Shown here piece after piece: positions 1 through 64,000 of a stretch of DNA of 64,000 nucleotides. The notes under the pieces were generated by a model. That model searched no databases and was not told the DNA's origin. It was given only the letters and a program-made list of their open reading frames with translations. This DNA is from Candidatus Omnitrophota bacterium (GTDB lineage Bacteria; Omnitrophota; Gorgyraeia; Duberdicusellales; 4484-171), in assembly GCA_021735655.1 (NCBI GenBank), contig JAIPGM010000009.1:1-64000 (forward strand), read 5' to 3'. Position numbers and translations under genes: made by a program. Each line of letters starts with the position of its first letter. Positions within the stretch are counted from its first letter, which is position 1.

Positions 1-300
1 GTTTGCAAAAAGCTATGGCTTTGCCCCCGCAAAGCCGGACGGTGCCTGCACCTACCACCAAGCCCGCTGAAGCACCGACAGGTGCGGAAGCGGGCGGATG
101 CATCATGATATAGAGAACAAGGAAAACAGCATATCGTAAAACCTTAATGATATGTCAGCCAAAAGTCCGAATATAGATATTAGGCATAAGCAGGTATTAT
201 AGCAGGATATAGTTAGTTTACAGAGTGGTTTAATAAAATAGTGATTGAAGCCGGACGAGCACAAAGCTTCCTTCAGAAATCATGATTGTTGAGGGAGAAA

Positions 301-346
301 AATTAAAAAGCAGGATGCCTAATTCGAATAACTAAACATCCTGCTC
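301..346 (-). terminator. Rho-independent terminator after cbiM. The hairpin is AGCAGGATG...CATCCTGCT, followed by a T-run on the minus strand.
   Basis: A 9-bp perfect inverted repeat lies at 309-317 and 337-345. The A-run at 301-309 on the plus strand reads as a U-run after the stem on the minus strand. It sits immediately 3' of the cbiM stop at 369. Confidence 0.6.
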
Positions 347-368
347 CAACTCAACTTAATGTTTTTCT

Positions 369-1283
369 CTATGCATTAACTTCTAACTGTCTAGATTTAT
401 TCAATAATCCTGCAACCATCCAGGCAATTACAAAAGTAATAATTACCCCTGCCAACCCTGCCAAAGATGTTGCCAATATTTCATTACTTATTACCGGAAC
501 TATATAGTCGGGTAAAGGGCTAACAAAATTTGGCGCTGTTTCATGAAGAAAATTAAACTTTCTAGCCACCCATTCTAAACCATCGGGCAAACCACTGGCA
601 AAAGGGCTCAAAACAAAGGCAACAATACCAGAAGCCACGAGGGGAATTATAATGGATTTTTTCTCTAAAGTATTTACCGGATCATGGCCTAAAGCAAAAC
701 ATGCTGCAACAGTAATTAAACCCTCGCCTATCCCAATAAATGCGTGGGTACCCCACATTGCCCCAATCACCTTGAAAAAGGGAATGATTCCTGAAACAGC
801 TAACTCAATACTGCAAACCAATGTCGCTGCCATTACTGATAACCAAGCAGCAAATCCTAACCCTAACGCATAATGAATATTTGATGTTTGGGATTTTTTA
901 AAGTATGCCTGAATAAACCCGCCTAACCCTGCTCCAACAATAGCCATGTTAAAAATATTTGCTCCTAAAACAGTAAGCCCACCATCAGAGAAAACCAAAC
1001 ATTGAATTGTAGCGACTAAAGCCATAGATAAAATTCCAAAAGGAACACCCAATAAAGCAGCAGCCAATACACCGCCAAGCAAATGCCCGCTCGTTCCTCC
1101 ACTAATTGGAAAATTCATCATTTGTCCGGCAAAAATTAGCGCTGTAATTGCCGCGAATTTTCCTGCACTGGGCTTAGCTTTAGCAAAAAAAACCTTAAAG
1201 GCTGCTAATCCAACACCCACAACACTAACCACTGCCGTAACCGGACAGACCCCACCTTGTAACATCCCATTAGGAATATGCAT
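369..1283 (-). CDS. cbiM: ECF-type cobalt/nickel transporter substrate-specific component CbiM/NikM, with a C-terminal PDGLE domain
   Basis: The N-terminus MHIPNGML is typical of CbiM. It is a polytopic membrane protein. The C-terminal 80 aa contain the LPDGLEWVA (PDGLE) motif. Upstream is an RBS, GAGGGAGGT. Confidence 0.8.
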   Translation of the reverse strand: MHIPNGMLQGGVCPVTAVVSVVGVGLAAFKVFFAKAKPSAGKFAAITALIFAGQMMNFPISGGTSGHLLGGVLAAALLGVPFGILSMALVATIQCLVFSDGGLTVLGANIFNMAIVGAGLGGFIQAYFKKSQTSNIHYALGLGFAAWLSVMAATLVCSIELAVSGIIPFFKVIGAMWGTHAFIGIGEGLITVAACFALGHDPVNTLEKKSIIIPLVASGIVAFVLSPFASGLPDGLEWVARKFNFLHETAPNFVSPLPDYIVPVISNEILATSLAGLAGVIITFVIAWMVAGLLNKSRQLEVNA

Positions 1284-1388
1284 AAGATACCTCCCTCAAT
1301 GAAACTTTTCCAATTTAATGGTAATTAAATTGGGATTAGTATAATGAAACCCTCAATAAAACCCCTATTTTATCAAAGGCAAATTCGG

Positions 1389-2012
1389 CTATATGATTTT
1401 TCCAGCACTTACCACAACAAAACCACCTTTTCCAAAACCTCTCTGAGGCTTTTCGATTGAGTCAATCTTGCTTGGCAAGCGAAATATTGTCTGATAATAA
1501 GAAAAGCTACTAAACCCTGCAGTTTTAAGTAAAGCTGTTAATTCTTTTACCGTAAGCAAATTGGCCTCCTGGTAAAAAACACTTTTCTTAGTTCGATAAA
1601 ATTCACCTAAAAAGCTATTTCTATCTATTATGCCTATGATCAGCTTGCCACTATTCTCAAGAACTCTCCATGCTTCCTTAATTACTCCCAGCGGATTATC
1701 AACAAATGAAAGAGTAACAATAATCACAGCGTAGTCAAAGGCGTTATCCAAAAAAGGAAGGTCTTCGCCAAGACCCCAGCACACGTTTACTCCTCTTTGT
1801 CGGGCAATTTCAATCATATCATGAGAGGGATCGATCCCCATCTGAATTCCTAAAGCAGAAGCAAATCTCCCCGTACCAACACCGATCTCTAAACCTCGCC
1901 CTTCTTTAGGAATTACAATCTTAAAAGCTTCAATTTCCGATAAATAAGCAAGTTTATTCCTATCGTACCAAGCATCATATTTTTTAGGATACACTTCAAA
2001 TATGTTTTTCAT
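1389..2012 (-). CDS. Class I SAM-dependent methyltransferase
   Basis: It has the LEIGVGTGRF glycine-rich SAM-binding motif I and a Methyltransf_11-like layout. Confidence 0.75.
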   Translation of the reverse strand: MKNIFEVYPKKYDAWYDRNKLAYLSEIEAFKIVIPKEGRGLEIGVGTGRFASALGIQMGIDPSHDMIEIARQRGVNVCWGLGEDLPFLDNAFDYAVIIVTLSFVDNPLGVIKEAWRVLENSGKLIIGIIDRNSFLGEFYRTKKSVFYQEANLLTVKELTALLKTAGFSSFSYYQTIFRLPSKIDSIEKPQRGFGKGGFVVVSAGKII

Positions 2013-2380
2013 ACAGCGCTCTGCTCATCAGCTATACTAATCCCATTCTCAACAGCCATTATCAAATCAACAACCTTATTACTTATTAATTCCAATTTAG
2101 CTAACTCTGAATTAGCCGTATAGTTATCCCCAGAGTCACTTAACTGAATGACTCGCCTAACAATGACATGGAGCTTGGCGTGGGCTTTTTCAAGCTCTTG
2201 CATCTCAGATATCATTCCATACTTTTGTATCCCTTCGGTATATAGCCACTTCCCTAAACTGCATTCATGAGGGGAAACTGCTTCTTCCTCCTGAATACAC
2301 TCTCCTCCATCAAGAAAACACCTAAGCCTGATATTCCAAATTACATGATCCCTTATTTCTTGAATAAAATTAATTTTTCC
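2009..2380 (-). CDS. CZB (chemoreceptor zinc-binding) domain protein, stand-alone
   Basis: The H..W...L...C.LGKWL signature is present as DHVIWNIRLR...HECSLGKWLY. I moved the start to the internal Met (MGKINF) to avoid a 25-nt overlap with the upstream J-domain gene. Confidence 0.6.
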   Translation of the reverse strand, partial: GKINFIQEIRDHVIWNIRLRCFLDGGECIQEEEAVSPHECSLGKWLYTEGIQKYGMISEMQELEKAHAKLHVIVRRVIQLSDSGDNYTANSELAKLELISNKVVDLIMAVENGISIADEQSAV

Positions 2381-2409
2381 CATAATACCGACAAAAAACA
2401 TTAATATGA

Positions 2410-2733
2410 TTAGAAATCTAAATCTCCCCACCATCCATCATAAAATCTTTTCAAATGTTTGTAGAATTCTTTATCCATGGCATTCCTTTTTACATCTTTT
2501 TCTTTAAAAGAGTAGCGATAATTAGTACAATAAACCGAAAGGATATCCCTAGCATGATTAATCTTCTTAATCATCTCTTCGCAGTGTTTTTTATCCTCCT
2601 CCTGGCAGCGATCAGGATGAAATTCAAGACTTAAGCTTCGATAGGACTCCTTTATATCATCCAAAGTTGCCATTTCATCCAAGCCCAGTACTTTTCTTGC
2701 TTCATCAATTTGTTTAAAATCTGCCATTTGCAC
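2410..2733 (-). CDS. J-domain (DnaJ-like) protein with an HPDRC...C motif
   Basis: It has the HPD tripeptide (EFHPDRCQEEDKKHCEE) and a J-domain helix pattern. It is a paralog of the gene at 21997..22686. Confidence 0.7.
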   Translation of the reverse strand: MQMADFKQIDEARKVLGLDEMATLDDIKESYRSLSLEFHPDRCQEEDKKHCEEMIKKINHARDILSVYCTNYRYSFKEKDVKRNAMDKEFYKHLKRFYDGWWGDLDF

Positions 2734-2764
2734 TTTCCTTACTCTGAAAAATTTCAGGACTACA

Positions 2765-3082
2765 TCAAATGCAAGGTTTAATTAGAGTTTCAAGTTCTGC
2801 CTTCGACAATGCACCCACACCCTTATCAACCACTTTACCCGCTTTAAAAATTACCAACGTAGGAATACTCATAATGCCATATTCAGAAGCTGTTTTTGGC
2901 GCTTCGTCTACATTTAATTTACATACCTTTAATTTCCCTTGATAATCCTTAGCTATCTCTTCAACTACCGGAGCGACCATAAGACAAGGCCCACACCAAG
3001 GAGCCCAAAAATCTACCAAAACCGGTAAACCCGATTCTAATACCTCTCGCTTAAAATTACTATCATTTACTTTAGCTTCCAT
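2765..3082 (-). CDS. trxA: Thioredoxin
   Basis: It carries the WAPWCGPC active-site motif and is 105 aa long. Confidence 0.9.
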
Positions 3083-3109
3083 TCACCCTCCTTTCTATTC
3101 TACAAAATT

Positions 3110-3820
3110 CTAAACTTCTATTGTCTGTCCTACCTTTACACCGACAAAATTATTTCCATATTCAGCTTTAAATATTTCTATCGCCTCATAACCGGTGCAA
3201 TGAGTAGGCCCAACTTTCTCGACTCCAATTTCTTTGAGCTTCTCGACTATGAGTTTCACTTCTCTTTTATCCTTATCGATCAAGTGGAATTCGCCCAAAA
3301 CAAGATAAATATGATCAGAAATATTCGCCTTCACGGTTTCAATAATCTTGATTATCCCCGGATGTGCGCAACCAGTCAAAATAGTTAAACCTTTAGATGT
3401 CTTTAAGGTAAGTAACTGCTCAGCTATTGGTTGACCACCATAACTGCCGATTATTTCACCCGTACTATAGATATTTTCGTTCAATTTAGTAAACTGCTTA
3501 ATATCTGCTAGCTTACCGCCATAAGATTTAACTGTTGTCTTAAACTTTTTGCTGAAAGAACGACAGACATAGACCTTTAATCCTGAGCGCTCCTCCAGTA
3601 TATCCTCTAATCCACCGGTATGATCCCAATGATCATGAGAAATAACTACTTTTTCTATTTTCGATAGCTTTACTTCCATAAATTCCAGGTTGTTGAATAA
3701 CGACCATCCCTTTTCACCAGTATCAAAAAGAATTTTTCCATCTACAAGATAAGCCACGCCCCAGCCGGTTAAAAAGTGCTCACCTAAAGAAAAACTATCA
3801 AAAAGTATTTTAACCTGCAT
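3110..3820 (-). CDS. MBL-fold metallo-hydrolase
   Basis: It carries the HxHxDH motif as VISHDHWDHTGG. Confidence 0.8.
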   Translation of the reverse strand: MQVKILFDSFSLGEHFLTGWGVAYLVDGKILFDTGEKGWSLFNNLEFMEVKLSKIEKVVISHDHWDHTGGLEDILEERSGLKVYVCRSFSKKFKTTVKSYGGKLADIKQFTKLNENIYSTGEIIGSYGGQPIAEQLLTLKTSKGLTILTGCAHPGIIKIIETVKANISDHIYLVLGEFHLIDKDKREVKLIVEKLKEIGVEKVGPTHCTGYEAIEIFKAEYGNNFVGVKVGQTIEV

Positions 3821-4700
3821 TTTTCTTTGAATTATATAACAATACTATATCGCCTAACCTACAGCCAGTATGCTCAGCTACTACCTGACACTTAACCATG
3901 AATAAAAAGAAAATTGGCCTTTTTTCTTGCGACAAAGTTTCAAAGTTACCCTGGCCCTTGCTGATTATCATGTCGGCGCTACGGTAAATCCGCTTAAATT
4001 CTTTTGAGCATAAAGGCAATATTGTTCCCGGGGCATCAGTCCCATTAGAAATTATCCGGCTCACCTTATCTAAACCGCAAACTCTGGCATCATCCAACAG
4101 GGCATCGTTTATAATCGGCTTTTCCTTTACCGCATAATAAATAATTTTATCAGGATAAAGTCTTTTTATCTCTTCAATCAAAATCCGGTCAAAAACTGTT
4201 TCGCCGGCATTATCAGCTAAATAAAGAATATTTTTAGTTTTTTTAAGGCACTGTTTAAACTCTCGATAATGAAATATTGACTGCTTATCGATGTATTTCT
4301 TTTCTTTAGCTAATATTTTTTTTAATTCTTGGTCAATATTCAAATTGTTTTTTACTCCAAAATCTATAATATTGCCGGCAATGGCCAGTTCCACTGACAC
4401 CAAAAGCCGATTCTTAGAAGAATTTACCTTATTCTTTAATTGCTTATAGAGCTTTAAAGCTAGGCGGTTGCTTGTAGCCTTTATTTTTTTATAAGGGTCA
4501 TTTCCCGGACTAAGCTTTTTTAACAAGTGATAACCCACACGAGCTATCTCCGGAGGCGTAGAATTAAGAGAAACTTCAGAGATTGTCTTTGCTAAGTGAT
4601 TAATAATCTGCTTCTGATGTTTCGGACTCAACCCAGCAATCCTGGCTCCTTCCAGAGCCTGCCGAAAAAAACAAGGTATACAGTCTAGATAAGTTTTCAT
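3810..4700 (-). CDS. DUF89-family protein (damage-control phosphatase ARMT1-like)
   Basis: The N-terminal MKTYLDCIPCF and the overall pattern resemble DUF89. This assignment is from memory of the family, not a search. Confidence 0.5.
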   Translation of the reverse strand: MKTYLDCIPCFFRQALEGARIAGLSPKHQKQIINHLAKTISEVSLNSTPPEIARVGYHLLKKLSPGNDPYKKIKATSNRLALKLYKQLKNKVNSSKNRLLVSVELAIAGNIIDFGVKNNLNIDQELKKILAKEKKYIDKQSIFHYREFKQCLKKTKNILYLADNAGETVFDRILIEEIKRLYPDKIIYYAVKEKPIINDALLDDARVCGLDKVSRIISNGTDAPGTILPLCSKEFKRIYRSADMIISKGQGNFETLSQEKRPIFFLFMVKCQVVAEHTGCRLGDIVLLYNSKKNAG

Positions 4701-5473
4701 TAAACTTTACCTCGCCTGGCTAAGGTATCTTTATTGCTAATCGGTTTAATATCTTTTTTTGACGCTTCATAGACCGATACCGCAGGCAACCCTTCAAAAT
4801 ATTTTTTTATTCCGGTTAATTCTCCTTTGGGTAACGGCTTCACCCTGCACAGCCTAAGAGGCGTATTAATTTGAACTTCCTCAGGATTAATTTCTCTTAT
4901 AATCTTTGCAATCTCTTTTGCATATTTTTTATTTTCTTTGATAAACATAACTTGCAATGCTAATTTCCCTTGATATATATTTTTAAATTTTTTTATCGCG
5001 AAAACAATATTTTTAAAATAAATGCTTTTTAACGGACGATTAATTACCTCAAAAACTTCCTGCGAACAAGCATCAAGCTTAACTGCAACTAAATCAGCGA
5101 GTAATAGGTCTTTCTGGACATCTTCTCTGTGTAATAGAGAAGAGTTAGTTAAAACTGCTATTTTGTTTTTTCGTATTCTTTTAACCGCCCTTATCGCATC
5201 TCCCAAATTCTCGGCGATAGTCGGCTCACCTGCTCCAGAAAAAGTAATATAATCTATTTTTACCGGCGGCAATGAGTCTAGCTCTTCAATAATCTTACTG
5301 ACCGGAACAAAAACCTTTCTTTCATCGCTAAAAAGCAGGGTTTTGCCCAATTGGCAATATATACAATCAAAACTACAGATTTTATTGCCTTGAGAAATTA
5401 GGTCTATCCCTAAAGAACTGCCCAACCTCCATGAAGGAACCGGGCCGTAAATATATTTAAATTCAGGCTTCAT
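4700..5473 (-). CDS. Radical SAM protein (CX3CX2C)
   Basis: It has the CSFDCIYC cluster motif and a YGPVPSWRLGSSLGI N-terminus typical of a radical SAM subfamily. Its start overlaps the DUF89 gene by 1 nt. Confidence 0.8.
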   Translation of the reverse strand: MKPEFKYIYGPVPSWRLGSSLGIDLISQGNKICSFDCIYCQLGKTLLFSDERKVFVPVSKIIEELDSLPPVKIDYITFSGAGEPTIAENLGDAIRAVKRIRKNKIAVLTNSSLLHREDVQKDLLLADLVAVKLDACSQEVFEVINRPLKSIYFKNIVFAIKKFKNIYQGKLALQVMFIKENKKYAKEIAKIIREINPEEVQINTPLRLCRVKPLPKGELTGIKKYFEGLPAVSVYEASKKDIKPISNKDTLARRGKV

Positions 5474-5476
5474 TTG

Positions 5477-5836
5477 TCAACGCACAATGAATTTTGACTT
5501 TACGCGGTTAGCCGAAAAAAAATCCTTGGTAAATTTTAAGGCAACTTTATGGTCAAAGAACTTACAGGAAAAAATATTAATATAAGAAATACGCCAATGC
5601 TCACTGAAATGACCAGTTATCGAGCTGGTTTCAATAAATTGTAAAAGTGAATAACCGCTAGTCTGAGGTTTTTGCAAACCAAAATACGGAAGATGCAACT
5701 TACCATATTTCTCCATATCAATTAATTCACAAAGACGGTCGACATATGCACTGATTTTTTTCTTAGACTTCATAGTTTTTAAATCACAATCATATAAGTC
5801 CATAATCAGTTCGTACCCGAATGCCTTTTGATCCAT
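5477..5836 (-). CDS. Pyruvoyl-dependent S-adenosylmethionine decarboxylase-like protein (SpeH/AdoMetDC family)
   Basis: The N-terminus has ...MDLYDCD... and the C-terminus has SSITGHFSEHWRISYINIFSC, resembling the SpeH pattern ESHLTIHTWPE...DVFTC. Confidence 0.55.
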   Translation of the reverse strand: MDQKAFGYELIMDLYDCDLKTMKSKKKISAYVDRLCELIDMEKYGKLHLPYFGLQKPQTSGYSLLQFIETSSITGHFSEHWRISYINIFSCKFFDHKVALKFTKDFFSANRVKSKFIVR

Positions 5837-5865
5837 ACCCGCCTCCTTTAAAAATTAATTAATAT

Positions 5866-6261
5866 TTAAAAACGTAATAAATAACCGGCTATTGCTCGAT
5901 AAAGCGTACTTACTGCAAGTATTGAGCAGTGCAGATGGTCTTCGGGTAAACCTTTCAACCTTGTGATCACTTCTCCCGCAGAGACTGTCAACGCCTCGTT
6001 GATTGTTTTACCATAAGCCAGATTAGCGACCATTGCAGCACACGCCCTTGTTGCGCCGCAGCCATCTGTATAATATTTAATATCGGTAATCTTTCTATCT
6101 TCTATCACCAAATAAAACTCCATCGAATCCCCGCAAGGCCCTTTTAAGTATGACGAAGCTGTAGGATCGCTCATTCTGCCAAAAAACTTCGGATCATTTA
6201 AAAGACTTACAAACTCTTTAGGGTAGCCAGTAGTTTCTTCCTTGTTACTTGAATTTTTCAT
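5866..6261 (-). CDS. NifU/IscU N-terminal-domain-like Fe-S scaffold protein
   Basis: It has the GPCGDSMEFYL...DGCGATRACAAM cysteine pattern of IscU/NifU N-domains. Confidence 0.65.
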   Translation of the reverse strand: MKNSSNKEETTGYPKEFVSLLNDPKFFGRMSDPTASSYLKGPCGDSMEFYLVIEDRKITDIKYYTDGCGATRACAAMVANLAYGKTINEALTVSAGEVITRLKGLPEDHLHCSILAVSTLYRAIAGYLLRF

Positions 6262-6286
6262 ATAGATACCCTCCGAAATTATCTAT

Positions 6287-7276
6287 TTATGCCGACACGT
6301 ATTTATTTTTATCTTTAAAACTTGGCTCTCTTGGCCCGTCAACCGGCAGCTTAGACTCACTGATGAATGCCTTAAAACTTCCTAAACGAACAGATTGCCC
6401 GCTTGGCTTATTTGAAAAAAGGTATTGCTTCTTCGTGTCTAATTTTTTTATAAGTTCATCTTCAAAGGCATATGCCGAAACAAAATCCATTCCATTTTTC
6501 GTTAAAACAAAAACAGGTATTTGCCGAGAAAGTTGCATTATAGCCGCAGGGCCGATCATCTGTCTTATATCAAAAGAAGCGCAACTCCAGACTAAATCAG
6601 CGTAATCACGTATCATGTTAATTTTATCTTTAGCTATACCGGTCGTACATATTGCCAATGAAATTATTCTAATACCGCTTTCTTTTTCTAACGAACGTAA
6701 TGCTTTTAAATTCTTAGCTGAATGACCACATATAGTAACCGCAATAGTCTTATATCCTGCTTTTATCGCGCCTTCAACTCCCCGTACCTGATCAATAAGC
6801 GCGTTTTCAAATATCATCTGACAGCCAGCAGCCTTAAGTTTCTGAATAATCGCTTTAATCGGTGAGGTTAACAATAAACTATTCATTCGGGCGCCGATGC
6901 CTTGTACTATTTCCGGTTTATCGGTAACAACCGTCCCCGCCCCTTCGCAAACTACAACTGCCGAATCTATCGTACCTTTTTTTAACGCGAACATGAGCAT
7001 CTCTGAAGCGCCATATGGTATCGTAACATCATCATATGAAATTTTTCTCTCATCCGTAAAAAAACCGTAGTCTTTTATTTTTGACTCAATCACTTTTTTT
7101 ATAGAATTTTTAATGGCTTCCTTATTGTTGCCCCGAATACCACTAAAATCCTTATATAGGTGCTCGGCCAGTGGGCAAAAAGCAAGTGTTGGCTCGGTAA
7201 TATTAATGACCTTCCCAGAAGATACACTCACAAACGATGAAAAATATTTTAATATATGGATATCCCGTTTATCCAT
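6287..7276 (-). CDS. Conserved hypothetical protein, possibly DUF2099-like
   Basis: It is a long ORF with good coding periodicity. The family assignment is uncertain. Confidence 0.4.
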   Translation of the reverse strand: MDKRDIHILKYFSSFVSVSSGKVINITEPTLAFCPLAEHLYKDFSGIRGNNKEAIKNSIKKVIESKIKDYGFFTDERKISYDDVTIPYGASEMLMFALKKGTIDSAVVVCEGAGTVVTDKPEIVQGIGARMNSLLLTSPIKAIIQKLKAAGCQMIFENALIDQVRGVEGAIKAGYKTIAVTICGHSAKNLKALRSLEKESGIRIISLAICTTGIAKDKINMIRDYADLVWSCASFDIRQMIGPAAIMQLSRQIPVFVLTKNGMDFVSAYAFEDELIKKLDTKKQYLFSNKPSGQSVRLGSFKAFISESKLPVDGPREPSFKDKNKYVSA

Positions 7277-7288
7277 AAAATCCTTATT

Positions 7289-8140
7289 CTAAACTTGTAA
7301 TTTTTCCCAAATTTTGCGAATCTCACCCTTAACTACCGTATCCTTATATTCAATAATAGTCTTACCCTCAACCATAGCTTCTACCACTGTTTTATCAAAT
7401 CTGACTTTACCGGCTAAGGAAATTCCACTCTTTAGGCAATGTTCTTCTATTTTTTCTGACATATCCAAATTTAAATCATATTTATTAATTACTAACCGCG
7501 AAGGGACATTAAAATGTTTAGTTACTTCTATAACCCTTAACGCATCATGCAAACCGGATAAGGTGGGTTCAGTTACTACTACCGCGCAATCTATTCCAGA
7601 AAGCGAGGCGATAACCGGACATCCTATACCTGGGGCACCGTCAATGATAACCCAATCACAATTATTCTTCTCGGCCAGTTCTTTTGCCTGTTTTCTCACC
7701 AATGAGACAAGCTTGCCTGAATTCTCTTCAGCGATTCCAAGTTTAGCGTGCACCATCGGGCCAAAGCGAGTTTCGGAAATAAACCACTCTCCGGCAATAT
7801 TCTCTTCCATCTTAATAGCGCCAACCGGACAAACATGATAACAAAAAGTACATCCTTCGCAGGAAACCCCATCTACAGAAAAATCTTCACTTATAGCAGA
7901 GAAACGACAGACTTCAACACATTTGCCGCATTTAACACATTTTTCCTTATCAATAACGGCTGTTTTGCCACTTCTGAATTCATGTTTTTCTTTGACCGAC
8001 GGCTTCAGCAAAAGATGCAGATCCGCTGCGTCCACATCGCAGTCAGCCATAACTTTATTTTTCGCCAGTGCCGCGAAGGCTCCGGTAATTACAGTCTTGC
8101 CTGTCCCGCCTTTTCCACTTATTATGACTATTTGCTTCAT
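7289..8140 (-). CDS. MinD/ParA-family P-loop ATPase with an inserted 4Fe-4S ferredoxin domain (COG1149-like)
   Basis: It has the SGKGGTGKT deviant Walker A and two CxxCxxCxxxCP motifs (CVKCGKCVEVC, CEGCTFCYHVCP). I moved the start to MKQIVIIS, giving a 10-nt gap after the upstream stop. Confidence 0.8.
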   Translation of the reverse strand: MKQIVIISGKGGTGKTVITGAFAALAKNKVMADCDVDAADLHLLLKPSVKEKHEFRSGKTAVIDKEKCVKCGKCVEVCRFSAISEDFSVDGVSCEGCTFCYHVCPVGAIKMEENIAGEWFISETRFGPMVHAKLGIAEENSGKLVSLVRKQAKELAEKNNCDWVIIDGAPGIGCPVIASLSGIDCAVVVTEPTLSGLHDALRVIEVTKHFNVPSRLVINKYDLNLDMSEKIEEHCLKSGISLAGKVRFDKTVVEAMVEGKTIIEYKDTVVKGEIRKIWEKLQV

Positions 8141-8150
8141 GCAGTCTCTC

Positions 8151-9497
8151 TTACATTTTATCTGACGCGTTTTGAGCCGCCAAGACAACCGGATACATAG
8201 TTGGAGCAGATGTTAAATAGGGGTGAGTTGCCATTTGCAATGTTTCTAACTCGGTTATCGAGACTCTCTGTTGAATAGCCATACCAATAATGTTGATTAT
8301 TTCCCCCGCTGATATGCCTCCAGCTACCTGCCCACCCATAAAAATACCTGATTGTTTTGAAAAAATAAGTTTTACCCTTATTTTGTTTGCTCCGGGAAGG
8401 CTTCCGGGATGTTTATCAATACTCTCGGTATTTCCCGAAACAATCTCAAATCCCTCTTTCTTGGCACTCATTTCGGTAAGACCGGCTGAACCCAAAACCA
8501 AACCATCCACGTAAGTTGAGTAAATCGCTATTGTCCCCTTATTTTCACGCACAACCTTTAATTGGTATAGATTTGCTCCGGCAATCCTCGCCTCAGCAGT
8601 AGCAGTAGAAGCAAGCATAACTGGTGTGTCTTTTCTCGTGTAAAAATCTCGTTTTCCGGCACAATCACCCACAGCAAAGATATCGGAATCAGCAGTACGC
8701 ATATACTCATCCACCCATATACCCTGGCCTCTTCCTAAATCCAAACCTGCTTCGGTCGCTAAGGCTGTATTCGGACTAGCGCCTATCCCTAAAATAACGC
8801 TATCCACTTTAAGCTCTTTTCCGTTTTCAAACCGCACACCCTCTACTCTTTCCTTCCCTAAAAATTCAACCACTTTAGTGTCAGTTAAAATGGTGACTCC
8901 TCTTGACTTTAACTTCTCTTCAACCAATAAAGAAAATTCCTTATCAAAAGAATTTGCCAGTAAACACGGAAGAACCTCTGCTAAATATACATTAACACCG
9001 TTTATTTTTGAAATCTCATCAGCAAATTCAACGCCGATAAATCCTCCCCCCAGAACCAATACATCCTTAGCTTTTTTTAATTCCGCTACTGTTTTTTTTA
9101 AATAATCCATTTCTTTATATATCGGGTAAACTCCCTCTTTATCAATTCCAACTATTGAGGGCTTAATCGGCACCGAACCAGGGGCAAGGACCAATTTCTC
9201 ATATTCATATTCTTCGCCACTTTTAGCGGTTACTTTTTTTAGGCTACGGCTTATCTTTACCGCCTCATCAATAACGATTTCTATATTATTCTTCTTAAGA
9301 GCGTCAAGCCCCAACTTATTGTCATCGGGATTTTTAAGGCTCCAAAACATATAAGGAATACCACAAGGAATACAACCGTTAATCACATTTTTCATAACTA
9401 AGACATTTTTATCCGGATAATATCGCTTTGCCGTGATCGCACTCACCAACCCAGCTGGTCCACCGCCAACAATAAGAACATCCACTTTTTTAGCCAT
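8151..9497 (-). CDS. FAD-dependent pyridine nucleotide-disulfide oxidoreductase (NADH oxidase / CoA-disulfide reductase family)
   Basis: It has the VLIVGGGPAGL FAD motif, a single redox Cys in CIPCGIPY, and a second GGGFIGVE NAD motif. Confidence 0.85.
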   Translation of the reverse strand: MAKKVDVLIVGGGPAGLVSAITAKRYYPDKNVLVMKNVINGCIPCGIPYMFWSLKNPDDNKLGLDALKKNNIEIVIDEAVKISRSLKKVTAKSGEEYEYEKLVLAPGSVPIKPSIVGIDKEGVYPIYKEMDYLKKTVAELKKAKDVLVLGGGFIGVEFADEISKINGVNVYLAEVLPCLLANSFDKEFSLLVEEKLKSRGVTILTDTKVVEFLGKERVEGVRFENGKELKVDSVILGIGASPNTALATEAGLDLGRGQGIWVDEYMRTADSDIFAVGDCAGKRDFYTRKDTPVMLASTATAEARIAGANLYQLKVVRENKGTIAIYSTYVDGLVLGSAGLTEMSAKKEGFEIVSGNTESIDKHPGSLPGANKIRVKLIFSKQSGIFMGGQVAGGISAGEIINIIGMAIQQRVSITELETLQMATHPYLTSAPTMYPVVLAAQNASDKM

Positions 9498-9513
9498 AAA
9501 GTATACTTCTCCT

Positions 9514-9897
9514 TTATAAAGATTCTAGCATTACACAGAGTCCATAAATTACATCAATGTTATTGTCACGACAAAATTTTATCGCAGTTTCATTTTCAGC
9601 TCCCGGTTGAAGCCAAACTCTTCTTATAGATTTTTCCCGACATTCCTTTACTATCGCCTCGGTAACCGAAGGAGGGGTAACCAGATTAGCAACATCAATA
9701 TTAAAAGGAATATCGCTTATACTTTTATAACCTTTTACTCCGTCGACATCATTTAAACGGGGGTTAACCGGATATGCCTCATACCCCCTTTTTATCAAAG
9801 TCCTCAAAATTTTATACGCGTATTTAGTTTCATTTCTGAACGAGCCCACGACCGCAAATTTCTTCTGCCTTAAAAAATCCTTAACTAAGTTTTCCAT
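9514..9897 (-). CDS. CoA-binding domain protein (YccU/YneT-like)
   Basis: It has the KKFAVVGSFRNETKYAYKI pattern. The start was taken at MENLVKDF. Confidence 0.7.
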   Translation of the reverse strand: MENLVKDFLRQKKFAVVGSFRNETKYAYKILRTLIKRGYEAYPVNPRLNDVDGVKGYKSISDIPFNIDVANLVTPPSVTEAIVKECREKSIRRVWLQPGAENETAIKFCRDNNIDVIYGLCVMLESL

Positions 9898-10738
9898 CTT
9901 TAATCTTATTAAAAAGCTGCTCAAAATCTTTTCTGTATTCGGGAAAGGCTTTTACAATCGGCTCACCTTTTGAATAGGTAATTGCTATCTCCTTTTTAAA
10001 AGGTATCCGCATAAGAATAGGAACATTCTCCTTTTGGCAATACTCATCTGTTTTATTGTCCCCCAAATCCGAGCGGTTAATCACGACCCCAAAAGACACT
10101 TTCAGCTTTCGTAAAACTTCTACAGCCAGCATTAAATCGTTCAACCCAAACGGCGTTGGCTCAGTAACCAACAGGCAAAAATCACTTCTCTTTATAGTCT
10201 CAACCACCGGGCATGATGTACCAGGAGGAGCATCAATAATAACCGTACCTGTTGGATCAATATACTTCTTGATTTGCCTTATGACCGGCGGCACCATTGC
10301 CTCTCCGATATTTAGACGTCCATGTATAAACTGCATAGAACCAACCTCACCAATCTCGATTTCACCAATCTCTTTATTAACTTCCTTTATCGCCGCTTGG
10401 GGACAAAAGTAAGTACAGCTTCCGCAGCCATGGCAAAGGTTCGAAAAGACTAAAATGTTTCCCTTCCTCTCCTTGGATTCGGCTATCACCGCGATAGCAT
10501 TATAAGCGCATACCTGACGACACTTGCCGCAATAATTACACTTTGCTTGGTCAATTTCCGGAACCGGGATAAAAACTTTTTGGATACTGCTTATGGTCGG
10601 CTTCAAAAAAATATGTGCGTTGGGCTCTTCAGCGTCACAATCTAAAAACTGCACCCTCTCCTTTATAGAAAGTGCCAAATTGACCGCTATTGTAGTTTTT
10701 CCTGTCCCGCCTTTTCCGCTGGCAATTGATATAATCAT
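9881..10738 (-). CDS. MinD/ParA-family P-loop ATPase with an inserted 4Fe-4S ferredoxin domain (paralog of 7289..8140)
   Basis: It has SGKGGTGKT plus CNYCGKCRQVC and CHGCGSCTYFCP motifs. The start ATG was verified at 10738. Confidence 0.8.
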   Translation of the reverse strand: MIISIASGKGGTGKTTIAVNLALSIKERVQFLDCDAEEPNAHIFLKPTISSIQKVFIPVPEIDQAKCNYCGKCRQVCAYNAIAVIAESKERKGNILVFSNLCHGCGSCTYFCPQAAIKEVNKEIGEIEIGEVGSMQFIHGRLNIGEAMVPPVIRQIKKYIDPTGTVIIDAPPGTSCPVVETIKRSDFCLLVTEPTPFGLNDLMLAVEVLRKLKVSFGVVINRSDLGDNKTDEYCQKENVPILMRIPFKKEIAITYSKGEPIVKAFPEYRKDFEQLFNKIKDGKLS

Positions 10739-10742
10739 AAAT

Positions 10743-11354
10743 TTACATAAGTGAGTGGCAAGCTGTCACTATTTCCTGAAACTTACTGGAATACGTTTCT
10801 ATGCTAAAATCTTTTCTCTGTAAATATTTACCTATATCGTTTAAGTTTACCGAGCCTGCCTTATGAGTTCTCCCTTCGCTCTCATGAATCTTACCGATTA
10901 GTTTTAACCCCTCTTCGTTAAAATCACTCAAGATAAATTTACCTTCAAAACTAGTTACTCTGATAAGTTCATCCATTACTTTATAAGGATTTTCGAAATG
11001 ATGAATAGCGTTGATTACAAATACTGTATCAAAACTTGCATCTTTAAAGCTAAATTGTTCGGCATTTTCTATTTGAAAATTTACCAATTTTGCAAAACCA
11101 AAATATTTTATATTCCGTCTAGCATAATCTTGTTCTTGATACGAAACGTCAACACTAGTAAAATTATACCCTGCCTTAGCTAACTCAACAGTAAAATAAC
11201 CTTTTCCAGTCCCCACTTCTAGAATATCTCCATCGAAAGGGCATGATTTCTCTAAAATAAATTTACGCTCTTTTTCAATATCGTAACCAAAGCTTTTATA
11301 AAAATTTACCCTTTCTAAATATCGAGTATAATAATCTGATGTTTTATTTTCCAA
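10743..11354 (-). CDS. Class I SAM-dependent methyltransferase
   Basis: It has the ILEVGTGKGYF motif I. The start is TTG, verified at 11354, with SD AAGGGAGT. Confidence 0.75.
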   Translation of the reverse strand: MENKTSDYYTRYLERVNFYKSFGYDIEKERKFILEKSCPFDGDILEVGTGKGYFTVELAKAGYNFTSVDVSYQEQDYARRNIKYFGFAKLVNFQIENAEQFSFKDASFDTVFVINAIHHFENPYKVMDELIRVTSFEGKFILSDFNEEGLKLIGKIHESEGRTHKAGSVNLNDIGKYLQRKDFSIETYSSKFQEIVTACHSLM

Positions 11355-11357
11355 AAA

Positions 11358-11576
11358 CTACTCCCTTAACATTCGAGTCGCACATTTAGGACAATTTAAT
11401 GAATTACACGGAACGCTTGCCTGATGAGATAATTTCGCCCCACAGCTTGGACAAATACAATTTCCACTTGGGCCAGCACCAGGACTATTGCCACCATTGC
11501 GCCCCCTACCGCGCCCCATTCCTCTACCTGTCCCTGAACCTTGACCGAAAGGACCTGTCCCATCTCCTCTTGGCAT
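11358..11576 (-). CDS. Small Gly/Arg-rich protein with an MPRGDGTGP N-terminus and a C-terminal C4 zinc ribbon (DUF5320-like)
   Basis: It shares the MP(R/G)xDGTGP..G.G..TG N-terminus with ORF 12693..13043. It has CICPSCG...CPKC motifs. Upstream is a strong SD, AAGGAGGT. Confidence 0.55.
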   Translation of the reverse strand: MPRGDGTGPFGQGSGTGRGMGRGRGRNGGNSPGAGPSGNCICPSCGAKLSHQASVPCNSLNCPKCATRMLRE

Positions 11577-11657
11577 TTTATACCTCCTTAATTTTCGAAA
11601 TTTACTAAATTGATAAATTAACTCCTAAAATTCTTAAGGAAGGATCTTAATCTAACT

Positions 11658-11825
11658 TTATAACGAAATCGCTTCAACCGGGCATTGGCTTAAACAAGCT
11701 CCGCAATCTACACATTCTTGACTAATAACTGCTTTACCCTCTTCAATCTTAATCGCCTGTACTGGACACACATCAACACAAGCGCTACAACCAGTACATT
11801 TATTATTATCTACTTTAGCCGCCAT
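11658..11825 (-). CDS. 2x[4Fe-4S] ferredoxin
   Basis: It has two motifs: CTGCSACVDVCP and CVDCGACLSQCP. The start was moved to MAAKVD, preceded by a strong SD, AAGGAGGGGG. Confidence 0.8.
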   Translation of the reverse strand: MAAKVDNNKCTGCSACVDVCPVQAIKIEEGKAVISQECVDCGACLSQCPVEAISL

Positions 11826-11838
11826 GCCCCCTCCTTTA

Positions 11839-12204
11839 TCATTTATTACCAAAATGTGAATCTACACTTGGACCTTGGGTTAGTTTAAATTCCCCCCTTT
11901 TATACTTCGCTATCACTTCTTTAATTGTTCCCGATACACCAGCAATCACATCAAGGCCTGCTGCCTGTAAGGTCTGAAAAGCATTTGGTCCAACATTGCC
12001 GGTTAAAATTACTTTTACCTGCTTTTCGGCTGCAAGCTGACCCGATTGAATTCCAGCCCCACCCATACTATCTATATTAGGATTCTTAACTGACTCAAAA
12101 TCCTCTGATTCGGTATCAGCAATAATAAAATACTGACAACGACCAAAGCGAGGATCAACCGTCGAATCTAGGCTATCCCCTTGTGACGTAATACAAATCT
12201 TCAT
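11839..12204 (-). CDS. Dinitrogenase FeMo-cofactor biosynthesis-domain protein (NifX/NifB-C-terminal-like)
   Basis: It has MKICITSQGDSLDSTVDPRFGRCQYFII, the canonical start of this domain family. Upstream is SD AGGAGGT. Confidence 0.75.
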   Translation of the reverse strand: MKICITSQGDSLDSTVDPRFGRCQYFIIADTESEDFESVKNPNIDSMGGAGIQSGQLAAEKQVKVILTGNVGPNAFQTLQAAGLDVIAGVSGTIKEVIAKYKRGEFKLTQGPSVDSHFGNK

Positions 12205-12215
12205 AAATTTACCTC

Positions 12216-12617
12216 CTATTCATGCTCACAGTTATCTTCATCAGGATGATCACAAGCTGTCTTTTCTACGCCATATCCTTTTCCGGCCCCAGGCTGGCAA
12301 AGGCTTTCCCCTCCTTTAAGTGTTCCGGCCGTAGCTTGCTTAACTATTTCATCTACTTTTCCGCTAATCCCCATTATTGTTTTTATTCCACTTTCATCAA
12401 ATAACATTTGAGCCCTTTGCCCCATGCCACCAGCGACAATGGCGTTCACTCCTTTCTCCTTTAAAAACTGAGGTAAAAACCCCGGGTGATGCCCTGGGTT
12501 ATCAACCACCTGTTTCCTTATTAGTTTATCACCCTCAAGCTCTACAATAGTAAAGGAAGGACACCGGCCAAAATGAGCTGATACTAAATCACCATCTGTT
12601 GAAATTGCTACTTTCAA
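12216..12617 (-). CDS. Dinitrogenase FeMo-cofactor biosynthesis-domain protein (NifX/NifB-like), with an Asp/Cys/His-rich tail
   Basis: It has MKVAISTDGDLVSAHFGRCPSFTIV. The start is TTG, verified, with SD AGGGGGT. Confidence 0.75.
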   Translation of the reverse strand: MKVAISTDGDLVSAHFGRCPSFTIVELEGDKLIRKQVVDNPGHHPGFLPQFLKEKGVNAIVAGGMGQRAQMLFDESGIKTIMGISGKVDEIVKQATAGTLKGGESLCQPGAGKGYGVEKTACDHPDEDNCEHE

Positions 12618-12692
12618 AATTACCCCCTTATTAAAAATTTACCAAACAAGTAAGAATAAAGATATTTCCTTACCCCTACCTATCTCTTTACA

Positions 12693-13043
12693 CTATTTAT
12701 TACCTTCAAGTCCAGCATTAGATTCTAATTCCTTAATGCGCTGATTCATAGCTTCAATCTCATCCTGCATCAGCTTCGCTTCGGCTTTTAACTCAACTGC
12801 CTCCTGCTGTGGTGTAAGCCCGGGAACATACGGTAATCCAAAATAAGGATTTCCGTAAGCGTAACCGCCGGCTCTTCGCCATCCAAAGCCTCTTCCAAGA
12901 CCCCTTCCTAATCCACGACCTCTGCCAAAAAATCCACCTCTGACCGGACGCTGCGCACTTCCTGCCGGCAATGCACAATAGCCTCTTGCCCCACCGGTCA
13001 TCGAGCCTAACCCTTGAGGACCTGTTCCATCGAAACCTGGCAT
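12693..13043 (-). CDS. DUF5320-like protein: MPGFDGTGP N-terminus, Gly/Arg-rich middle, C-terminal coiled coil
   Basis: It has the shared N-terminal motif and SD GGAGGT. A Fur box lies immediately upstream. Confidence 0.6.
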   Translation of the reverse strand: MPGFDGTGPQGLGSMTGGARGYCALPAGSAQRPVRGGFFGRGRGLGRGLGRGFGWRRAGGYAYGNPYFGLPYVPGLTPQQEAVELKAEAKLMQDEIEAMNQRIKELESNAGLEGNK

Positions 13044-13063
13044 TTAAATCACCTCCATTTTTT

Positions 13064-13082
13064 GTTAATGATAATCATTTTC
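13064..13082 (-). promoter_or_regulatory. Fur box: 17 of 19 matches to GATAATGATAATCATTATC
   Basis: The plus strand reads GTTAATGATAATCATTTTC. It lies 20-40 nt upstream of the start of 12693..13043 and directly downstream of the fur stop. Confidence 0.6.
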
Positions 13083-13101
13083 ATTAATATTTTAAAAAAA
13101 A

Positions 13102-13584
13102 TTACTCCTCCTTTTTACCTTTACATTTATCACATAACCCATAAAATTGGATAACGTGATCGTCGATTTTAAAGTTATATTTTTTAGACAATCCTTTTTC
13201 TGTCTTCTGTAATAGTTCAATTTCATCTTTAATAAAATCAGTATAGTCAATAACCCTTCCACAATTCCTACATACTAAATGATGATGATGATGCCGTTGG
13301 CCTTTGGGGCCCTGGTTTAACTCATAGCGTGCTCTTCTATCTCCAAAATCTGATCTAATTACCAAGCCCATTTGAACAAGCAATTCAAGCGTACGATACA
13401 CAGTAGTTAAGCCAACATTGGGATAATCCTTATGAACCTTTATATATACATCCTCAGCACTAACATGTACAGAGGTTGCACCTAAAACGTCCAAAATTGC
13501 CCTTCTCGGAACAGTAAACCTATAACCACATCCTTTGAATTTGCCTTGCCACCAGCTAGGCCCTCTTTTGCATCTACCTTGCAC
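13102..13584 (-). CDS. fur: Fur-family metalloregulator (Fur/Zur/PerR)
   Basis: It has a winged-helix N-terminus (FTVPRRAILDVL), HHHHH...CRNCGRV and a C-terminal CDKC. The start is GTG with SD AAGGAGGA. Confidence 0.85.
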   Translation of the reverse strand: MQGRCKRGPSWWQGKFKGCGYRFTVPRRAILDVLGATSVHVSAEDVYIKVHKDYPNVGLTTVYRTLELLVQMGLVIRSDFGDRRARYELNQGPKGQRHHHHHLVCRNCGRVIDYTDFIKDEIELLQKTEKGLSKKYNFKIDDHVIQFYGLCDKCKGKKEE

Positions 13585-13598
13585 TACTCCTCCTTATT

Positions 13599-13646
13599 GA
13601 TAATGGTTTCCATTTCTAATATAACATTCATCTCAAAGCTTGTCAA
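13599..13646 (-). promoter_or_regulatory. Sigma-70-type promoter of fur (TTGACA-17-TATATT), followed by an AATGGAAACCATT palindrome (Fur-box-like auto-operator)
   Basis: The -35 is at 13641-13646 and the -10 at 13618-13623, with a 17-nt spacer. The palindrome at 13602-13614 lies between the -10 and the RBS. Confidence 0.55.
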
Positions 13647-13889
13647 GGTGGTTTTTCAAAAAAATACTGTCTCAGGAAATCTAAATATACAAGAATAGTA
13701 AACTTTAGGGAAAGGTTTAGTAAAATAGCGGCTTGAAACCGCCCAAAGCGGCGAAGCCCAAGAACAAGGACAACTTTCGAGTGCCTGCCGGCAGCCAGGG
13801 ATCGGATATTCTTAAGCACCTAAGTTTGGAAAAAGATTCGGCTCTTGCCCCGAGATCAACTTCTGATTATCCGAAACATAAAATGCAAA

Positions 13890-14030
13890 CTATTGCATTT
13901 GTTTTACAGATGCAATAAGGGCTAAAACACCTTTGCCAATTAGCCATGCAATAGCGATAACTATAACCGCAATGATAAATGGTTTTAGAGATCCGGTGCT
14001 TGGTTGCAATGAATCTTTCTTGTCTGCCAT
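13890..14030 (-). CDS. Unlisted small ORF, 46 aa, hydrophobic: MADKKDSLQPSTGSLKPFIIAVIVIAIAWLIGKGVLALIASVKQMQ
   Basis: It has a strong SD (GGGGGT) about 6 nt before the ATG and a single predicted TM helix. It lies 21 nt downstream of the preceding gene. Confidence 0.4.
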   Translation of the reverse strand: MADKKDSLQPSTGSLKPFIIAVIVIAIAWLIGKGVLALIASVKQMQ

Positions 14031-14051
14031 GTCTTTACCCCCTTCACTTTA

Positions 14052-14981
14052 TTACAGCTTATCGACTATCTGATACAAAACCCCTCCGGCAATATCAGGC
14101 TTTGGAAAAACATATTTGCGCGCGGAAATTGTTATCTCAGTCTTGTTATCCGACTCCCTCCTGAGTTGAATCGCCACCATCGCACCCTGTATATTCGCTT
14201 TAATGGCTCCGTTTGCCGCATCCTCTTTGGTTAATTTTCCAATCCGTTTTACTACCTCAAGGCTTACTTCATACACATGTTGAAAGCTGGCATCCGTGGT
14301 TTGCTGCACACTATCCTTACCTAAAAATGTTGCCGCGATACCAACCGGCAAGGCCGCCACTCCAGACAACATAACAAGGCCGTATATCTTAGCGGCTTTT
14401 ATCCCCGCAGCCTTTACCGGTTCCACAAGGATCAAGACAGCCAGTTGTTGCGCACTAGTAATACCTTTATAGCTTTTATGAATATTAACGTCCTGCACTC
14501 GCACAGCCGGCTCCGTGCCTACTGAATAATCTTTATAAACTATTTTTCCAATGCCTAGAGTCAAGAGATCGATTCGCATCGGCATAGGCTTAGACGGCTT
14601 TGGCGCCTGCACCACCTTTAACGAATCTACATTGAGCTCTCCTTCTTTGTTCTTCATGAGCCCCATCTCATCTAACTCAACCTCCACAAGTACCAAGTGT
14701 AATTTTTGTTTAAAAAGGGCAGCGCGGTCATAGATAACGTTTATTTTCGAGCAAGAGACAAGTATGCCCTTAGGAAACCCACTTGGATTGTATATTTTGA
14801 GCCCGGATATACGTATAGATGATTTTAAAATACTAAATGAAAAACCATCCATATGGACCGGCACTCCGGTAATGCGAGAGGCGGCAGTTGTCACCACAGA
14901 TTTAATTATCGGATTTTTAAAAACTATGATAGATACTAAAAGAACTACTATTACTCCTAGCACTATAAGAAATTTCTTCAT
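14052..14981 (-). CDS. Membrane-anchored hypothetical protein (N-terminal TM, AsmA/DUF748-like?)
   Basis: It has N-terminal hydrophobic helix KKFLIVLGVIVVLLVSIIV and a preferred ATG start at 14981 with SD GGGGGG. Confidence 0.55.
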   Translation of the reverse strand: MKKFLIVLGVIVVLLVSIIVFKNPIIKSVVTTAASRITGVPVHMDGFSFSILKSSIRISGLKIYNPSGFPKGILVSCSKINVIYDRAALFKQKLHLVLVEVELDEMGLMKNKEGELNVDSLKVVQAPKPSKPMPMRIDLLTLGIGKIVYKDYSVGTEPAVRVQDVNIHKSYKGITSAQQLAVLILVEPVKAAGIKAAKIYGLVMLSGVAALPVGIAATFLGKDSVQQTTDASFQHVYEVSLEVVKRIGKLTKEDAANGAIKANIQGAMVAIQLRRESDNKTEITISARKYVFPKPDIAGGVLYQIVDKL

Positions 14982-15156
14982 AAGCACCCCCCTATCCCGC
15001 TGATTCTATTTTCAATAGAGTCTTTCTTACTTTCGAGCTAAACCAAAAGCCCCGCCTATGCCGGCGACAAATCCGCCAATCAAAAGCCAGAGCGCCCTGT
15101 CTGTAGACGTGTCCGCGAAAAAGCGCGCTACATCGGCACTAGCCGAGAGATAGACT

Positions 15157-15618
15157 TTATTTCATGCTTAAAACAATATGATTATTTTTTATTTCTGGCA
15201 AAATCTCGGCAAAACGCATCATCATCTCATCAGTAGACTTTAATCTAGAAACTTTCACCTTATTTTGGTTTAGCTTAACCATACAACCGGTTTCTTCTTC
15301 AATGATCTTCTCAATAGCTGCATAAGTGTAATATTTGGGATCAAATTGTACCTGTTTTAAATTTTTTATATCCAAAGAACTTCTATGAGTTCCAGGAAGG
15401 TAAATTGTTCCATTGTTGAAATCAACCGCGTAAGCAATGACACCAGGAATTATAAAAAGCAATAAGCAAAGCCCATCCATAACTGCAACTCCCGCATCAA
15501 TCCTCCCAGCCTTCTGTCCTTTGCGTTCAGGATACATAATAGTCCCACATCCTGACAACTGAACAATTAAAATAGCGTAAAACAAAACATGTAACATTTT
15601 TGATAACTTCTTAACCAT
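15157..15618 (-). CDS. Lipoprotein or small membrane protein, hypothetical
   Basis: It has a signal and lipobox-like LSGCG. Confidence 0.5.
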   Translation of the reverse strand: MVKKLSKMLHVLFYAILIVQLSGCGTIMYPERKGQKAGRIDAGVAVMDGLCLLLFIIPGVIAYAVDFNNGTIYLPGTHRSSLDIKNLKQVQFDPKYYTYAAIEKIIEEETGCMVKLNQNKVKVSRLKSTDEMMMRFAEILPEIKNNHIVLSMK

Positions 15619-15669
15619 AAATCCTCCTTTACTTTTTTAACTCAACCCTGCTTTTCCTCAATAATCATT

Positions 15670-15936
15670 TTATGCATGCCTTACAACAAGACGTGTCAAG
15701 CCAACTAAGATCACAGCGCCACCAAGTGCCACTAAAAAGGCACCAATTGAACTACTACCGGTAGATAACCCGATTTCTCTGGCTATCCATCCGCCAAGCA
15801 TAGCCCCAAAAATCCCAATCACAATATCTCCGATAATTCCAAAACCCCGACCGCTGACAATCAACCCTGCCAACCATCCAATCGCTCCACCGATAACGAG
15901 AAACCATACCCACTGTCCTATTGTGTTATGCTCCAT
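15670..15936 (-). CDS. GlsB/YeaQ/YmgE-family transglycosylase-associated membrane protein
   Basis: It has three Gly-zipper TM helices and the family-typical GxxxG repeats. Upstream is SD AGGAGGT. Confidence 0.75.
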   Translation of the reverse strand: MEHNTIGQWVWFLVIGGAIGWLAGLIVSGRGFGIIGDIVIGIFGAMLGGWIAREIGLSTGSSSIGAFLVALGGAVILVGLTRLVVRHA

Positions 15937-16187
15937 ACCTCTTACCTCCTTTTTTTACGGTCTATTGAAAAAGGCCGCATTGTCGTCAATAAACTACAAG
16001 TCACATCCACGGATTTTTTAAACGAACGAAATTCCTTTTCTCTTTTTTATATCACACCTATTCCGTGGAGCTTTCTCACCCCCTAATAATTCCTTTAAAA
16101 AATTCTTAAGGAAATCAGTTGTCGGTGACAGCAAACATTCAATGCGTTCGTTTTAAAATAGAGTCGCATAATTCGAATAATTTTTCT

Positions 16188-17996
16188 TTAATTAAAATTT
16201 TGTATTATTGAAGCATCGCTCCAGTTATAATTTGTCTCTAAAAGCAAGATAGTCTGAATCAAAGCTAGATGCGAATACCCCTGAGGAAAGTTACCGGTCA
16301 AACGGCCGGAACTTATTTCCACATCCTCAGAGAAAAGACTAAATTTATTCAGACAGCGTAAAATATTTTTCAGCATTTCCCGACTGGTTTTTTCTTCTCC
16401 GATCAAATATAAAGAATTTATCATCCAAAAGGTGCAAACGATAAAGGCGTTTTCCGGCTGACCGAATTCATCCTCTGAAATGTAACGAAAAGTAAAACCG
16501 GACTTGGTTAGTTCTTGATATGTTTTTTCCACAGTCTTAATCATTTTCGGATCGCTCTTTTCCAGAAAGCCGTAATGTAGCATCAAAAGATTAGCGGCAT
16601 CTAACTCCTGAGCACCATAACACATCACAAATGACTCGCGAGCCTCATCCCAACCGTTTTCTAGTATATCTTGCTTGATCTCCGAAGCTACTTTTAACCA
16701 TTTTTCGGCATTACTAGGCCTTCCAATAAAACTAGCAATCTTTGCAGCCCTATCCATAGCTACCCAACTCATAACCTTCGAATGAACATAATGCCTTAAT
16801 TCCCCCCTACGCTCCCATATTCCATTGTCCGGCTCTCGCCATTTTTTCAACACATTATTTGCTAAATCCCTAACTACTGTCCAAATTTCTTCATCTATCG
16901 TAGCCTTTCCTCTGCGATTGGTTATAAGGTACGTATAGATAGCCTCAATGAGCTGGCCATAGATATCATTTTGCACCTGTCTATAGGCATCGTTACCGAT
17001 TCGTACAGGCTTAGAACCCTCATAGCCGGCCAGATGATCTAATATTTTCTCGGTCAATAGCCTTTCGCCATTTATTCCGTACATAACCGATATATTCTCG
17101 TGTTTCAGTAACCTTCGGTTTAATACAAAATTCATATAGCGCTGCGCCGAACGCATATGCCCGATTCTAGTATATAAATCTACAATCATTGAGGCATCCC
17201 TTATCCAACAATATCGATAGTCCCAGTTCCGATCCTTGCCAATTATCTCCGGCAGCGATGTTGTCGGCGCTGCAATAACAGCCCCCGAACGCTGATAGGT
17301 AAGAAGCTTGAGGGTGATAGCTGAACGGATAAGTAAATCTTTATACTTTGAGGGAACTTTTGTTCGATATACCCAATCCAGCCAGTAAGTCTTTGTCTTC
17401 TCGTATTCAATATATATCTTATCCGTATCGATGTCTTGTAGCTTTTCGTGATAAGAAAAAAGCAAAAAAGAAGTGCCCTTCAATTCCATGGGCTCTGAGC
17501 TCATTATTTTATTATAGTCTAAATTACTATATAAATAAAAACTTGCGTATTCACCTTTCTTGGAGGTAATCTTTAAATGATTATTTTCTAAGACAATCTC
17601 GCAATCACTAATGGCATAATTCGGCTTTGGTTTCAACTCAACGATAATTTTTGGATTACCAGAAATAAGCAAAATATCCCGGTGAATCTCCGGTGGACAG
17701 TAATACTCGTCTCTTAAAGTAAAAAAACGAGGCATATAATCCCTTAATTCAAAAACCCCATCTTCTGTAGTAAAAATGGTCCGAAGGATCGGCGTGTGAA
17801 CAACATAATGTTGTTCTACTTTTATTATATTCGCAGCGGATATCTTGAAATATCCTCCTTTATCTTGGTCTAGGATTTTAGCAAATACCGATGGCGAATC
17901 AAAAAAAGGAAAACACAGCCAATCTATACTGCAATCACTAGAAATCAAAGCCGAGCTTGTGCAATTTCCGATAATCGCATAATCGTAGTTTTTCAT
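16188..17996 (-). CDS. Glycoside hydrolase family 15 (glucoamylase/trehalase-like)
   Basis: It has the YRYCWIRDAS motif and MKNYDYAIIGNC, an N-terminus typical of archaeal/bacterial GH15. Confidence 0.85.
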   Translation of the reverse strand: MKNYDYAIIGNCTSSALISSDCSIDWLCFPFFDSPSVFAKILDQDKGGYFKISAANIIKVEQHYVVHTPILRTIFTTEDGVFELRDYMPRFFTLRDEYYCPPEIHRDILLISGNPKIIVELKPKPNYAISDCEIVLENNHLKITSKKGEYASFYLYSNLDYNKIMSSEPMELKGTSFLLFSYHEKLQDIDTDKIYIEYEKTKTYWLDWVYRTKVPSKYKDLLIRSAITLKLLTYQRSGAVIAAPTTSLPEIIGKDRNWDYRYCWIRDASMIVDLYTRIGHMRSAQRYMNFVLNRRLLKHENISVMYGINGERLLTEKILDHLAGYEGSKPVRIGNDAYRQVQNDIYGQLIEAIYTYLITNRRGKATIDEEIWTVVRDLANNVLKKWREPDNGIWERRGELRHYVHSKVMSWVAMDRAAKIASFIGRPSNAEKWLKVASEIKQDILENGWDEARESFVMCYGAQELDAANLLMLHYGFLEKSDPKMIKTVEKTYQELTKSGFTFRYISEDEFGQPENAFIVCTFWMINSLYLIGEEKTSREMLKNILRCLNKFSLFSEDVEISSGRLTGNFPQGYSHLALIQTILLLETNYNWSDASIIQNFN

Positions 17997-18031
17997 TACC
18001 TCACCTTTTTAAATATCATAAAAAAAATAGA

Positions 18032-18655
18032 CTACCTTGGAATCAATAAAGATTCATCAAGTTTTATAATTAATTCAGTACCTACAGGAAGCTTTATCTC
18101 TTTTCGACCTGACAATAAAGCAGCGCTTGCACTCGAAACAACACCAATAGCAAGCCCTTTTTCAGCACCATTCTTACCAAGAACTTCTTTTCCGACTAAA
18201 CTCCCCATAACTCCGCTAGCGCCAATTATGGCTAAATCTTGCGCGGCTTTACCGGGTATTTTAATAACTTTTACGCCTTCATCAGTATCAAGGCTGGCTA
18301 CAACAGGAATAATTACTCCGGAAAATAAGACTACCTGATCAAGCAATAAAAGCAAGCTTGCTTTATCGCCTAATTTTTCAAATTTTGTGGCGCTTTTGAC
18401 CAAGCCTCTGATTTGTACGCCTTTAGCCAATACAACCCTATCCTTATAATTAAGATCTTCTTTTAATTTAGTAATGAAGATATCGCCGCGTTTATTGCTA
18501 TTAGAACTGAGAGGTGCCCCTAAAACAACGGTGAGGTTAACTCCTTTCTGAATCTGATATCCTTCTTGGGTTTCTTGTACCTTTTCAACTAATGGCTCAC
18601 ATCCTAACAAAGATAAAACCAAAACTATAGACATTAATCTAGCTAAACTTTTCAT
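18032..18655 (-). CDS. Lipoprotein, hypothetical (Gly-zipper rich)
   Basis: It has a signal and lipobox LLGC. It overlaps the MFS start by 4 nt. Confidence 0.5.
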   Translation of the reverse strand: MKSLARLMSIVLVLSLLGCEPLVEKVQETQEGYQIQKGVNLTVVLGAPLSSNSNKRGDIFITKLKEDLNYKDRVVLAKGVQIRGLVKSATKFEKLGDKASLLLLLDQVVLFSGVIIPVVASLDTDEGVKVIKIPGKAAQDLAIIGASGVMGSLVGKEVLGKNGAEKGLAIGVVSSASAALLSGRKEIKLPVGTELIIKLDESLLIPR

Positions 18656-20151
18656 TCTTTATCGCCTCCTCCGGTAACTTTTCCTATAAACTTAACTCCT
18701 CTGCTAATAAAAGAATAAGGATAAGATGCTATTTGGAATAATCCTGCCCCTGAAGAAAGACTTCTTATCGGCCTTTTAATAGCATCGATAAATTCGGCCC
18801 GAACCGCTTCATCATCTATAACACCTTCTTCCTTAACCATTGTCAACCGATGAAGGGAATACAGGCCGACAAGAAAAGCCAAAGCAAAAAAGAAATCCCA
18901 ATGCTGAAAATTAAGTGCCTGGAAAATCAACTCTCTGCCAGGAGAAGACCACTTAAAAACTAAAGATAAATTACGGGCAGCAAAGAAATCAGCAAACTTA
19001 CCTCCCAAAATAGGCGCTATGCCGGCAGCAAAGGAATTAACCAAAGTATTGGTAGCTAAATAGGCAGTTGCCTGACCTTTCGGGGCAAGCTTTAATCCGA
19101 TATTACCGGAAGCTATGGCTATGCCGGCGGTAGCAATGCCCATTACTATATGGATGACTACTAAAATTGGCAAAGTTAAAAAGTATTTCTCCGGCATAGT
19201 GGTAAATGTCCAAGCAAGAATGCTAAACATAAATAAAGGGCCGCTTACCGCTAAAACTGACTTATTGCTAAACCGATCAGCCCACTTACCCCATAAAGAA
19301 AGAAAAGTAAAGTTAAATACCTGACTGACTATACTTAAAAACACTATCATCGACATACCTAAACCCAGCTTAGTCAACATATATACGGTAAAAAAAGGTG
19401 CCGCCAGGTTAACCGCAAAACTCCAAGAACCTAAAAAAAACATTAAACGCCTAAAATTTATATCCTTAAACGGCTGAGTGAGAAGTTTTAAAAAATCTGC
19501 CTTTTCCGACTGCATGGCCGGTTCAGGCGTCCGGGATAAAAAGATAACACCAACTATCCCGATAAGGAAAGCAACCGCAAAAAGTCCGGAATAAGCATAT
19601 ATTTCAACATCAGGGAAACTCCTTTTCCAAAAATCAAGAAACATACTTGCCAAAATGCTGACAAAAACTCCTAAAAATGTTGCAACCCTTAATCTCTCGG
19701 AAAAAAATGTTCCCATCTGATTTTCAGGAACTAAATCCCGCATCCAAGAATTCCAGGCACAACCGCCGATGCCTCCGAAACCGGAAGAAAACAAAACCGC
19801 GACAATAAGAACTGCCAGCCCTACTGAGGGTACAAACAAAAACGGACTCAAAGCAATCAATAAAAAACCAAACCGACCGATTAAGGCCGAATAAATCGCA
19901 ACCGTTTTTCGGCTACGGATTTTTTCAATCAAAAAAATTGCCGGAATCTGAACAAACTGCATCAAGGCCGGAATTGCGGCAATAAGCCCAATTTGAAAAT
20001 TTGAAGCTCCCAACTTTACGGCAATAGCAACCAGGAAAACACCACCAGTCAAAACCCCCATCAAATGGCTCATTACACCATCGGCAACAACTGATCTTAG
20101 CCCGATTTTAAGCTCTTTTTCGCTAATTTGCTCTTGAGTTTTAAATCTCAT
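18652..20151 (-). CDS. MFS transporter
   Basis: It has about 12 TM helices and MFS-like loops. Confidence 0.8.
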   Translation of the reverse strand: MRFKTQEQISEKELKIGLRSVVADGVMSHLMGVLTGGVFLVAIAVKLGASNFQIGLIAAIPALMQFVQIPAIFLIEKIRSRKTVAIYSALIGRFGFLLIALSPFLFVPSVGLAVLIVAVLFSSGFGGIGGCAWNSWMRDLVPENQMGTFFSERLRVATFLGVFVSILASMFLDFWKRSFPDVEIYAYSGLFAVAFLIGIVGVIFLSRTPEPAMQSEKADFLKLLTQPFKDINFRRLMFFLGSWSFAVNLAAPFFTVYMLTKLGLGMSMIVFLSIVSQVFNFTFLSLWGKWADRFSNKSVLAVSGPLFMFSILAWTFTTMPEKYFLTLPILVVIHIVMGIATAGIAIASGNIGLKLAPKGQATAYLATNTLVNSFAAGIAPILGGKFADFFAARNLSLVFKWSSPGRELIFQALNFQHWDFFFALAFLVGLYSLHRLTMVKEEGVIDDEAVRAEFIDAIKRPIRSLSSGAGLFQIASYPYSFISRGVKFIGKVTGGGDKE

Positions 20152-20876
20152 ATTTTATTTACATTACTATATAATTTATCTTTAATATTCTCCAGCTTAC
20201 CAAAACAAATAAGTCTATCACCAAGAATTACTTTTGTACTTGCCGAAGGATTAGGAATTACCTCGTCACCTCTCTCAATAGCCAAAATATTTATACCTTC
20301 TTTACGCAAAGCTGTATCAAGCAGTGATTTATCTAATATCGAGCTGTCCTTATAAACTTCTATACTCGATACACCGTAGCCTCCGGTAGCAACTAGAAGT
20401 TCTTCAAAAGATACTGCTTTTATTATATCTCTTTTAACAATCCTGGCCCGTAAGGCCTTAGTAATCCTTTGGGTAAGCCTAGAGTGAGTAAATATACGAT
20501 AGGTAAAATAAATCCCTAAGCAGACAATAACTAAATTAATCCAAGGCAGAAGGCGATAAGGAATAATTAAATCTAAAAAAGGTATTTTAAATTGTGGTAA
20601 TAACATATTCGGCCGTAAAGTATTGGCAAAGGTAGCAATCATAGTAACCAGCCCGGCATTACCTAATATAATCAAAGCCGAAGCTATGCGCCGCCGCTGG
20701 GGGTTACCCACCACTAGCTCCGACTCTTTAGTAGTAAACCCAGTTCCCGAAAAACAAGATAATGCCTGAAACTTAGCCAACGACCATTCAAGACCGGTAA
20801 GCTGAAAAGCAATAGCCCCTATCCTGACTGCTACAAAAGATGCAACCACAACTACCAAAAATAACATTAAGTTCAT
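20148..20876 (-). CDS. Membrane protein with a C-terminal RCK_C/TrkA-C domain (putative ion channel or transporter regulator)
   Basis: It has N-terminal TM helices and a C-terminal GDEVIPNPSASTKVILGDRLICFG pattern typical of TrkA-C. Confidence 0.5.
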   Translation of the reverse strand: MNLMLFLVVVVASFVAVRIGAIAFQLTGLEWSLAKFQALSCFSGTGFTTKESELVVGNPQRRRIASALIILGNAGLVTMIATFANTLRPNMLLPQFKIPFLDLIIPYRLLPWINLVIVCLGIYFTYRIFTHSRLTQRITKALRARIVKRDIIKAVSFEELLVATGGYGVSSIEVYKDSSILDKSLLDTALRKEGINILAIERGDEVIPNPSASTKVILGDRLICFGKLENIKDKLYSNVNKI

Positions 20877-20889
20877 GTTATCCTCCTGA

Positions 20890-21972
20890 TTAAATCCACT
20901 TCTTGCGCCGAAAATAAATAAGCATAGTTAAGGCAATTAAAATCATAATTCCCCAAGCACCAAAATAGCCGAATTTCCAGCTAAGCTCAGGCATATTCCA
21001 AGGTGATATCTTAGGATCAAAATTCATGCCGTAAATACCAGCCACGAAAGTGATCGGGATAAAAATGGTAGCAATTATAGTCAAAACCTTCATAACCTCA
21101 TTCATCTTATTACTTACGCCAGACATATATATATCAAGCATCCCGGAAACCATATCCCGATAAGTCTCGACGGTATCGATAACTTGAATGGTATGATCAT
21201 AGAGATCACGCAAAAATATACGGGTCGGTTTTGCTATCAGCTTTGATTCGCTACGTTCCAAAGCATTAACTACCTCACGCAAAGGCCAGACTGATTTGCG
21301 CAAGAAAATAATGTCCTGTTTTGAGCGATGAATCATTTGCAAAGTCTTAGGTACAGGATTAGCGATAATTTTCTCTTCCATCTCCTCTATTTTTTCACCA
21401 ATCTTCTCCAATATCGAAAAATAATTATCTACCACTGAATCTAGAAGGCTATAGGCAAGGTAATCAGCGCCCATTTTTCTAATTCTACCCTTGGCCTTAC
21501 GAATCCGCTCGCGGATCGGGTTAAATACGTCACCTTCTTTTTCCTGCAGAGAAATAACAAAGTTATTCCCAAAAATTAAACTAACCTGTTCCGAAACAAC
21601 TTCTTTGCTCTTCTCCTTAAACATAAACATCTTTAAAACCACAAAAATATACTTATCAAAATCTTCATACTTAGGCCTCTGGCCAGTGTTAACAATATCC
21701 TCCATAGTCAAGGGGTGCATTTCAAACCGCTCCCCTAACTTAGTAATTATTTCTGTATCGTGCAAACCGTCGATATTCACCCAGGTAACCGTGGGGGTAT
21801 CTTTGAAAGGAAAAACTTCTTCAATGCTCTTAACTTCTTTTTCTTGAAAGTTCACCGAATCATAATCAATTACCGATATCTTCACTTTATCAATTTTTCT
21901 TTCCCCCACGTGAACTAAATCACCGGGAATATGTCCGGCAGTTTTAGATAATTTTTTTAGTAATTTAGCCAT
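20890..21972 (-). CDS. corA: Magnesium/cobalt transporter CorA
   Basis: It has the GMN motif (YGMNF) before the final TM helices. Confidence 0.9.
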   Translation of the reverse strand: MAKLLKKLSKTAGHIPGDLVHVGERKIDKVKISVIDYDSVNFQEKEVKSIEEVFPFKDTPTVTWVNIDGLHDTEIITKLGERFEMHPLTMEDIVNTGQRPKYEDFDKYIFVVLKMFMFKEKSKEVVSEQVSLIFGNNFVISLQEKEGDVFNPIRERIRKAKGRIRKMGADYLAYSLLDSVVDNYFSILEKIGEKIEEMEEKIIANPVPKTLQMIHRSKQDIIFLRKSVWPLREVVNALERSESKLIAKPTRIFLRDLYDHTIQVIDTVETYRDMVSGMLDIYMSGVSNKMNEVMKVLTIIATIFIPITFVAGIYGMNFDPKISPWNMPELSWKFGYFGAWGIMILIALTMLIYFRRKKWI

Positions 21973-21996
21973 AAGTCCCTCCCAAAAATTTAATCT

Positions 21997-22686
21997 TCAG
22001 TTACGCCTTATTCCGACCATAATAAACAAATCACCCCTGTGATCACAGCAAGGACACATTCGGCCTAAACCTTTTAATCTTAGTTTTTGGCCATTCTTCG
22101 TACCTGGATTTATCTTTAAAGTAATCGCTCTACCATCAGTCATTTTAAACTTTACTTCACCACCGCGATTAGCGATATTTACCGGAACATTTAAATTAGC
22201 GAGGGTGTCGGTATCAACCTTCTGAAAAGAACCGGCATTATTAAAGTCATACGTTGTATATTTACCACCAGCATGACTGCCGGCTGAATGCACATCTTTA
22301 AAAATATCAGCTAAATCATCAAAAAAGAAATACTGACTGCTACTTCTTCCTGGCCTTGATTTCTTAGCGCCGATATCCTGGAAATGTTTCATTAAATCAT
22401 CAAAATCAAATCCAGTCTGAGAAGCAAAATCCCCGGAGCCAGGGCCGCTCCTGAACGTATAGGTCCCTTTTTTATAATCATCATATTCTTTGCGTTTTTT
22501 AAGGTCTCCGAGAACATAATAAGCGGCAGCGACATCCTTAAACTTTTCTTCGCATTCTTTCTTCTTCTCTTCCGGGCAACGGTCAGGATGATACTTAAAA
22601 GCAAGCTTTCGGTATGCCGATTTTATCTCTCCCTGGCTGGCCCGCCGATTAACTCCCAAAATTGTGTAGTAATCTTTGGTATTCAT
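21997..22686 (-). CDS. J-domain protein (DnaJ-like, no zinc finger), paralog of 2410..2733
   Basis: It has YYTILGV...[17 protein letters not shown]. Confidence 0.7.
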
Positions 22687-22696
22687 TAGCTATATT

Positions 22697-22897
22697 CTAA
22701 GTTTTCCGATTGGAAGATCTTCTTCCGATAAAGAAACCCAGGGAAAAACCGATGACTATGACTAGCGGCAACAAGATAATCCGTGACATGCTTAATTTCC
22801 AGAATAAAAATCTCAAAGTAACTACTTGCGTATTCTGCAGTAAAATAATTAATAATAAACACCCTAGCACTAATAGTATTATCCTCTTTAGTTTCAT
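22697..22897 (-). CDS. LapA-domain (DUF1049) small inner-membrane protein
   Basis: It has a two-TM pattern with LRFLFWKLSMSRIILLPLVIVIGF. Confidence 0.5.
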   Translation of the reverse strand: MKLKRIILLVLGCLLLIILLQNTQVVTLRFLFWKLSMSRIILLPLVIVIGFSLGFFIGRRSSNRKT

Positions 22898-22925
22898 TAT
22901 TGCTACCTCCTTAATAATGGCGATT

Positions 22926-24173
22926 TTATGTCTGTCTCAAAAATAGCTGAAATGACCTAGGTGGTAAATTAAATGAATAGTTATCAGTTACTATATTGAA
23001 CTTTTTCTTGTTATTGTCAATGTTTATGAATTTTCCCTGTATTGTCCTGGAATCAACCTCAACCTGGATTGATTCGGTACACTTATTAAATACCGCGATA
23101 CCGTCACCTTCCCGGCTAAATATAAGATGGCATTTTCCGGCTGAAACAATCTGCATAGTCTTCCCCGATAGAAGATTGTGAAATTTTATCATCTTTAGTA
23201 AATCCTTGCTCTTGTAAGCATCTTTCCACTGATCAGAATGCATTCCACCTTCTTTTCCTTTATCAGAATAAACTAACGGGACTCCGCCATCTCTGCCAAT
23301 AATATAAGCATAAGCAATCTTTTCATCTATTCTATTTGGATCGTTAGAATCAAAGATAAGTTGTCTCATCTCCTGATTATTAGGGATATCATGAGTTATG
23401 GCAAAAGTGAGACTTCGGAAACGGTCCAGCTGATCCGGTTCTTTTAAAGCTTCCAGACTACCCTCAATACTTAAGGCCTTACGCATTGAATAGAAAAGAT
23501 TAAAATCATAGACTGAAAAGTCAACTCTCTTTAAAAAATCTTTTAAGAAAATTCTATGTAACTCAGGAATTATCTCAGCAAAAATATATAAACCTCGGGT
23601 TATCTCCTCGGTAAAAACTTTTTTAATATGTTCTATCGACATATGCTTAGCCGCATCAATCCGAAACCCGTCAGCACCTATTTTTTTTAAAGCCCTAAGG
23701 TATTCTTTTTGGGCAGAAATCACCCTTTGACTGTCAGGATCTAAATCCGACAGGCCGGTATCAGTCTTGTGGCTAAAATCCTCAGCTGAAAAGATATCCT
23801 TTGATAAATCACCATATAGACGATTTCTAGCAAAAACTGGATCTTGCTGATACTGGTCTAGAATATCTTTACCAGGAAAATCCAAATTATCATCTCTACG
23901 ATGAGCCATGTGGTTAAAGACTACGTCGATATAGATTTTTAAATTATTTTTTTTTAAAGTTTGAATCAAAGAGGTTAATTCTTGCAGATTGCCCAAAGGC
24001 GAGAATATAACTCGGTAATCTAAAGGTTGATAGCGATAAAACCACTCTTTACCCTGACTAAAGGTAGGCGGCGAAATAAGTATGGCGGAATAACCAAAGC
24101 TGCTGATCTCTTTTGCTTGTTTCTCTATTTCCTTAAATTTCCAGTTAAAAGCATGTAAAATGACATTACCCAT
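22926..24173 (-). CDS. Alpha-amylase family (GH13) protein
   Basis: It has DVVFNHMA and GFRIDAAKHM catalytic-region motifs. Confidence 0.8.
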   Translation of the reverse strand: MGNVILHAFNWKFKEIEKQAKEISSFGYSAILISPPTFSQGKEWFYRYQPLDYRVIFSPLGNLQELTSLIQTLKKNNLKIYIDVVFNHMAHRRDDNLDFPGKDILDQYQQDPVFARNRLYGDLSKDIFSAEDFSHKTDTGLSDLDPDSQRVISAQKEYLRALKKIGADGFRIDAAKHMSIEHIKKVFTEEITRGLYIFAEIIPELHRIFLKDFLKRVDFSVYDFNLFYSMRKALSIEGSLEALKEPDQLDRFRSLTFAITHDIPNNQEMRQLIFDSNDPNRIDEKIAYAYIIGRDGGVPLVYSDKGKEGGMHSDQWKDAYKSKDLLKMIKFHNLLSGKTMQIVSAGKCHLIFSREGDGIAVFNKCTESIQVEVDSRTIQGKFINIDNNKKKFNIVTDNYSFNLPPRSFQLFLRQT

Positions 24174-24314
24174 TCAACCTCAATCAGAAATATAGCTAAC
24201 ATACCACTTATGATTCTTCTCTAATTTTCTTTTCTCAACCTCTCAATAAGCCTTTTAGTTGAAAAACGAACCTCTCTATTAGAGCATTATTTCCGTATTT
24301 ATCTATCGGTATTG

Positions 24315-24890
24315 CTATTTTCTTTTTAAAAACGAACTATTATGTTTTCGTAAAAATCTTCTATGCGGATTGCCTAGAGGGAACAGATTATTTTCAGTTA
24401 CAAACTGCATATCTTCTATGGTATAAAAAGCATTAGGATTGAATTTCTTTATTATTTGTATAACCCTTTTTAAATTCTTGCGTTTAACCACACTAAAAAT
24501 AACTTTAACCGGTCCATCTTTACCTTGAGCATTAATACTGGTGACGCCATAACCCTGCTTACTCATAAACTGCACTAAATCTACGGCATCTTTCTTAGTT
24601 ACTATTTGAATCATAAGATTACCCATTAGAATTCGTCTTTCTATAGAAATGCCCACAAAGTTTCCCATACCAAACCCAGCGGCATAAGCGATGTAATGGC
24701 TTACACTGCTTAGATTCTTCATTATCTGAGTAATAGCTATAAGCCAAATTAAAACTTCAAAAAAACCCAATACGGCTGACAAGAATCTTATCCCCCGGGA
24801 AACAAATATAATCCTGATAGTGCCGATAGTAACATCGATAATGCGGGCTAGAAAAATCAAAAACGGAATTAAGATATAATTTATTTCCAT
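24315..24890 (-). CDS. UPF0316/DUF2179-family membrane protein
   Basis: It has three N-terminal TM helices plus a C-terminal soluble domain. It is the last gene of the KamA-ATP-grasp operon. Confidence 0.5.
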   Translation of the reverse strand: MEINYILIPFLIFLARIIDVTIGTIRIIFVSRGIRFLSAVLGFFEVLIWLIAITQIMKNLSSVSHYIAYAAGFGMGNFVGISIERRILMGNLMIQIVTKKDAVDLVQFMSKQGYGVTSINAQGKDGPVKVIFSVVKRKNLKRVIQIIKKFNPNAFYTIEDMQFVTENNLFPLGNPHRRFLRKHNSSFLKRK

Positions 24891-24902
24891 AACTTTCTCG
24901 AT

Positions 24903-25979
24903 TTAGCGAAAAATCTTTAATATTTTATTACGCCAGTTATTATAAAAATAATGTGCTTTGGGCCCAGCCTGCTTTAGCAATTCCGGAGAACTACCTAGCC
25001 CCCTTATTTCAATCATTGCATCCTTAAGAAAAATTGAATATCTTTTGCTGATTTTTTTATTATTAATAAACCGCTGGGCAGCATCAACGATGTTATTAGC
25101 AGTAAACTGAGCGATCTGATCGGGTACACCACTAGGAGTTTCAGATTGAGAAGTCATATCGCATTGGTCGTTAACGTAATCTATGACTAAAAAACGCTTT
25201 TTTCCCTGTTTTTCATCAATAGCTATTTCACTTGAAAACCAAGCCATCCGGGTTATCGAAGCAATTTTAGAAACTATCTTGGCTAAGGGGAAAAGACTAT
25301 GCTTATTAAATTCTTCATAACCTATATGTTCATAACGATTAGCCTGATCATCCCACCAGCAAGGTATTATAGTATCAAATACATTAAACCCTCGAAACCA
25401 AGCACGTTTTCCTTCTATTTGGATAGGAACAATCTTCTCCTGTAGTAAAAAATTATCGCCTCGGTCAAACTTCCGAGCTTGAGCAATTTCTCGAATTGTG
25501 CCCCGAGCATCACGAATAACACCTAATTGACCATAGCCAAGCGCCGGCTTTATTACAAAAGGAACCCCTAGTTTCTTCTTCTCCTCATCGGGAAGCCTAA
25601 AAGTAGTCGGTTCCCAGTTACGAACAACAACTGTATAGGGAGCCATAATCCCGGCATTGATTAACTCATAGTGCATTGCTGATTTATCAATTGCACTCTG
25701 GGCCCGATCAGGATCATTAATAACCACCCCACCGCTATCTTTTACATCATAGCAAATACGAGTGTAGATATCGCCTTTTTTATTATAGGTAGCCTCGGTG
25801 TCCAGTAAAGCCTTGATTACAAGCTTTCTTTGATCAAGATCCCGAGCCACTTGCCTTACATTATCTTTAGATATCCAAAGGAAAGAAAGTTTTCTTTGCT
25901 TGCAAGCGGCCTGGAGTAAAACAACAAACCTCTCCTTGATATTACCACTCCAAGTCAAACCAAAATCGTATCTTTTCAT
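24903..25979 (-). CDS. ATP-grasp enzyme (RimK/LysX-like ligase?)
   Basis: It has VPFVIKPALGYGQLGV, matching the ATP-grasp KP..GS.G.GV pattern. There is a 9-nt gap to the LdcA-like gene. Confidence 0.5.
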   Translation of the reverse strand: MKRYDFGLTWSGNIKERFVVLLQAACKQRKLSFLWISKDNVRQVARDLDQRKLVIKALLDTEATYNKKGDIYTRICYDVKDSGGVVINDPDRAQSAIDKSAMHYELINAGIMAPYTVVVRNWEPTTFRLPDEEKKKLGVPFVIKPALGYGQLGVIRDARGTIREIAQARKFDRGDNFLLQEKIVPIQIEGKRAWFRGFNVFDTIIPCWWDDQANRYEHIGYEEFNKHSLFPLAKIVSKIASITRMAWFSSEIAIDEKQGKKRFLVIDYVNDQCDMTSQSETPSGVPDQIAQFTANNIVDAAQRFINNKKISKRYSIFLKDAMIEIRGLGSSPELLKQAGPKAHYFYNNWRNKILKIFR

Positions 25980-25988
25980 TATCTTATT

Positions 25989-26909
25989 TTAAACAACTGC
26001 ACTTTCGGCAACTGTTAATGACAGCCTATCAGCATCGATAGTTACCGGAAGTCCCAAAGGCAAGGTAACATGAAGCCCACCGCGCAAACGCAAATGCCCG
26101 GAAGGAAATCCATACAATACCGGGATATCCTGTCCTTTAAATAACTTTTCTATTAGTTTACGTAAATCATGGTCTTTACCTGAAGAGTCAAGCATTCTGC
26201 CTAAAAGTAACCCCTTGATATTTTTAAACTTCCCTGAACGCTTGAGACGAAAAAAATAATTTCTAATGGTATTAAAGTCTTCGTTGACGTCCTCTAAAAA
26301 CAAAATGCTGCCGGCAGTCCTTATTCGGTAAGACTTACCTATTGAATCAATGATTAAAGACATATTGCCGCCAACCAGCTTACCGGTAGCTACTCCCAGC
26401 TTAAAAGCAATCAGCTGGGGGAATTTCAATTCTCCCAAAGGCTTAGTTTCACTAAAAAGCCTTTGCAGATATTCAAGAGTCAGCTGATGCATTCCTTGAT
26501 AAATCTCCCCGGAAACTATCGGCCCGTGAAAAACAACCATCTTAGCCAATTTTTGCAAATAGAGTAAGATAATAGTTATATCACTGTACCCGAGAAAAAT
26601 TTTGGGATTTTTTCTAATAGTTTTCTCATCTAGGTAGGGTATAATTTCGGCTGAACCGTAACCGGCTTCAGCACAAAAAATAGCTCTCACTTCTTTGTCG
26701 GCAAACATCCGATTTATCTGCATGGCCCGCTGACGATCATGATCGGGCTTAGACCATTTCGGATCAAAAATTACTCGTTCATATTTAACTTTATAGCCTA
26801 GCTCTTTAAGCAGTTCAACGCCGCTTTTAAATTTATCCACATCAAAAGAACTTGCCGGAGCTACTATACCGATAGTATCACCAAGTTCTAATTTTTGAGG
26901 CTTACGCAT
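25989..26909 (-). CDS. LD-carboxypeptidase (peptidase S66; LdcA/MccF family)
   Basis: It has the GYSDIT nucleophile motif and a C-terminal GH...E triad region. There is a 2-nt gap to the upstream gene. Confidence 0.8.
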   Translation of the reverse strand: MRKPQKLELGDTIGIVAPASSFDVDKFKSGVELLKELGYKVKYERVIFDPKWSKPDHDRQRAMQINRMFADKEVRAIFCAEAGYGSAEIIPYLDEKTIRKNPKIFLGYSDITIILLYLQKLAKMVVFHGPIVSGEIYQGMHQLTLEYLQRLFSETKPLGELKFPQLIAFKLGVATGKLVGGNMSLIIDSIGKSYRIRTAGSILFLEDVNEDFNTIRNYFFRLKRSGKFKNIKGLLLGRMLDSSGKDHDLRKLIEKLFKGQDIPVLYGFPSGHLRLRGGLHVTLPLGLPVTIDADRLSLTVAESAVV

Positions 26910-26911
26910 TT

Positions 26912-29107
26912 TTACCTATCAAAGCTAAAACCATAACGATTAAATGAATCTTGCAAAATCAACCTTATTAAACTATTGTAACTGTTACCTTTCAATTTGT
27001 AAAGAATTGGTAAATCACCATACGAAGATGAGAGACCAGGCAAAGGGTTAATATCTATTATCTTAGGTTTGTTCTGAGTATCAAGGCGAAAATCTATACG
27101 CGCCATATCCTTTAATTCTAATTCTTTATATGCCTTTATAGCATAAAATTCAATTATTTTCTGAATATTTTTTAAAATACTCTCCTGTGGCTCATATTTA
27201 ACTTTATTTTGCCAATCCTGTTTGATCTCAAGAGAATAGAGAAAGTTCTTGCAAGCCTTATCCCTAGGCACTATTTTCATCATTCCTAGAATTTGTGGAA
27301 CTTCATTGCCGTAAACTCCTACGGTAATCTCATCTCTCTCCAAAAACTCTTCTATCAAGGCCGGCTGTTCATATTTCGAAATTATTTCCTCTACTCTCTT
27401 TTTTAAATCATCAAAGTTGCTGACTAAAGAATTAAGAAAAATTCCCTTTGAAGAACCTTCCCAACGCGGCTTTACAAGAAATGACCCGTTTCCTCCAAAA
27501 ATATTTCCTAAATTTTCTAAATCTTTGACATCCTTAATCATAGCCATCTCTGGAACCAGAATATTTGCTGATTTTAATAATCTATTGGTTAGGTATTTAT
27601 CTAGAGTGATTCCTAAGGCGACTGGATCTGATCCCGAATAGGGTATATCTAAGCTTTCAAGGATTGCCGGAACTTGCGATTCACGCCCCCTCTTATCCCC
27701 TCTGCCTTCGGCGATATTAAAAACGAAATCCGGCCTTTGACTCAACAATCGTTTTAGAAAATTATCATCCTGCTCAAAAATAACTACCTTGAAACCGTAT
27801 TTTTCTATTTCTTTCTTTATGCTTTCAATGGTCTCAATTTCGTCGTATTCCTCATGGTTCTCGCCAGCATCCTTATTTTTAAGATTAAATGTTATACCTA
27901 TTGTATTCACTGAGCGGACTTTTTTAGAATTAGTTATTGCTTCTGGCTGAACAGGAGTATCCTGATAAAAAAATATTTCATCTTTATAATTTTTTAATAT
28001 CATTCCTCGGTCAGAATCTGAAACCAAATAATCAGGACCAAAGGGGATTTTACCTTTCCCGCCTATAGCATCAATAACAAAAGTCGGTACACACATACCG
28101 CTAGTAAACCCCTGCATTTTTTTGATAATTTCTCTACCTTGCCAAGGTGATGTTCGAAAATGAGATGTCCCGCTAACCGGATCACACTGAAATAAATAAT
28201 ATGGCCTAACCCTTATCGCTTGTAGTCTCTGACATAAATCCCTCATCACTTGCAAGTTATCATTCACCCCCTTAAGCAATACTGACTGATTGCTTACAGG
28301 AATACCTATTTTTTGTAGTTTTCTGCAAGCTAAAGCTGCCTGAGGGGTAATTTCTCTAGGGTGGTTGAACTGGACATTAACCCAAACATTGTCATATTTT
28401 TTTAGCATCTCACAAAGCCGATCATCTATCCGCCGAGGGAAAACAACCGGAGTACGCGTACCGATACGGACAACCTCAATATTACTAAAAGAATGAATTT
28501 TTGAAAGTATAGCTTCTAGCCGTTCTGTAGGTAAAGTTAAAGGGTCTCCTCCGGAAACTATTATCTCCCTAATTTTCGGATTCCGGCCCACATAATTTAA
28601 GGCTCTATCTATATCTTCTAGGGTTGGTTCATTTATTTTTTTGCTCCATATTCTTTTTCTTGTGCAGTGGCGGCAATACATAAAGCAACGGTTAGTTACT
28701 AAAAGCAGTGCCCGATCAGGATAGCGGTGTACTAAGCAATCTAAGGGAGAACTCTTTTCCTCAGCTAAAGGATCCTTGCTTTCAAAGGAACCTTGGCTAA
28801 GCTCATCAAAATTAGGTATGCATTGTTTTCCAATCGGATCGCAGTTATCAGAGGTATTTTCAATTAAGGAAAAGTAGTAAAAAGGAATTTTCAAATGGTA
28901 AGCATCAGAAACTTTCTTTAATCGACAAATCTGTTCTTTATCTAAAGGTAGGTATCGAGAAAGGTCTTCAATGTTGTTAATAAACTCTTTAGGATCATAA
29001 TACTCTCTCCCAACATCAAGAGTTTTGTTGTGATAATTTACAGTTTCATAACTAGGTCCGCCAGGTTCCTCTTCAAGGAAAGTTTCAGCATCCAAGTTAT
29101 TGCTCAT
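26912..29107 (-). CDS. Fusion protein: KamA-family radical SAM aminomutase (lysine/glutamate 2,3-aminomutase-like) N-domain plus D-Ala-D-Ala-ligase-type ATP-grasp C-domain
   Basis: The N-domain has HRYPDRALLLVTNRCFMYCRHCTRKR (CX3CX2C) and SGGDPL. The C-terminal 330 aa have a Ddl-like pattern (DFVFNIAEGRGDKRGRESQVPAILESLDIPYSGS...ARIDFRLD...IDINPLPG). Upstream is RBS GAGGAGG. Confidence 0.8.
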   Translation of the reverse strand: MSNNLDAETFLEEEPGGPSYETVNYHNKTLDVGREYYDPKEFINNIEDLSRYLPLDKEQICRLKKVSDAYHLKIPFYYFSLIENTSDNCDPIGKQCIPNFDELSQGSFESKDPLAEEKSSPLDCLVHRYPDRALLLVTNRCFMYCRHCTRKRIWSKKINEPTLEDIDRALNYVGRNPKIREIIVSGGDPLTLPTERLEAILSKIHSFSNIEVVRIGTRTPVVFPRRIDDRLCEMLKKYDNVWVNVQFNHPREITPQAALACRKLQKIGIPVSNQSVLLKGVNDNLQVMRDLCQRLQAIRVRPYYLFQCDPVSGTSHFRTSPWQGREIIKKMQGFTSGMCVPTFVIDAIGGKGKIPFGPDYLVSDSDRGMILKNYKDEIFFYQDTPVQPEAITNSKKVRSVNTIGITFNLKNKDAGENHEEYDEIETIESIKKEIEKYGFKVVIFEQDDNFLKRLLSQRPDFVFNIAEGRGDKRGRESQVPAILESLDIPYSGSDPVALGITLDKYLTNRLLKSANILVPEMAMIKDVKDLENLGNIFGGNGSFLVKPRWEGSSKGIFLNSLVSNFDDLKKRVEEIISKYEQPALIEEFLERDEITVGVYGNEVPQILGMMKIVPRDKACKNFLYSLEIKQDWQNKVKYEPQESILKNIQKIIEFYAIKAYKELELKDMARIDFRLDTQNKPKIIDINPLPGLSSSYGDLPILYKLKGNSYNSLIRLILQDSFNRYGFSFDR

Positions 29108-29177
29108 TTTTCCTCCTCACTCAGGTAAAAGTCCACCCGGGAAAATTATAAATTACCCTATGATATCTCCATTCTCT

Positions 29178-29507
29178 CTAATAATCTTGGTCAGGATAAA
29201 CTTCTTCGCTGTCATCATCGTATCCTAACTCTTCATCATAAATATACTCATAGCTCAAAGCCCGCAAACCTTCCTGGCTATTTTCGGCTTTAATTTCCAC
29301 ATTATCTCCAAGCTCAAAATAAGCCTCTTCTACTAACTCTTTAGTAGTTAGCACTTTTTGACCACCAACAGTAATATAGCTACCGTCCTCGGAAATCTGC
29401 TCTATCTTACCCTTAAGCAACACTGAATCATCTTCCTGAGCAAAAGCAAAAGTTGTCCCAGCCAAAATCATAACCAACAACAATGTTAAATATTTTTTCA
29501 TGACCAT
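29178..29507 (-). CDS. Secreted small protein with an acidic C-terminal tail, hypothetical
   Basis: It has signal peptide ...TTFAFA|QE and an acidic tail DEELGYDDDSEEVYPDQDY. Confidence 0.5.
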   Translation of the reverse strand: MVMKKYLTLLLVMILAGTTFAFAQEDDSVLLKGKIEQISEDGSYITVGGQKVLTTKELVEEAYFELGDNVEIKAENSQEGLRALSYEYIYDEELGYDDDSEEVYPDQDY

Positions 29508-29725
29508 TCCTCCCTTTCTCCTTTTCCGTTAAAATCTTCTTCCTCCTCACTGTAATCCACGTAATCATCCCAGGTGCCGATTTCTTCCTCTAGCTCTACC
29601 GGATTAAGCTTGGTTAATTTAAGCTCTGCAAAACAACCCTGACAATTAAGGATATCGGCAATCCCCAAACCTTCTTCAATCTCAACATTTTCTTTACAAA
29701 CCGGACATTTGGTTTTTTTAACCAT
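29498..29725 (-). CDS. LysW-like zinc-ribbon small protein with an acidic C-terminal tail (candidate amino-group carrier protein)
   Basis: Two Cys pairs (CPVC...CQGC) are followed by AELKL..LNPVELEEE and an acidic tail ending EEWS. This parallels the Thermus LysW pattern CPECGAEL...CEDCGAELEV..LDPLRLE...EDWGE. Upstream is SD AAGGAGGT. Confidence 0.5.
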   Translation of the reverse strand: MVKKTKCPVCKENVEIEEGLGIADILNCQGCFAELKLTKLNPVELEEEIGTWDDYVDYSEEEEDFNGKGEREEWS

Positions 29726-29839
29726 TTATACCTCCTTTTAACCAAATACTCCTATATTCTTAATGGACCGCTCCACCGACATTAAGTTTATAGTTTCCAT
29801 ACTTTTTATTGAAGAGTGTAAACTGTTAGGTAAGACATT

Positions 29840-30178
29840 TTATCTTTTAGTTCGACGAGTTGCTTTTTTATCACTGGCGAAAGTTTTAGTAGCTCTAAAC
29901 TGAGAAACAATAAAATCGGTAATTCGACATTGAGGAGAATTAAGATCCTTATTGCGCCGGTAAAAAACCGAGTTGCCCTTTCTCCGGTCAAAAACTAGCT
30001 TAAGCAGGCGCAACCTCATTAGATGCTTGGAAATCGTAGGCTGGCTTACTTTTAAAACAACACATATATCTTTAACGGTAAGTTCTTTCTCATCCAGCAC
30101 ATTTATTATCCTTAGACGCGTATCATCGGAGCAGGCTTTAAATATCTGGCGTAATGATTTTAGATTTACTTTTCGCAT
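29840..30178 (-). CDS. ArsR/SmtB-family transcriptional regulator
   Basis: It has an HTH_20 pattern: SDDTRLRIINVL...LTVKDICVVLKVSQPTISKHL. I moved the start to the internal ATG (MRKVNLK) because the promoter lies inside the longer track ORF. Confidence 0.8.
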   Translation of the reverse strand: MRKVNLKSLRQIFKACSDDTRLRIINVLDEKELTVKDICVVLKVSQPTISKHLMRLRLLKLVFDRRKGNSVFYRRNKDLNSPQCRITDFIVSQFRATKTFASDKKATRRTKR

Positions 30179-30196
30179 ATAACATTCCTTTATTGG

Positions 30197-30235
30197 TATA
30201 TACGTATATATATCATCGGTTAAAAAGGTTGTCAA
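30197..30235 (-). promoter_or_regulatory. Sigma-70 promoter TTGACA-17-TATATA for arsR-family gene, with a 14-bp perfect palindrome TATATACGTATATA across the -10/+1 (probable auto-operator)
   Basis: The -35 is at 30230-30235. The palindrome is at 30197-30210. The spacer is 17 nt. Confidence 0.55.
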
Positions 30236-30378
30236 TATTTATTTTTTCTTTTTAAGAAAATAGGCCCTGGGCTTAGTTAATAAAGGGCACCGAAGGCGAC
30301 AAAATACAGGCAAGTGGAAAATTATATTTAGAATTGTTTAAAAGTATTCTAGCAGGAATAGTAAGGTTTACTTTTTTC

Positions 30379-31047
30379 TTAAACAACAAGTAAGTGTCCA
30401 TTTTCCTTAAGCCATCTTTGATATTTCTTATAATCAGGAATTATCGTTTTAACCTTGCTCCAAAATCTTCGGGAGTGATTTCTTACCTCAAGATGCGCCA
30501 ATTCATGCACTATAACATAATCGATAACTTGCAGTGGCGCAATTATTAAACGCCAAGCGAAGTTTAACCTCCCACTTGCACTGCAAGATCCGAATCTTTT
30601 ATAAGCATTTGATATTCTTAATGACTTGTATCTTAAACCCGTCACTTCTACAAAAAAATCTAAACGTTCTGATATTTTATTTAGCGCTTTGGCTCGATAC
30701 CACTCAATTAAACAGCTCCGAGCCTGAGGTAATAAACTTTTTGGAAACTCTAAATACTCAGTTAAGACTATATCCCTTCGATCCAAAGCTCTGAACCTGT
30801 AAGGACTGCCTAAATAAAAAAACTCTTCTCCATTAATAAATTGTTTAGTTTTAGTTTGAGCCTTACGCTTTTTTGCAATTTCCTGCTTCTTTTCAATCCA
30901 CTCCTTTTTCTGCGAAACGAAATCTTTAATTAACTTATCTGAAATACCAAAAGGAGCTCTCACGATCAATTGAGCATCTTGGGTTATGGCAAGAGACAAA
31001 GTCCGACGCCTTGACCTTATTATTTTATCCACCTTAACTTTTTCCAT
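30379..31047 (-). CDS. YgjP-like (DUF45) / M48-family zinc metallopeptidase
   Basis: It has the HELAHL...NHS...FW motif. Confidence 0.75.
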   Translation of the reverse strand: MEKVKVDKIIRSRRRTLSLAITQDAQLIVRAPFGISDKLIKDFVSQKKEWIEKKQEIAKKRKAQTKTKQFINGEEFFYLGSPYRFRALDRRDIVLTEYLEFPKSLLPQARSCLIEWYRAKALNKISERLDFFVEVTGLRYKSLRISNAYKRFGSCSASGRLNFAWRLIIAPLQVIDYVIVHELAHLEVRNHSRRFWSKVKTIIPDYKKYQRWLKENGHLLVV

Positions 31048-31060
31048 TTTATTTAATATT

Positions 31061-32236
31061 CTAACGTCGCGGAGGTCGATAACGCCTTCCTGGATGATGG
31101 CTGGAATGTATCGGTCTACCGGATTGCTTCAATGGATCTAATCCAAACCAATGAGGTGTAATTTTAGTAATACGTAACACTTCCCTCAAAGCAAGGATAT
31201 CGCGATCAGTTATCAAAGATAGGGCAAGACCTTTCCTGCCCATCCGACCAGTTCGGCCAGTACGATGCGTATATTGCTCACCACGAGGAAAATCCCAGTT
31301 AATAATATGAGAAACATGAGAAAAATCGAGACCGCGGCCAGCGACATCAGTTGCAATTAAGTAGCGAATCTTTTGAGCCCGAAAACGTCGTACTATCGAA
31401 GAACGCTTGCCTTGCTCGAGGCCAGCGTGAATATATTCGGCATCGCGAAGATGCTTGCGTAAAACCTTGTGCAACTTATCCACCATATGGCGAGCATTAC
31501 AAAAAATGATCGTCTGATTAACTCTTTCACGCTGCAAGTAGTCAAGGAGTGCTTTTTCTTTTGCTTCACGATTAACATAAATAAAATAGTGCCCAATACT
31601 TTCTGGTATAGCCTGTTCATTAATCAGTGATATCTGGGCCGGGTTTTTGAGACAATCATTGGCAAGTTTTTTCGTCTTATCATTCATCGTGGCCGAAAAC
31701 ATAAGTGTCTGATGCTCATGTCTAATACAAGAAAGGATAAACTCAATTCCCTCTAGGAATCCATCATCAAGCAATTGATCAGCCTCATCTAAGATCACGC
31801 ATTTAACATCGGCCAGATTAACTACCCCATCGTACATTAAGTCAGTAAGCCGGCCAGGAGTAGCTACCAAAATATGCACCCCATGCTTAATTTTAGCTAC
31901 TTGTATTGACTTATCAAAACCGCCGTAAGCGGCAAGAATTGCAACCGGAGTTTTAAGTGCAATTTTATGTATCTCATCAACATACTGGATACAAAGCTCA
32001 CGCGTAGGCACAATAACCAACCCCTGAATAGTTTTACTGCTCGAGTCGACTTTCTGAATAAGCGGAATTGCACAAGCGCTGGTCTTGCCAGATCCGGTCT
32101 CAGCCAAAGCACAGATATCGCGCCCAGTCAAAATAATAGGATAAGTTGCTTCCTGTATCGGGGTAAGCTCGTTAAACCCTATCCTCTGTAACGAGTTCAT
32201 AATCGCTTTTGGTAAATTAAGTTCGCTAAATTTCAT
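31061..32236 (-). CDS. DEAD-box ATP-dependent RNA helicase with an Arg-rich C-terminal tail
   Basis: It has the Q-motif region, TGSGKT, DEAD (VILDEADQLLD), SAT and HRTGRTGR. Confidence 0.9.
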   Translation of the reverse strand: MKFSELNLPKAIMNSLQRIGFNELTPIQEATYPIILTGRDICALAETGSGKTSACAIPLIQKVDSSSKTIQGLVIVPTRELCIQYVDEIHKIALKTPVAILAAYGGFDKSIQVAKIKHGVHILVATPGRLTDLMYDGVVNLADVKCVILDEADQLLDDGFLEGIEFILSCIRHEHQTLMFSATMNDKTKKLANDCLKNPAQISLINEQAIPESIGHYFIYVNREAKEKALLDYLQRERVNQTIIFCNARHMVDKLHKVLRKHLRDAEYIHAGLEQGKRSSIVRRFRAQKIRYLIATDVAGRGLDFSHVSHIINWDFPRGEQYTHRTGRTGRMGRKGLALSLITDRDILALREVLRITKITPHWFGLDPLKQSGRPIHSSHHPGRRYRPPRR

Positions 32237-32266
32237 AAGTTTAACCGAGTGTTTTAATATGGCTCT

Positions 32267-32461
32267 TTATTTTATCTCCCTAAATTCAGCATCAACCACA
32301 TTTTTATTTTTAGGTGGCTGTTTTTTTGATTTTTGATAACCTCTTGGCTGAGACTTAGGCTTAACCTGGCTAGCAAAAAGACTGATAAAAAAAATAATAA
32401 TTCTAAAAAGAAAACTAACGATCAAGTAAAAAAATAATATTTTTAATAAAAAACTAAACAT
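32267..32461 (-). CDS. Small protein, 64 aa, with an N-terminal TM helix and a Lys/Pro-rich basic tail, hypothetical
   Basis: It has a hydrophobic N-terminus. No clear SD is present, so it is tentative. Confidence 0.35.
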   Translation of the reverse strand: MFSFLLKILFFYLIVSFLFRIIIFFISLFASQVKPKSQPRGYQKSKKQPPKNKNVVDAEFREIK

Positions 32462-32515
32462 AATAATTCAGCTAAACCCAAAATCTAATTTCGTTTTTGC
32501 TTTGAGTAAGTTTCA

Positions 32516-33958
32516 TTAAACATTTTTTATAAATAAACGCTTTAAAGTATCGGCAAGACGACTTTTCTCTACTTCTCTAGCGATAACACTATACAATATC
32601 CTTGGCGTTACAAAAAGAAGTGCCAATAATTCCTTAAAACTGAAAAACTTTATTACAAAAATCCCCTTCCATAACATTTTTAAATATCGCGATGGTGTAT
32701 AAAAAGAAAACTTTATTCTCCGTCCAATCTTTTTTAAAGCCGCATGGCTATAGGTATCGGAATAAAGCTCGCCTCGGTCAGTAACATGGTAGCCGGGAGT
32801 ATTTAAGGCTAGCTCCTTGAGCGGCGAGAATTTCTCAATTCTCAACTTCTGGGAAGAAAAAGAATCAACCCCGATCTCCTTTGCAAACTGGGCTATATAT
32901 AACATCTCTTCCTCGCTTTCACCAATATTACCATAAATAAAATAACCATGATAGTAAAGTGGGTATTTTCTAAACACCGAAAAGGCTTCTCTCACTGCCT
33001 TGGAGTCAAAACCCTTATCAATTTGCGCAAGTATCCAATCATGAGGCGATTCAATGCCAATAAGCAGCGTTTTAAACCCGGCTTTGACCATTTTGTCTAA
33101 TAGTTTAGGATGCTGGGCTACTTCAATCCGAGCCTGGGCTACGAACCGTTTCTTTATTTTGCGAGAAATTATCAAATCACAGATCTTTTCGGCTCTTTTT
33201 ACGTCAACGAAAAAATTTTCATCACTGAAAATTATCGCATTCGCGGTCATCTTCTCAATCTCATCAACAACAAGCTCAACTTGCCGAACTGCATAGCTCC
33301 GCTTCTGACCGAGAGGATTTAAGCTAAAAGTACAAAATTTACAATTATAGGGACAACCTCGAGAACTCAACACAGTATCAAAGCTTACATTGGTTACATT
33401 AATGCCATTAAGCATCAGGCGACACTCGCTACGTCTTAGGCTTCGGTCCGGCGGGAAAATACTATTAATATCCGGTAATGGCCGATTACTATTATGTATT
33501 ATTTTTCCATCTGCCCGATAAGAAATACCCAGAATATCCTCGAACCGAGCTCCGGGGGCGATTTCTTTTATGGTTTCTTCGCCTTCACCTCTAACAATGA
33601 TGTCTATTCTCGGACAATTATTAAAAAACTCTTCAACCTTTTCGCTGGCTTGATAGCCACCTACGACCAACGGCCTACCCGTAGGTATTAAATTCAACAA
33701 ATCGAAGATTTCCTTGAGTTGACGATCCCAGCTAACCCCAACACAGACAAGATCTATTTCTTTAGCTATAAAATCCAAAAGATTGTCAATGACCGATAGC
33801 TCTTTCTCATATCTTAAATCAAGGAGAGTTATTTTGCCTACTGAATCCTTAGCATTAGTGGCCACATATTCCAAGCCAGTTGGCGGAAAAAGCATCATTG
33901 AGCTTATCGCCGAGCTCCTAACATAGGGGTTCAAAAATAAAGCATGTTTATATTTCAT
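32516..33958 (-). CDS. B12-binding-domain radical SAM protein
   Basis: It has an N-terminal B12-binding-like region and the radical SAM motif CPYNCKFC. Confidence 0.8.
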   Translation of the reverse strand: MKYKHALFLNPYVRSSAISSMMLFPPTGLEYVATNAKDSVGKITLLDLRYEKELSVIDNLLDFIAKEIDLVCVGVSWDRQLKEIFDLLNLIPTGRPLVVGGYQASEKVEEFFNNCPRIDIIVRGEGEETIKEIAPGARFEDILGISYRADGKIIHNSNRPLPDINSIFPPDRSLRRSECRLMLNGINVTNVSFDTVLSSRGCPYNCKFCTFSLNPLGQKRSYAVRQVELVVDEIEKMTANAIIFSDENFFVDVKRAEKICDLIISRKIKKRFVAQARIEVAQHPKLLDKMVKAGFKTLLIGIESPHDWILAQIDKGFDSKAVREAFSVFRKYPLYYHGYFIYGNIGESEEEMLYIAQFAKEIGVDSFSSQKLRIEKFSPLKELALNTPGYHVTDRGELYSDTYSHAALKKIGRRIKFSFYTPSRYLKMLWKGIFVIKFFSFKELLALLFVTPRILYSVIAREVEKSRLADTLKRLFIKNV

Positions 33959-33987
33959 AAAGATACATTGTATAAGATTAAATAAAC

Positions 33988-35001
33988 TTAAGCAAGGCTA
34001 ATTGGAGACTTTGCAATAGCCGAAAAATCCTTAATCAGCTTGAACATCTCCAGCCGACTTTTAGCCTGATGAGTACTAGTTCTTAAAGTCTTTGTTTTTA
34101 AAAAACCTCTGGTGTACCAGATATAAAATTTACGAAATTCAACTGTACCGATTCGTTCACCATAAAAACCAATTGATAAATCTAAATGCTTTTTCATCAT
34201 TTTCGCTACTTCTTTTATGGTTGGCCGAGCTACAACCTTACCTTTAGTTAAGAACTCTTCAATCTCTTTAAATATCCAAGGATTACCCAAGGCCCCGCGG
34301 GCTACAATAATTGCGTCGCAATTAGTTTGATCAAACATCTCTTTTGCTTTACTTGCCGAAAAAATATCACCGCTAGCAATAACCGGGATCGATAAAGCTT
34401 TTTTTACCTTTTCTATACTCAAATAATCAATCGAATCACGATAGCCTTGCTCCCGAGTTCTCCCATGTAAGCATACCCCGGCAATACCAGCATCCTGAGC
34501 ATATTTTGCTATATTAACAATATTCTTAGCACTGTCCCAACCCAGACGTAACTTAACCGTAACCGGAAGATTAGCTTCCTTAACCATATTCGATAGCAAC
34601 TTTTGGAGCTTTTTCGGGCTTTTTAGTAAAGCCGCACCTTTACCATTGCTGGTTATTTTTCTCCGCGGGCAAGCGGCATTAAGATCTAAAATACCGTAAG
34701 GAAAATCCCTTAACTTCTCTAAGGCCTTTAGTATGTCGTAAGAATCATCTCCTAATAACTGTACCCCCAGAGGCTGGTCACTCTTTTCAGTAGAAAGCAT
34801 CTCAAGAGTTCTTCGGCTTGAATAACTCAAAGAACGAGCGCTAATCATCTCCAAGAAAGCAAATTTGCATCCGGCTTCTCGATTCAGCTTGCGAAAAGGC
34901 AAAGAGCTTACCCCCGATAAGGGAGCAAGCATTATCCGCGGAAGCATAAAGCTTTTGCTAGAACTACCTATTTTTAAACTATTTTTTAATTTTTCTAACA
35001 C
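33988..35001 (-). CDS. dusB: tRNA-dihydrouridine synthase
   Basis: It has the Dus pattern: LDLNAACP, a conserved Cys, and a TIM-barrel FMN site. Confidence 0.85.
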
Positions 35002-35257
35002 CGATCAATTCTTCCTTCTTAGCCCTGCTTAATTTTTTTATCTTTAGCTCCTTCAAAAAAGCTATTTTAAAATATTTATACTCCTTAAACCAAACTAACT
35101 TAACTGGCCTTCTGTCTCTGGTATACTTGGCCCCCTTACCCTGATTATGTAACCTAAGACGTCTTTCTAAGTCCGGAGTATATCCCGTATAGTAAGTCTG
35201 ATCAGAACATTCGACAATATAAACAAAATGCCTACCACTTCTTTTGATTTTCGCCAT
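34979..35257 (-). CDS. GIY-YIG nuclease-domain protein (UPF0213/YhbQ-like)
   Basis: It has the [28 protein letters not shown] motif. Confidence 0.8.
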
Positions 35258-35312
35258 CAGATATTAGATAGTTTACAGCCTTCGGTGGGCAGTAACTGAA
35301 AGGTCAAAGAAA

Positions 35313-37604
35313 TCAATCCACATCTTTATCCATACCTTTATCAAGCAAAGAACTAAAATGCCGTCTTAATTTACCTAAGGCTCTCGGAATCACCGCAAGA
35401 TACGGCAAAACCCGCTTGAGCCCAGCTGATGTATTCTTTGAACTGACTCGCTTTAATACTGGGATCTCGGCTATAGCCGGTAAAACAAAAATTGCCGCCA
35501 AGGCCGCCACTATCGTTCCTAAAACTATTGAGAGGCCAAAACGCTGAGTAGGCGGAAATGATGATATACCAAATATGCCAAAACCAGCGGAAATTATAAA
35601 TACTGAACCGACTATCGGCTCCCAAAGCCTAACTTGAGCCTCCTTCCACGCTATCCGGCTCTTAACGCCTTTTCGCATCCGACGACGAACAAAAATTGCC
35701 ATGTGAATCATCGAATCAATACCCATAGCAATAGCTACATTAGCTGCCGGGGCTGATATTATGTCTAAAGGAACTTTCATTAGACCAACGACTCCAAGCA
35801 TGCAAACCGGAGGAATACATAAACTTAAAACCATCGCCAAAGATATTCCAAAACAACGCGAAACTATCCAGGCGATGATTATAAAAAATAATATTAATTT
35901 CACCAACCCATAGACAAGACTTGAAGCGACTAATTTTGAAAGCTCGCCCTGTAACACATATACCCCGCCCTGCATTTCAGGAATAAATCCGTGTTCGTGA
36001 ATTATTTTCTTAATTCTTTCAATAACCATGATTCTTGACGCTTTACGATCAGCCTCTTTCATCCTGATAAAAAAATAACCGGAAATCCGATCGTCAGTAA
36101 CAAAACTCCTGGCAATCCTATGGTATTTTTCCTGACCCATAGTTTTCAGTAAACTTTCCCAATTAAGCAAAAAAGCTAACGGCGCCCGGCTGCCTTCGGC
36201 CATAATTACCGGAAGTGAAACAATGCTACCAACCGAACGATCTTCCTCTAGCGCCTCCTGAAGTCTCCAAAGTCTCTTATAAACTATATTATCAGTAAGC
36301 TTGCCGCCACCAGCATCCCGTAGAACAAGCTTAAACGGACTACTGCCACCATTACGATCAATATACTCCAAACCTTGGCGTAGCTCGGTTTTACCCTTAA
36401 AATAAGACAACAAACTCGGATCGGTATTCAAACTGCTTAAGCCTAGCAATCCGACAATAAACAAAAAAAGTATTCCAATAATAACCCAGTTTGAATGTCC
36501 TAGCAAATAAGAACTAACTTTTCTATTATTAGTTTCTTCAGCCTTAATCTTCACCGGCCGCATTGATTTAAGAAATAAAGGATAAACCCCGTAGACAACG
36601 GCAATTGCGGCCAAGGTTCCGATTGATCCGGTAACCCCCAATTCACGCAACGGTTTTGCCTGGACAAACAAAAGACTTAAAAATCCCAAAAGGGTAGTTA
36701 CCATACACCAAAACGAAGCAGTAAAAGTACTTTTTACCGCTTTAGCAGTAAACTCTGGAGGACTAAGCTCTAAATTCTGGCCGGCATAACGCCAGCTATA
36801 GGTAAGAAACACAATATGTGAGAGGGCTAAAACAAAAATTATCGTTACTAAGTTAACCGTTAAAATTCCTATTCTTATTCCAAACAGATTAGAGATAATT
36901 AAAGTAAGCACACAGGCATTAATACAGGATAGTAAAGTTCCAAGAAGTATCTTCGGTGAACGGAATATCAACATAATCACTATCCCAAAAATCAAAAAGG
37001 CCATAGCGCTAAAAAACCTAAAATCTCTTAATAGGTTACGCCGGATATTTTCAACCACATAGGGAACTCCGGCAATCTTTAGCTGAAAATAATCAGTAGC
37101 GAATAGATCCATCGCCTCCTCAAATTTCGGTACAATCTCTTGCGGCGAGACATCTTCTAAAAGAACAATTAAATTTGAAGATTTACCATCTTCAGAAACT
37201 AAAAGACGCTTCCAAAGCGGGCTCACTAAGGCATCATCAAGGTTTTTTGGGCCGCGAGTTAAGCCCTTTACACTAGACACACCGCTAACCGCTGAAAGAA
37301 CCTCAGTAAATAAGTCCAGTCGCTCAATATACTCTGAAGAATAAACATCGCCAGTTACGCTAATAATAACCTGCTCCTGGTCGGGAAAAACTTTAGAAAT
37401 CATCTTGTCATACTGAAACTTTGGCTCATCGCTTGAAAAAAAGAAGTCACCATCTACATGAGGGGTAAGATCAACGGTAAGAAATAGAATAAGCAGGGCT
37501 ACTATAGTTAAACCGAAAAACAACAAAAGCTGCCAAGAATACTTGGCAATTAATCGATTTATTAACTTTGACTTTTTAATCTTAGAAAATAAAAACTTTA
37601 CCAT
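35313..37604 (-). CDS. MMPL/RND-superfamily exporter
   Basis: It has two bundles of about 6 TM helices separated by large periplasmic loops, an MMPL-like arrangement. Confidence 0.7.
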   Translation of the reverse strand: MVKFLFSKIKKSKLINRLIAKYSWQLLLFFGLTIVALLILFLTVDLTPHVDGDFFFSSDEPKFQYDKMISKVFPDQEQVIISVTGDVYSSEYIERLDLFTEVLSAVSGVSSVKGLTRGPKNLDDALVSPLWKRLLVSEDGKSSNLIVLLEDVSPQEIVPKFEEAMDLFATDYFQLKIAGVPYVVENIRRNLLRDFRFFSAMAFLIFGIVIMLIFRSPKILLGTLLSCINACVLTLIISNLFGIRIGILTVNLVTIIFVLALSHIVFLTYSWRYAGQNLELSPPEFTAKAVKSTFTASFWCMVTTLLGFLSLLFVQAKPLRELGVTGSIGTLAAIAVVYGVYPLFLKSMRPVKIKAEETNNRKVSSYLLGHSNWVIIGILFLFIVGLLGLSSLNTDPSLLSYFKGKTELRQGLEYIDRNGGSSPFKLVLRDAGGGKLTDNIVYKRLWRLQEALEEDRSVGSIVSLPVIMAEGSRAPLAFLLNWESLLKTMGQEKYHRIARSFVTDDRISGYFFIRMKEADRKASRIMVIERIKKIIHEHGFIPEMQGGVYVLQGELSKLVASSLVYGLVKLILFFIIIAWIVSRCFGISLAMVLSLCIPPVCMLGVVGLMKVPLDIISAPAANVAIAMGIDSMIHMAIFVRRRMRKGVKSRIAWKEAQVRLWEPIVGSVFIISAGFGIFGISSFPPTQRFGLSIVLGTIVAALAAIFVLPAIAEIPVLKRVSSKNTSAGLKRVLPYLAVIPRALGKLRRHFSSLLDKGMDKDVD

Positions 37605-37614
37605 GATTGCTGGT

Positions 37615-38289
37615 TCACTTCCAGATACTTTCTCCTTTTAATACTTCCGGTATAGCAAAAGTATCGATCCTTAGACCACCATCATGCTCAATCTTTATCG
37701 TATAGACTATGCCCGGAACAAACATCGTCCCAGGAGCTTCCACTTGAGCGTTCTTTATGCCCATGCTTTCACCCTTCTTAGGATTAAGCGCATATTCCCA
37801 AAACTTTTTCCACAATTTTCGCTCAAAAGCACTTCCGGTTTCATCTACCTTATAGCCTTGAGGCACCTTATCAATATGAGTTATTTCGTATTCTTGTGTA
37901 TTGCTACCGTCAAGCATAAATACCTTCCAAAATAAAAAGGCACTTTTACCCTTTAAGGCATCACCAGCTTTAACATGAATATCATCAAATCTTATAACTA
38001 AAGATTGGAACTGAATAATATTTCCCGAAAAGGTAAAATACTTAGGTTCAAGGGGATTTCCGTCAACATCGTATTCGAGAAATTTTATTGTAGTGTAAAG
38101 CTTATTTTCATTTTCGTTATAATTTACTCCGGTAACCAAAACCTCGGCTATCCTCGAATCAGCCTCAAGACGAGCAATAACTTTCCTCAAAACTTTATTC
38201 TGGTTAATATAGCGCTGGATATAATGGTATGAAATGAGGGTTACCGTGAGAATTAAAGCAACAACAAAAAAGGTCTTAATTTTATTCAT
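37615..38289 (-). CDS. Membrane-anchored periplasmic protein, hypothetical (possible accessory to the MMPL exporter)
   Basis: It has an N-terminal TM helix. There is a 10-nt gap to the MMPL gene. Confidence 0.5.
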   Translation of the reverse strand: MNKIKTFFVVALILTVTLISYHYIQRYINQNKVLRKVIARLEADSRIAEVLVTGVNYNENENKLYTTIKFLEYDVDGNPLEPKYFTFSGNIIQFQSLVIRFDDIHVKAGDALKGKSAFLFWKVFMLDGSNTQEYEITHIDKVPQGYKVDETGSAFERKLWKKFWEYALNPKKGESMGIKNAQVEAPGTMFVPGIVYTIKIEHDGGLRIDTFAIPEVLKGESIWK

Positions 38290-38388
38290 AAATAGCTATG
38301 TTTCATTGCTATATTACATCAAACCTCAAGATAAATCAAACCTAATTTTTTGATGACTAACCAGATTGACTTAAGGCTAAGCAATCTC

Positions 38389-39498
38389 TCAATTAATAGG
38401 GTTACTAGCAAACCAGCCTCTGGTTTTCAAGCATATCTTCACCAACATAAGCATTACCGGAACTTCAATCAAAACTCCGACAACTGTTGCCAATGAAGCT
38501 CCTGAAGATAGACCAAAAAGCATTGCTGAAGTCGCTATGGCTACTTCAAAATGGTTACTAGCTCCTATCAACGCCGAAGGAGCGGCATCTCGATAGGGTA
38601 ATTTAAGCCATTTAGCTCCCAAATAGGTCAAAGCAAAAATAAAGCAGGTCTGAATAAAAAGCGGTATCGCGATCAAAACTATTACTTGTGGCTGCTTAAC
38701 GATTAAGTTACCCTTAAATGAAAATAAAAGAATCAAGGTAATTAATAAGGCTCCAATTGATACCGGAGTTAAGAAATGCAAAAACTTCTCCTTAAACCAA
38801 ATAACCCCTTTTTTAGCTATGATTAATTTCCTTGAATAATACCCTAAAACTAACGGTAGGCCAACATAAACCACAACCGACAGAACAATAGTCTGCCAAG
38901 GAATCGGCATCTGGTTTACCCCAAGAAGCCAACTACCCAAAGGAGCATACAAAAATAACATTGTCAGCGAATTTATCGCAACCATAACCAAGGTGTGACC
39001 GTCATTGCCTTTAGCTAAATGGCCCCAAACCAAAACCATTGCCGTGCAAGGGGCAATGCCTAAAAGTATACAACCAGATATATAAGAACGATAGAGTTCA
39101 ACCTGAGCGCCACCCTTAATGAGTTCAAATCCGCCAAGCGAGCCTTTAAATATTACACCAAGGAATAAGGTTGCTATCGCCAACATCGTAAACGGCTTAA
39201 TACACCAATTAACAACCAAAGTAAGAATAACTGGCTTAGGAGTTTTACCAGCCTTAACTACTTCGGCAAAATCTATCTTGACCATAATCGGATAAATCAT
39301 AAAAAATAAACAGATCGCGATTGGAATTGAAACTTGATAAATAGAAAGGCTTTCTAGATTCACCGCTGCCTGAGGAAACAATTTTCCGAGCAAAATACCT
39401 AGACCGATACAGACAAAAACCCACAAAGTTAAATATCTTTCAAAAAAACCCAAATCTGGTTCGATTTGGTTTGATGATCTGATCTTACATTTATTCAT
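38389..39498 (-). CDS. arsB: Arsenite efflux transporter ACR3 family
   Basis: It has the [12 protein letters not shown]-terminal signature and about 10 TM helices. There is no SD before the ATG, so the mRNA is probably leaderless. Confidence 0.85.
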
Positions 39499-39515
39499 AC
39501 GCTAATTTTTAGCTT

Positions 39516-39557
39516 TAAAAAGAAAAGGGCACAAGGAGTTATATTCCTTATGCCCTT
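39516..39557 (-). terminator. Rho-independent terminator after the RRM-protein gene
   Basis: The stem AAGGGCA/TGCCCTT (39525-39531 and 39551-39557) is followed on the minus strand by TTCTTTTT. Confidence 0.65.
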
Positions 39558-39579
39558 AAACTGTCATAAACGTTGTTTT

Positions 39580-39915
39580 TTAGTAGCGTCTATCTCTACC
39601 GCGTCCGCCGCCGGCTCCGCTTCCGCCTCCGCTTCCGCCTCCGAAATCACTGCGCGGCTTTCTTTTTTGTGCTCTGTTCACTTTTAGTGCTCTTCCATTT
39701 AAATCCTGACCGTTTAAAGCATCAATTGCTTTCTGTGCATCGTCAGCTGTTTCGAATTCGGCAAATCCAAAACCCTTTGAACGTCCGGTGTATTTGTCAA
39801 TTATCACCGTTACTTCTTTTGCAGCAATGCCTTTCTCGTCAAGAAGAGCTTTAAGCTCATTTTCACCTACGCCATACTCCAAGTTACCAATGTAAATCTT
39901 CTTTTCTTCTTCCAT
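39580..39915 (-). CDS. RNA-binding protein with an RRM domain and a Gly/Arg-rich tail
   Basis: It has RNP-2 (KIYIGNL) and RNP-1 (KGFGFAEF) motifs. Confidence 0.85.
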   Translation of the reverse strand: MEEEKKIYIGNLEYGVGENELKALLDEKGIAAKEVTVIIDKYTGRSKGFGFAEFETADDAQKAIDALNGQDLNGRALKVNRAQKRKPRSDFGGGSGGGSGAGGGRGRDRRY

Positions 39916-39966
39916 TCCAAATCTCCTTTTTCCTAAACCTTAGGTCGCATACTGCGAACCTAAATA

Positions 39967-40464
39967 CTATTCAACCGAAATAATCTTTACCTCAAAATTT
40001 AATTGTTTACCAGCAAGTGGGTGGTTTAGATCGAGCACTACCAGATCTTCCTTGACATCGGAAATCTTGACTGGCAGGGGTTTGCCGCTTGGCCCCTGCA
40101 TAGCAAGCACCATTCCAACTTGCGGTTCCAATTCAGGCGGTAAAGACGTTTTCGGAACCTCACTAAATTTACTTGAATCTATTTGTCCGTAGCCTTCCTC
40201 AGGAGGAACTGCTACAGTTTTCTCATCTCCAACGGTTAAGCCTGAAAGCTCTTTTTCGAGACCGGGAATAATTTGACCGGAACCTTGGGTATATTCCAAA
40301 GGCTGACGATCTTTAGAGCTGTCAACCACTTTTCCATCTATCATTAAAGTATAATCAAAAGATACTTTACTTCCTTCGGTAATTGCCACTTTCTTCTCCT
40401 TGGCACATGCTACACAAAGGGTCATCAACAACAACCCTAATAATAACAAACGATTTATCTTCAT
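39967..40464 (-). CDS. FKBP-type peptidyl-prolyl cis-trans isomerase (lipoprotein)
   Basis: It has the FKBP pattern VSFDYTLMIDGKVVDSS...PLEYTQGSGQIIPGLE and a lipobox CVAC. Confidence 0.8.
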   Translation of the reverse strand: MKINRLLLLGLLLMTLCVACAKEKKVAITEGSKVSFDYTLMIDGKVVDSSKDRQPLEYTQGSGQIIPGLEKELSGLTVGDEKTVAVPPEEGYGQIDSSKFSEVPKTSLPPELEPQVGMVLAMQGPSGKPLPVKISDVKEDLVVLDLNHPLAGKQLNFEVKIISVE

Positions 40465-40490
40465 TTATCCTTAAGTAACTCTTGCCCCTA

Positions 40491-40532
40491 TAAATAAAAA
40501 AACCACAAAGTTACCGATCTTGGAACTTTGCG
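40491..40532 (-). terminator. Terminator-like hairpin (CGCAAAGTT/AACTTTGTG) plus U7 in the leader between the predicted promoter and the FKBP start
   Basis: A 9-bp stem with one GU pair is followed by GGTTTTTTTATTT on the minus strand. Confidence 0.45.
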
Positions 40533-40577
40533 GCTTCAAGATACTTCAGAGCAAAAACCTACTTTTCAACCATGAGT

Positions 40578-40606
40578 ATACTACCTTTTTTATCAATATT
40601 TGTCAA
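40578..40606 (-). promoter_or_regulatory. Sigma-70 promoter TTGACA-17-TAGTAT
   Basis: The -35 is at 40601-40606 and the -10 at 40578-40583, with an exact 17-nt spacer. Confidence 0.45.
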
Positions 40607-40667
40607 TAAAAATTAAAAAGGACAAAATCGCCACTATCAGCTAACCTTAAAAAGCCTTAGTCAATGG

Positions 40668-41048
40668 TCACTTCTCGTTTATCGTCGCCTTTAGCTTAGA
40701 AAGATACTTTTTAATTATCTTTGACTCATCAGGTGAAAGAGCGCTAGGGCTTAACGGCACAAAGCTGTCAACCCCCTCTATCTGGGCTATACCCAAAGCT
40801 ATTTTCTGACTAAAAGTAGCATATTCAAGCATTGAAACATTATACTTATCACATACAGCCTTAATCTTAAAGGCTATCTCAGCACCTTTAGAAGGATCAA
40901 ACTTCCCTGGTGGTGCAAAACGGCTCACCTCTTTAGTTATCAGCAAATATTTCTCCATATTAGCATCATTTACCTGCTCAAAACCTTCGGCTAAAACTGT
41001 AAAAGAAAAAATACTAACTAAAAAAATAAAAAAAACTACCTTACCCAT
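40668..41048 (-). CDS. Secreted small protein, hypothetical
   Basis: It has a signal peptide. Confidence 0.5.
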   Translation of the reverse strand: MGKVVFFIFLVSIFSFTVLAEGFEQVNDANMEKYLLITKEVSRFAPPGKFDPSKGAEIAFKIKAVCDKYNVSMLEYATFSQKIALGIAQIEGVDSFVPLSPSALSPDESKIIKKYLSKLKATINEK

Positions 41049-41071
41049 ATAGATATCCTCCTTTAGTTAAT

Positions 41072-41839
41072 TTACAACAGATAAAGGCTAAAAGCCATTA
41101 TCAGCATCCCTAAAATTAATCCCAAAATTGAAATATGACTGCCATCGTGTTCATAAGCAAGCGGCAACAACTCATCAAAGCTAATAAATACCATAATCCC
41201 GGCAACAAAAGCTAAAGAAAAAGACAAAACCGCCGGATTTAAAAAAGGCATTAAAATTAAAATTCCAATTATCGCCCCTATTGGCTCAGCCACCCCTGAC
41301 AAAAACGAATACCAAAATGCCTTTTTGCGACTCTTGGTAGCATAAAAAATAGGCATCGCAACCGCAATACCTTCAGGAATATTATGAACCGCGATTGCGA
41401 AAGCCATTGCTACTCCCAATTTCAGACTCCCTAAGGAACTCATAAAAACAGCTAGCCCCTCGGGAAAATTATGAATTGCTAAGCCAAGAGCAGTAAATAC
41501 TCCGGCAGCCATAAGTTTCTTATTGTTTACCCCTTTAGTAACGTGCTCTTCGATATATTCATGAGGAATGATAAAATCTATAAGCATAATAAAAATAATT
41601 CCGGAAAAAAAGGCAATGTTTGCTTTTAAAAAACCTACATCTCTAATAGCCGAGACAAGCAATTCAGCAAATGAAACGTAGATCATCACCCCGGCTGAAA
41701 GCCCCAAGAAAAACTGTAGATAGCTTCGCTTAAAATTTTTTATAAATAGGGAAATAAGACTTCCTAAGCCAGTTGAAATACCAGCCAAAAAGGTAAGTAA
41801 AAGCGGTATCCAAATATTATTTAAACTGATAGTCTGCAC
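41072..41839 (-). CDS. zupT: ZIP-family metal (Zn/Fe) transporter ZupT-like
   Basis: It has HNFPEGLAV and HNIPEGIAV motifs. Confidence 0.85.
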   Translation of the reverse strand: MQTISLNNIWIPLLLTFLAGISTGLGSLISLFIKNFKRSYLQFFLGLSAGVMIYVSFAELLVSAIRDVGFLKANIAFFSGIIFIMLIDFIIPHEYIEEHVTKGVNNKKLMAAGVFTALGLAIHNFPEGLAVFMSSLGSLKLGVAMAFAIAVHNIPEGIAVAMPIFYATKSRKKAFWYSFLSGVAEPIGAIIGILILMPFLNPAVLSFSLAFVAGIMVFISFDELLPLAYEHDGSHISILGLILGMLIMAFSLYLL

Positions 41840-41841
41840 AG

Positions 41842-42132
41842 TTAAATTTTTCCCACCAGCATCAAAATACCAATTACGATAAAAAGTGCCCCTGATCCAT
41901 ATTTAATATGCTCAGGATGAATATATTTACATAGAATATTCCCTAAAGAAACAGTAATTAAAGTAACTACAGCAAAGGCAGCTACTGAAGCCACAAATAC
42001 CGTCAACCAAGATTTAGACTTTGCCGACAAACAAAGATTTGCCACTTGAGTTTTATCACCTAATTCAGCAAGAAATATCGCACCAAAAGTAGCTAAAAAT
42101 ACCTTCCAATCCATAGTTTCCTCCTCTGTCAA
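41842..42132 (-). CDS. UPF0016/GDT1-family single-repeat membrane protein (half-size)
   Basis: It has the ELGDKTQ motif. The true start is possibly the internal MDWKV. Confidence 0.7.
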   Translation of the reverse strand: MTEEETMDWKVFLATFGAIFLAELGDKTQVANLCLSAKSKSWLTVFVASVAAFAVVTLITVSLGNILCKYIHPEHIKYGSGALFIVIGILMLVGKI

Positions 42133-42137
42133 TAAAT

Positions 42138-42698
42138 TTAATTATGAATCATCAACCAGCGTATGCTATCACCCACCTTGATAAGATTACCGGTCGCCAA
42201 ATCACCATCATCTAAGGTGGAATCTACACGTTTATAAGCGTCATCAGGAATTGGACAAACGACTCCAGAATCCTGATAACAAAAATTCAAAACAATTAAC
42301 CGCATATCGGAATCTGCCCGACTCATAAAGTTCTGAACTAAATAAAGATTATTCCATGGGCTCGGTCCGACATTTTTCTCAAGATAAGGCCCATCCCAAC
42401 CTAACCAATTACTGAAATTAATCATAATATCTGAACGACAAAAAGCCGGATTAGCCCTGGGTTCATCTATGCTTATAAAACAAACCCCGCAAGCACAATA
42501 ATCATCTCCCAGCCAATGGCCAGTGTCAGCATAAAGAGCAAGAACTGCGTTCTTAACTGACTTCATATCAGCTATAGCCCTAGAAACCTTGGCCTTCTCA
42601 ATTGCCTTAAAAGCATTGGGAGCGATAATTGCAGCAAGAATAGCAATTATTGCAATAACCACAATCAACTCAATCAGGGTGAAGCTTTTTCTTGTCAT
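42138..42698 (-). CDS. Prepilin-type N-terminal cleavage/methylation-domain protein (GspG-like pseudopilin or type IV pilin)
   Basis: It has [25 protein letters not shown]. It overlaps the glnS 3' end by 29 nt. Confidence 0.7.
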
Positions 42699-44394
42699 CT
42701 CTCTCCTTTTTTTTATCTTCGCTACTTTTTATTTTAGCCCAACTATCACGCAAACTAACTATTCGATTAAATACTAATTTATTTAAAGACAAATCAGCCG
42801 AATCAACACAAAAGTAACCCTTTCTTTCAAATTGATAGCGTTGGCCGGGTTGAGCATTCTTCAAACTTGGCTCAAGATAACACTCGTCAATGACCTCTAA
42901 AGATTTAGGATTTAAGCCGGTTTTCCAATCCTGGCCGGCCGAAGCCTTGTTGGGATCCCGTTCAGTAAAAAGATAGTCATAAAGCCTGATTTTGGCCTTT
43001 AAAGATTTTTCAGCCGCAACCCAGTGCAAAGTAGCTTTTACTTTACGGCCATCAGGCGAATCACCGCCACGGGTCGCCGGGTCATAACTACAGTGCAACT
43101 CGATTATCCTGCCAGCTTTATCCTTGATCACCTCCAAGCATTTAATAAAGTAGGCATAGCGCAGGCGCACTTCCTTACCCGGTGAAAGACGAAAAAACTT
43201 TTTTGGCGGATCTTCCTGGAAATCGCCTTGCTCGATATATAAAACTTTTGAAAAAGGAACCTTTCTTTTACCCATAGCAGGGTCCTCAGGATTGTTAATC
43301 GCTTCGAGTTGCTCGATCTTACCTTCAGGATAATTGGTAATGACCACCTTTAAGGGGCGCAACACTGCCATTACCCGAGGAGCAGTTTTATTTAGCTCTT
43401 GGCGAATAGTATTTTCAAGTACAACCATATCGATTATACTGTTAAATTTTGCTACTCCGATGGTTTGGCAAAAACTCCTAATTGAACTTGCAGTATAGCC
43501 ACGTCTACGTAGGCCACTCAAAGTCGGCATCCGCGGATCATCCCAGCCACTTACATATCTACCCTCAACTAATTCTAGAAGTTTTCTTTTACTTAAAACC
43601 GTATGGCTAAGGTTCAAGCGAGCAAATTCAATCTGACGTGGATGATGAACCTCCAACTGGTCAAGTATCCAATCGTATAAAGGACGATTGTTTTCAAACT
43701 CTAAAGTACAAATAGAATGAGTTATCCGCTCAATAGAGTCAGAAAGACAATGAGCAAAATCATACATCGGATAAATACACCATTTATCCCTTGTGCGATG
43801 ATGTCTCACTCGACGAATGCGATAAAGGGCTGGGTCGCGCATATTTAAATTAGGAGAACTCATGTCTATCTTTGCCCGTAAAACCCTTGCTCCATCTTCA
43901 AACTCACCCGCCTTCATTCTCTTGAACAAATTTAAATTCTCAGCAATTGAACGATCTCGATAAGGACTATCTTTACCGGGTTTAATTAAGGTTCCTCGAT
44001 ATTCTCTTATTTGATCAGAAGTTAAATCACAAACATAGGCCTTACCTTTTTTGATCAACTTTTCTGCATATTTATAAAGTTTAGTAAAGTAATCAGAAGC
44101 GTAAAATTTATGCCAACCCCAAGAAAAACCCAGCCAGCGAACATCCCTTTTTATTGATTCAACGTATTCAATATCCTCCTTAGCCGGATTAGTATCATCA
44201 AAGCGCAGATTACACTTTCCCCGATAATCCCGAGCAATACCAAAATTAAGACAAATTGATTTAGCGTGGCCAATATGCAAATACCCATTAGGTTCAGGCG
44301 GAAAGCGGGTATGGACCTTGGCTCGATTATTGTCCTTTAAATCTTGATCAATAATATCTCTGATAAAATTAGAAGTTATTTTTGATTCTTCCAT
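42670..44394 (-). CDS. glnS: Glutamine--tRNA ligase
   Basis: It has the HIGH motif (HIGHAKS) and a class I catalytic core. Confidence 0.9.
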
Positions 44395-44405
44395 ATAACC
44401 TTCGG

Positions 44406-46847
44406 CTATCTCTTAGGTGCTGACTTATTGTCCAACTTCTCAGCGACTCTTACCGCTTCAACACCATCTTTTGCGTATTTAGCACCTATTGAATCAGCAT
44501 AAGCTTTATTGACTACCGCCCCGCCAATCATAAATTTACATTTTAAACCTTCCCTCTCGGCGGACTTAACCACCTCATCCATATTAATCATAGTTGTAGT
44601 CATAAGCGCTGAGAGCCCCACAATATCCGGAGAATATATCTTTATATTCTGAATGATCTTTTTAGTCGAAATATCCTTTCCTAAGTCGATAATCTTAAAC
44701 CCGTGATTCTTAAGCATCAAAGCTACTATATTCTTACCGATGTCATGGACATCCCCCTTAACCGTAGCTAGAATAATTACTCCCTTTTTAGCCCAAGCTA
44801 ACTTCTGGTTCTTTAAGTAAGGCTCTAAACGGGAGACTCCTTTTTTCATCGCCTCAGCGCTGGCAATTAGCTGCGGCAGAAAGTATTCTTTTCGATCAAA
44901 AAGGTTACCAACCTTTATTATTGCCGGGGTCATTACCTGCTCTATAAGTTTTGACGGTGTCTCCCCCGACTCTAGAGCCTTTTGAATAAACTCTTCAATT
45001 TGGCTTCTATCCCCTTCAATAATCGCAATCGATACATAATCACAAGGAGAAAGCTTCTTTTTGCTTATTCTTTTACTGAAGGTTGATTCTTTTTGCTTAG
45101 CATAAGCAGCGATAAATTTTTCGCTAGCCTTAGGTTTATTAAATAATAAGTCTTCGGCTAATTTATTCCGTAAACCTGGTGAATCCTCAGGATCGGCAAT
45201 TGCTAAAGTTAGCCCTTTGATTCCGGCCAATTTTAAAAAAACTTTATTAATTAAATGTCTCTGAGGAAGCCCAAATGAAATATTCGAAAGCCCAACTATT
45301 GTTTTAGCTTTAAAGCTCCTCGTGCACCAGCTGATAGTCTTGAAAACCTCTCCAGCAGCCTGAGCATTCCAAGAAAGCGGCATCACTAGCCCATCAATTA
45401 AAATATCCTCTTTAGAAAATCCTATTTTTTTTGCCGCCTTAAAAACGGCCTCGATTATCGGCTTACGTTCCTTAAAAGTTTTAGGGAGCTTTTTTCCGGC
45501 CAAAGGCAAGATTATAAACATTGCTCCGTATTTTTTAGCTATATTAAGTAGCTTTTTAAGCTTTCGACTTTCTCCGGAAATAGAATTAATCAAAGCTCGT
45601 CCAGGATAGAATCTTAAGGCTTGCTCGATAACTTCAGGATTTGCTGAGTCAATTACCAAAGGCAATGAAGTTGCAAGTGGCAATAACGATATAACTTCAA
45701 GCATCGCCTTTTTCTCATCAACTCTTGGAGCGCCCAAATTTACATCCAAAAGCTTTGCTCCCTGAGCCTCTTGAGCTTTAGCAAAAGTGCGGATTTGGGT
45801 ATATTTATTTTGAAGCAACTCGGCTTGCATAGTCTTTTTACCGGTTGGATTTATTTTTTCACCAACAACAATCGGAAATTTTTCTTTCTCGAAAATAAAA
45901 ACTCCCCGAGCAGAACTTAAGGCCGCTATCTTTTTTCGCTTAGGAAAAACTGGCTTACTCCTTAAGGCAACTTTTTTTAGCTTAAAGATATGTTCCGGCG
46001 TTGTTCCGCAACAACCGCCGATTATAGTTGCTCCGGCAGTAATTAACTTTTTAGCCGAATCAGCAAAATCTCCGGGCTTCATATTAAAAACAGCCTTGTT
46101 ATTAATAAGCTTCGGCATGCCGGCATTTGGTTTAGCTACCAAAGGCACAGTGCTATATGGCCTCATCTTTGAAATTATCTTAACCATAGCTTGAGGGCCA
46201 CTTGAACAATTGCAACCTATAGCATCAGCCCCTAAACTCTGTAAAGTAATTAAGGCACTAACCGGATCATTACCATTTAAAGTCCGCCCCCCTGACTCGT
46301 AGGTCATGGTTACTATAGTGAATTTATTAGTAAGCTCTTTTACTGCAATCAAGGCGGCTCGGGCCTCTTGAATATCAATCATCGTCTCAATAGCAAAAAG
46401 ATCAACCCCACCCAAAAGCAACCCCTTAACCTGCTCTTTATAAATATCTACGGCTTGATTAAAATCCAAAGAGCCAAAGGGCTTAATAAACTCACCGGTC
46501 GTAGCTATATCACCAGCAACTAAGGCTTTTTTGCCCACAGCCTGGCGGGCTAATAAGGCTAGACGTCGATTGACCGACACCACATCTTTAATCTTGAAAT
46601 GGGAAAGTTTCAGGCGATTGGCACCAAAAGTACAAGCATAAACTATATCCGAACCAGCCTTAAGATAGTCCGAATGGACACTTTTTGTAAGCTCAGGATT
46701 CTTAAGGCACCAACTTTCCGGACAAACTCCTTGAGGCATGCCGCGCTTATGCAACTCGGTTCCGGTTGCTCCATCAAGCAAAACAACACGCTTTTTTAGA
46801 AGTAGTTTGATTCTAGAATTACTCATAGCCTTTGGATGACTCCACAA
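44406..46847 (-). CDS. metH: Cobalamin-dependent methionine synthase lacking the activation domain (Hcy-binding, pterin-binding and B12-binding modules)
   Basis: It has a homocysteine S-methyltransferase N-terminus, a pterin-binding domain, and the B12 motif [11 protein letters not shown]. Confidence 0.9.
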
Positions 46848-47446
46848 ATAGCGGTAACTGATTTCTCAGGAATAAGTACATATCTATCGGTTATTGAAAC
46901 TTGGATTTTTTCTAATTGCAAAAGCCGATGAATTGTCTCTTGGTTTGTAAGTGCAAAATCACCATAACCGCAGGATATCCGTTTAGGAATCAACTGTTTA
47001 TTCTCACGTTTAAGTTGCGGTCCAAAATAATCTTGAATCCAGACAAATGAAGCATCAACAGTTTCCGAAGCAACCGCATCAAAAACAACTCCCCGAGTTA
47101 AATCGTTGTCTTTAACATTTGTAATCGCCTTGACTATTTCGGCCCCGGCGGTCGCCCCAATCAAAAGAAGCTCCTGGCAGTCTTCAAAAACCGACCCAAC
47201 AAGGTTGCCTTCAAAAATTACCCCTTCGGAAAGCTCTAATTTTGAAACATGCTTCATCTCAATGGCAATTCGCCGAGCGGCTCCTTTTAGCTGTATAAGC
47301 TGAACTGCCTCTTCAATATAGGCCTTAAGCTCTTTTTCCTGCTCAGAAGATATCTTAGTCACCCCCGGTTGATATCCTAAGCGGGCATATATTTTCTCAA
47401 TTGGTATTTTGACTCCGATTTGATTAAAAAATCTTACCTTATTCAT
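46823..47446 (-). CDS. Stand-alone methionine synthase activation (AdoMet-binding) domain protein
   Basis: It has RISCGYGDFALTNQ...[13 protein letters not shown], resembling the MetH activation-domain pattern PGYGDW...P.KSVSG. Confidence 0.65.
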   Translation of the reverse strand: MNKVRFFNQIGVKIPIEKIYARLGYQPGVTKISSEQEKELKAYIEEAVQLIQLKGAARRIAIEMKHVSKLELSEGVIFEGNLVGSVFEDCQELLLIGATAGAEIVKAITNVKDNDLTRGVVFDAVASETVDASFVWIQDYFGPQLKRENKQLIPKRISCGYGDFALTNQETIHRLLQLEKIQVSITDRYVLIPEKSVTAICGVIQRL

Positions 47447-47468
47447 TATAAAAATTAATCATAGGTTT

Positions 47469-48629
47469 TTAAAAGGCTGCTTTTAATATCCCTAAAACAT
47501 CTAAAGTCTCTAATTTTTTAAATGTCCCAATTGGACCAAAAACCATGGCCTTAGAAACTAATAATGAGAGCTCAGACTCTTTAACTCCTACTTCACGCAA
47601 AGTTTTCGGCATAGCCAAACTATCAAAAAATTCTCGAGTTTTCTTAATTGACTGTTTAGCTAGAGCAAACTTATCTTCCCCCTCTAGGCCCCAAACATTT
47701 ATTGCGTATTCAGCAAACTTATCAACCGTGGTTTCATTTAAAACTGCATTCATCCAAAACGGAACAATTATCGCCAGCCCGACCCCGTGAGTTACATCAT
47801 AAACCGCACTAACCGCATGTTCGATAGCGTGGGTTGACCAATCACCAATTTTACCATAGCTAAGCAATCCGCATAAAGCTAGGCTGCTAGCCCACATAAT
47901 ATTTGCCCGGGCCTGATAGTTTTTTGGTTCATTCATGACTACTGATCCATAATGTAGGCAAGTTTTAAAAATCGCCTCAGCTAATCTATCTTGCAAAAAA
48001 GCTCCTGAGACAGAAGAAAAATACTGCTCGATTACATGAACATAAATATCAACCACTCCGGCTGCAGTCTGCTCCTTAGGTAAGTTAAACATAACCTCAG
48101 GATCTAAAACTGAAAATTTTGGCCGAAGGATATCGCTTCCGGCAGCAAGCTTCTCCTGGGTCTGTTCATTGCTAATTACGCTATAGCCATTCATCTCTGA
48201 ACCGGAAGCCGCTAGAGTCAATACCGTGCCTAGAGCTAAGGCCTGTTTTATTTCTGTCTGCTTTGAGAAAAAATCCCAAGGATCCTGATCGTAAAGCGTA
48301 CCGCAAGCAACCGCTTTTGCACAATCAATGACTGAACCGCCGCCAACGGCTAAAACAAAGCCCAAATTATTCTCACGACAAAGAGCCACCCCCTCCCTAA
48401 CCGTCTTAATCCTCGGATTAGGCCTAACTCCCGATAGCTCTTTATAAAAAATATTATTCGCTTCTAATATTTTTACTATTTTTTGGTAAATACCGTTCTG
48501 CTTAATACTCGAACGACCATAGACTATCAGCACTCGATCGGCATATTTTTTTATCTCCGGACCAAGGCTATCAAGCCGATCCCTACCAAAAAATATTTTC
48601 GTATCAACTAAATAGTTAAAATCTAACAT
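47469..48629 (-). CDS. Iron-containing alcohol dehydrogenase
   Basis: It has the GGGSVIDCAKAVA motif and His-rich metal-site residues. The start was taken at MLDFNYLV. Confidence 0.85.
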   Translation of the reverse strand: MLDFNYLVDTKIFFGRDRLDSLGPEIKKYADRVLIVYGRSSIKQNGIYQKIVKILEANNIFYKELSGVRPNPRIKTVREGVALCRENNLGFVLAVGGGSVIDCAKAVACGTLYDQDPWDFFSKQTEIKQALALGTVLTLAASGSEMNGYSVISNEQTQEKLAAGSDILRPKFSVLDPEVMFNLPKEQTAAGVVDIYVHVIEQYFSSVSGAFLQDRLAEAIFKTCLHYGSVVMNEPKNYQARANIMWASSLALCGLLSYGKIGDWSTHAIEHAVSAVYDVTHGVGLAIIVPFWMNAVLNETTVDKFAEYAINVWGLEGEDKFALAKQSIKKTREFFDSLAMPKTLREVGVKESELSLLVSKAMVFGPIGTFKKLETLDVLGILKAAF

Positions 48630-48630
48630 C

Positions 48631-50247
48631 TTACTGAGGCTTTGGATGCTTTCCAAGCATAAGGTTTGTTTGAACACTTAAAGTAGCTGCAGCTGTTAAA
48701 AAAATTCCCACCGGAACTAAAAAAATTAAGGCGAAAAATTGAGAAATTTGGTTAAAGAAACCCAGCTTAGATTTCTTTCTCGGAAAAACTAAACTAGTCA
48801 AAACGATTGAAATAATAAAGCATGCTGTCATCAAAGCAAAAATTACAAAAGTTATTCTCGGAGCACTGTAATATATTCCGGAATCTGAAAATTCACGACC
48901 TGACAGTAAGGCCGGAAGCCAGCCAATGATAAATATAATAAAAGGCCAAACAGCCGGCAAGATTTGGGCCTCAAGCAACTTAAAGGCACAAATAATTTTT
49001 TTTAGAAACGGCATCCGGCCAATCCTTAAAAGGGCTCGCATCACAATCGGTAGATTCTCTCCGGCATAAGCTAAATTACATTTTTTCTTATAAAGTTCAG
49101 AAACTGAATCCGAAGAATCTCCAGCGATATCCATGGTAATTGGATAAGTAACATACAACGGATTAATGGTGAACGCACCATTAAAATTAATAAAAGCTTT
49201 CCAAAAAAATGATAAATCAGCTGAGATTAAATCGCTTGGCCAAAACTTAAGCTCAAGCAAAGTTGCCAAACTAACACTAAAACTAGAAAAAATAATCAAA
49301 TTGTCAGGATGAACCGCTTCAATTATTTGAAAAAATGAAGCGGCCGCGTTAAGAACCCTTCCTGGGGCCGAAGCTCGCCAAAGAGAAACGTCGTAAGCAG
49401 CAATCGCTTGAAAACAAGCCAGTTGACGACTAGGCAAAACCATAAAACGATAAGTAAGGCAACTGTAGTGGTCCGGATTAACTAAAGCTCCGGGCTCTAG
49501 AGATGAAGTAATCACATTTTCGTGGGCAATTTTCTTTTCTTTGAAGTAGTTAGCTGCCTGGCTAGCAGCCTGGCTAAGGATGGCCCCCTTAAAAGATTTC
49601 CCGGTTTGAGATTCAGCTGAGCAAGCTACGGTTAAAAAATCAAAAAACTTATCGCGATAACGCTCGATGAGACGCCGATTACTCAACTTTGCATTCTCGC
49701 TAACTCCCGGCTCAAAAGCCAAAACCACTACCATCCTTATTGAAGGAAAGTTACCGCCAATTAAGCTAGTAACTGTTTTTGAAATCAAATTCTCTTGATT
49801 ATCACTAACCGGAATTATAATTAAATGATGTATATCATCTAATTGCGGCGCCTTCTGTTTACTTTTCTCTAAAAGACGCATTTCTTTTCTATGAATTAAA
49901 AATGATATGTCTTGCTTAGTTTTAGATGCCGCCTCTAAGTCATTTAACTCTTTCCAATAAGTATAGATACGATTTAAGCCTCTTGCCCGCTCCGGCCAAT
50001 TAGCCTGTGACTCAAGTTCCAAGCGAGAACATCTAAGAACAAAAGATATCGCCATATAAAGAAGACGCAGAAACCAGTAAAAACTAAAAGCGATAGTAAT
50101 AACTGCGGCGATAAGTGGCCTCACAAAGCAAACTACAGTCAGCGCCAAAAGAATAGTCCAACTTATAGCTGCTGGCAAGATTTCAAAAAATCTTTGCAAT
50201 ATTTTATCTAATTTACTTAAATTCTTATATGAAAATTCAAACTCCAT
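48631..50247 (-). CDS. Polytopic membrane protein, possibly a degenerate GT2-like glycosyltransferase
   Basis: It has 2 N-terminal and about 4 C-terminal TM helices. The central region has IIIPVSDNQEN, resembling the GT2 IIPAYNEE block, but no clear DxD or QxxRW. Confidence 0.4.
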   Translation of the reverse strand: MEFEFSYKNLSKLDKILQRFFEILPAAISWTILLALTVVCFVRPLIAAVITIAFSFYWFLRLLYMAISFVLRCSRLELESQANWPERARGLNRIYTYWKELNDLEAASKTKQDISFLIHRKEMRLLEKSKQKAPQLDDIHHLIIIPVSDNQENLISKTVTSLIGGNFPSIRMVVVLAFEPGVSENAKLSNRRLIERYRDKFFDFLTVACSAESQTGKSFKGAILSQAASQAANYFKEKKIAHENVITSSLEPGALVNPDHYSCLTYRFMVLPSRQLACFQAIAAYDVSLWRASAPGRVLNAAASFFQIIEAVHPDNLIIFSSFSVSLATLLELKFWPSDLISADLSFFWKAFINFNGAFTINPLYVTYPITMDIAGDSSDSVSELYKKKCNLAYAGENLPIVMRALLRIGRMPFLKKIICAFKLLEAQILPAVWPFIIFIIGWLPALLSGREFSDSGIYYSAPRITFVIFALMTACFIISIVLTSLVFPRKKSKLGFFNQISQFFALIFLVPVGIFLTAAATLSVQTNLMLGKHPKPQ

Positions 50248-50253
50248 ATCTAT

Positions 50254-51699
50254 TTACCTCTTCTTGCTTAAGTATTCTCGATAAGAAAATGGCCTTTCTC
50301 GATTCAGGTCAATAACTTCAGCGCAACTTAACTTTTTAGTAAGCGCATCCAAATAATATAACTTTCCATTATCCTCCAAATAGTGAACTGAAGAATTAGT
50401 TTTTATTTTAATAATTTGATTAGGAGCAGCCTCCCCCTCAGCTTTAAGCTCAAAAATAAAAACTTCGTCAGCATCAGCTAAAACAATATAAGTTCCCTGA
50501 TAGGCCCAAAAACTCTGAGTAATATCACGACCCTTAGTATAAAACCAGTACCCTTTCGTCGGTGTGGTCTTAACATAGGTAGGATCTACCGCCAATAAAG
50601 GCCGATAATCCATAATTCCAGCCTGCTTCTTCATCCAAAACAATACCCGTTTAGTCTTTCGATGAAACTCAAGCCCCCTAACTCCACTTTCGGTAATACG
50701 ATGCGGCAAATGGTTGCTTAAAAGCTTTCCCTCTTCACCAAGAAAGATAATTAAATCCTCATCTAAAGGTTTAACCTCAAAGAATCCTTTATCTCCAAAA
50801 AGAAATTTACCCAAAATCGGATCATTTATCAAAACCTTTTGATTTCTTCGAGCATAATTAATACGAAAAAGAGTATTAATCTCTTTTAAAACATATATTT
50901 TGTTGTTAAAAAGACCATAGCCACGTAAATTGTCTATATAATCAGCCTCTAACGATTGTTCAATTAAATCTATTTTACTAAGGCTATTGTTCTCAAAAGG
51001 AAAAAAATACCTAGACTGTCCTGGCTCCCAAATAATATGCTCAGGGCTTCCGGTAAAAAAACGACTAATATCTTTAACATTAACATAATCAATATCTTGT
51101 TCGATTAAAAGATACTTTTCTCCATTGAAATTTCTAACCCTAGCAATCACCGTAGAACTTTCCTTAATCTTAAATAGGGAAACTACCTCGTAATTCGCCA
51201 AGGTTGAATCAGAACGCACAAATGATGTTAGAGCTTCTGACTTTGAATCAAAGCTGTAATAATCTCTAAGCTTAGGACCTTTAGCTAAAATAAAAAATCT
51301 ACTTCCGGATAATGGGATCAGCTTTTGAAAAGAATCAGAAGATAGTTCGCGGGTTACCCATCTCTGTGGAATCAATAAAATTTTATCGAAAACAGATGCT
51401 AATTTAGGGAGAGCGGTAATTTTATAATGCCAAGGCTTATAATTTTTTAAGGAAAGTGTGACATCGTATGATCCCGGCAACATGCCAGATAGGGCCGCTG
51501 GAGTTTTCTCGGTAAAACGCCTCCCTTCAACATGAATTGTAGCGCCCGGCGGACTGCTAGAGAGGAAAATAAGACCAGCCAAATCACCCTCGCCCCCTGG
51601 CCTCATAATTCGGCCAAAACTATATAAAAGAAGTAAAGGACAAAGAATAAGATAAGCTGCTATGAAACTAAAAAGGAGTGTTTTTCTTAAATAAAGCAT
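50254..51699 (-). CDS. PEGA-domain protein with an N-terminal membrane anchor
   Basis: It has the PEGA-like segment IHVEGRRFTEKTPAALSGMLPGSYDVTLSLKNYKPW. Confidence 0.6.
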   Translation of the reverse strand: MLYLRKTLLFSFIAAYLILCPLLLLYSFGRIMRPGGEGDLAGLIFLSSSPPGATIHVEGRRFTEKTPAALSGMLPGSYDVTLSLKNYKPWHYKITALPKLASVFDKILLIPQRWVTRELSSDSFQKLIPLSGSRFFILAKGPKLRDYYSFDSKSEALTSFVRSDSTLANYEVVSLFKIKESSTVIARVRNFNGEKYLLIEQDIDYVNVKDISRFFTGSPEHIIWEPGQSRYFFPFENNSLSKIDLIEQSLEADYIDNLRGYGLFNNKIYVLKEINTLFRINYARRNQKVLINDPILGKFLFGDKGFFEVKPLDEDLIIFLGEEGKLLSNHLPHRITESGVRGLEFHRKTKRVLFWMKKQAGIMDYRPLLAVDPTYVKTTPTKGYWFYTKGRDITQSFWAYQGTYIVLADADEVFIFELKAEGEAAPNQIIKIKTNSSVHYLEDNGKLYYLDALTKKLSCAEVIDLNRERPFSYREYLSKKR

Positions 51700-51895
51700 A
51701 ATCTAAACCTAAAATAAGTACCTTATACATTATAACAAAATGTAGAAAAAATGTAAGCCTATTTCCCTTAATAAACATTACGCTATTATCTATCCGCTTT
51801 CTACCTTGCTACTTTTAAAGGCAATCATATTTTATTTACCTCCGATTATTCAATATGGTAATATAAAATCACCTCAATAGAATAAAAATAAGACT

Positions 51896-52175
51896 ATGCA
51901 AATAAATCTGGCTAAATCTTCTGGTTTTTGTTTCGGGGTAAAAGAGCTGTTAGCATTACCCTATCTAGCTCAAAAAAAGTTCAGAAGTTACAAAAAGCCG
52001 CAGTAGTGGTTCAATCAACTCAAAATTTTGAAAAAAAACGCTTAAAACCGTTAAAAAGCTTACTAAATACATTAAAAACCTATGGTTTAAAGGAATAAAA
52101 AAAGTAGGGATTATAGCTGGAGCTTCAACACCTGAATCTACAACTAAGACAATTATTGAAAAAATACCCGCCTAA
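51896..52175 (+). pseudogene. ispH: Relic of ispH/lytB (4-hydroxy-3-methylbut-2-enyl diphosphate reductase), internally deleted
   Basis: The plus-strand ATG at 51896 encodes MQINLAKSSGFCFGVKELLALPYLAQKK, followed by a stop at 52004. In another frame, 52032-52175 encodes ...KGIKKVGIIAGASTPESTTKTIIEKIPA*. Both fragments match IspH termini. The roughly 200 central codons are missing. Confidence 0.6.
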
Positions 52176-52185
52176 ACAAACAAAT

Positions 52186-52761
52186 CTAAGGAATCCTATT
52201 TTTTGCCTTCTTCAATAAAGTATATTCAACATAGCCGCATAAAACTTCCTGCACCTTAGCCGGGGGCGGGACAGCAAAGTAATGAGAAATGACTGCATGA
52301 GCCATCTCATGACCAAGCATGCCAAGAGTTAAGTCTTGATAGGAAATATAGATTGTATTTTTGGAATGAAGATAGAAAGAACGCTCCGGAAAACTAGAAC
52401 CAAAATAACTGCTAAACACTGAGCTCAAAGATGACTGATCCGGAAGAATGCTTATCTTGCCGTGAAAGCTATAAACATGGATATCGAGGATATCGGAAAC
52501 TTCCAAATACAAATCATCCATCGCCTGTGCTATGAGAGAGTAAGAATCATTTTTCTGCTTGCCAAAAAAACTGTCAACATTTCCTAAATAGCTAAAATTT
52601 ATTTTACTTAACAAAGAAACAACATCTAGCTTGCGAGACCCATAAACCGAAAAGTATTTTCCGGTAGCAAGAAGCGAAAGGCTACCCTCTTGAGCTAAAA
52701 CCTTAGGAGTAAATAAAACCCCTAACATGACAATAGACAGTATTAAGCTCTTTTTCATCAA
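52186..52761 (-). CDS. Secreted protein with an HExxH motif (putative small zinc metallopeptidase-like)
   Basis: It has a signal peptide and GHEMAHAV. Confidence 0.5.
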   Translation of the reverse strand: MMKKSLILSIVMLGVLFTPKVLAQEGSLSLLATGKYFSVYGSRKLDVVSLLSKINFSYLGNVDSFFGKQKNDSYSLIAQAMDDLYLEVSDILDIHVYSFHGKISILPDQSSLSSVFSSYFGSSFPERSFYLHSKNTIYISYQDLTLGMLGHEMAHAVISHYFAVPPPAKVQEVLCGYVEYTLLKKAKNRIP

Positions 52762-53327
52762 GTTTTAAAATTATCAAGTTCAACCTGCAAATGATCAAGA
52801 AGAGTTAAAAGTTGATCAGCATCTTTTGCTGCTATATGAAAATTCCTGTCTCTTATAAATTTGCTCAAGGAGTTAAAGCTAGCTTTTAGCCCTAAGTGCT
52901 TATCTTTCAATGACCTACACATAGCATCTAAAGATTTAGCAAACGCCTGCAACTGATCATTGCCGCGAATATGAAAATCTCTTCTAAAATCTGCACGCTG
53001 GAGTAAATCAACCTCACGGCGCAGGCGAAAAAGAGGTCCAGCAATTTGATGAGACACAAGCATTGTTAAAGCAAGAACCCCTAAGCCACTAAAAAATACT
53101 ACTACCGTTAAATTAATAGCAACTATCGGCAAAATAAAATCCGAGGTTCTTTTAACGGTTACTTTTGTGTTTTCAATGGCTACTGTGTTTGAATCACTAG
53201 AAAAAAATAATATTCCTCCTAGAATAAGCAACGATGATAAAACAATAATTGAACCGAATTTCATCATAAATCTTGTCTGAAAATTTTTATCAATAAAGTA
53301 ATTCCTACGTTTAAATTTTTCTGCCAT
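52758..53327 (-). CDS. Two-TM membrane protein with a HAMP-like linker and no output domain
   Basis: It has TM1, a periplasmic loop, TM2, then HQIAGPLFRLRREVDLL (a HAMP signature) and a coiled coil. Confidence 0.5.
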   Translation of the reverse strand: MAEKFKRRNYFIDKNFQTRFMMKFGSIIVLSSLLILGGILFFSSDSNTVAIENTKVTVKRTSDFILPIVAINLTVVVFFSGLGVLALTMLVSHQIAGPLFRLRREVDLLQRADFRRDFHIRGNDQLQAFAKSLDAMCRSLKDKHLGLKASFNSLSKFIRDRNFHIAAKDADQLLTLLDHLQVELDNFKT

Positions 53328-53340
53328 GACTTCCTCCCTT

Positions 53341-53916
53341 TTATTGGTTAGCTTTAAGGTCTAAACCTTCATAATCAATATTAATCTTCACTTTTGTCTT
53401 TAAGGACTCTGCCCACTGGTTTATCGCCTCACGTTGTTTTTCATTCAAAATGACCCATTTTATCTGATCATATACTTGAGCTAGCTCTTTCTCCGGAAAT
53501 TGACTATCTTTATTTTTTTTGTAATATCTACGAATATCCTGGTCATTAACCTGAATACCAACAGCCAGTTCTTTTATCTTTTTTGATAAAGCAAGTTTAA
53601 GTAATGACTGCTCCCAGAAAAGCTGAACGTCTTTTAGAAATTCCGGATCCTTATCCAAACCCAACCTCTCGGCTTCATTAAGAATTAGTTTGCGGGATAT
53701 AAACTGATCTAGGAAATCTCGCTGCGATTCAACATCAGAGCTACGAGATAAGGAAGAGTTTAGAGCTTGTTTAAACTCCTGCTTACTTACTTCAATATTA
53801 CCAATCGTAATTACCGGGTGCTCTTTATCTGCTAAGCCGCAACCAACAACTAATAAAATCATTATAATAACAGGAATTGCTCTGAACATAGAACCTCCTT
53901 TTTTTCCGCTAATCAA
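53341..53916 (-). CDS. SurA-N-terminal-domain-like chaperone lipoprotein
   Basis: It has lipobox VVGC and a helical SurA_N-like pattern. Confidence 0.5.
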   Translation of the reverse strand: MISGKKGGSMFRAIPVIIMILLVVGCGLADKEHPVITIGNIEVSKQEFKQALNSSLSRSSDVESQRDFLDQFISRKLILNEAERLGLDKDPEFLKDVQLFWEQSLLKLALSKKIKELAVGIQVNDQDIRRYYKKNKDSQFPEKELAQVYDQIKWVILNEKQREAINQWAESLKTKVKINIDYEGLDLKANQ

Positions 53917-53952
53917 TCTTTCTTTTATTATACTATTTTATCGGAAGAACTC

Positions 53953-53988
53953 AAAATAAAAAACAGGAAGGTGGATGCCACCTTCCTG
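53953..53988 (-). terminator. Strong Rho-independent terminator after the giant gene
   Basis: An 11-bp perfect stem CAGGAAGGTGG/CCACCTTCCTG with a 3-nt loop is followed on the minus strand by TTTTTTATTTT. Confidence 0.75.
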
Positions 53989-54018
53989 TTAATTAAACTC
54001 TCTATTGTCAAAATCTAC

Positions 54019-57000
54019 TTACAAATCAGTTGCTTTTTTCTTCTTTTTCTCATCATCGTCTTTGCCGCCAAAATAAGGAGCTAGAGTCCCTTTGAGGTTA
54101 ATATTCTGCTCAATGAACTCATAAGCACCACTATCTAGGCTAATACCATCAAAGCCTGACTCATCGGTTACAGTTAACGGATGATAAGCATAAAAATCGG
54201 TGCTTCTAACTGGGGTAACTGTACTAAATCTATAGTTAGCCATCAATTCATAGTAAGTCCTAGAATCACGCAAGATACTTGCTAAAAATTGAGCACCGTC
54301 AAATTCTGGTAAGAAATCTGGCCAAATCTGCTGAGGTCCTAAGTTAGCTGCCGCAGGGCCAAACAAAGGTGAAGCACCTCTGGTGTCGGTATCATCATAA
54401 AAGATGTATCCCGGAGGTGTAACATTGGTTAAGTCAATATCTGGCGATGGAAAAACCCCGGTAACTGCTGTAACCCCAGGTCTAACTATACCTTCAATGG
54501 CTCCGCTTACCCCTAAGGTACCACTAGGACCAGCTAAGGTAAAACCAGGAGCAGCGCCACCTATCTCTAGGGTAAGCCCAGCAACTGGCGTAAAACCAGC
54601 AGGAACTGCCCATTTTGAAGGATCTAAATCCACTGCCTGAATATTTACATTTAAAGGATTATAAAAATTATCTGCATCTACTGGAACTCCTGCGTTACCA
54701 ATTCCAATTGTGCCTTCTGGTGTTGAGAAATAAGAATAACTTCCAGCAATTACGTTTGGCCCAGAAACCGGGTCAACTACGTAATGTGAAAATACATCTA
54801 TTCCACCATCGGTCGACCAAGGAGTACCAGTTAAGTCCATCGGAAGCGCTCTTGCGAAATCATTTACCGTGTCAGGACCAGTTGTTACGTCTGGTTGTAC
54901 TCCGCTAGGATCCCAGCCGGTTCCGGCATAAATCGAGCCAGTGCGGCTTTCTAAATAAACTCCACCGCGCGGTGCGATAACTGAGTTAACTGTCATGTCC
55001 CCACCACTACTAACATTAATTATCCCATTATTAGCAGCAACTGAAAGACCATAAAGAGTGCCTGCGTCCTCAGTCAAGGTACCTAGGGTAATGCTGTCTA
55101 ATTCATTAACGTAGATGTTTCCTACATCCCAAGAGTAAGCACTTAAATAATCAACTGCTGTCATAAATGGCGAAGCACTGGTACCGATATTGTGACGGGC
55201 CAATAACCCGGCAAAATCAGCGCTAACCAGCGAAGTAGCATCACCATAGATATTACCTTCCCAAGCATAGATATCTACTTCTGAGCTGCCTGTACCGCCA
55301 ACTGAAGCTGAAATAGAGCTATTAGCAAGGGTTACATCGCCGTTACCAGAGATTAAAGTTGCTCTGGCATCGCCGTCACCTATCATCTCAGCTGAAACAG
55401 TACTATCAGTAATATTTACACCCAAATTAGCAAATAATTCAACTAAAGCTGTATCACTACCACTTAAAGCTTGAGCTAAAATAGTGCTGCCATTAGTTAC
55501 GTTAATTTCACCATCTTGGGCGGTTACGCCTATTTCGGCATGACCTTCTCCATCTACGTCAGCAGTAATATCACTATTGCTAATATTAACATCGTTAAGG
55601 GTATTAATATCAACAAGGGCTATTCCTTCATTGCCTACTAAAGCTTCCAAGGTTGAATCGGTAATTGTTGTACTATTCCCAGCAACGCTAAGAATAGTTG
55701 CATCACCATCATTGCCAACTGAAGCTATTACTGTACTTTCTATTACCTCTATGTTGCCTTTGTCGGCAGCCAAGTTAACCGTAGCATCGCCATCATTTAC
55801 TACTGATGCAGCAAGTGTACTCGGATCAATGGTTATATCATTTGCGGCAAGAACGTTAATCGTAGCATCGCCATCATTACCAACCAAAGCTTCCAAGGTT
55901 GAATCAGTAATTGTAGTATTGTCGCCAGCTTCTAAGTTAACTGTTGCGTCACCGTCATTACCAACCAAAGCATATCCATAATCAGTGTAGGCTTCAACAT
56001 GACCAGTATCGACCTCGATATCATCTTCAGCTTCGATATTGACAGTGGCTTTGATGTCGCTGTCTTGGATTTCGACTCTTTCATCAGCTTCTAGATTGAT
56101 CTCAGATTTAACCGTACTAGAAGAGATCTTGACATCATCAGCTGATACTATATCGACCTGAGCTTCAATTGTCTCATCAGTTACTTCGATGTTTTCTCCA
56201 GCTTCAATGTCAATTGTTGATTTTACAGTGCTGTCTTGAATTATTAGGTCATTCCACCAGTTGCCTTCTTCAGGATCCCAACCACCGACTACTAGGTCGA
56301 TCTCGGATTTAACGGTGTCAACGTCATCGCCGTTGGTGATCTCAACGTCATCTTCAGCATCGATGTCAACTGTGGCTAATACATTACTGTTAACAATCTC
56401 CATCCTCTCATCAGCCTTAAGCTCGACTTCAGACTCGATATGGCTGTCGATTGACTTTACGTCATCTGAGGACTTAAGAGTTACTTCAGATTCGATGGTC
56501 TCACCAGTTACCTCTATAGTATCCTCAGCAGTTACATCGACTAAGGCCTTAACGGTTGATTCTTCAATTACCAGGTCGCTCCAGTTGCTGTCATTGTCAC
56601 CACTCCAGCCGCCGGCTACCAGATCTATTTCAGCTTTGATAGTTTCACCTTCAGCGTTAGTGATTTCAACGTCATCTTGAGCCTCAATCTCAATAGTAGC
56701 TAAGATATCGCTGCTTTCAATTTGCAGACGGTCTTGAGCTACTAGTTCAAGTTCGGCTTCTATAGTGCTATCAGTTATCTTTACATCGTCTGAAGACTTA
56801 AGAGTTACTTCAGATTCGATGGTCTCATCAGTTACTTCAATCTTGTCATCGGCAGTTACATCTACCAATGATTTAACTGTTGAATCTTCAATTACCAGGT
56901 CGCTCCAGTTGCTGTCATTATCACCACTCCAGCCGCCGGCTACCAGGTCTATTTCAGCTTTAACAGTAGTCTCACCTTCAGTGATCTCAACGTCATCTTC

Positions 57001-60000
57001 GGCGTCAATAGCTACAGTTGCTAGAATATCACTGTCAGTTATTTCTAAACGATCATCAGCTACTAGCTCGGTTTCAGCTTCGATAGTGCTTTCAGAGATC
57101 TTCACATCGTCGCCGGAAGCTATATTAACTGTTGATTCAACAGTCTCACCGGTTACTTCGATCTTGTCATCGGCAGTGATATCGACCAGTGATTTAACCA
57201 AACTGCTGTTGATTATTACATCATTCCACCAGTTACTTGCATTGTTTACCACGATATCAATCAATGAGCCGATAGTTTTACCGCCGTCATTGGTGATCTC
57301 AACGTCATCTTCAGCTTCGATATTGACAGTGGCTTTGATGTCGCTGTCTTGGATTTCGACTCTTTCATCAGCGCTAATCCTAACTTCGGCCTTAACATCA
57401 CTAGAAGCAATCTTTACGTCCTCATCGGCACTCAAGTTTACTTCTGCAGTTAAGTCTTCACCGTCTAAGTCGATATTAGAATCTTCCAATTCGACTTTAG
57501 CCAATACTGTACTGCGTGTTACCTCTATATTGTTGTCAGCTTGGGCATTAACCGTTGCTTGGCCTTTTCCTTCTAAAATCGCCTCGACTGTACTGTCCTC
57601 TATTTTAATGTCATGATCAGCTTGTAAGTTAACTCTTGATTCACCATCAAGATAGTTAATCGCTCTAACCAAACTGTCATTCTTTACTATTAAATCATTA
57701 CCAGCAGTAATATTTACACTGGCTACGCCGGTGTCAGAAGGTGGATCGATTGCTCTAACAGTGCTGTTATCCACAGTCACATTGCCTAAATCGGAATGGA
57801 TACCAATATAGGCGCCACCATCAGATGAAGGGGCAAGTTTAGAAAAAGCGCTTACTAAGCTATCCTTGATCACTATATCATTATCGGCAAGTAAGTTAAT
57901 CCAGGCTGATGCACCAAGGGCCCTGGCGATAACATCACTTCTTAATAAACCGATTCTATTAGCATCGAATCTAATTCTTGATAGTCCACCAAGATTTAAC
58001 TCATTAGTAACTACCCTTGAGTCAATCACCCTAATATCATCATTAGCATCGAAGAAAATCCTGGCTAAGTAATTACCGAACGAATTAGCTCTAACTACGC
58101 TACCGTCTCTTAGACCGATGTTTTTACCAGCATGAAACTCAACATTTGCCGGACCATTATTAATTGAGGTAGCTGCAACTCGTGAGTTTGTTAAACCGAT
58201 ATTATCCCCAGCATCTATTGTAATAATTGCTGAGGCTACTCCATCAAGCACCTGGCTCAACAAATCGCTGTTGTTCAGAAATACATCACTAGCAGCATCA
58301 ATATCTATCTCAGCATGGCCGGTGTTTGACACTATTGCTTTCACTTCACTGTCATCGATTGTAATATCGCCATTCTCGGTCGAAATATCTACATAAGCAT
58401 TACCGTTCAAAACTGATGCTGTAATGTAGCTTGTGTCTATGGCAATGTTATCACCGGCAGATAGATCAACTGAAGCATCGCCGTCACCCTCAACGGTTGC
58501 ACTTACAGTGCTGTCAGTGATGGTTAAATCTCCATTCTCAAGTGTACCCGATGTAGGAGGAACAGGTTCGTAAGGAGTGGTCCAATCACCAGCTACCATT
58601 TTAACCGTAGCATTACCGTTTCCGGTTACATTAGAAGAAACTGTACTATTAGCAACACTAATGTTCTCACCTTCAGCAAAAACCTCTGCATTACCAGTAC
58701 CGGTTTGAGCTGAAACTGTACTTGAATCGTTTATATTAAGATCAGCGCCATGGAAAGTGCTGTTATACAAATCTGGATCAGGAAAATTTATCATAATCCC
58801 ATCTGCATGCAATCCGGCGCTAAGTTCAACATTGGCATCGCCGGTTCCTTGAGTGATTGCGCTAACTGTGCTGTCAACAACATCGATCCCCTGCCAAGCA
58901 CGGACAGTTGTTGTAGTATCACCATTGCCAGCTGTGAAAGCTCTGACTATGCTGTTGTTTTGTATTGCGGTATTGCCAGAAGTTCCAAAAAAGACTGTTG
59001 AATCTCCGTCATTACCAACAGTGGCTTCGATTGTACTGTTATCAACTGTTTGAGAGGCAATCGGCCCATGAGTAAGCAGTGAAACTTCAGCATCACCGTC
59101 ATTGCCAATAGCCGCTGAAACAGTACTATCTAAAACTTGTAACGGCCCAGCCGATCTTAAAACAACACTAGCGGTGCCATTTAAAGCTGAGGCCGAAATC
59201 AAACTCGGGTCTATAGTCAGAGTTCCGTCGGCAATCATATTTCCAGCAGTTAAATCAACTGAAGCATTGCCAGTGCCTACGACAGTAGAAGTAATATCAC
59301 TATCGGTTACAGTAACATTTGTACCAGCATCTACATCAATCGAAGCATCGCCATCAAGGCCAATTCTAGCTAAGATATCGCTATCGACTATCGAAACTAG
59401 ACCATTAGTTGCATTTGCAATAACTGTTGCATCTCCACCGCCGCGGACTCTTGAACGAATTAGGCTATTGTCCCTAATGGAGATTCCTCTTCCCGGTGTT
59501 GTTAAGCTAACTGAAGCATTTCCATTGCCATTAACCCAAGCATCAATGACGCTTGAGTCGTACACACTGATTCCATTGTCAGCATCAGCAGTAATCAAAG
59601 CATTTCCATCGCCCGCACGAAAAGCCTCAATAGTTCCATCTACAAAAAGAGTTCCACTGTTAACGTCTAAATTAATAACTGCATCATCAGCTGGACCAGA
59701 TCCAGTTGCCAAAACTGAATAAGCATAAGTATCTCCACCGGTAATAATATCGACTACACTCCCTAGAGCCTGGATATCCCAAAGATTTACACCGTCTAAC
59801 TCGTTAATCCATACATCGCCACCTAAAGCAATCGCTTGCCAGATATCATCTACGTTAGTGTCAATATGATCACCTGGGACACCAATAGTACCAGCTGCAT
59901 TCATGTAAAGATTTGGAGCTGTTAAATTAATGCGATTACCATTAGTATCGAGAATATCGCCTGCAGAACTAGTTAAACGAATATTATCGCCAGCATTAAT

Positions 60001-63000
60001 AACACCTAAAGAAATATTACCAACTGCATTAATATTAGCATCATGACCAGCCGTAACAGTGCTATTCGATACCACAACCTGACCATCAGCGTCAATATTT
60101 ACATCATAACCTGCGGTCATATCACTTGAACCATTCATGATAGTATCTCGACCGGTGACAACGTTAATACTTCCGTCAGAAAGTAACGCCGAGCTTTGGC
60201 TCATGATTAAATCCTGAGCTGCATAGATATCAACCAATCTGCCTGAGCGGATAGTTGAATTATTGTTCATAAGAACATCTCTCTGGGCATCTACGTCAAC
60301 CCAAGCTGTACCTAAAATATCTGCATTGTTAAACATCCTTAAGTCTGCATCAAGGTTTACATCAACAATTCTGGCTTCAATTGATGAGTTGTTATGCATA
60401 CCTAAACCAAAAGCGTCAATGCGTGCATTAGTGGCATTAATTGCTGAAGTATTATACATTCTCATAAGATTAGCCACATCAATCGTTACATTTGTACCTG
60501 AGATAGATGATCTATTATTCATTGTAAAATTATCTGGCCCTGCTCCATCACCTACGTTTACAAATATATCAGTTCCGGTAATCGAAGATGTGTTATTCAT
60601 CTCCATATAATCATCGGCTGAAACATTCACCGTAGCACCATGGATAAGAGCATCGCCGTTCATAGTTAAAGTATCATTGCCAGATCCATTGCCAGCTGAA
60701 ACATTAACTATACCGCGTGTGCCAATAGTGCCTGTATTGTGGACTAGATCGTTATCGGCATGTACATTAACTGTACCTGAGCCAAGGCTGATAACATCAG
60801 CGTTAACTGTCATATCAGCTCCGGGGCCAGAACCATTAGCTGCTAAACTAACATCACTATTTCCAACAACATCAGCATTAACTGTCATTGGCGAACCAGT
60901 AGTAATATCAATATTTCCACTACCAAAGTTCTTTACGGCATATCCCCATCCTGGCAAATCATTGAGGGCTATAGCACCCTTATTGCGAATAGTGATATCA
61001 CCGCTTGAATCAGGATCGCGTACCTGTGCGCTTAAACTGCCAATTCGAGTTTTCAAATCAATTGAAGTCTTTGCATCAAGTATCGCTGTATCAGAAATGA
61101 TGTTTGGCCCAAACCCACTATTACCTATAATAGAGCCGGTAAAGTTAAATGGATAAACATCGTAGCCCATTGTCAAAAGAATAACATCAGTTGCAATTAA
61201 TTGGTTAATCGCTAAGTCAGTTAGCTCATTTAAATTAATAAGCCCGCCAACGCGACCCTCTAAAGTTTCTATCTCGGTCTCGATTCCATTACCTAAACCA
61301 GCGAGACCAACATTACCGTCAACATCAAAGGCAAGTGTGTCAGCTACAATATCAGTGCCGATGTCGCCTGAGCCCTGCTCCTGCACATCACCTGAACTGA
61401 TTAGCTTAAATTTCAGCCCCGGCTGATCTAAATTATTAATTGTGATAGTTCCGGCGCTACTTGAACCGATATTGATAAAACCAGAAGTAATCAAATTGTA
61501 GATTTCATCATTAGAAAGCCTAAACTGACCATAAGCTAAATGTGCGGCTAGAGCAATTGTCTGAGCAGCGCTTGGGGCAATAGTAATATCTGCCGTGCCG
61601 GCATCTACGATACCGTCAACATTAATGTCATCAGCGCTTATGTAGACTTCTCCGTCAGTTGCTCCAGTTGTATCTATAACCGAACCATTTTGCAAATCAT
61701 AGAAACCAGTAGTATCACCATCGCTATCAGCTGAACCGGTAAAGCTTCCACCACCGGTGTAAACATCTCCACCAGAACTATGGATAATATCACCTACGGC
61801 AGCCAAAATTACATCTCCGCCGCCACTATTGATCAAAGCATTAACATAAAGGTTAGGATCATCAACTACGGCTATATCAATAAGTCCGTTGTTAGTAGTA
61901 ATCGCACCATCAAGCCATAAATCACCAGAGTTAATCAAACTGAAGCTATCTCCGTCAAATCCACCAAAATGCATTGCACCAGCATGATACATGGCGGCTC
62001 TTTGAGCAGTAATAGACATATTGTTTGATCTTAATTCAAGAGCACCATTTGTACCAAAACCGATATCACCACCGGCATTAAAATCTATGGTATTGGCTGA
62101 TATATCAAAGTTAGTAATACCACCTGCAACCTTATCAATTCCATCAACAGCATTGCCACTATCATAAGCATCATTGATATTTCCACCGGCCGTAACTGTT
62201 ACTGTTCCTAATGCAGGAATAGCTGAACCAGTAAAAGTACCATCAGTTGAAACCCTAGTAACATAAGCATCTTGGGCAGCAGTTAAGTCAATATCTCCGC
62301 CGTCAGTAACTACGCTGCCTGTTTGACTAATAGCCAAATCTCTTCCAGCATCAAGACCAACATTGCCAGCGCTTGAATCAACAGCAGCATTTACTGACAA
62401 ATCTCCATCAGCACCAGCTGCAGCTAAACTAATATCGCCCAAGGCTAAAACATCAGAATTTACTGTTAAAGGAGAAGCTGTAGAAATATCAACTGCTCCA
62501 CCGATATTATTAACACCACTACCGGCGATAGTTAGATCTCCAGTATTATCAATTTCTATATTTCCTGAAATCGTATTAAGAGCTTCTAAATTACTTACCT
62601 GTGTTTCTAAAGCATCGCCGGAACCGATTCCTTGAGCTGCAGAAATGCTTAAAGAATCAGCGGTGATATCAGGAGTAGTGGCACTATTAGCATCTACTAC
62701 TGCCCCATCACTTGAATTTATATTAACATTTACACCACTCAATCCAGTTGTAACTGTTGTTGAAGTGGCGCCTAAAGGATCGCTTCCTACCTCATAAGAT
62801 GCTTTTAACCACGCATCACTTCTGGCAACATTTGAAACCCTGACTTCATCAATCTGGCCTTCAGTTAAATAATTTGTATCACCCCAACCGCCAATCATAA
62901 AGTCGGTAGCAGTATCGACATCGCCTGATGAAGTTGCAAAACCAATATTGTCACCTGCGCCATCTACATACAAACTTCCTGAACCACCGCTACGAGCAAG

Positions 63001-64000
63001 CACAACATTATGCCAAGACCCATCAGCTATATTAACAGAACCATCGTCTGCATCGTTATTGATCCAGCTTCGAGCTTGACCATTATGATTTTCCAGGGTA
63101 TAGCCAGAACCTGCTCCAGGAGTAGCACCAGCCAAACCAATATAATCCTCTGACTGATTTCCCTTATACCAGGTTTCAATGGTAAAATCGCCTGTTCCTA
63201 AACCAAGACCATTCCCAATATCAATAAAGCTACTTCCATCAAAATCAGCTGCATTACCCATTTCTCCATCAACGAGGGTTGTACCGTTATTTGTTCCATC
63301 GTTACCGTTAGCTGTTGAATCATTGTAGTCATTCATATGATGAACCATTAGATAACCATTGCTCCAAACATCGGTTGAATCGTTTTCCGGTGCGCCATAA
63401 CTAGCGAAAGCAAAATTCTCGGAAGGTAAGTTTGTGTTATCGTCATGATACATTGAAAAAGTGGTAGTAAGGCTATCACTTACGCTATCTAATTTAACCC
63501 AAATAAAAGCTTCCTGAGTTCCACTGTTCCAACTTTCAATTTCGTAAGAAAGCACTTTTCCGTCAGGCCCGACAAAACGCACGTCAGAACCATCGACTTG
63601 AGCTTGAGAAAAATCAAAATTACTGCTATCTAATTTTATTAAAACTGGGAAATCGGTAAGGGTGGAGTCAATGAGGCTTGGGTCAATAGTAAAATTCTCT
63701 TTATAACGCCAAGCCGGAGCAATCATCACATCATTGGTCGCCTCGATATTAATATCCTTAGCCGAAGATATTGCCCGAACAGTTACGTCGTAACCGCTAA
63801 TATTAACGTCACCTGAAGTAATACTGGTTGTAATAATAAAACCGAAATCTTGGAAAAAGTCACCAGTACCATTACCATCATTATCGGCCCTAAAAGTTAA
63901 ACTTCCATCATTTCCAGTAATGTCGCCTTTAACGACTATGTGTTCATTATCAAGCCAGGTTTGATTACCGGTATAAGTACCGCCATATATATAGGTATGG
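54019..64000 (-). CDS. Giant extracellular or surface protein (at least 3,327 aa in the window; 5' end beyond the window) with DUF2341, a LamG-like domain and beta-solenoid or adhesin-like repeats
   Basis: The reading frame stays open from 63729 to the window edge at 64000 (verified codon by codon), so the protein's N-terminus lies outside the window. The DUF2341-like segment is APAWRYKENFTIDPS...VLIKLD...DGSDVRFV...YEIESW. A ConA/LamG-like block follows. Long Asp/Thr/Asn/Gly-rich periodic repeats follow that. The C-terminal tail ends in KKKKK. Confidence 0.85.
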   Translation of the reverse strand, partial: HTYIYGGTYTGNQTWLDNEHIVVKGDITGNDGSLTFRADNDGNGTGDFFQDFGFIITTSITSGDVNISGYDVTVRAISSAKDINIEATNDVMIAPAWRYKENFTIDPSLIDSTLTDFPVLIKLDSSNFDFSQAQVDGSDVRFVGPDGKVLSYEIESWNSGTQEAFIWVKLDSVSDSLTTTFSMYHDDNTNLPSENFAFASYGAPENDSTDVWSNGYLMVHHMNDYNDSTANGNDGTNNGTTLVDGEMGNAADFDGSSFIDIGNGLGLGTGDFTIETWYKGNQSEDYIGLAGATPGAGSGYTLENHNGQARSWINNDADDGSVNIADGSWHNVVLARSGGSGSLYVDGAGDNIGFATSSGDVDTATDFMIGGWGDTNYLTEGQIDEVRVSNVARSDAWLKASYEVGSDPLGATSTTVTTGLSGVNVNINSSDGAVVDANSATTPDITADSLSISAAQGIGSGDALETQVSNLEALNTISGNIEIDNTGDLTIAGSGVNNIGGAVDISTASPLTVNSDVLALGDISLAAAGADGDLSVNAAVDSSAGNVGLDAGRDLAISQTGSVVTDGGDIDLTAAQDAYVTRVSTDGTFTGSAIPALGTVTVTAGGNINDAYDSGNAVDGIDKVAGGITNFDISANTIDFNAGGDIGFGTNGALELRSNNMSITAQRAAMYHAGAMHFGGFDGDSFSLINSGDLWLDGAITTNNGLIDIAVVDDPNLYVNALINSGGGDVILAAVGDIIHSSGGDVYTGGGSFTGSADSDGDTTGFYDLQNGSVIDTTGATDGEVYISADDINVDGIVDAGTADITIAPSAAQTIALAAHLAYGQFRLSNDEIYNLITSGFINIGSSSAGTITINNLDQPGLKFKLISSGDVQEQGSGDIGTDIVADTLAFDVDGNVGLAGLGNGIETEIETLEGRVGGLINLNELTDLAINQLIATDVILLTMGYDVYPFNFTGSIIGNSGFGPNIISDTAILDAKTSIDLKTRIGSLSAQVRDPDSSGDITIRNKGAIALNDLPGWGYAVKNFGSGNIDITTGSPMTVNADVVGNSDVSLAANGSGPGADMTVNADVISLGSGTVNVHADNDLVHNTGTIGTRGIVNVSAGNGSGNDTLTMNGDALIHGATVNVSADDYMEMNNTSSITGTDIFVNVGDGAGPDNFTMNNRSSISGTNVTIDVANLMRMYNTSAINATNARIDAFGLGMHNNSSIEARIVDVNLDADLRMFNNADILGTAWVDVDAQRDVLMNNNSTIRSGRLVDIYAAQDLIMSQSSALLSDGSINVVTGRDTIMNGSSDMTAGYDVNIDADGQVVVSNSTVTAGHDANINAVGNISLGVINAGDNIRLTSSAGDILDTNGNRINLTAPNLYMNAAGTIGVPGDHIDTNVDDIWQAIALGGDVWINELDGVNLWDIQALGSVVDIITGGDTYAYSVLATGSGPADDAVINLDVNSGTLFVDGTIEAFRAGDGNALITADADNGISVYDSSVIDAWVNGNGNASVSLTTPGRGISIRDNSLIRSRVRGGGDATVIANATNGLVSIVDSDILARIGLDGDASIDVDAGTNVTVTDSDITSTVVGTGNASVDLTAGNMIADGTLTIDPSLISASALNGTASVVLRSAGPLQVLDSTVSAAIGNDGDAEVSLLTHGPIASQTVDNSTIEATVGNDGDSTVFFGTSGNTAIQNNSIVRAFTAGNGDTTTTVRAWQGIDVVDSTVSAITQGTGDANVELSAGLHADGIMINFPDPDLYNSTFHGADLNINDSSTVSAQTGTGNAEVFAEGENISVANSTVSSNVTGNGNATVKMVAGDWTTPYEPVPPTSGTLENGDLTITDSTVSATVEGDGDASVDLSAGDNIAIDTSYITASVLNGNAYVDISTENGDITIDDSEVKAIVSNTGHAEIDIDAASDVFLNNSDLLSQVLDGVASAIITIDAGDNIGLTNSRVAATSINNGPANVEFHAGKNIGLRDGSVVRANSFGNYLARIFFDANDDIRVIDSRVVTNELNLGGLSRIRFDANRIGLLRSDVIARALGASAWINLLADNDIVIKDSLVSAFSKLAPSSDGGAYIGIHSDLGNVTVDNSTVRAIDPPSDTGVASVNITAGNDLIVKNDSLVRAINYLDGESRVNLQADHDIKIEDSTVEAILEGKGQATVNAQADNNIEVTRSTVLAKVELEDSNIDLDGEDLTAEVNLSADEDVKIASSDVKAEVRISADERVEIQDSDIKATVNIEAEDDVEITNDGGKTIGSLIDIVVNNASNWWNDVIINSSLVKSLVDITADDKIEVTGETVESTVNIASGDDVKISESTIEAETELVADDRLEITDSDILATVAIDAEDDVEITEGETTVKAEIDLVAGGWSGDNDSNWSDLVIEDSTVKSLVDVTADDKIEVTDETIESEVTLKSSDDVKITDSTIEAELELVAQDRLQIESSDILATIEIEAQDDVEITNAEGETIKAEIDLVAGGWSGDNDSNWSDLVIEESTVKALVDVTAEDTIEVTGETIESEVTLKSSDDVKSIDSHIESEVELKADERMEIVNSNVLATVDIDAEDDVEITNGDDVDTVKSEIDLVVGGWDPEEGNWWNDLIIQDSTVKSTIDIEAGENIEVTDETIEAQVDIVSADDVKISSSTVKSEINLEADERVEIQDSDIKATVNIEAEDDIEVDTGHVEAYTDYGYALVGNDGDATVNLEAGDNTTITDSTLEALVGNDGDATINVLAANDITIDPSTLAASVVNDGDATVNLAADKGNIEVIESTVIASVGNDGDATILSVAGNSTTITDSTLEALVGNEGIALVDINTLNDVNISNSDITADVDGEGHAEIGVTAQDGEINVTNGSTILAQALSGSDTALVELFANLGVNITDSTVSAEMIGDGDARATLISGNGDVTLANSSISASVGGTGSSEVDIYAWEGNIYGDATSLVSADFAGLLARHNIGTSASPFMTAVDYLSAYSWDVGNIYVNELDSITLGTLTEDAGTLYGLSVAANNGIINVSSGGDMTVNSVIAPRGGVYLESRTGSIYAGTGWDPSGVQPDVTTGPDTVNDFARALPMDLTGTPWSTDGGIDVFSHYVVDPVSGPNVIAGSYSYFSTPEGTIGIGNAGVPVDADNFYNPLNVNIQAVDLDPSKWAVPAGFTPVAGLTLEIGGAAPGFTLAGPSGTLGVSGAIEGIVRPGVTAVTGVFPSPDIDLTNVTPPGYIFYDDTDTRGASPLFGPAAANLGPQQIWPDFLPEFDGAQFLASILRDSRTYYELMANYRFSTVTPVRSTDFYAYHPLTVTDESGFDGISLDSGAYEFIEQNINLKGTLAPYFGGKDDDEKKKKKATDL
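55930..57290 (-). repeat. Tandem repeats of about 330 nt (about 110 aa), 4-5 copies, inside the giant gene
   Basis: The protein unit ...NWWND/AGGWSGDNDSNWSDLVIE(D/E)STVK.LVDVTA.D.IEVT.ETIESEV... recurs. Stretches of about 68 nt are identical at 56030-56100 and 57300-57370. Confidence 0.7.

Follow-up and report, generated by a model that had tools for sequence, protein, structure and literature searches.

The tpsA locus and its conserved neighbours

The window analysed here is the whole stretch of 64,000 nucleotides taken from an uncultivated Omnitrophota bacterium, and it ends inside a giant gene on the minus strand, tpsA (54019..64000), of which the C-terminal 3,326 of 3,657 codons are present, with the stop codon at 54019-54021. 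An uncultivated lineage had been suggested from the DNA itself, in agreement with this source, and the phylum includes an episymbiotic cultured member (10.64898/2026.06.07.730766). Translation gave a single frame of 3,326 codons (54019-63999, minus strand) that runs for 9,981 nt without a stop and is open at the window edge, which confirms the partial open reading frame (ORF) of more than 3,300 aa described in the sequence-only reading. The ORF list starts tpsA at GTG 63729 only, which is an internal codon and not the true start. All 3,326 residues in the window are identical (100%) to residues 332-3657 of P0143, the NCBI entry MCF7908632.1, a 3,657-aa protein of an Omnitrophota MAG. The true N-terminus and signal had been expected outside the window, and according to MCF7908632.1 exactly 331 aa are missing; these first 331 codons encode a Sec-type signal peptide and a TPS domain.

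Downstream of tpsA lies an intrinsic terminator hairpin (53962..53990, on the minus strand like the other features in this paragraph) with a T-run, in which the 13-bp perfect stem AACAGGAAGGTGG/CCACCTTCCTGTT closes a loop of 3 nt (CAT) and encloses the 11-bp stem noticed previously. Its folding energy is -23 kcal/mol (z = -7.2), and the hairpin is followed by TTTTTATTTT. The sigma-70-like promoter match TTGAGT-16-TATAAT (53927..53954), a consensus match only, is located ahead of the gene for a SurA_N-like lipoprotein (53341..53916; lipobox LVVGC), which likely starts at ATG 53889, after AGGAGG. The SurA_N_3 domain of the window copy scores 27.0 bits in Pfam against a cut-off of 27.2, and the domain is found at E <= 0.01 in all 21 members, namely the window copy and 20 orthologues. 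The lipoprotein had been read as a SurA-like chaperone; the lipobox and the SurA_N-like domain stand, whereas SurA proper was rejected because the protein has only the SurA_N-like domain and lacks a PPIase domain. The next gene (52758..53327) encodes a two-TM protein in which an N-terminal motif and a periplasmic loop are conserved and which contains a HAMP-like linker but no output domain. Of its earlier description as a HAMP-only membrane protein, the two TM segments were found, whereas the window copy has no Pfam HAMP match at E <= 0.01; HAMP is matched in 14 of the 21 members (window copy and 20 orthologues; best E = 1.8e-7), and a comparison with NCBIfam gave weak matches to WalK and MtrB in their HAMP regions. 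The third gene (52186..52761) encodes a secreted HExxH protein, a putative zinc metallopeptidase, in which the expected signal peptide and a HEMAH motif (52297-52311) were both identified. In an alignment of the window copy with 17 orthologues, H151, E152, H155, E172 and E179 are the same in all 18 sequences. The family matches (M48, M4 and SprT-like) are all sub-threshold, a profile search against PDB sequences gave no match, and the single-sequence AF2 model has a pLDDT of 38, too low for use. Beyond the domain level, none of the three proteins received a significant family assignment.

Because these three genes follow tpsA homologues in 20 related loci, where their orthologues are 30-65% identical to the window copies, they are tied to tpsA. 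As judged from this gene order, tpsA is part of a conserved gene cassette with three small putative helper genes, which has not been described before. The sequence-only reading had suggested that the neighbours may be secretion or maturation helpers; the linkage holds by synteny only, in 20 loci, and the helper roles are those that we infer below. Further neighbours beyond the trio are genes for a PEGA-domain protein (50254-51699) and a polytopic membrane protein (48631-50247), neither of which has a counterpart in any of the related loci; both were therefore excluded from the cassette. The window gave no match in Rfam or tRNA scans. On the other side of the gene, tpsB, encoding a POTRA_2 and ShlB Omp85 protein, is directly upstream of the TPS-bearing gene in ten distinct related loci (L001, L004, L006, L010, L016, L023, L025, L029, L031 and L032). 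No TpsB was found in the 739 nt upstream of the TPS start in one relative, locus L019, nor in the 64-kb window, which ends inside tpsA.

Domain organization of the giant protein

The full-length protein P0143 begins, outside the window, with MRKSKFFKAVSLLILVSFIFSPQYGFSQ, in which a basic n-region and a hydrophobic core are seen by inspection, as in a Sec signal; a signal peptide at the real N-terminus, which the earlier reading had called for, is thus present. A Pfam search with the first 403 aa identified the TPS domain (PF05860, 68.5 bits against a cut-off of 33.5, E = 1.1e-18) at aa 76-300 of the full-length protein, a domain that a scan of the entire protein does not recover. The equivalent of the NPNG motif is NTNG at aa 121, and NPNL is not present in full-length TpsA. 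This domain lies outside the window, and since the database entry MCF7908632.1, its only source, comes from the same assembly, its presence there is not independent evidence. Based on the signal peptide and the TPS domain in the missing 331 residues, the giant protein is very probably the TpsA exoprotein of an Omnitrophota two-partner (type Vb) secretion system, 3,657 aa in length, of which the ORF covers residues 332-3657. The sequence-only reading missed this identity, the TPS domain being located just beyond the window, and the NCBI label "DUF2341 domain-containing protein" conceals it as well. Two-partner secretion is textbook biology, and the TpsA protein class itself is not new.

Within the window, the protein (residues numbered from the window edge, coordinates on the minus strand) opens with coils of beta-helix-like sequence pattern (63664..63999, aa 1-112), a putative structure that would join the TPS domain to a DUF2341 module. 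The DUF2341 (PF10102; 63424..63594, aa 136-192) and Laminin_G_3 (PF13385; 62809..63240, aa 254-397) domains, the latter a concanavalin-A-like lectin domain, were both found above the Pfam cut-off (41.0 against 23.4 bits and 50.5 against 27.6 bits, respectively), in line with the internal DUF2341 and ConA-like domains proposed previously. A protein search with the N-terminal 450 aa retrieved generic DUF2341-LamG proteins only (identity of about 26-36%, with about 65-75% of the query aligned) and no orthologue, and a search of genome and metagenome contigs gave two weak DUF2341 loci, L007 and L008. Many unrelated proteins of bacteria and archaea also contain the DUF2341 and LamG pair, at about 30% identity.

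The two domains are followed by a repetitive acidic shaft (55360..62712, aa ~430-2880), in which autocorrelation detected a 22-aa period at about aa 1000-1300, a 27-28-aa period at about aa 1400-2000 and 2500-2800, and a 19-aa period at about aa 2000-2600. Of the periods of 17, 22 and 110 aa claimed earlier, that of 22 aa was recovered and that of 110 aa corresponds to 108 aa, whereas 17 aa is replaced by 19 aa and the 27-28-aa period had been overlooked. Four super-repeats (55939..57234, aa 2256-2687) start at aa 2256, 2364, 2472 and 2580, a spacing of exactly 108 aa, and each consists of about five 19-aa coils and a Trp-containing insert (GGWSGDNDSNW). Nowhere is the protein more acidic than in this block. 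The units are diverged (protein identity 45-72%, DNA identity 55-74%), which indicates that the repeats are not an artefact, and the concern that they could have arisen in assembly was therefore not borne out; exact DNA repeats in the giant gene reach 68 nt at most, and apart from a trivial two-copy 21-mer no array was detected in it by Tandem Repeats Finder. The protein contains no Cys and 11% Asp, and its mature full-length form has a mass of ~375 kDa and a pI of ~4.05. Repeat periods of 19-28 aa, the lack of Cys and a pI of about 4 are in keeping with type V passengers. Structure prediction had been recommended for the repeats, and AF2 modelled the last ~80 shaft residues as beta-helix coils with a pLDDT above 90. 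From this model, and from the repeat pattern for the rest, the shaft is presumed to be a right-handed parallel beta-helix. Taken together, the protein is most likely a long acidic beta-helical fibre bearing a lectin-like module. No Pfam match to the Fil_haemagg (FHA-type) repeat families was obtained with either the 3,326-aa or the 3,657-aa sequence, in which only DUF2341 and Laminin_G families were matched; searches of NCBIfam, and of PDB sequences with the whole giant protein, gave no match.

The protein ends in a conserved domain that defines its family (54022..55359, aa ~2881-3326), modelled by AF2 with a pLDDT of 82 as a beta-helix with a low-confidence tail. Its motifs are LARxNIGT, SVAANNGIIHI, GPNVIAGxYSYFSxPxGTIGVG, VRPG, QIWP and FYAYHPLTxxDxSAFD. 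The extreme C-terminal module of ~100 aa (YYE...YHPLT...AYEFI), together with a charged tail, occupies 54022..54312, where AF2 confidence is low, and is also found on its own at the C-terminal end of further proteins with a TPS domain. The charged Lys-rich tail itself (54022-54069, ending ...GGKDDDEKKKKKATDL) includes the KKKKK run that accounts for the lysine-rich tail of the earlier description. The last ~400 residues have no match in Pfam, NCBIfam or PDB, and the profile of the domain found none among PDB sequences. A word-indexed protein search with the domain gave 22 Omnitrophota matches, and a profile search (E <= 1e-3) assigned at least 522 representative proteins to the family, with many of the matches covering only profile positions ~585-699. 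The domain is 31-55% identical across more than 20 genomes, and its invariant residues are mostly Gly, Pro and aromatics, which is not a catalytic set. In 27 complete proteins of 408-3,657 aa, an N-terminal TPS domain is paired with the C-terminal domain, and the complete members of the family all start with the TPS domain. MCF7908632.1 is the longest complete member observed and the sole one with DUF2341-LamG, which is absent from the 135 other family representatives and from the 30 related loci. These results define a new, large Omnitrophota TpsA subfamily with its own conserved C-terminal domain of ~400 aa, which is absent from Pfam, NCBIfam and PDB, and the conserved downstream trio with its dedicated SurA_N-like lipoprotein is likewise new.

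Proposed secretion mechanism and alternative explanations

A possible mechanism can be proposed for the deployment of the fibre. The Cys-free, very acidic chain of ~375 kDa would be exported by Sec and kept unfolded in the periplasm, plausibly by the SurA_N-like lipoprotein of the cassette. The POTRA domains of TpsB, which would be encoded upstream of the window, may recognise the TPS domain, and the chain could then be threaded through the TpsB barrel and, once outside, adopt a right-handed beta-helical fold with roughly 100 coils and a length of about 50-60 nm. The inserted DUF2341-LamG lectin-like module may bind carbohydrates and so attach the fibre to the surface of a host or prey. The C-terminal domain and the Lys-rich tail would leave the cell last. 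By analogy with the FhaB prodomain, they would most likely function in retention or maturation, and the HExxH metallopeptidase and HAMP membrane protein may act on them. A secreted or surface-exposed location, which had been claimed from the outset, is supported, and from the features described above we infer the adhesin function of the giant protein as well as the roles in chaperoning, proteolytic maturation and retention. The survival of unfolded TpsA chains in the periplasm has been described as little studied (PMC5422565), and the chaperone candidate and the candidate maturation peptidase encoded in the cassette make it directly testable.

A bolder proposal is that tpsB, tpsA and the genes for the SurA_N-like lipoprotein, the two-TM HAMP protein and the HExxH peptidase constitute a self-contained, regulated type Vb deployment system, so far undescribed; we regard this as tentative and unlikely. 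In such a system, the lipoprotein would be a dedicated chaperone that escorts the unfolded 375-kDa chain, the extreme C-terminal module and the Lys-rich tail could halt secretion and keep the fibre tethered in the periplasm, and the HExxH peptidase and the HAMP protein, the latter through a periplasmic loop that is highly conserved, may sense this tether and then cut it. If true, the Omnitrophota nanobacterium would switch its fibre between a cell-bound and a released state upon contact with the host or prey.

The assignment to type V was weighed against other origins of the protein. Its Asp-rich repetitive composition recalls Ca-binding adhesins, a pseudopilin gene (42138-42698) is located about 11 kb off, and published Omnitrophota giants are flanked by T2SS/T4P genes; it is nevertheless exceedingly improbable that the protein is a T1SS RTX-type adhesin, an S-layer-like protein or a T2SS/T4P-aided giant rather than a type V substrate, given the N-terminal signal peptide and TPS domain, the TpsB gene that adjoins it in ten relatives and a size of 3.7 kAA, far under the 10 kAA or more of published giants. 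Motif and TM scans of the giant protein detected no GGxGxD nonapeptide, LPxTG or TM segment, which together with the signal and the TPS domain led to the rejection of an RTX or T1SS adhesin. Furthermore, the 3,326-aa sequence has no Pfam match to dockerin or to an autotransporter (type Va) C-terminal 12-strand beta-barrel, and a classical autotransporter was rejected on the latter ground and on the C-terminal model, a beta-helix with a low-confidence tail. The long ORF and its repeats are almost certainly not an assembly artefact or a decaying pseudogene. The sequence does derive from a MAG, and homologous genes elsewhere are often cut at contig ends or contain 100-N scaffold gaps. Against this, the frame is unbroken over its 9,981 nt, the repeats are diverged beyond short exact stretches, and the architecture from TPS to C-terminal domain recurs in 27 complete proteins of independent assemblies, for which reasons an artefact was rejected.

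Within type V, a degradative rather than adhesive TpsA would be a secreted beta-helical enzyme, similar to a polysaccharide lyase or glycosidase, that attacks the cell wall of prey or host with a ConA-like glucanase domain. Laminin_G_3 is a member of the ConA-like lectin/glucanase superfamily, giant genes of Omnitrophota have been linked to cell-wall degradation, and a degradative function has been proposed for the larger giant proteins of the phylum (10.1101/2023.11.21.568195). However, no glycoside-hydrolase or lyase family was matched in Pfam or NCBIfam, and the invariant residues of the C-terminal domain do not form a catalytic set, which makes this activity distinctly unlikely. The TPS architecture, the very large size, the distinct C-terminal region and the small downstream genes would also suit a CdiA-like contact-dependent inhibition TpsA with a C-terminal toxin and an immunity protein encoded among those genes. 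Such a toxin is very improbable and was rejected, since a VENN or pretoxin motif is absent, the C-terminal domain is not polymorphic but shared at 31-55% identity by more than 20 genomes, and the downstream genes form a conserved exported trio and not a variable cytoplasmic immunity gene.

Comparison with known systems

TpsA exoproteins include FHA/FhaB of Bordetella, HMW1 of Haemophilus and EtpA of ETEC (reviewed in PMC5422565). The Omnitrophota TpsA resembles them in its N-terminal signal peptide and TPS domain with an NPNG-type motif (here NTNG), in a very large, Cys-free, repetitive passenger that is beta-helical (here presumed) and in a TpsB (POTRA_2/ShlB) gene directly upstream (here in relatives). 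Its distinct C-terminal region may act like the FhaB prodomain. The coil period of FHA is 19 aa, equal to the 19-aa coil found here. In contrast to FHA, Fil_haemagg-type repeats are undetected by Pfam in the Omnitrophota TpsA, and it differs from all three exoproteins in the C-terminal domain of ~400 aa unmatched in Pfam, NCBIfam and PDB, in the DUF2341-LamG module inserted about 100 aa past the TPS domain and in its bearer, an Omnitrophota nanobacterium instead of a proteobacterial pathogen. The Omnitrophota loci also contain three conserved accessory genes downstream, whereas classical TPS systems have either none or a glycosyltransferase gene (HMW1C/EtpC).

CdiA and BcpA share with the protein described here TPS secretion, a very long filament, a C-terminal part that probably stays behind in secretion and, in some loci, an accessory periplasmic lipoprotein; the bcpAIOB locus includes the lipoprotein BcpO (PMC5422565). 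Contrary to these systems, the Omnitrophota TpsA has no VENN motif and no polymorphic toxin/immunity pair, and its C-terminal domain is conserved family-wide.

The published giant proteins of Omnitrophota are 10,000-147,000 aa long, flanked by T2SS/T4P genes, and multi-enzyme, tandem-Pfam or dockerin-bearing, with Archaeovorin, Dockerin and other types (10.1101/2023.11.21.568195; 10.64898/2026.06.07.730766). They come from the same phylum, are rich in diverged repeats and presumably act on the cell surface of host or prey, as proposed here. On the other hand, the 3,657-aa TpsA contains no dockerin or enzyme Pfam domains, and TPS, TpsB and DUF2341 are not mentioned in either of these two studies. 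Membership of the giant-protein class was rejected because of this size, compared with 10 kAA or more, and the other architecture: the protein is of a different, more ordinary kind. The view of such giant proteins as a hallmark of some lineages was accordingly overstated.

The DUF2341 and LamG module is also widespread in surface proteins of bacteria and archaea, for example those of Kiritimatiellae, Methanomicrobiales and CPR, in which the same two domains occur in the same order as in TpsA. Those proteins are 350-790 aa long and often occur in MotA/ExbB-type or other contexts, whereas here the module is set in a TpsA shaft. Its capture by one family member suggests a route to attachment-fibre diversity in host-dependent nanobacteria.

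Full-length protein, TPS domain and repeats

The minus-strand frame at 54019-63999 was translated into 3,326 stop-free codons up to the window edge, as the sequence-only reading had described, with the stop codon at 54019-54021; because the frame is open at this edge, the ORF list shows only an internal GTG at 63729 as its start. The best match of a profile search with the C-terminal domain, P0143 (NCBI MCF7908632.1, 'MAG: DUF2341 domain-containing protein [Candidatus Omnitrophica bacterium]'), is a 3,657-aa protein encoded on a 68,975-nt contig, which shows 100% identity to the window ORF across all 3,326 residues, window residue 1 being residue 332 of P0143. The 331 off-window residues begin with a typical signal peptide, confirming the earlier expectation that the true N-terminus and signal lie outside the window. 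They also contain a Pfam TPS domain (68.5 bits against a cut-off of 33.5, E = 1.1e-18, when aa 1-403 of P0143 were scanned alone), in which NTNG is the equivalent of the NPNG motif. The signal peptide and TPS domain thus identify the window protein as a TpsA, the passenger in a two-partner (type Vb) secretion system. The TPS domain was not reported by the Pfam scan of the whole 3,657-aa protein, which is probably the reason for the uninformative public name of MCF7908632.1.

The DUF2341 (aa 136-192 of the window ORF) and Laminin_G_3 (aa 254-397) domains both exceed the Pfam gathering scores and are internal, as noticed earlier, and the remainder of the protein is strongly periodic. Periods of 22 aa (about aa 1000-1300), 27-28 aa (about aa 1400-2000 and 2500-2800) and 19 aa (about aa 2000-2600) were observed, together with four copies of a super-repeat at a spacing of exactly 108 aa (aa 2256, 2364, 2472 and 2580); of the periods first proposed, 22 and about 110 therefore hold, whereas that of 17 is really 19. 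The protein contains 11% Asp and no Cys, carries a net charge of -20 to -70 per 300-aa block, and ends in the anticipated Lys-rich tail (KKKKKATDL). The 108-aa units share 45-72% protein identity and 55-74% DNA identity, the longest exact DNA repeat within the gene is 68 nt, and no repeat array was found in it by Tandem Repeats Finder. The repeats are old and diverged, and an assembly artefact, raised earlier as a possible refutation, is therefore an unlikely source of them. Long plus-strand ORFs within 54019-64000, such as 56765-57616 (+), are antisense to the TpsA gene and are by-products of the repeat composition. Such antisense ORFs have been annotated by gene callers in place of the real TpsA gene in related loci L010 (4142-9828) and L006 (7357-9651), and in the related records carrying these annotations a 100-N gap divides the gene.

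The C-terminal domain family

A search with the last 480 aa of the window protein retrieved 22 proteins, mostly fragments cut by contig ends, and all those with a source name derive from Omnitrophota MAGs. Two complete short relatives, P0018 (738 aa) and P0021 (783 aa), possess an N-terminal Pfam TPS domain, and a POTRA_2/ShlB transporter (TpsB) gene lies directly ahead of each. In two longer relatives, L010 and L006, a TPS domain (E = 4.8e-34 in L010 and 1.7e-32 in L006) opens the gene that carries this C-terminal domain at its end; the gene follows a TpsB gene, the sole interruption being a 100-N scaffold gap. The profile of the C-terminal alignment gave 522 matches at E <= 1e-3 and 97 at E <= 1e-30 among 1.84 billion representative proteins. 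Among the best 136 representatives, 27 complete proteins (408-3,657 aa, median about 1,300) combine an N-terminal TPS domain with the C-terminal domain, and the window protein is the longest of them and the only one with DUF2341-LamG. A species-level profile scan, with one genome per species, yielded 22 loci, all in MAGs, labelled Omnitrophota (16) and 'uncultured Planctomycetia/Planctomycetales' (6).

A model of the last 480 aa, computed by AF2 from 22 sequences (mean pLDDT 82, pTM 0.78), is confident and almost all beta over residues 1-380, with low confidence over the final ~100 residues, which comprise the charged tail and the most conserved motif, FYAYHPLTxxDxSAFD...AYxFI. Many database proteins match just this last ~100-aa module, so it is separable. 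Most invariant positions of the C-terminal domain hold Gly, Pro, Tyr or Ser, which argues for a structural rather than catalytic role.

Gene neighbourhood

In a tblastn comparison over all related loci, a TpsB gene is followed directly by a TPS-coding start in 10 distinct loci (L001, L004, L006, L010, L016, L023, L025, L029, L031 and L032). In L019, the sole other locus with a visible gene start, no TpsB was found in the 739 nt upstream of the TPS gene. Neither TpsB nor a second TPS gene is present within the 64-kb window, which ends inside the TpsA gene. At L006/L027 (CAYTIW010000003.1), two tandem genes running from TPS to the C-terminal domain follow a single TpsB, with a Toluene_X outer-membrane protein after them in place of the trio described next.

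Homologues of three minus-strand genes, encoding a SurA_N-like lipoprotein (53341-53916), a HAMP-like protein (52758-53327) and an HExxH protein (52186-52761), lie downstream of the TpsA gene in 20 loci, keeping the gene order of the window, with 30-65% identity. The terminator noticed earlier after the TpsA gene is present, with a perfect 13-bp stem that includes the 11-bp stem first described, a 3-nt loop and a T-run (-23 kcal/mol, z = -7.2); a sigma-70-like promoter match lies beyond it at 53954-53927, so the downstream genes probably form a separate transcription unit. All 21 SurA_N-like members, the window copy and 20 orthologues, match SurA_N_3 at E <= 0.01; the score of the window copy is 27.0 bits against a cut-off of 27.2. 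A lipobox Cys occurs in most copies, and no PPIase domain was found in any copy save for one weak Rotamase_2 match (E 0.0016). The real start of the window gene is most likely ATG 53889, preceded 6 nt upstream by AGGAGG, not the listed TTG 53916. Two TM segments and no output domain characterise the HAMP-like protein, whose N-terminal motif is invariant and whose short periplasmic loop is conserved to an unusual degree. Of the 21 members, 14 show a HAMP domain, with no match in the window copy at E <= 0.01. The HExxH protein has a signal peptide, H151, E152, H155, E172 and E179 invariant in 18 aligned sequences, only sub-threshold matches to M48, M4 and SprT-like peptidases, and no sequence relative in the PDB; its single-sequence AF2 model (pLDDT 38) was unusable. 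L021 contains two successive SurA-like/HAMP-like pairs (3331-6274), and L010 a 152-aa ORF with a POTRA_2 match (13873-14331) downstream of the trio.

After the trio, at 48631-51699 (minus), come genes for a 481-aa protein with a PEGA domain and for a polytopic membrane protein of 538 aa that has no Pfam match; tblastn found no counterpart of either in any related locus. Elsewhere in the window, a 731-aa ORF at 26912-29107 (-) encodes an unusual fusion of a lysine-2,3-aminomutase-like radical-SAM part (Radical_SAM and LAM_C) with a D-Ala-D-Ala-ligase-type ATP-grasp C-terminus. Methionine synthase appears split at 44406-47446 (-) into an 813-aa MetH with homocysteine, pterin and B12 domains and a separate overlapping 207-aa ORF with a weak match to the activation domain only. 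Strand bias is extreme, with all plausible genes of at least 150 aa on the minus strand and negative GC skew in every 2-kb bin of positions 1-64000, and no tRNA or Rfam family was found in the 64 kb.

Alternative readings and proposed mechanism

The sequence-only observation is confirmed, and its interpretation as an adhesin-like secreted protein with linked helpers finds partial support and can be stated more specifically. The TPS architecture, family and synteny are shown. The window protein is a TpsA from a TPS cassette typical of the phylum; it is the largest member known and has captured a lectin-like module. A TpsA acting in degradation instead of adhesion keeps a low probability and has no family-level support, and a CdiA-type toxin is unlikely, since the protein lacks a VENN motif, its C-terminus is conserved and the genes downstream are the conserved exported trio. 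The window protein was rejected as an RTX/T1SS adhesin, as an autotransporter and as a member of the giant-protein classes published for Omnitrophota, since it lacks their defining features. The two Omnitrophota giant-gene papers (10.1101/2023.11.21.568195, 10.64898/2026.06.07.730766) do not mention TPS, TpsB, haemagglutinin or DUF2341, and none of the papers in the literature set searched joins 'Omnitrophota' with 'two-partner secretion'.

The TPS pathway is established (PMC5422565), and from it, together with background knowledge of FHA and CdiA, the most likely mechanism of this TpsA was derived. The Cys-free chain would be exported by Sec and kept unfolded in the periplasm, with the SurA_N-like lipoprotein of the cassette as the obvious candidate for holding it. 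A TpsB, presumably encoded upstream, would recognise the TPS domain through its POTRA domains, and the chain would then pass through the TpsB barrel and fold outside into a beta-helix, whose ~2,450 residues, at 19-28 residues and 4.8 Å per coil, would form a shaft of roughly 100 coils and 50-60 nm. The DUF2341-LamG insert, similar to a module found widely in proteins of bacteria and archaea, would most plausibly bind carbohydrate on a partner cell. Last to leave the cell would be the conserved C-terminal domain with the Lys-rich tail; these may tether the fibre or time its release, and the HExxH peptidase and HAMP protein would act on them. The models for this possible role in tethering or timing are the FhaB prodomain and CdiA secretion arrest.
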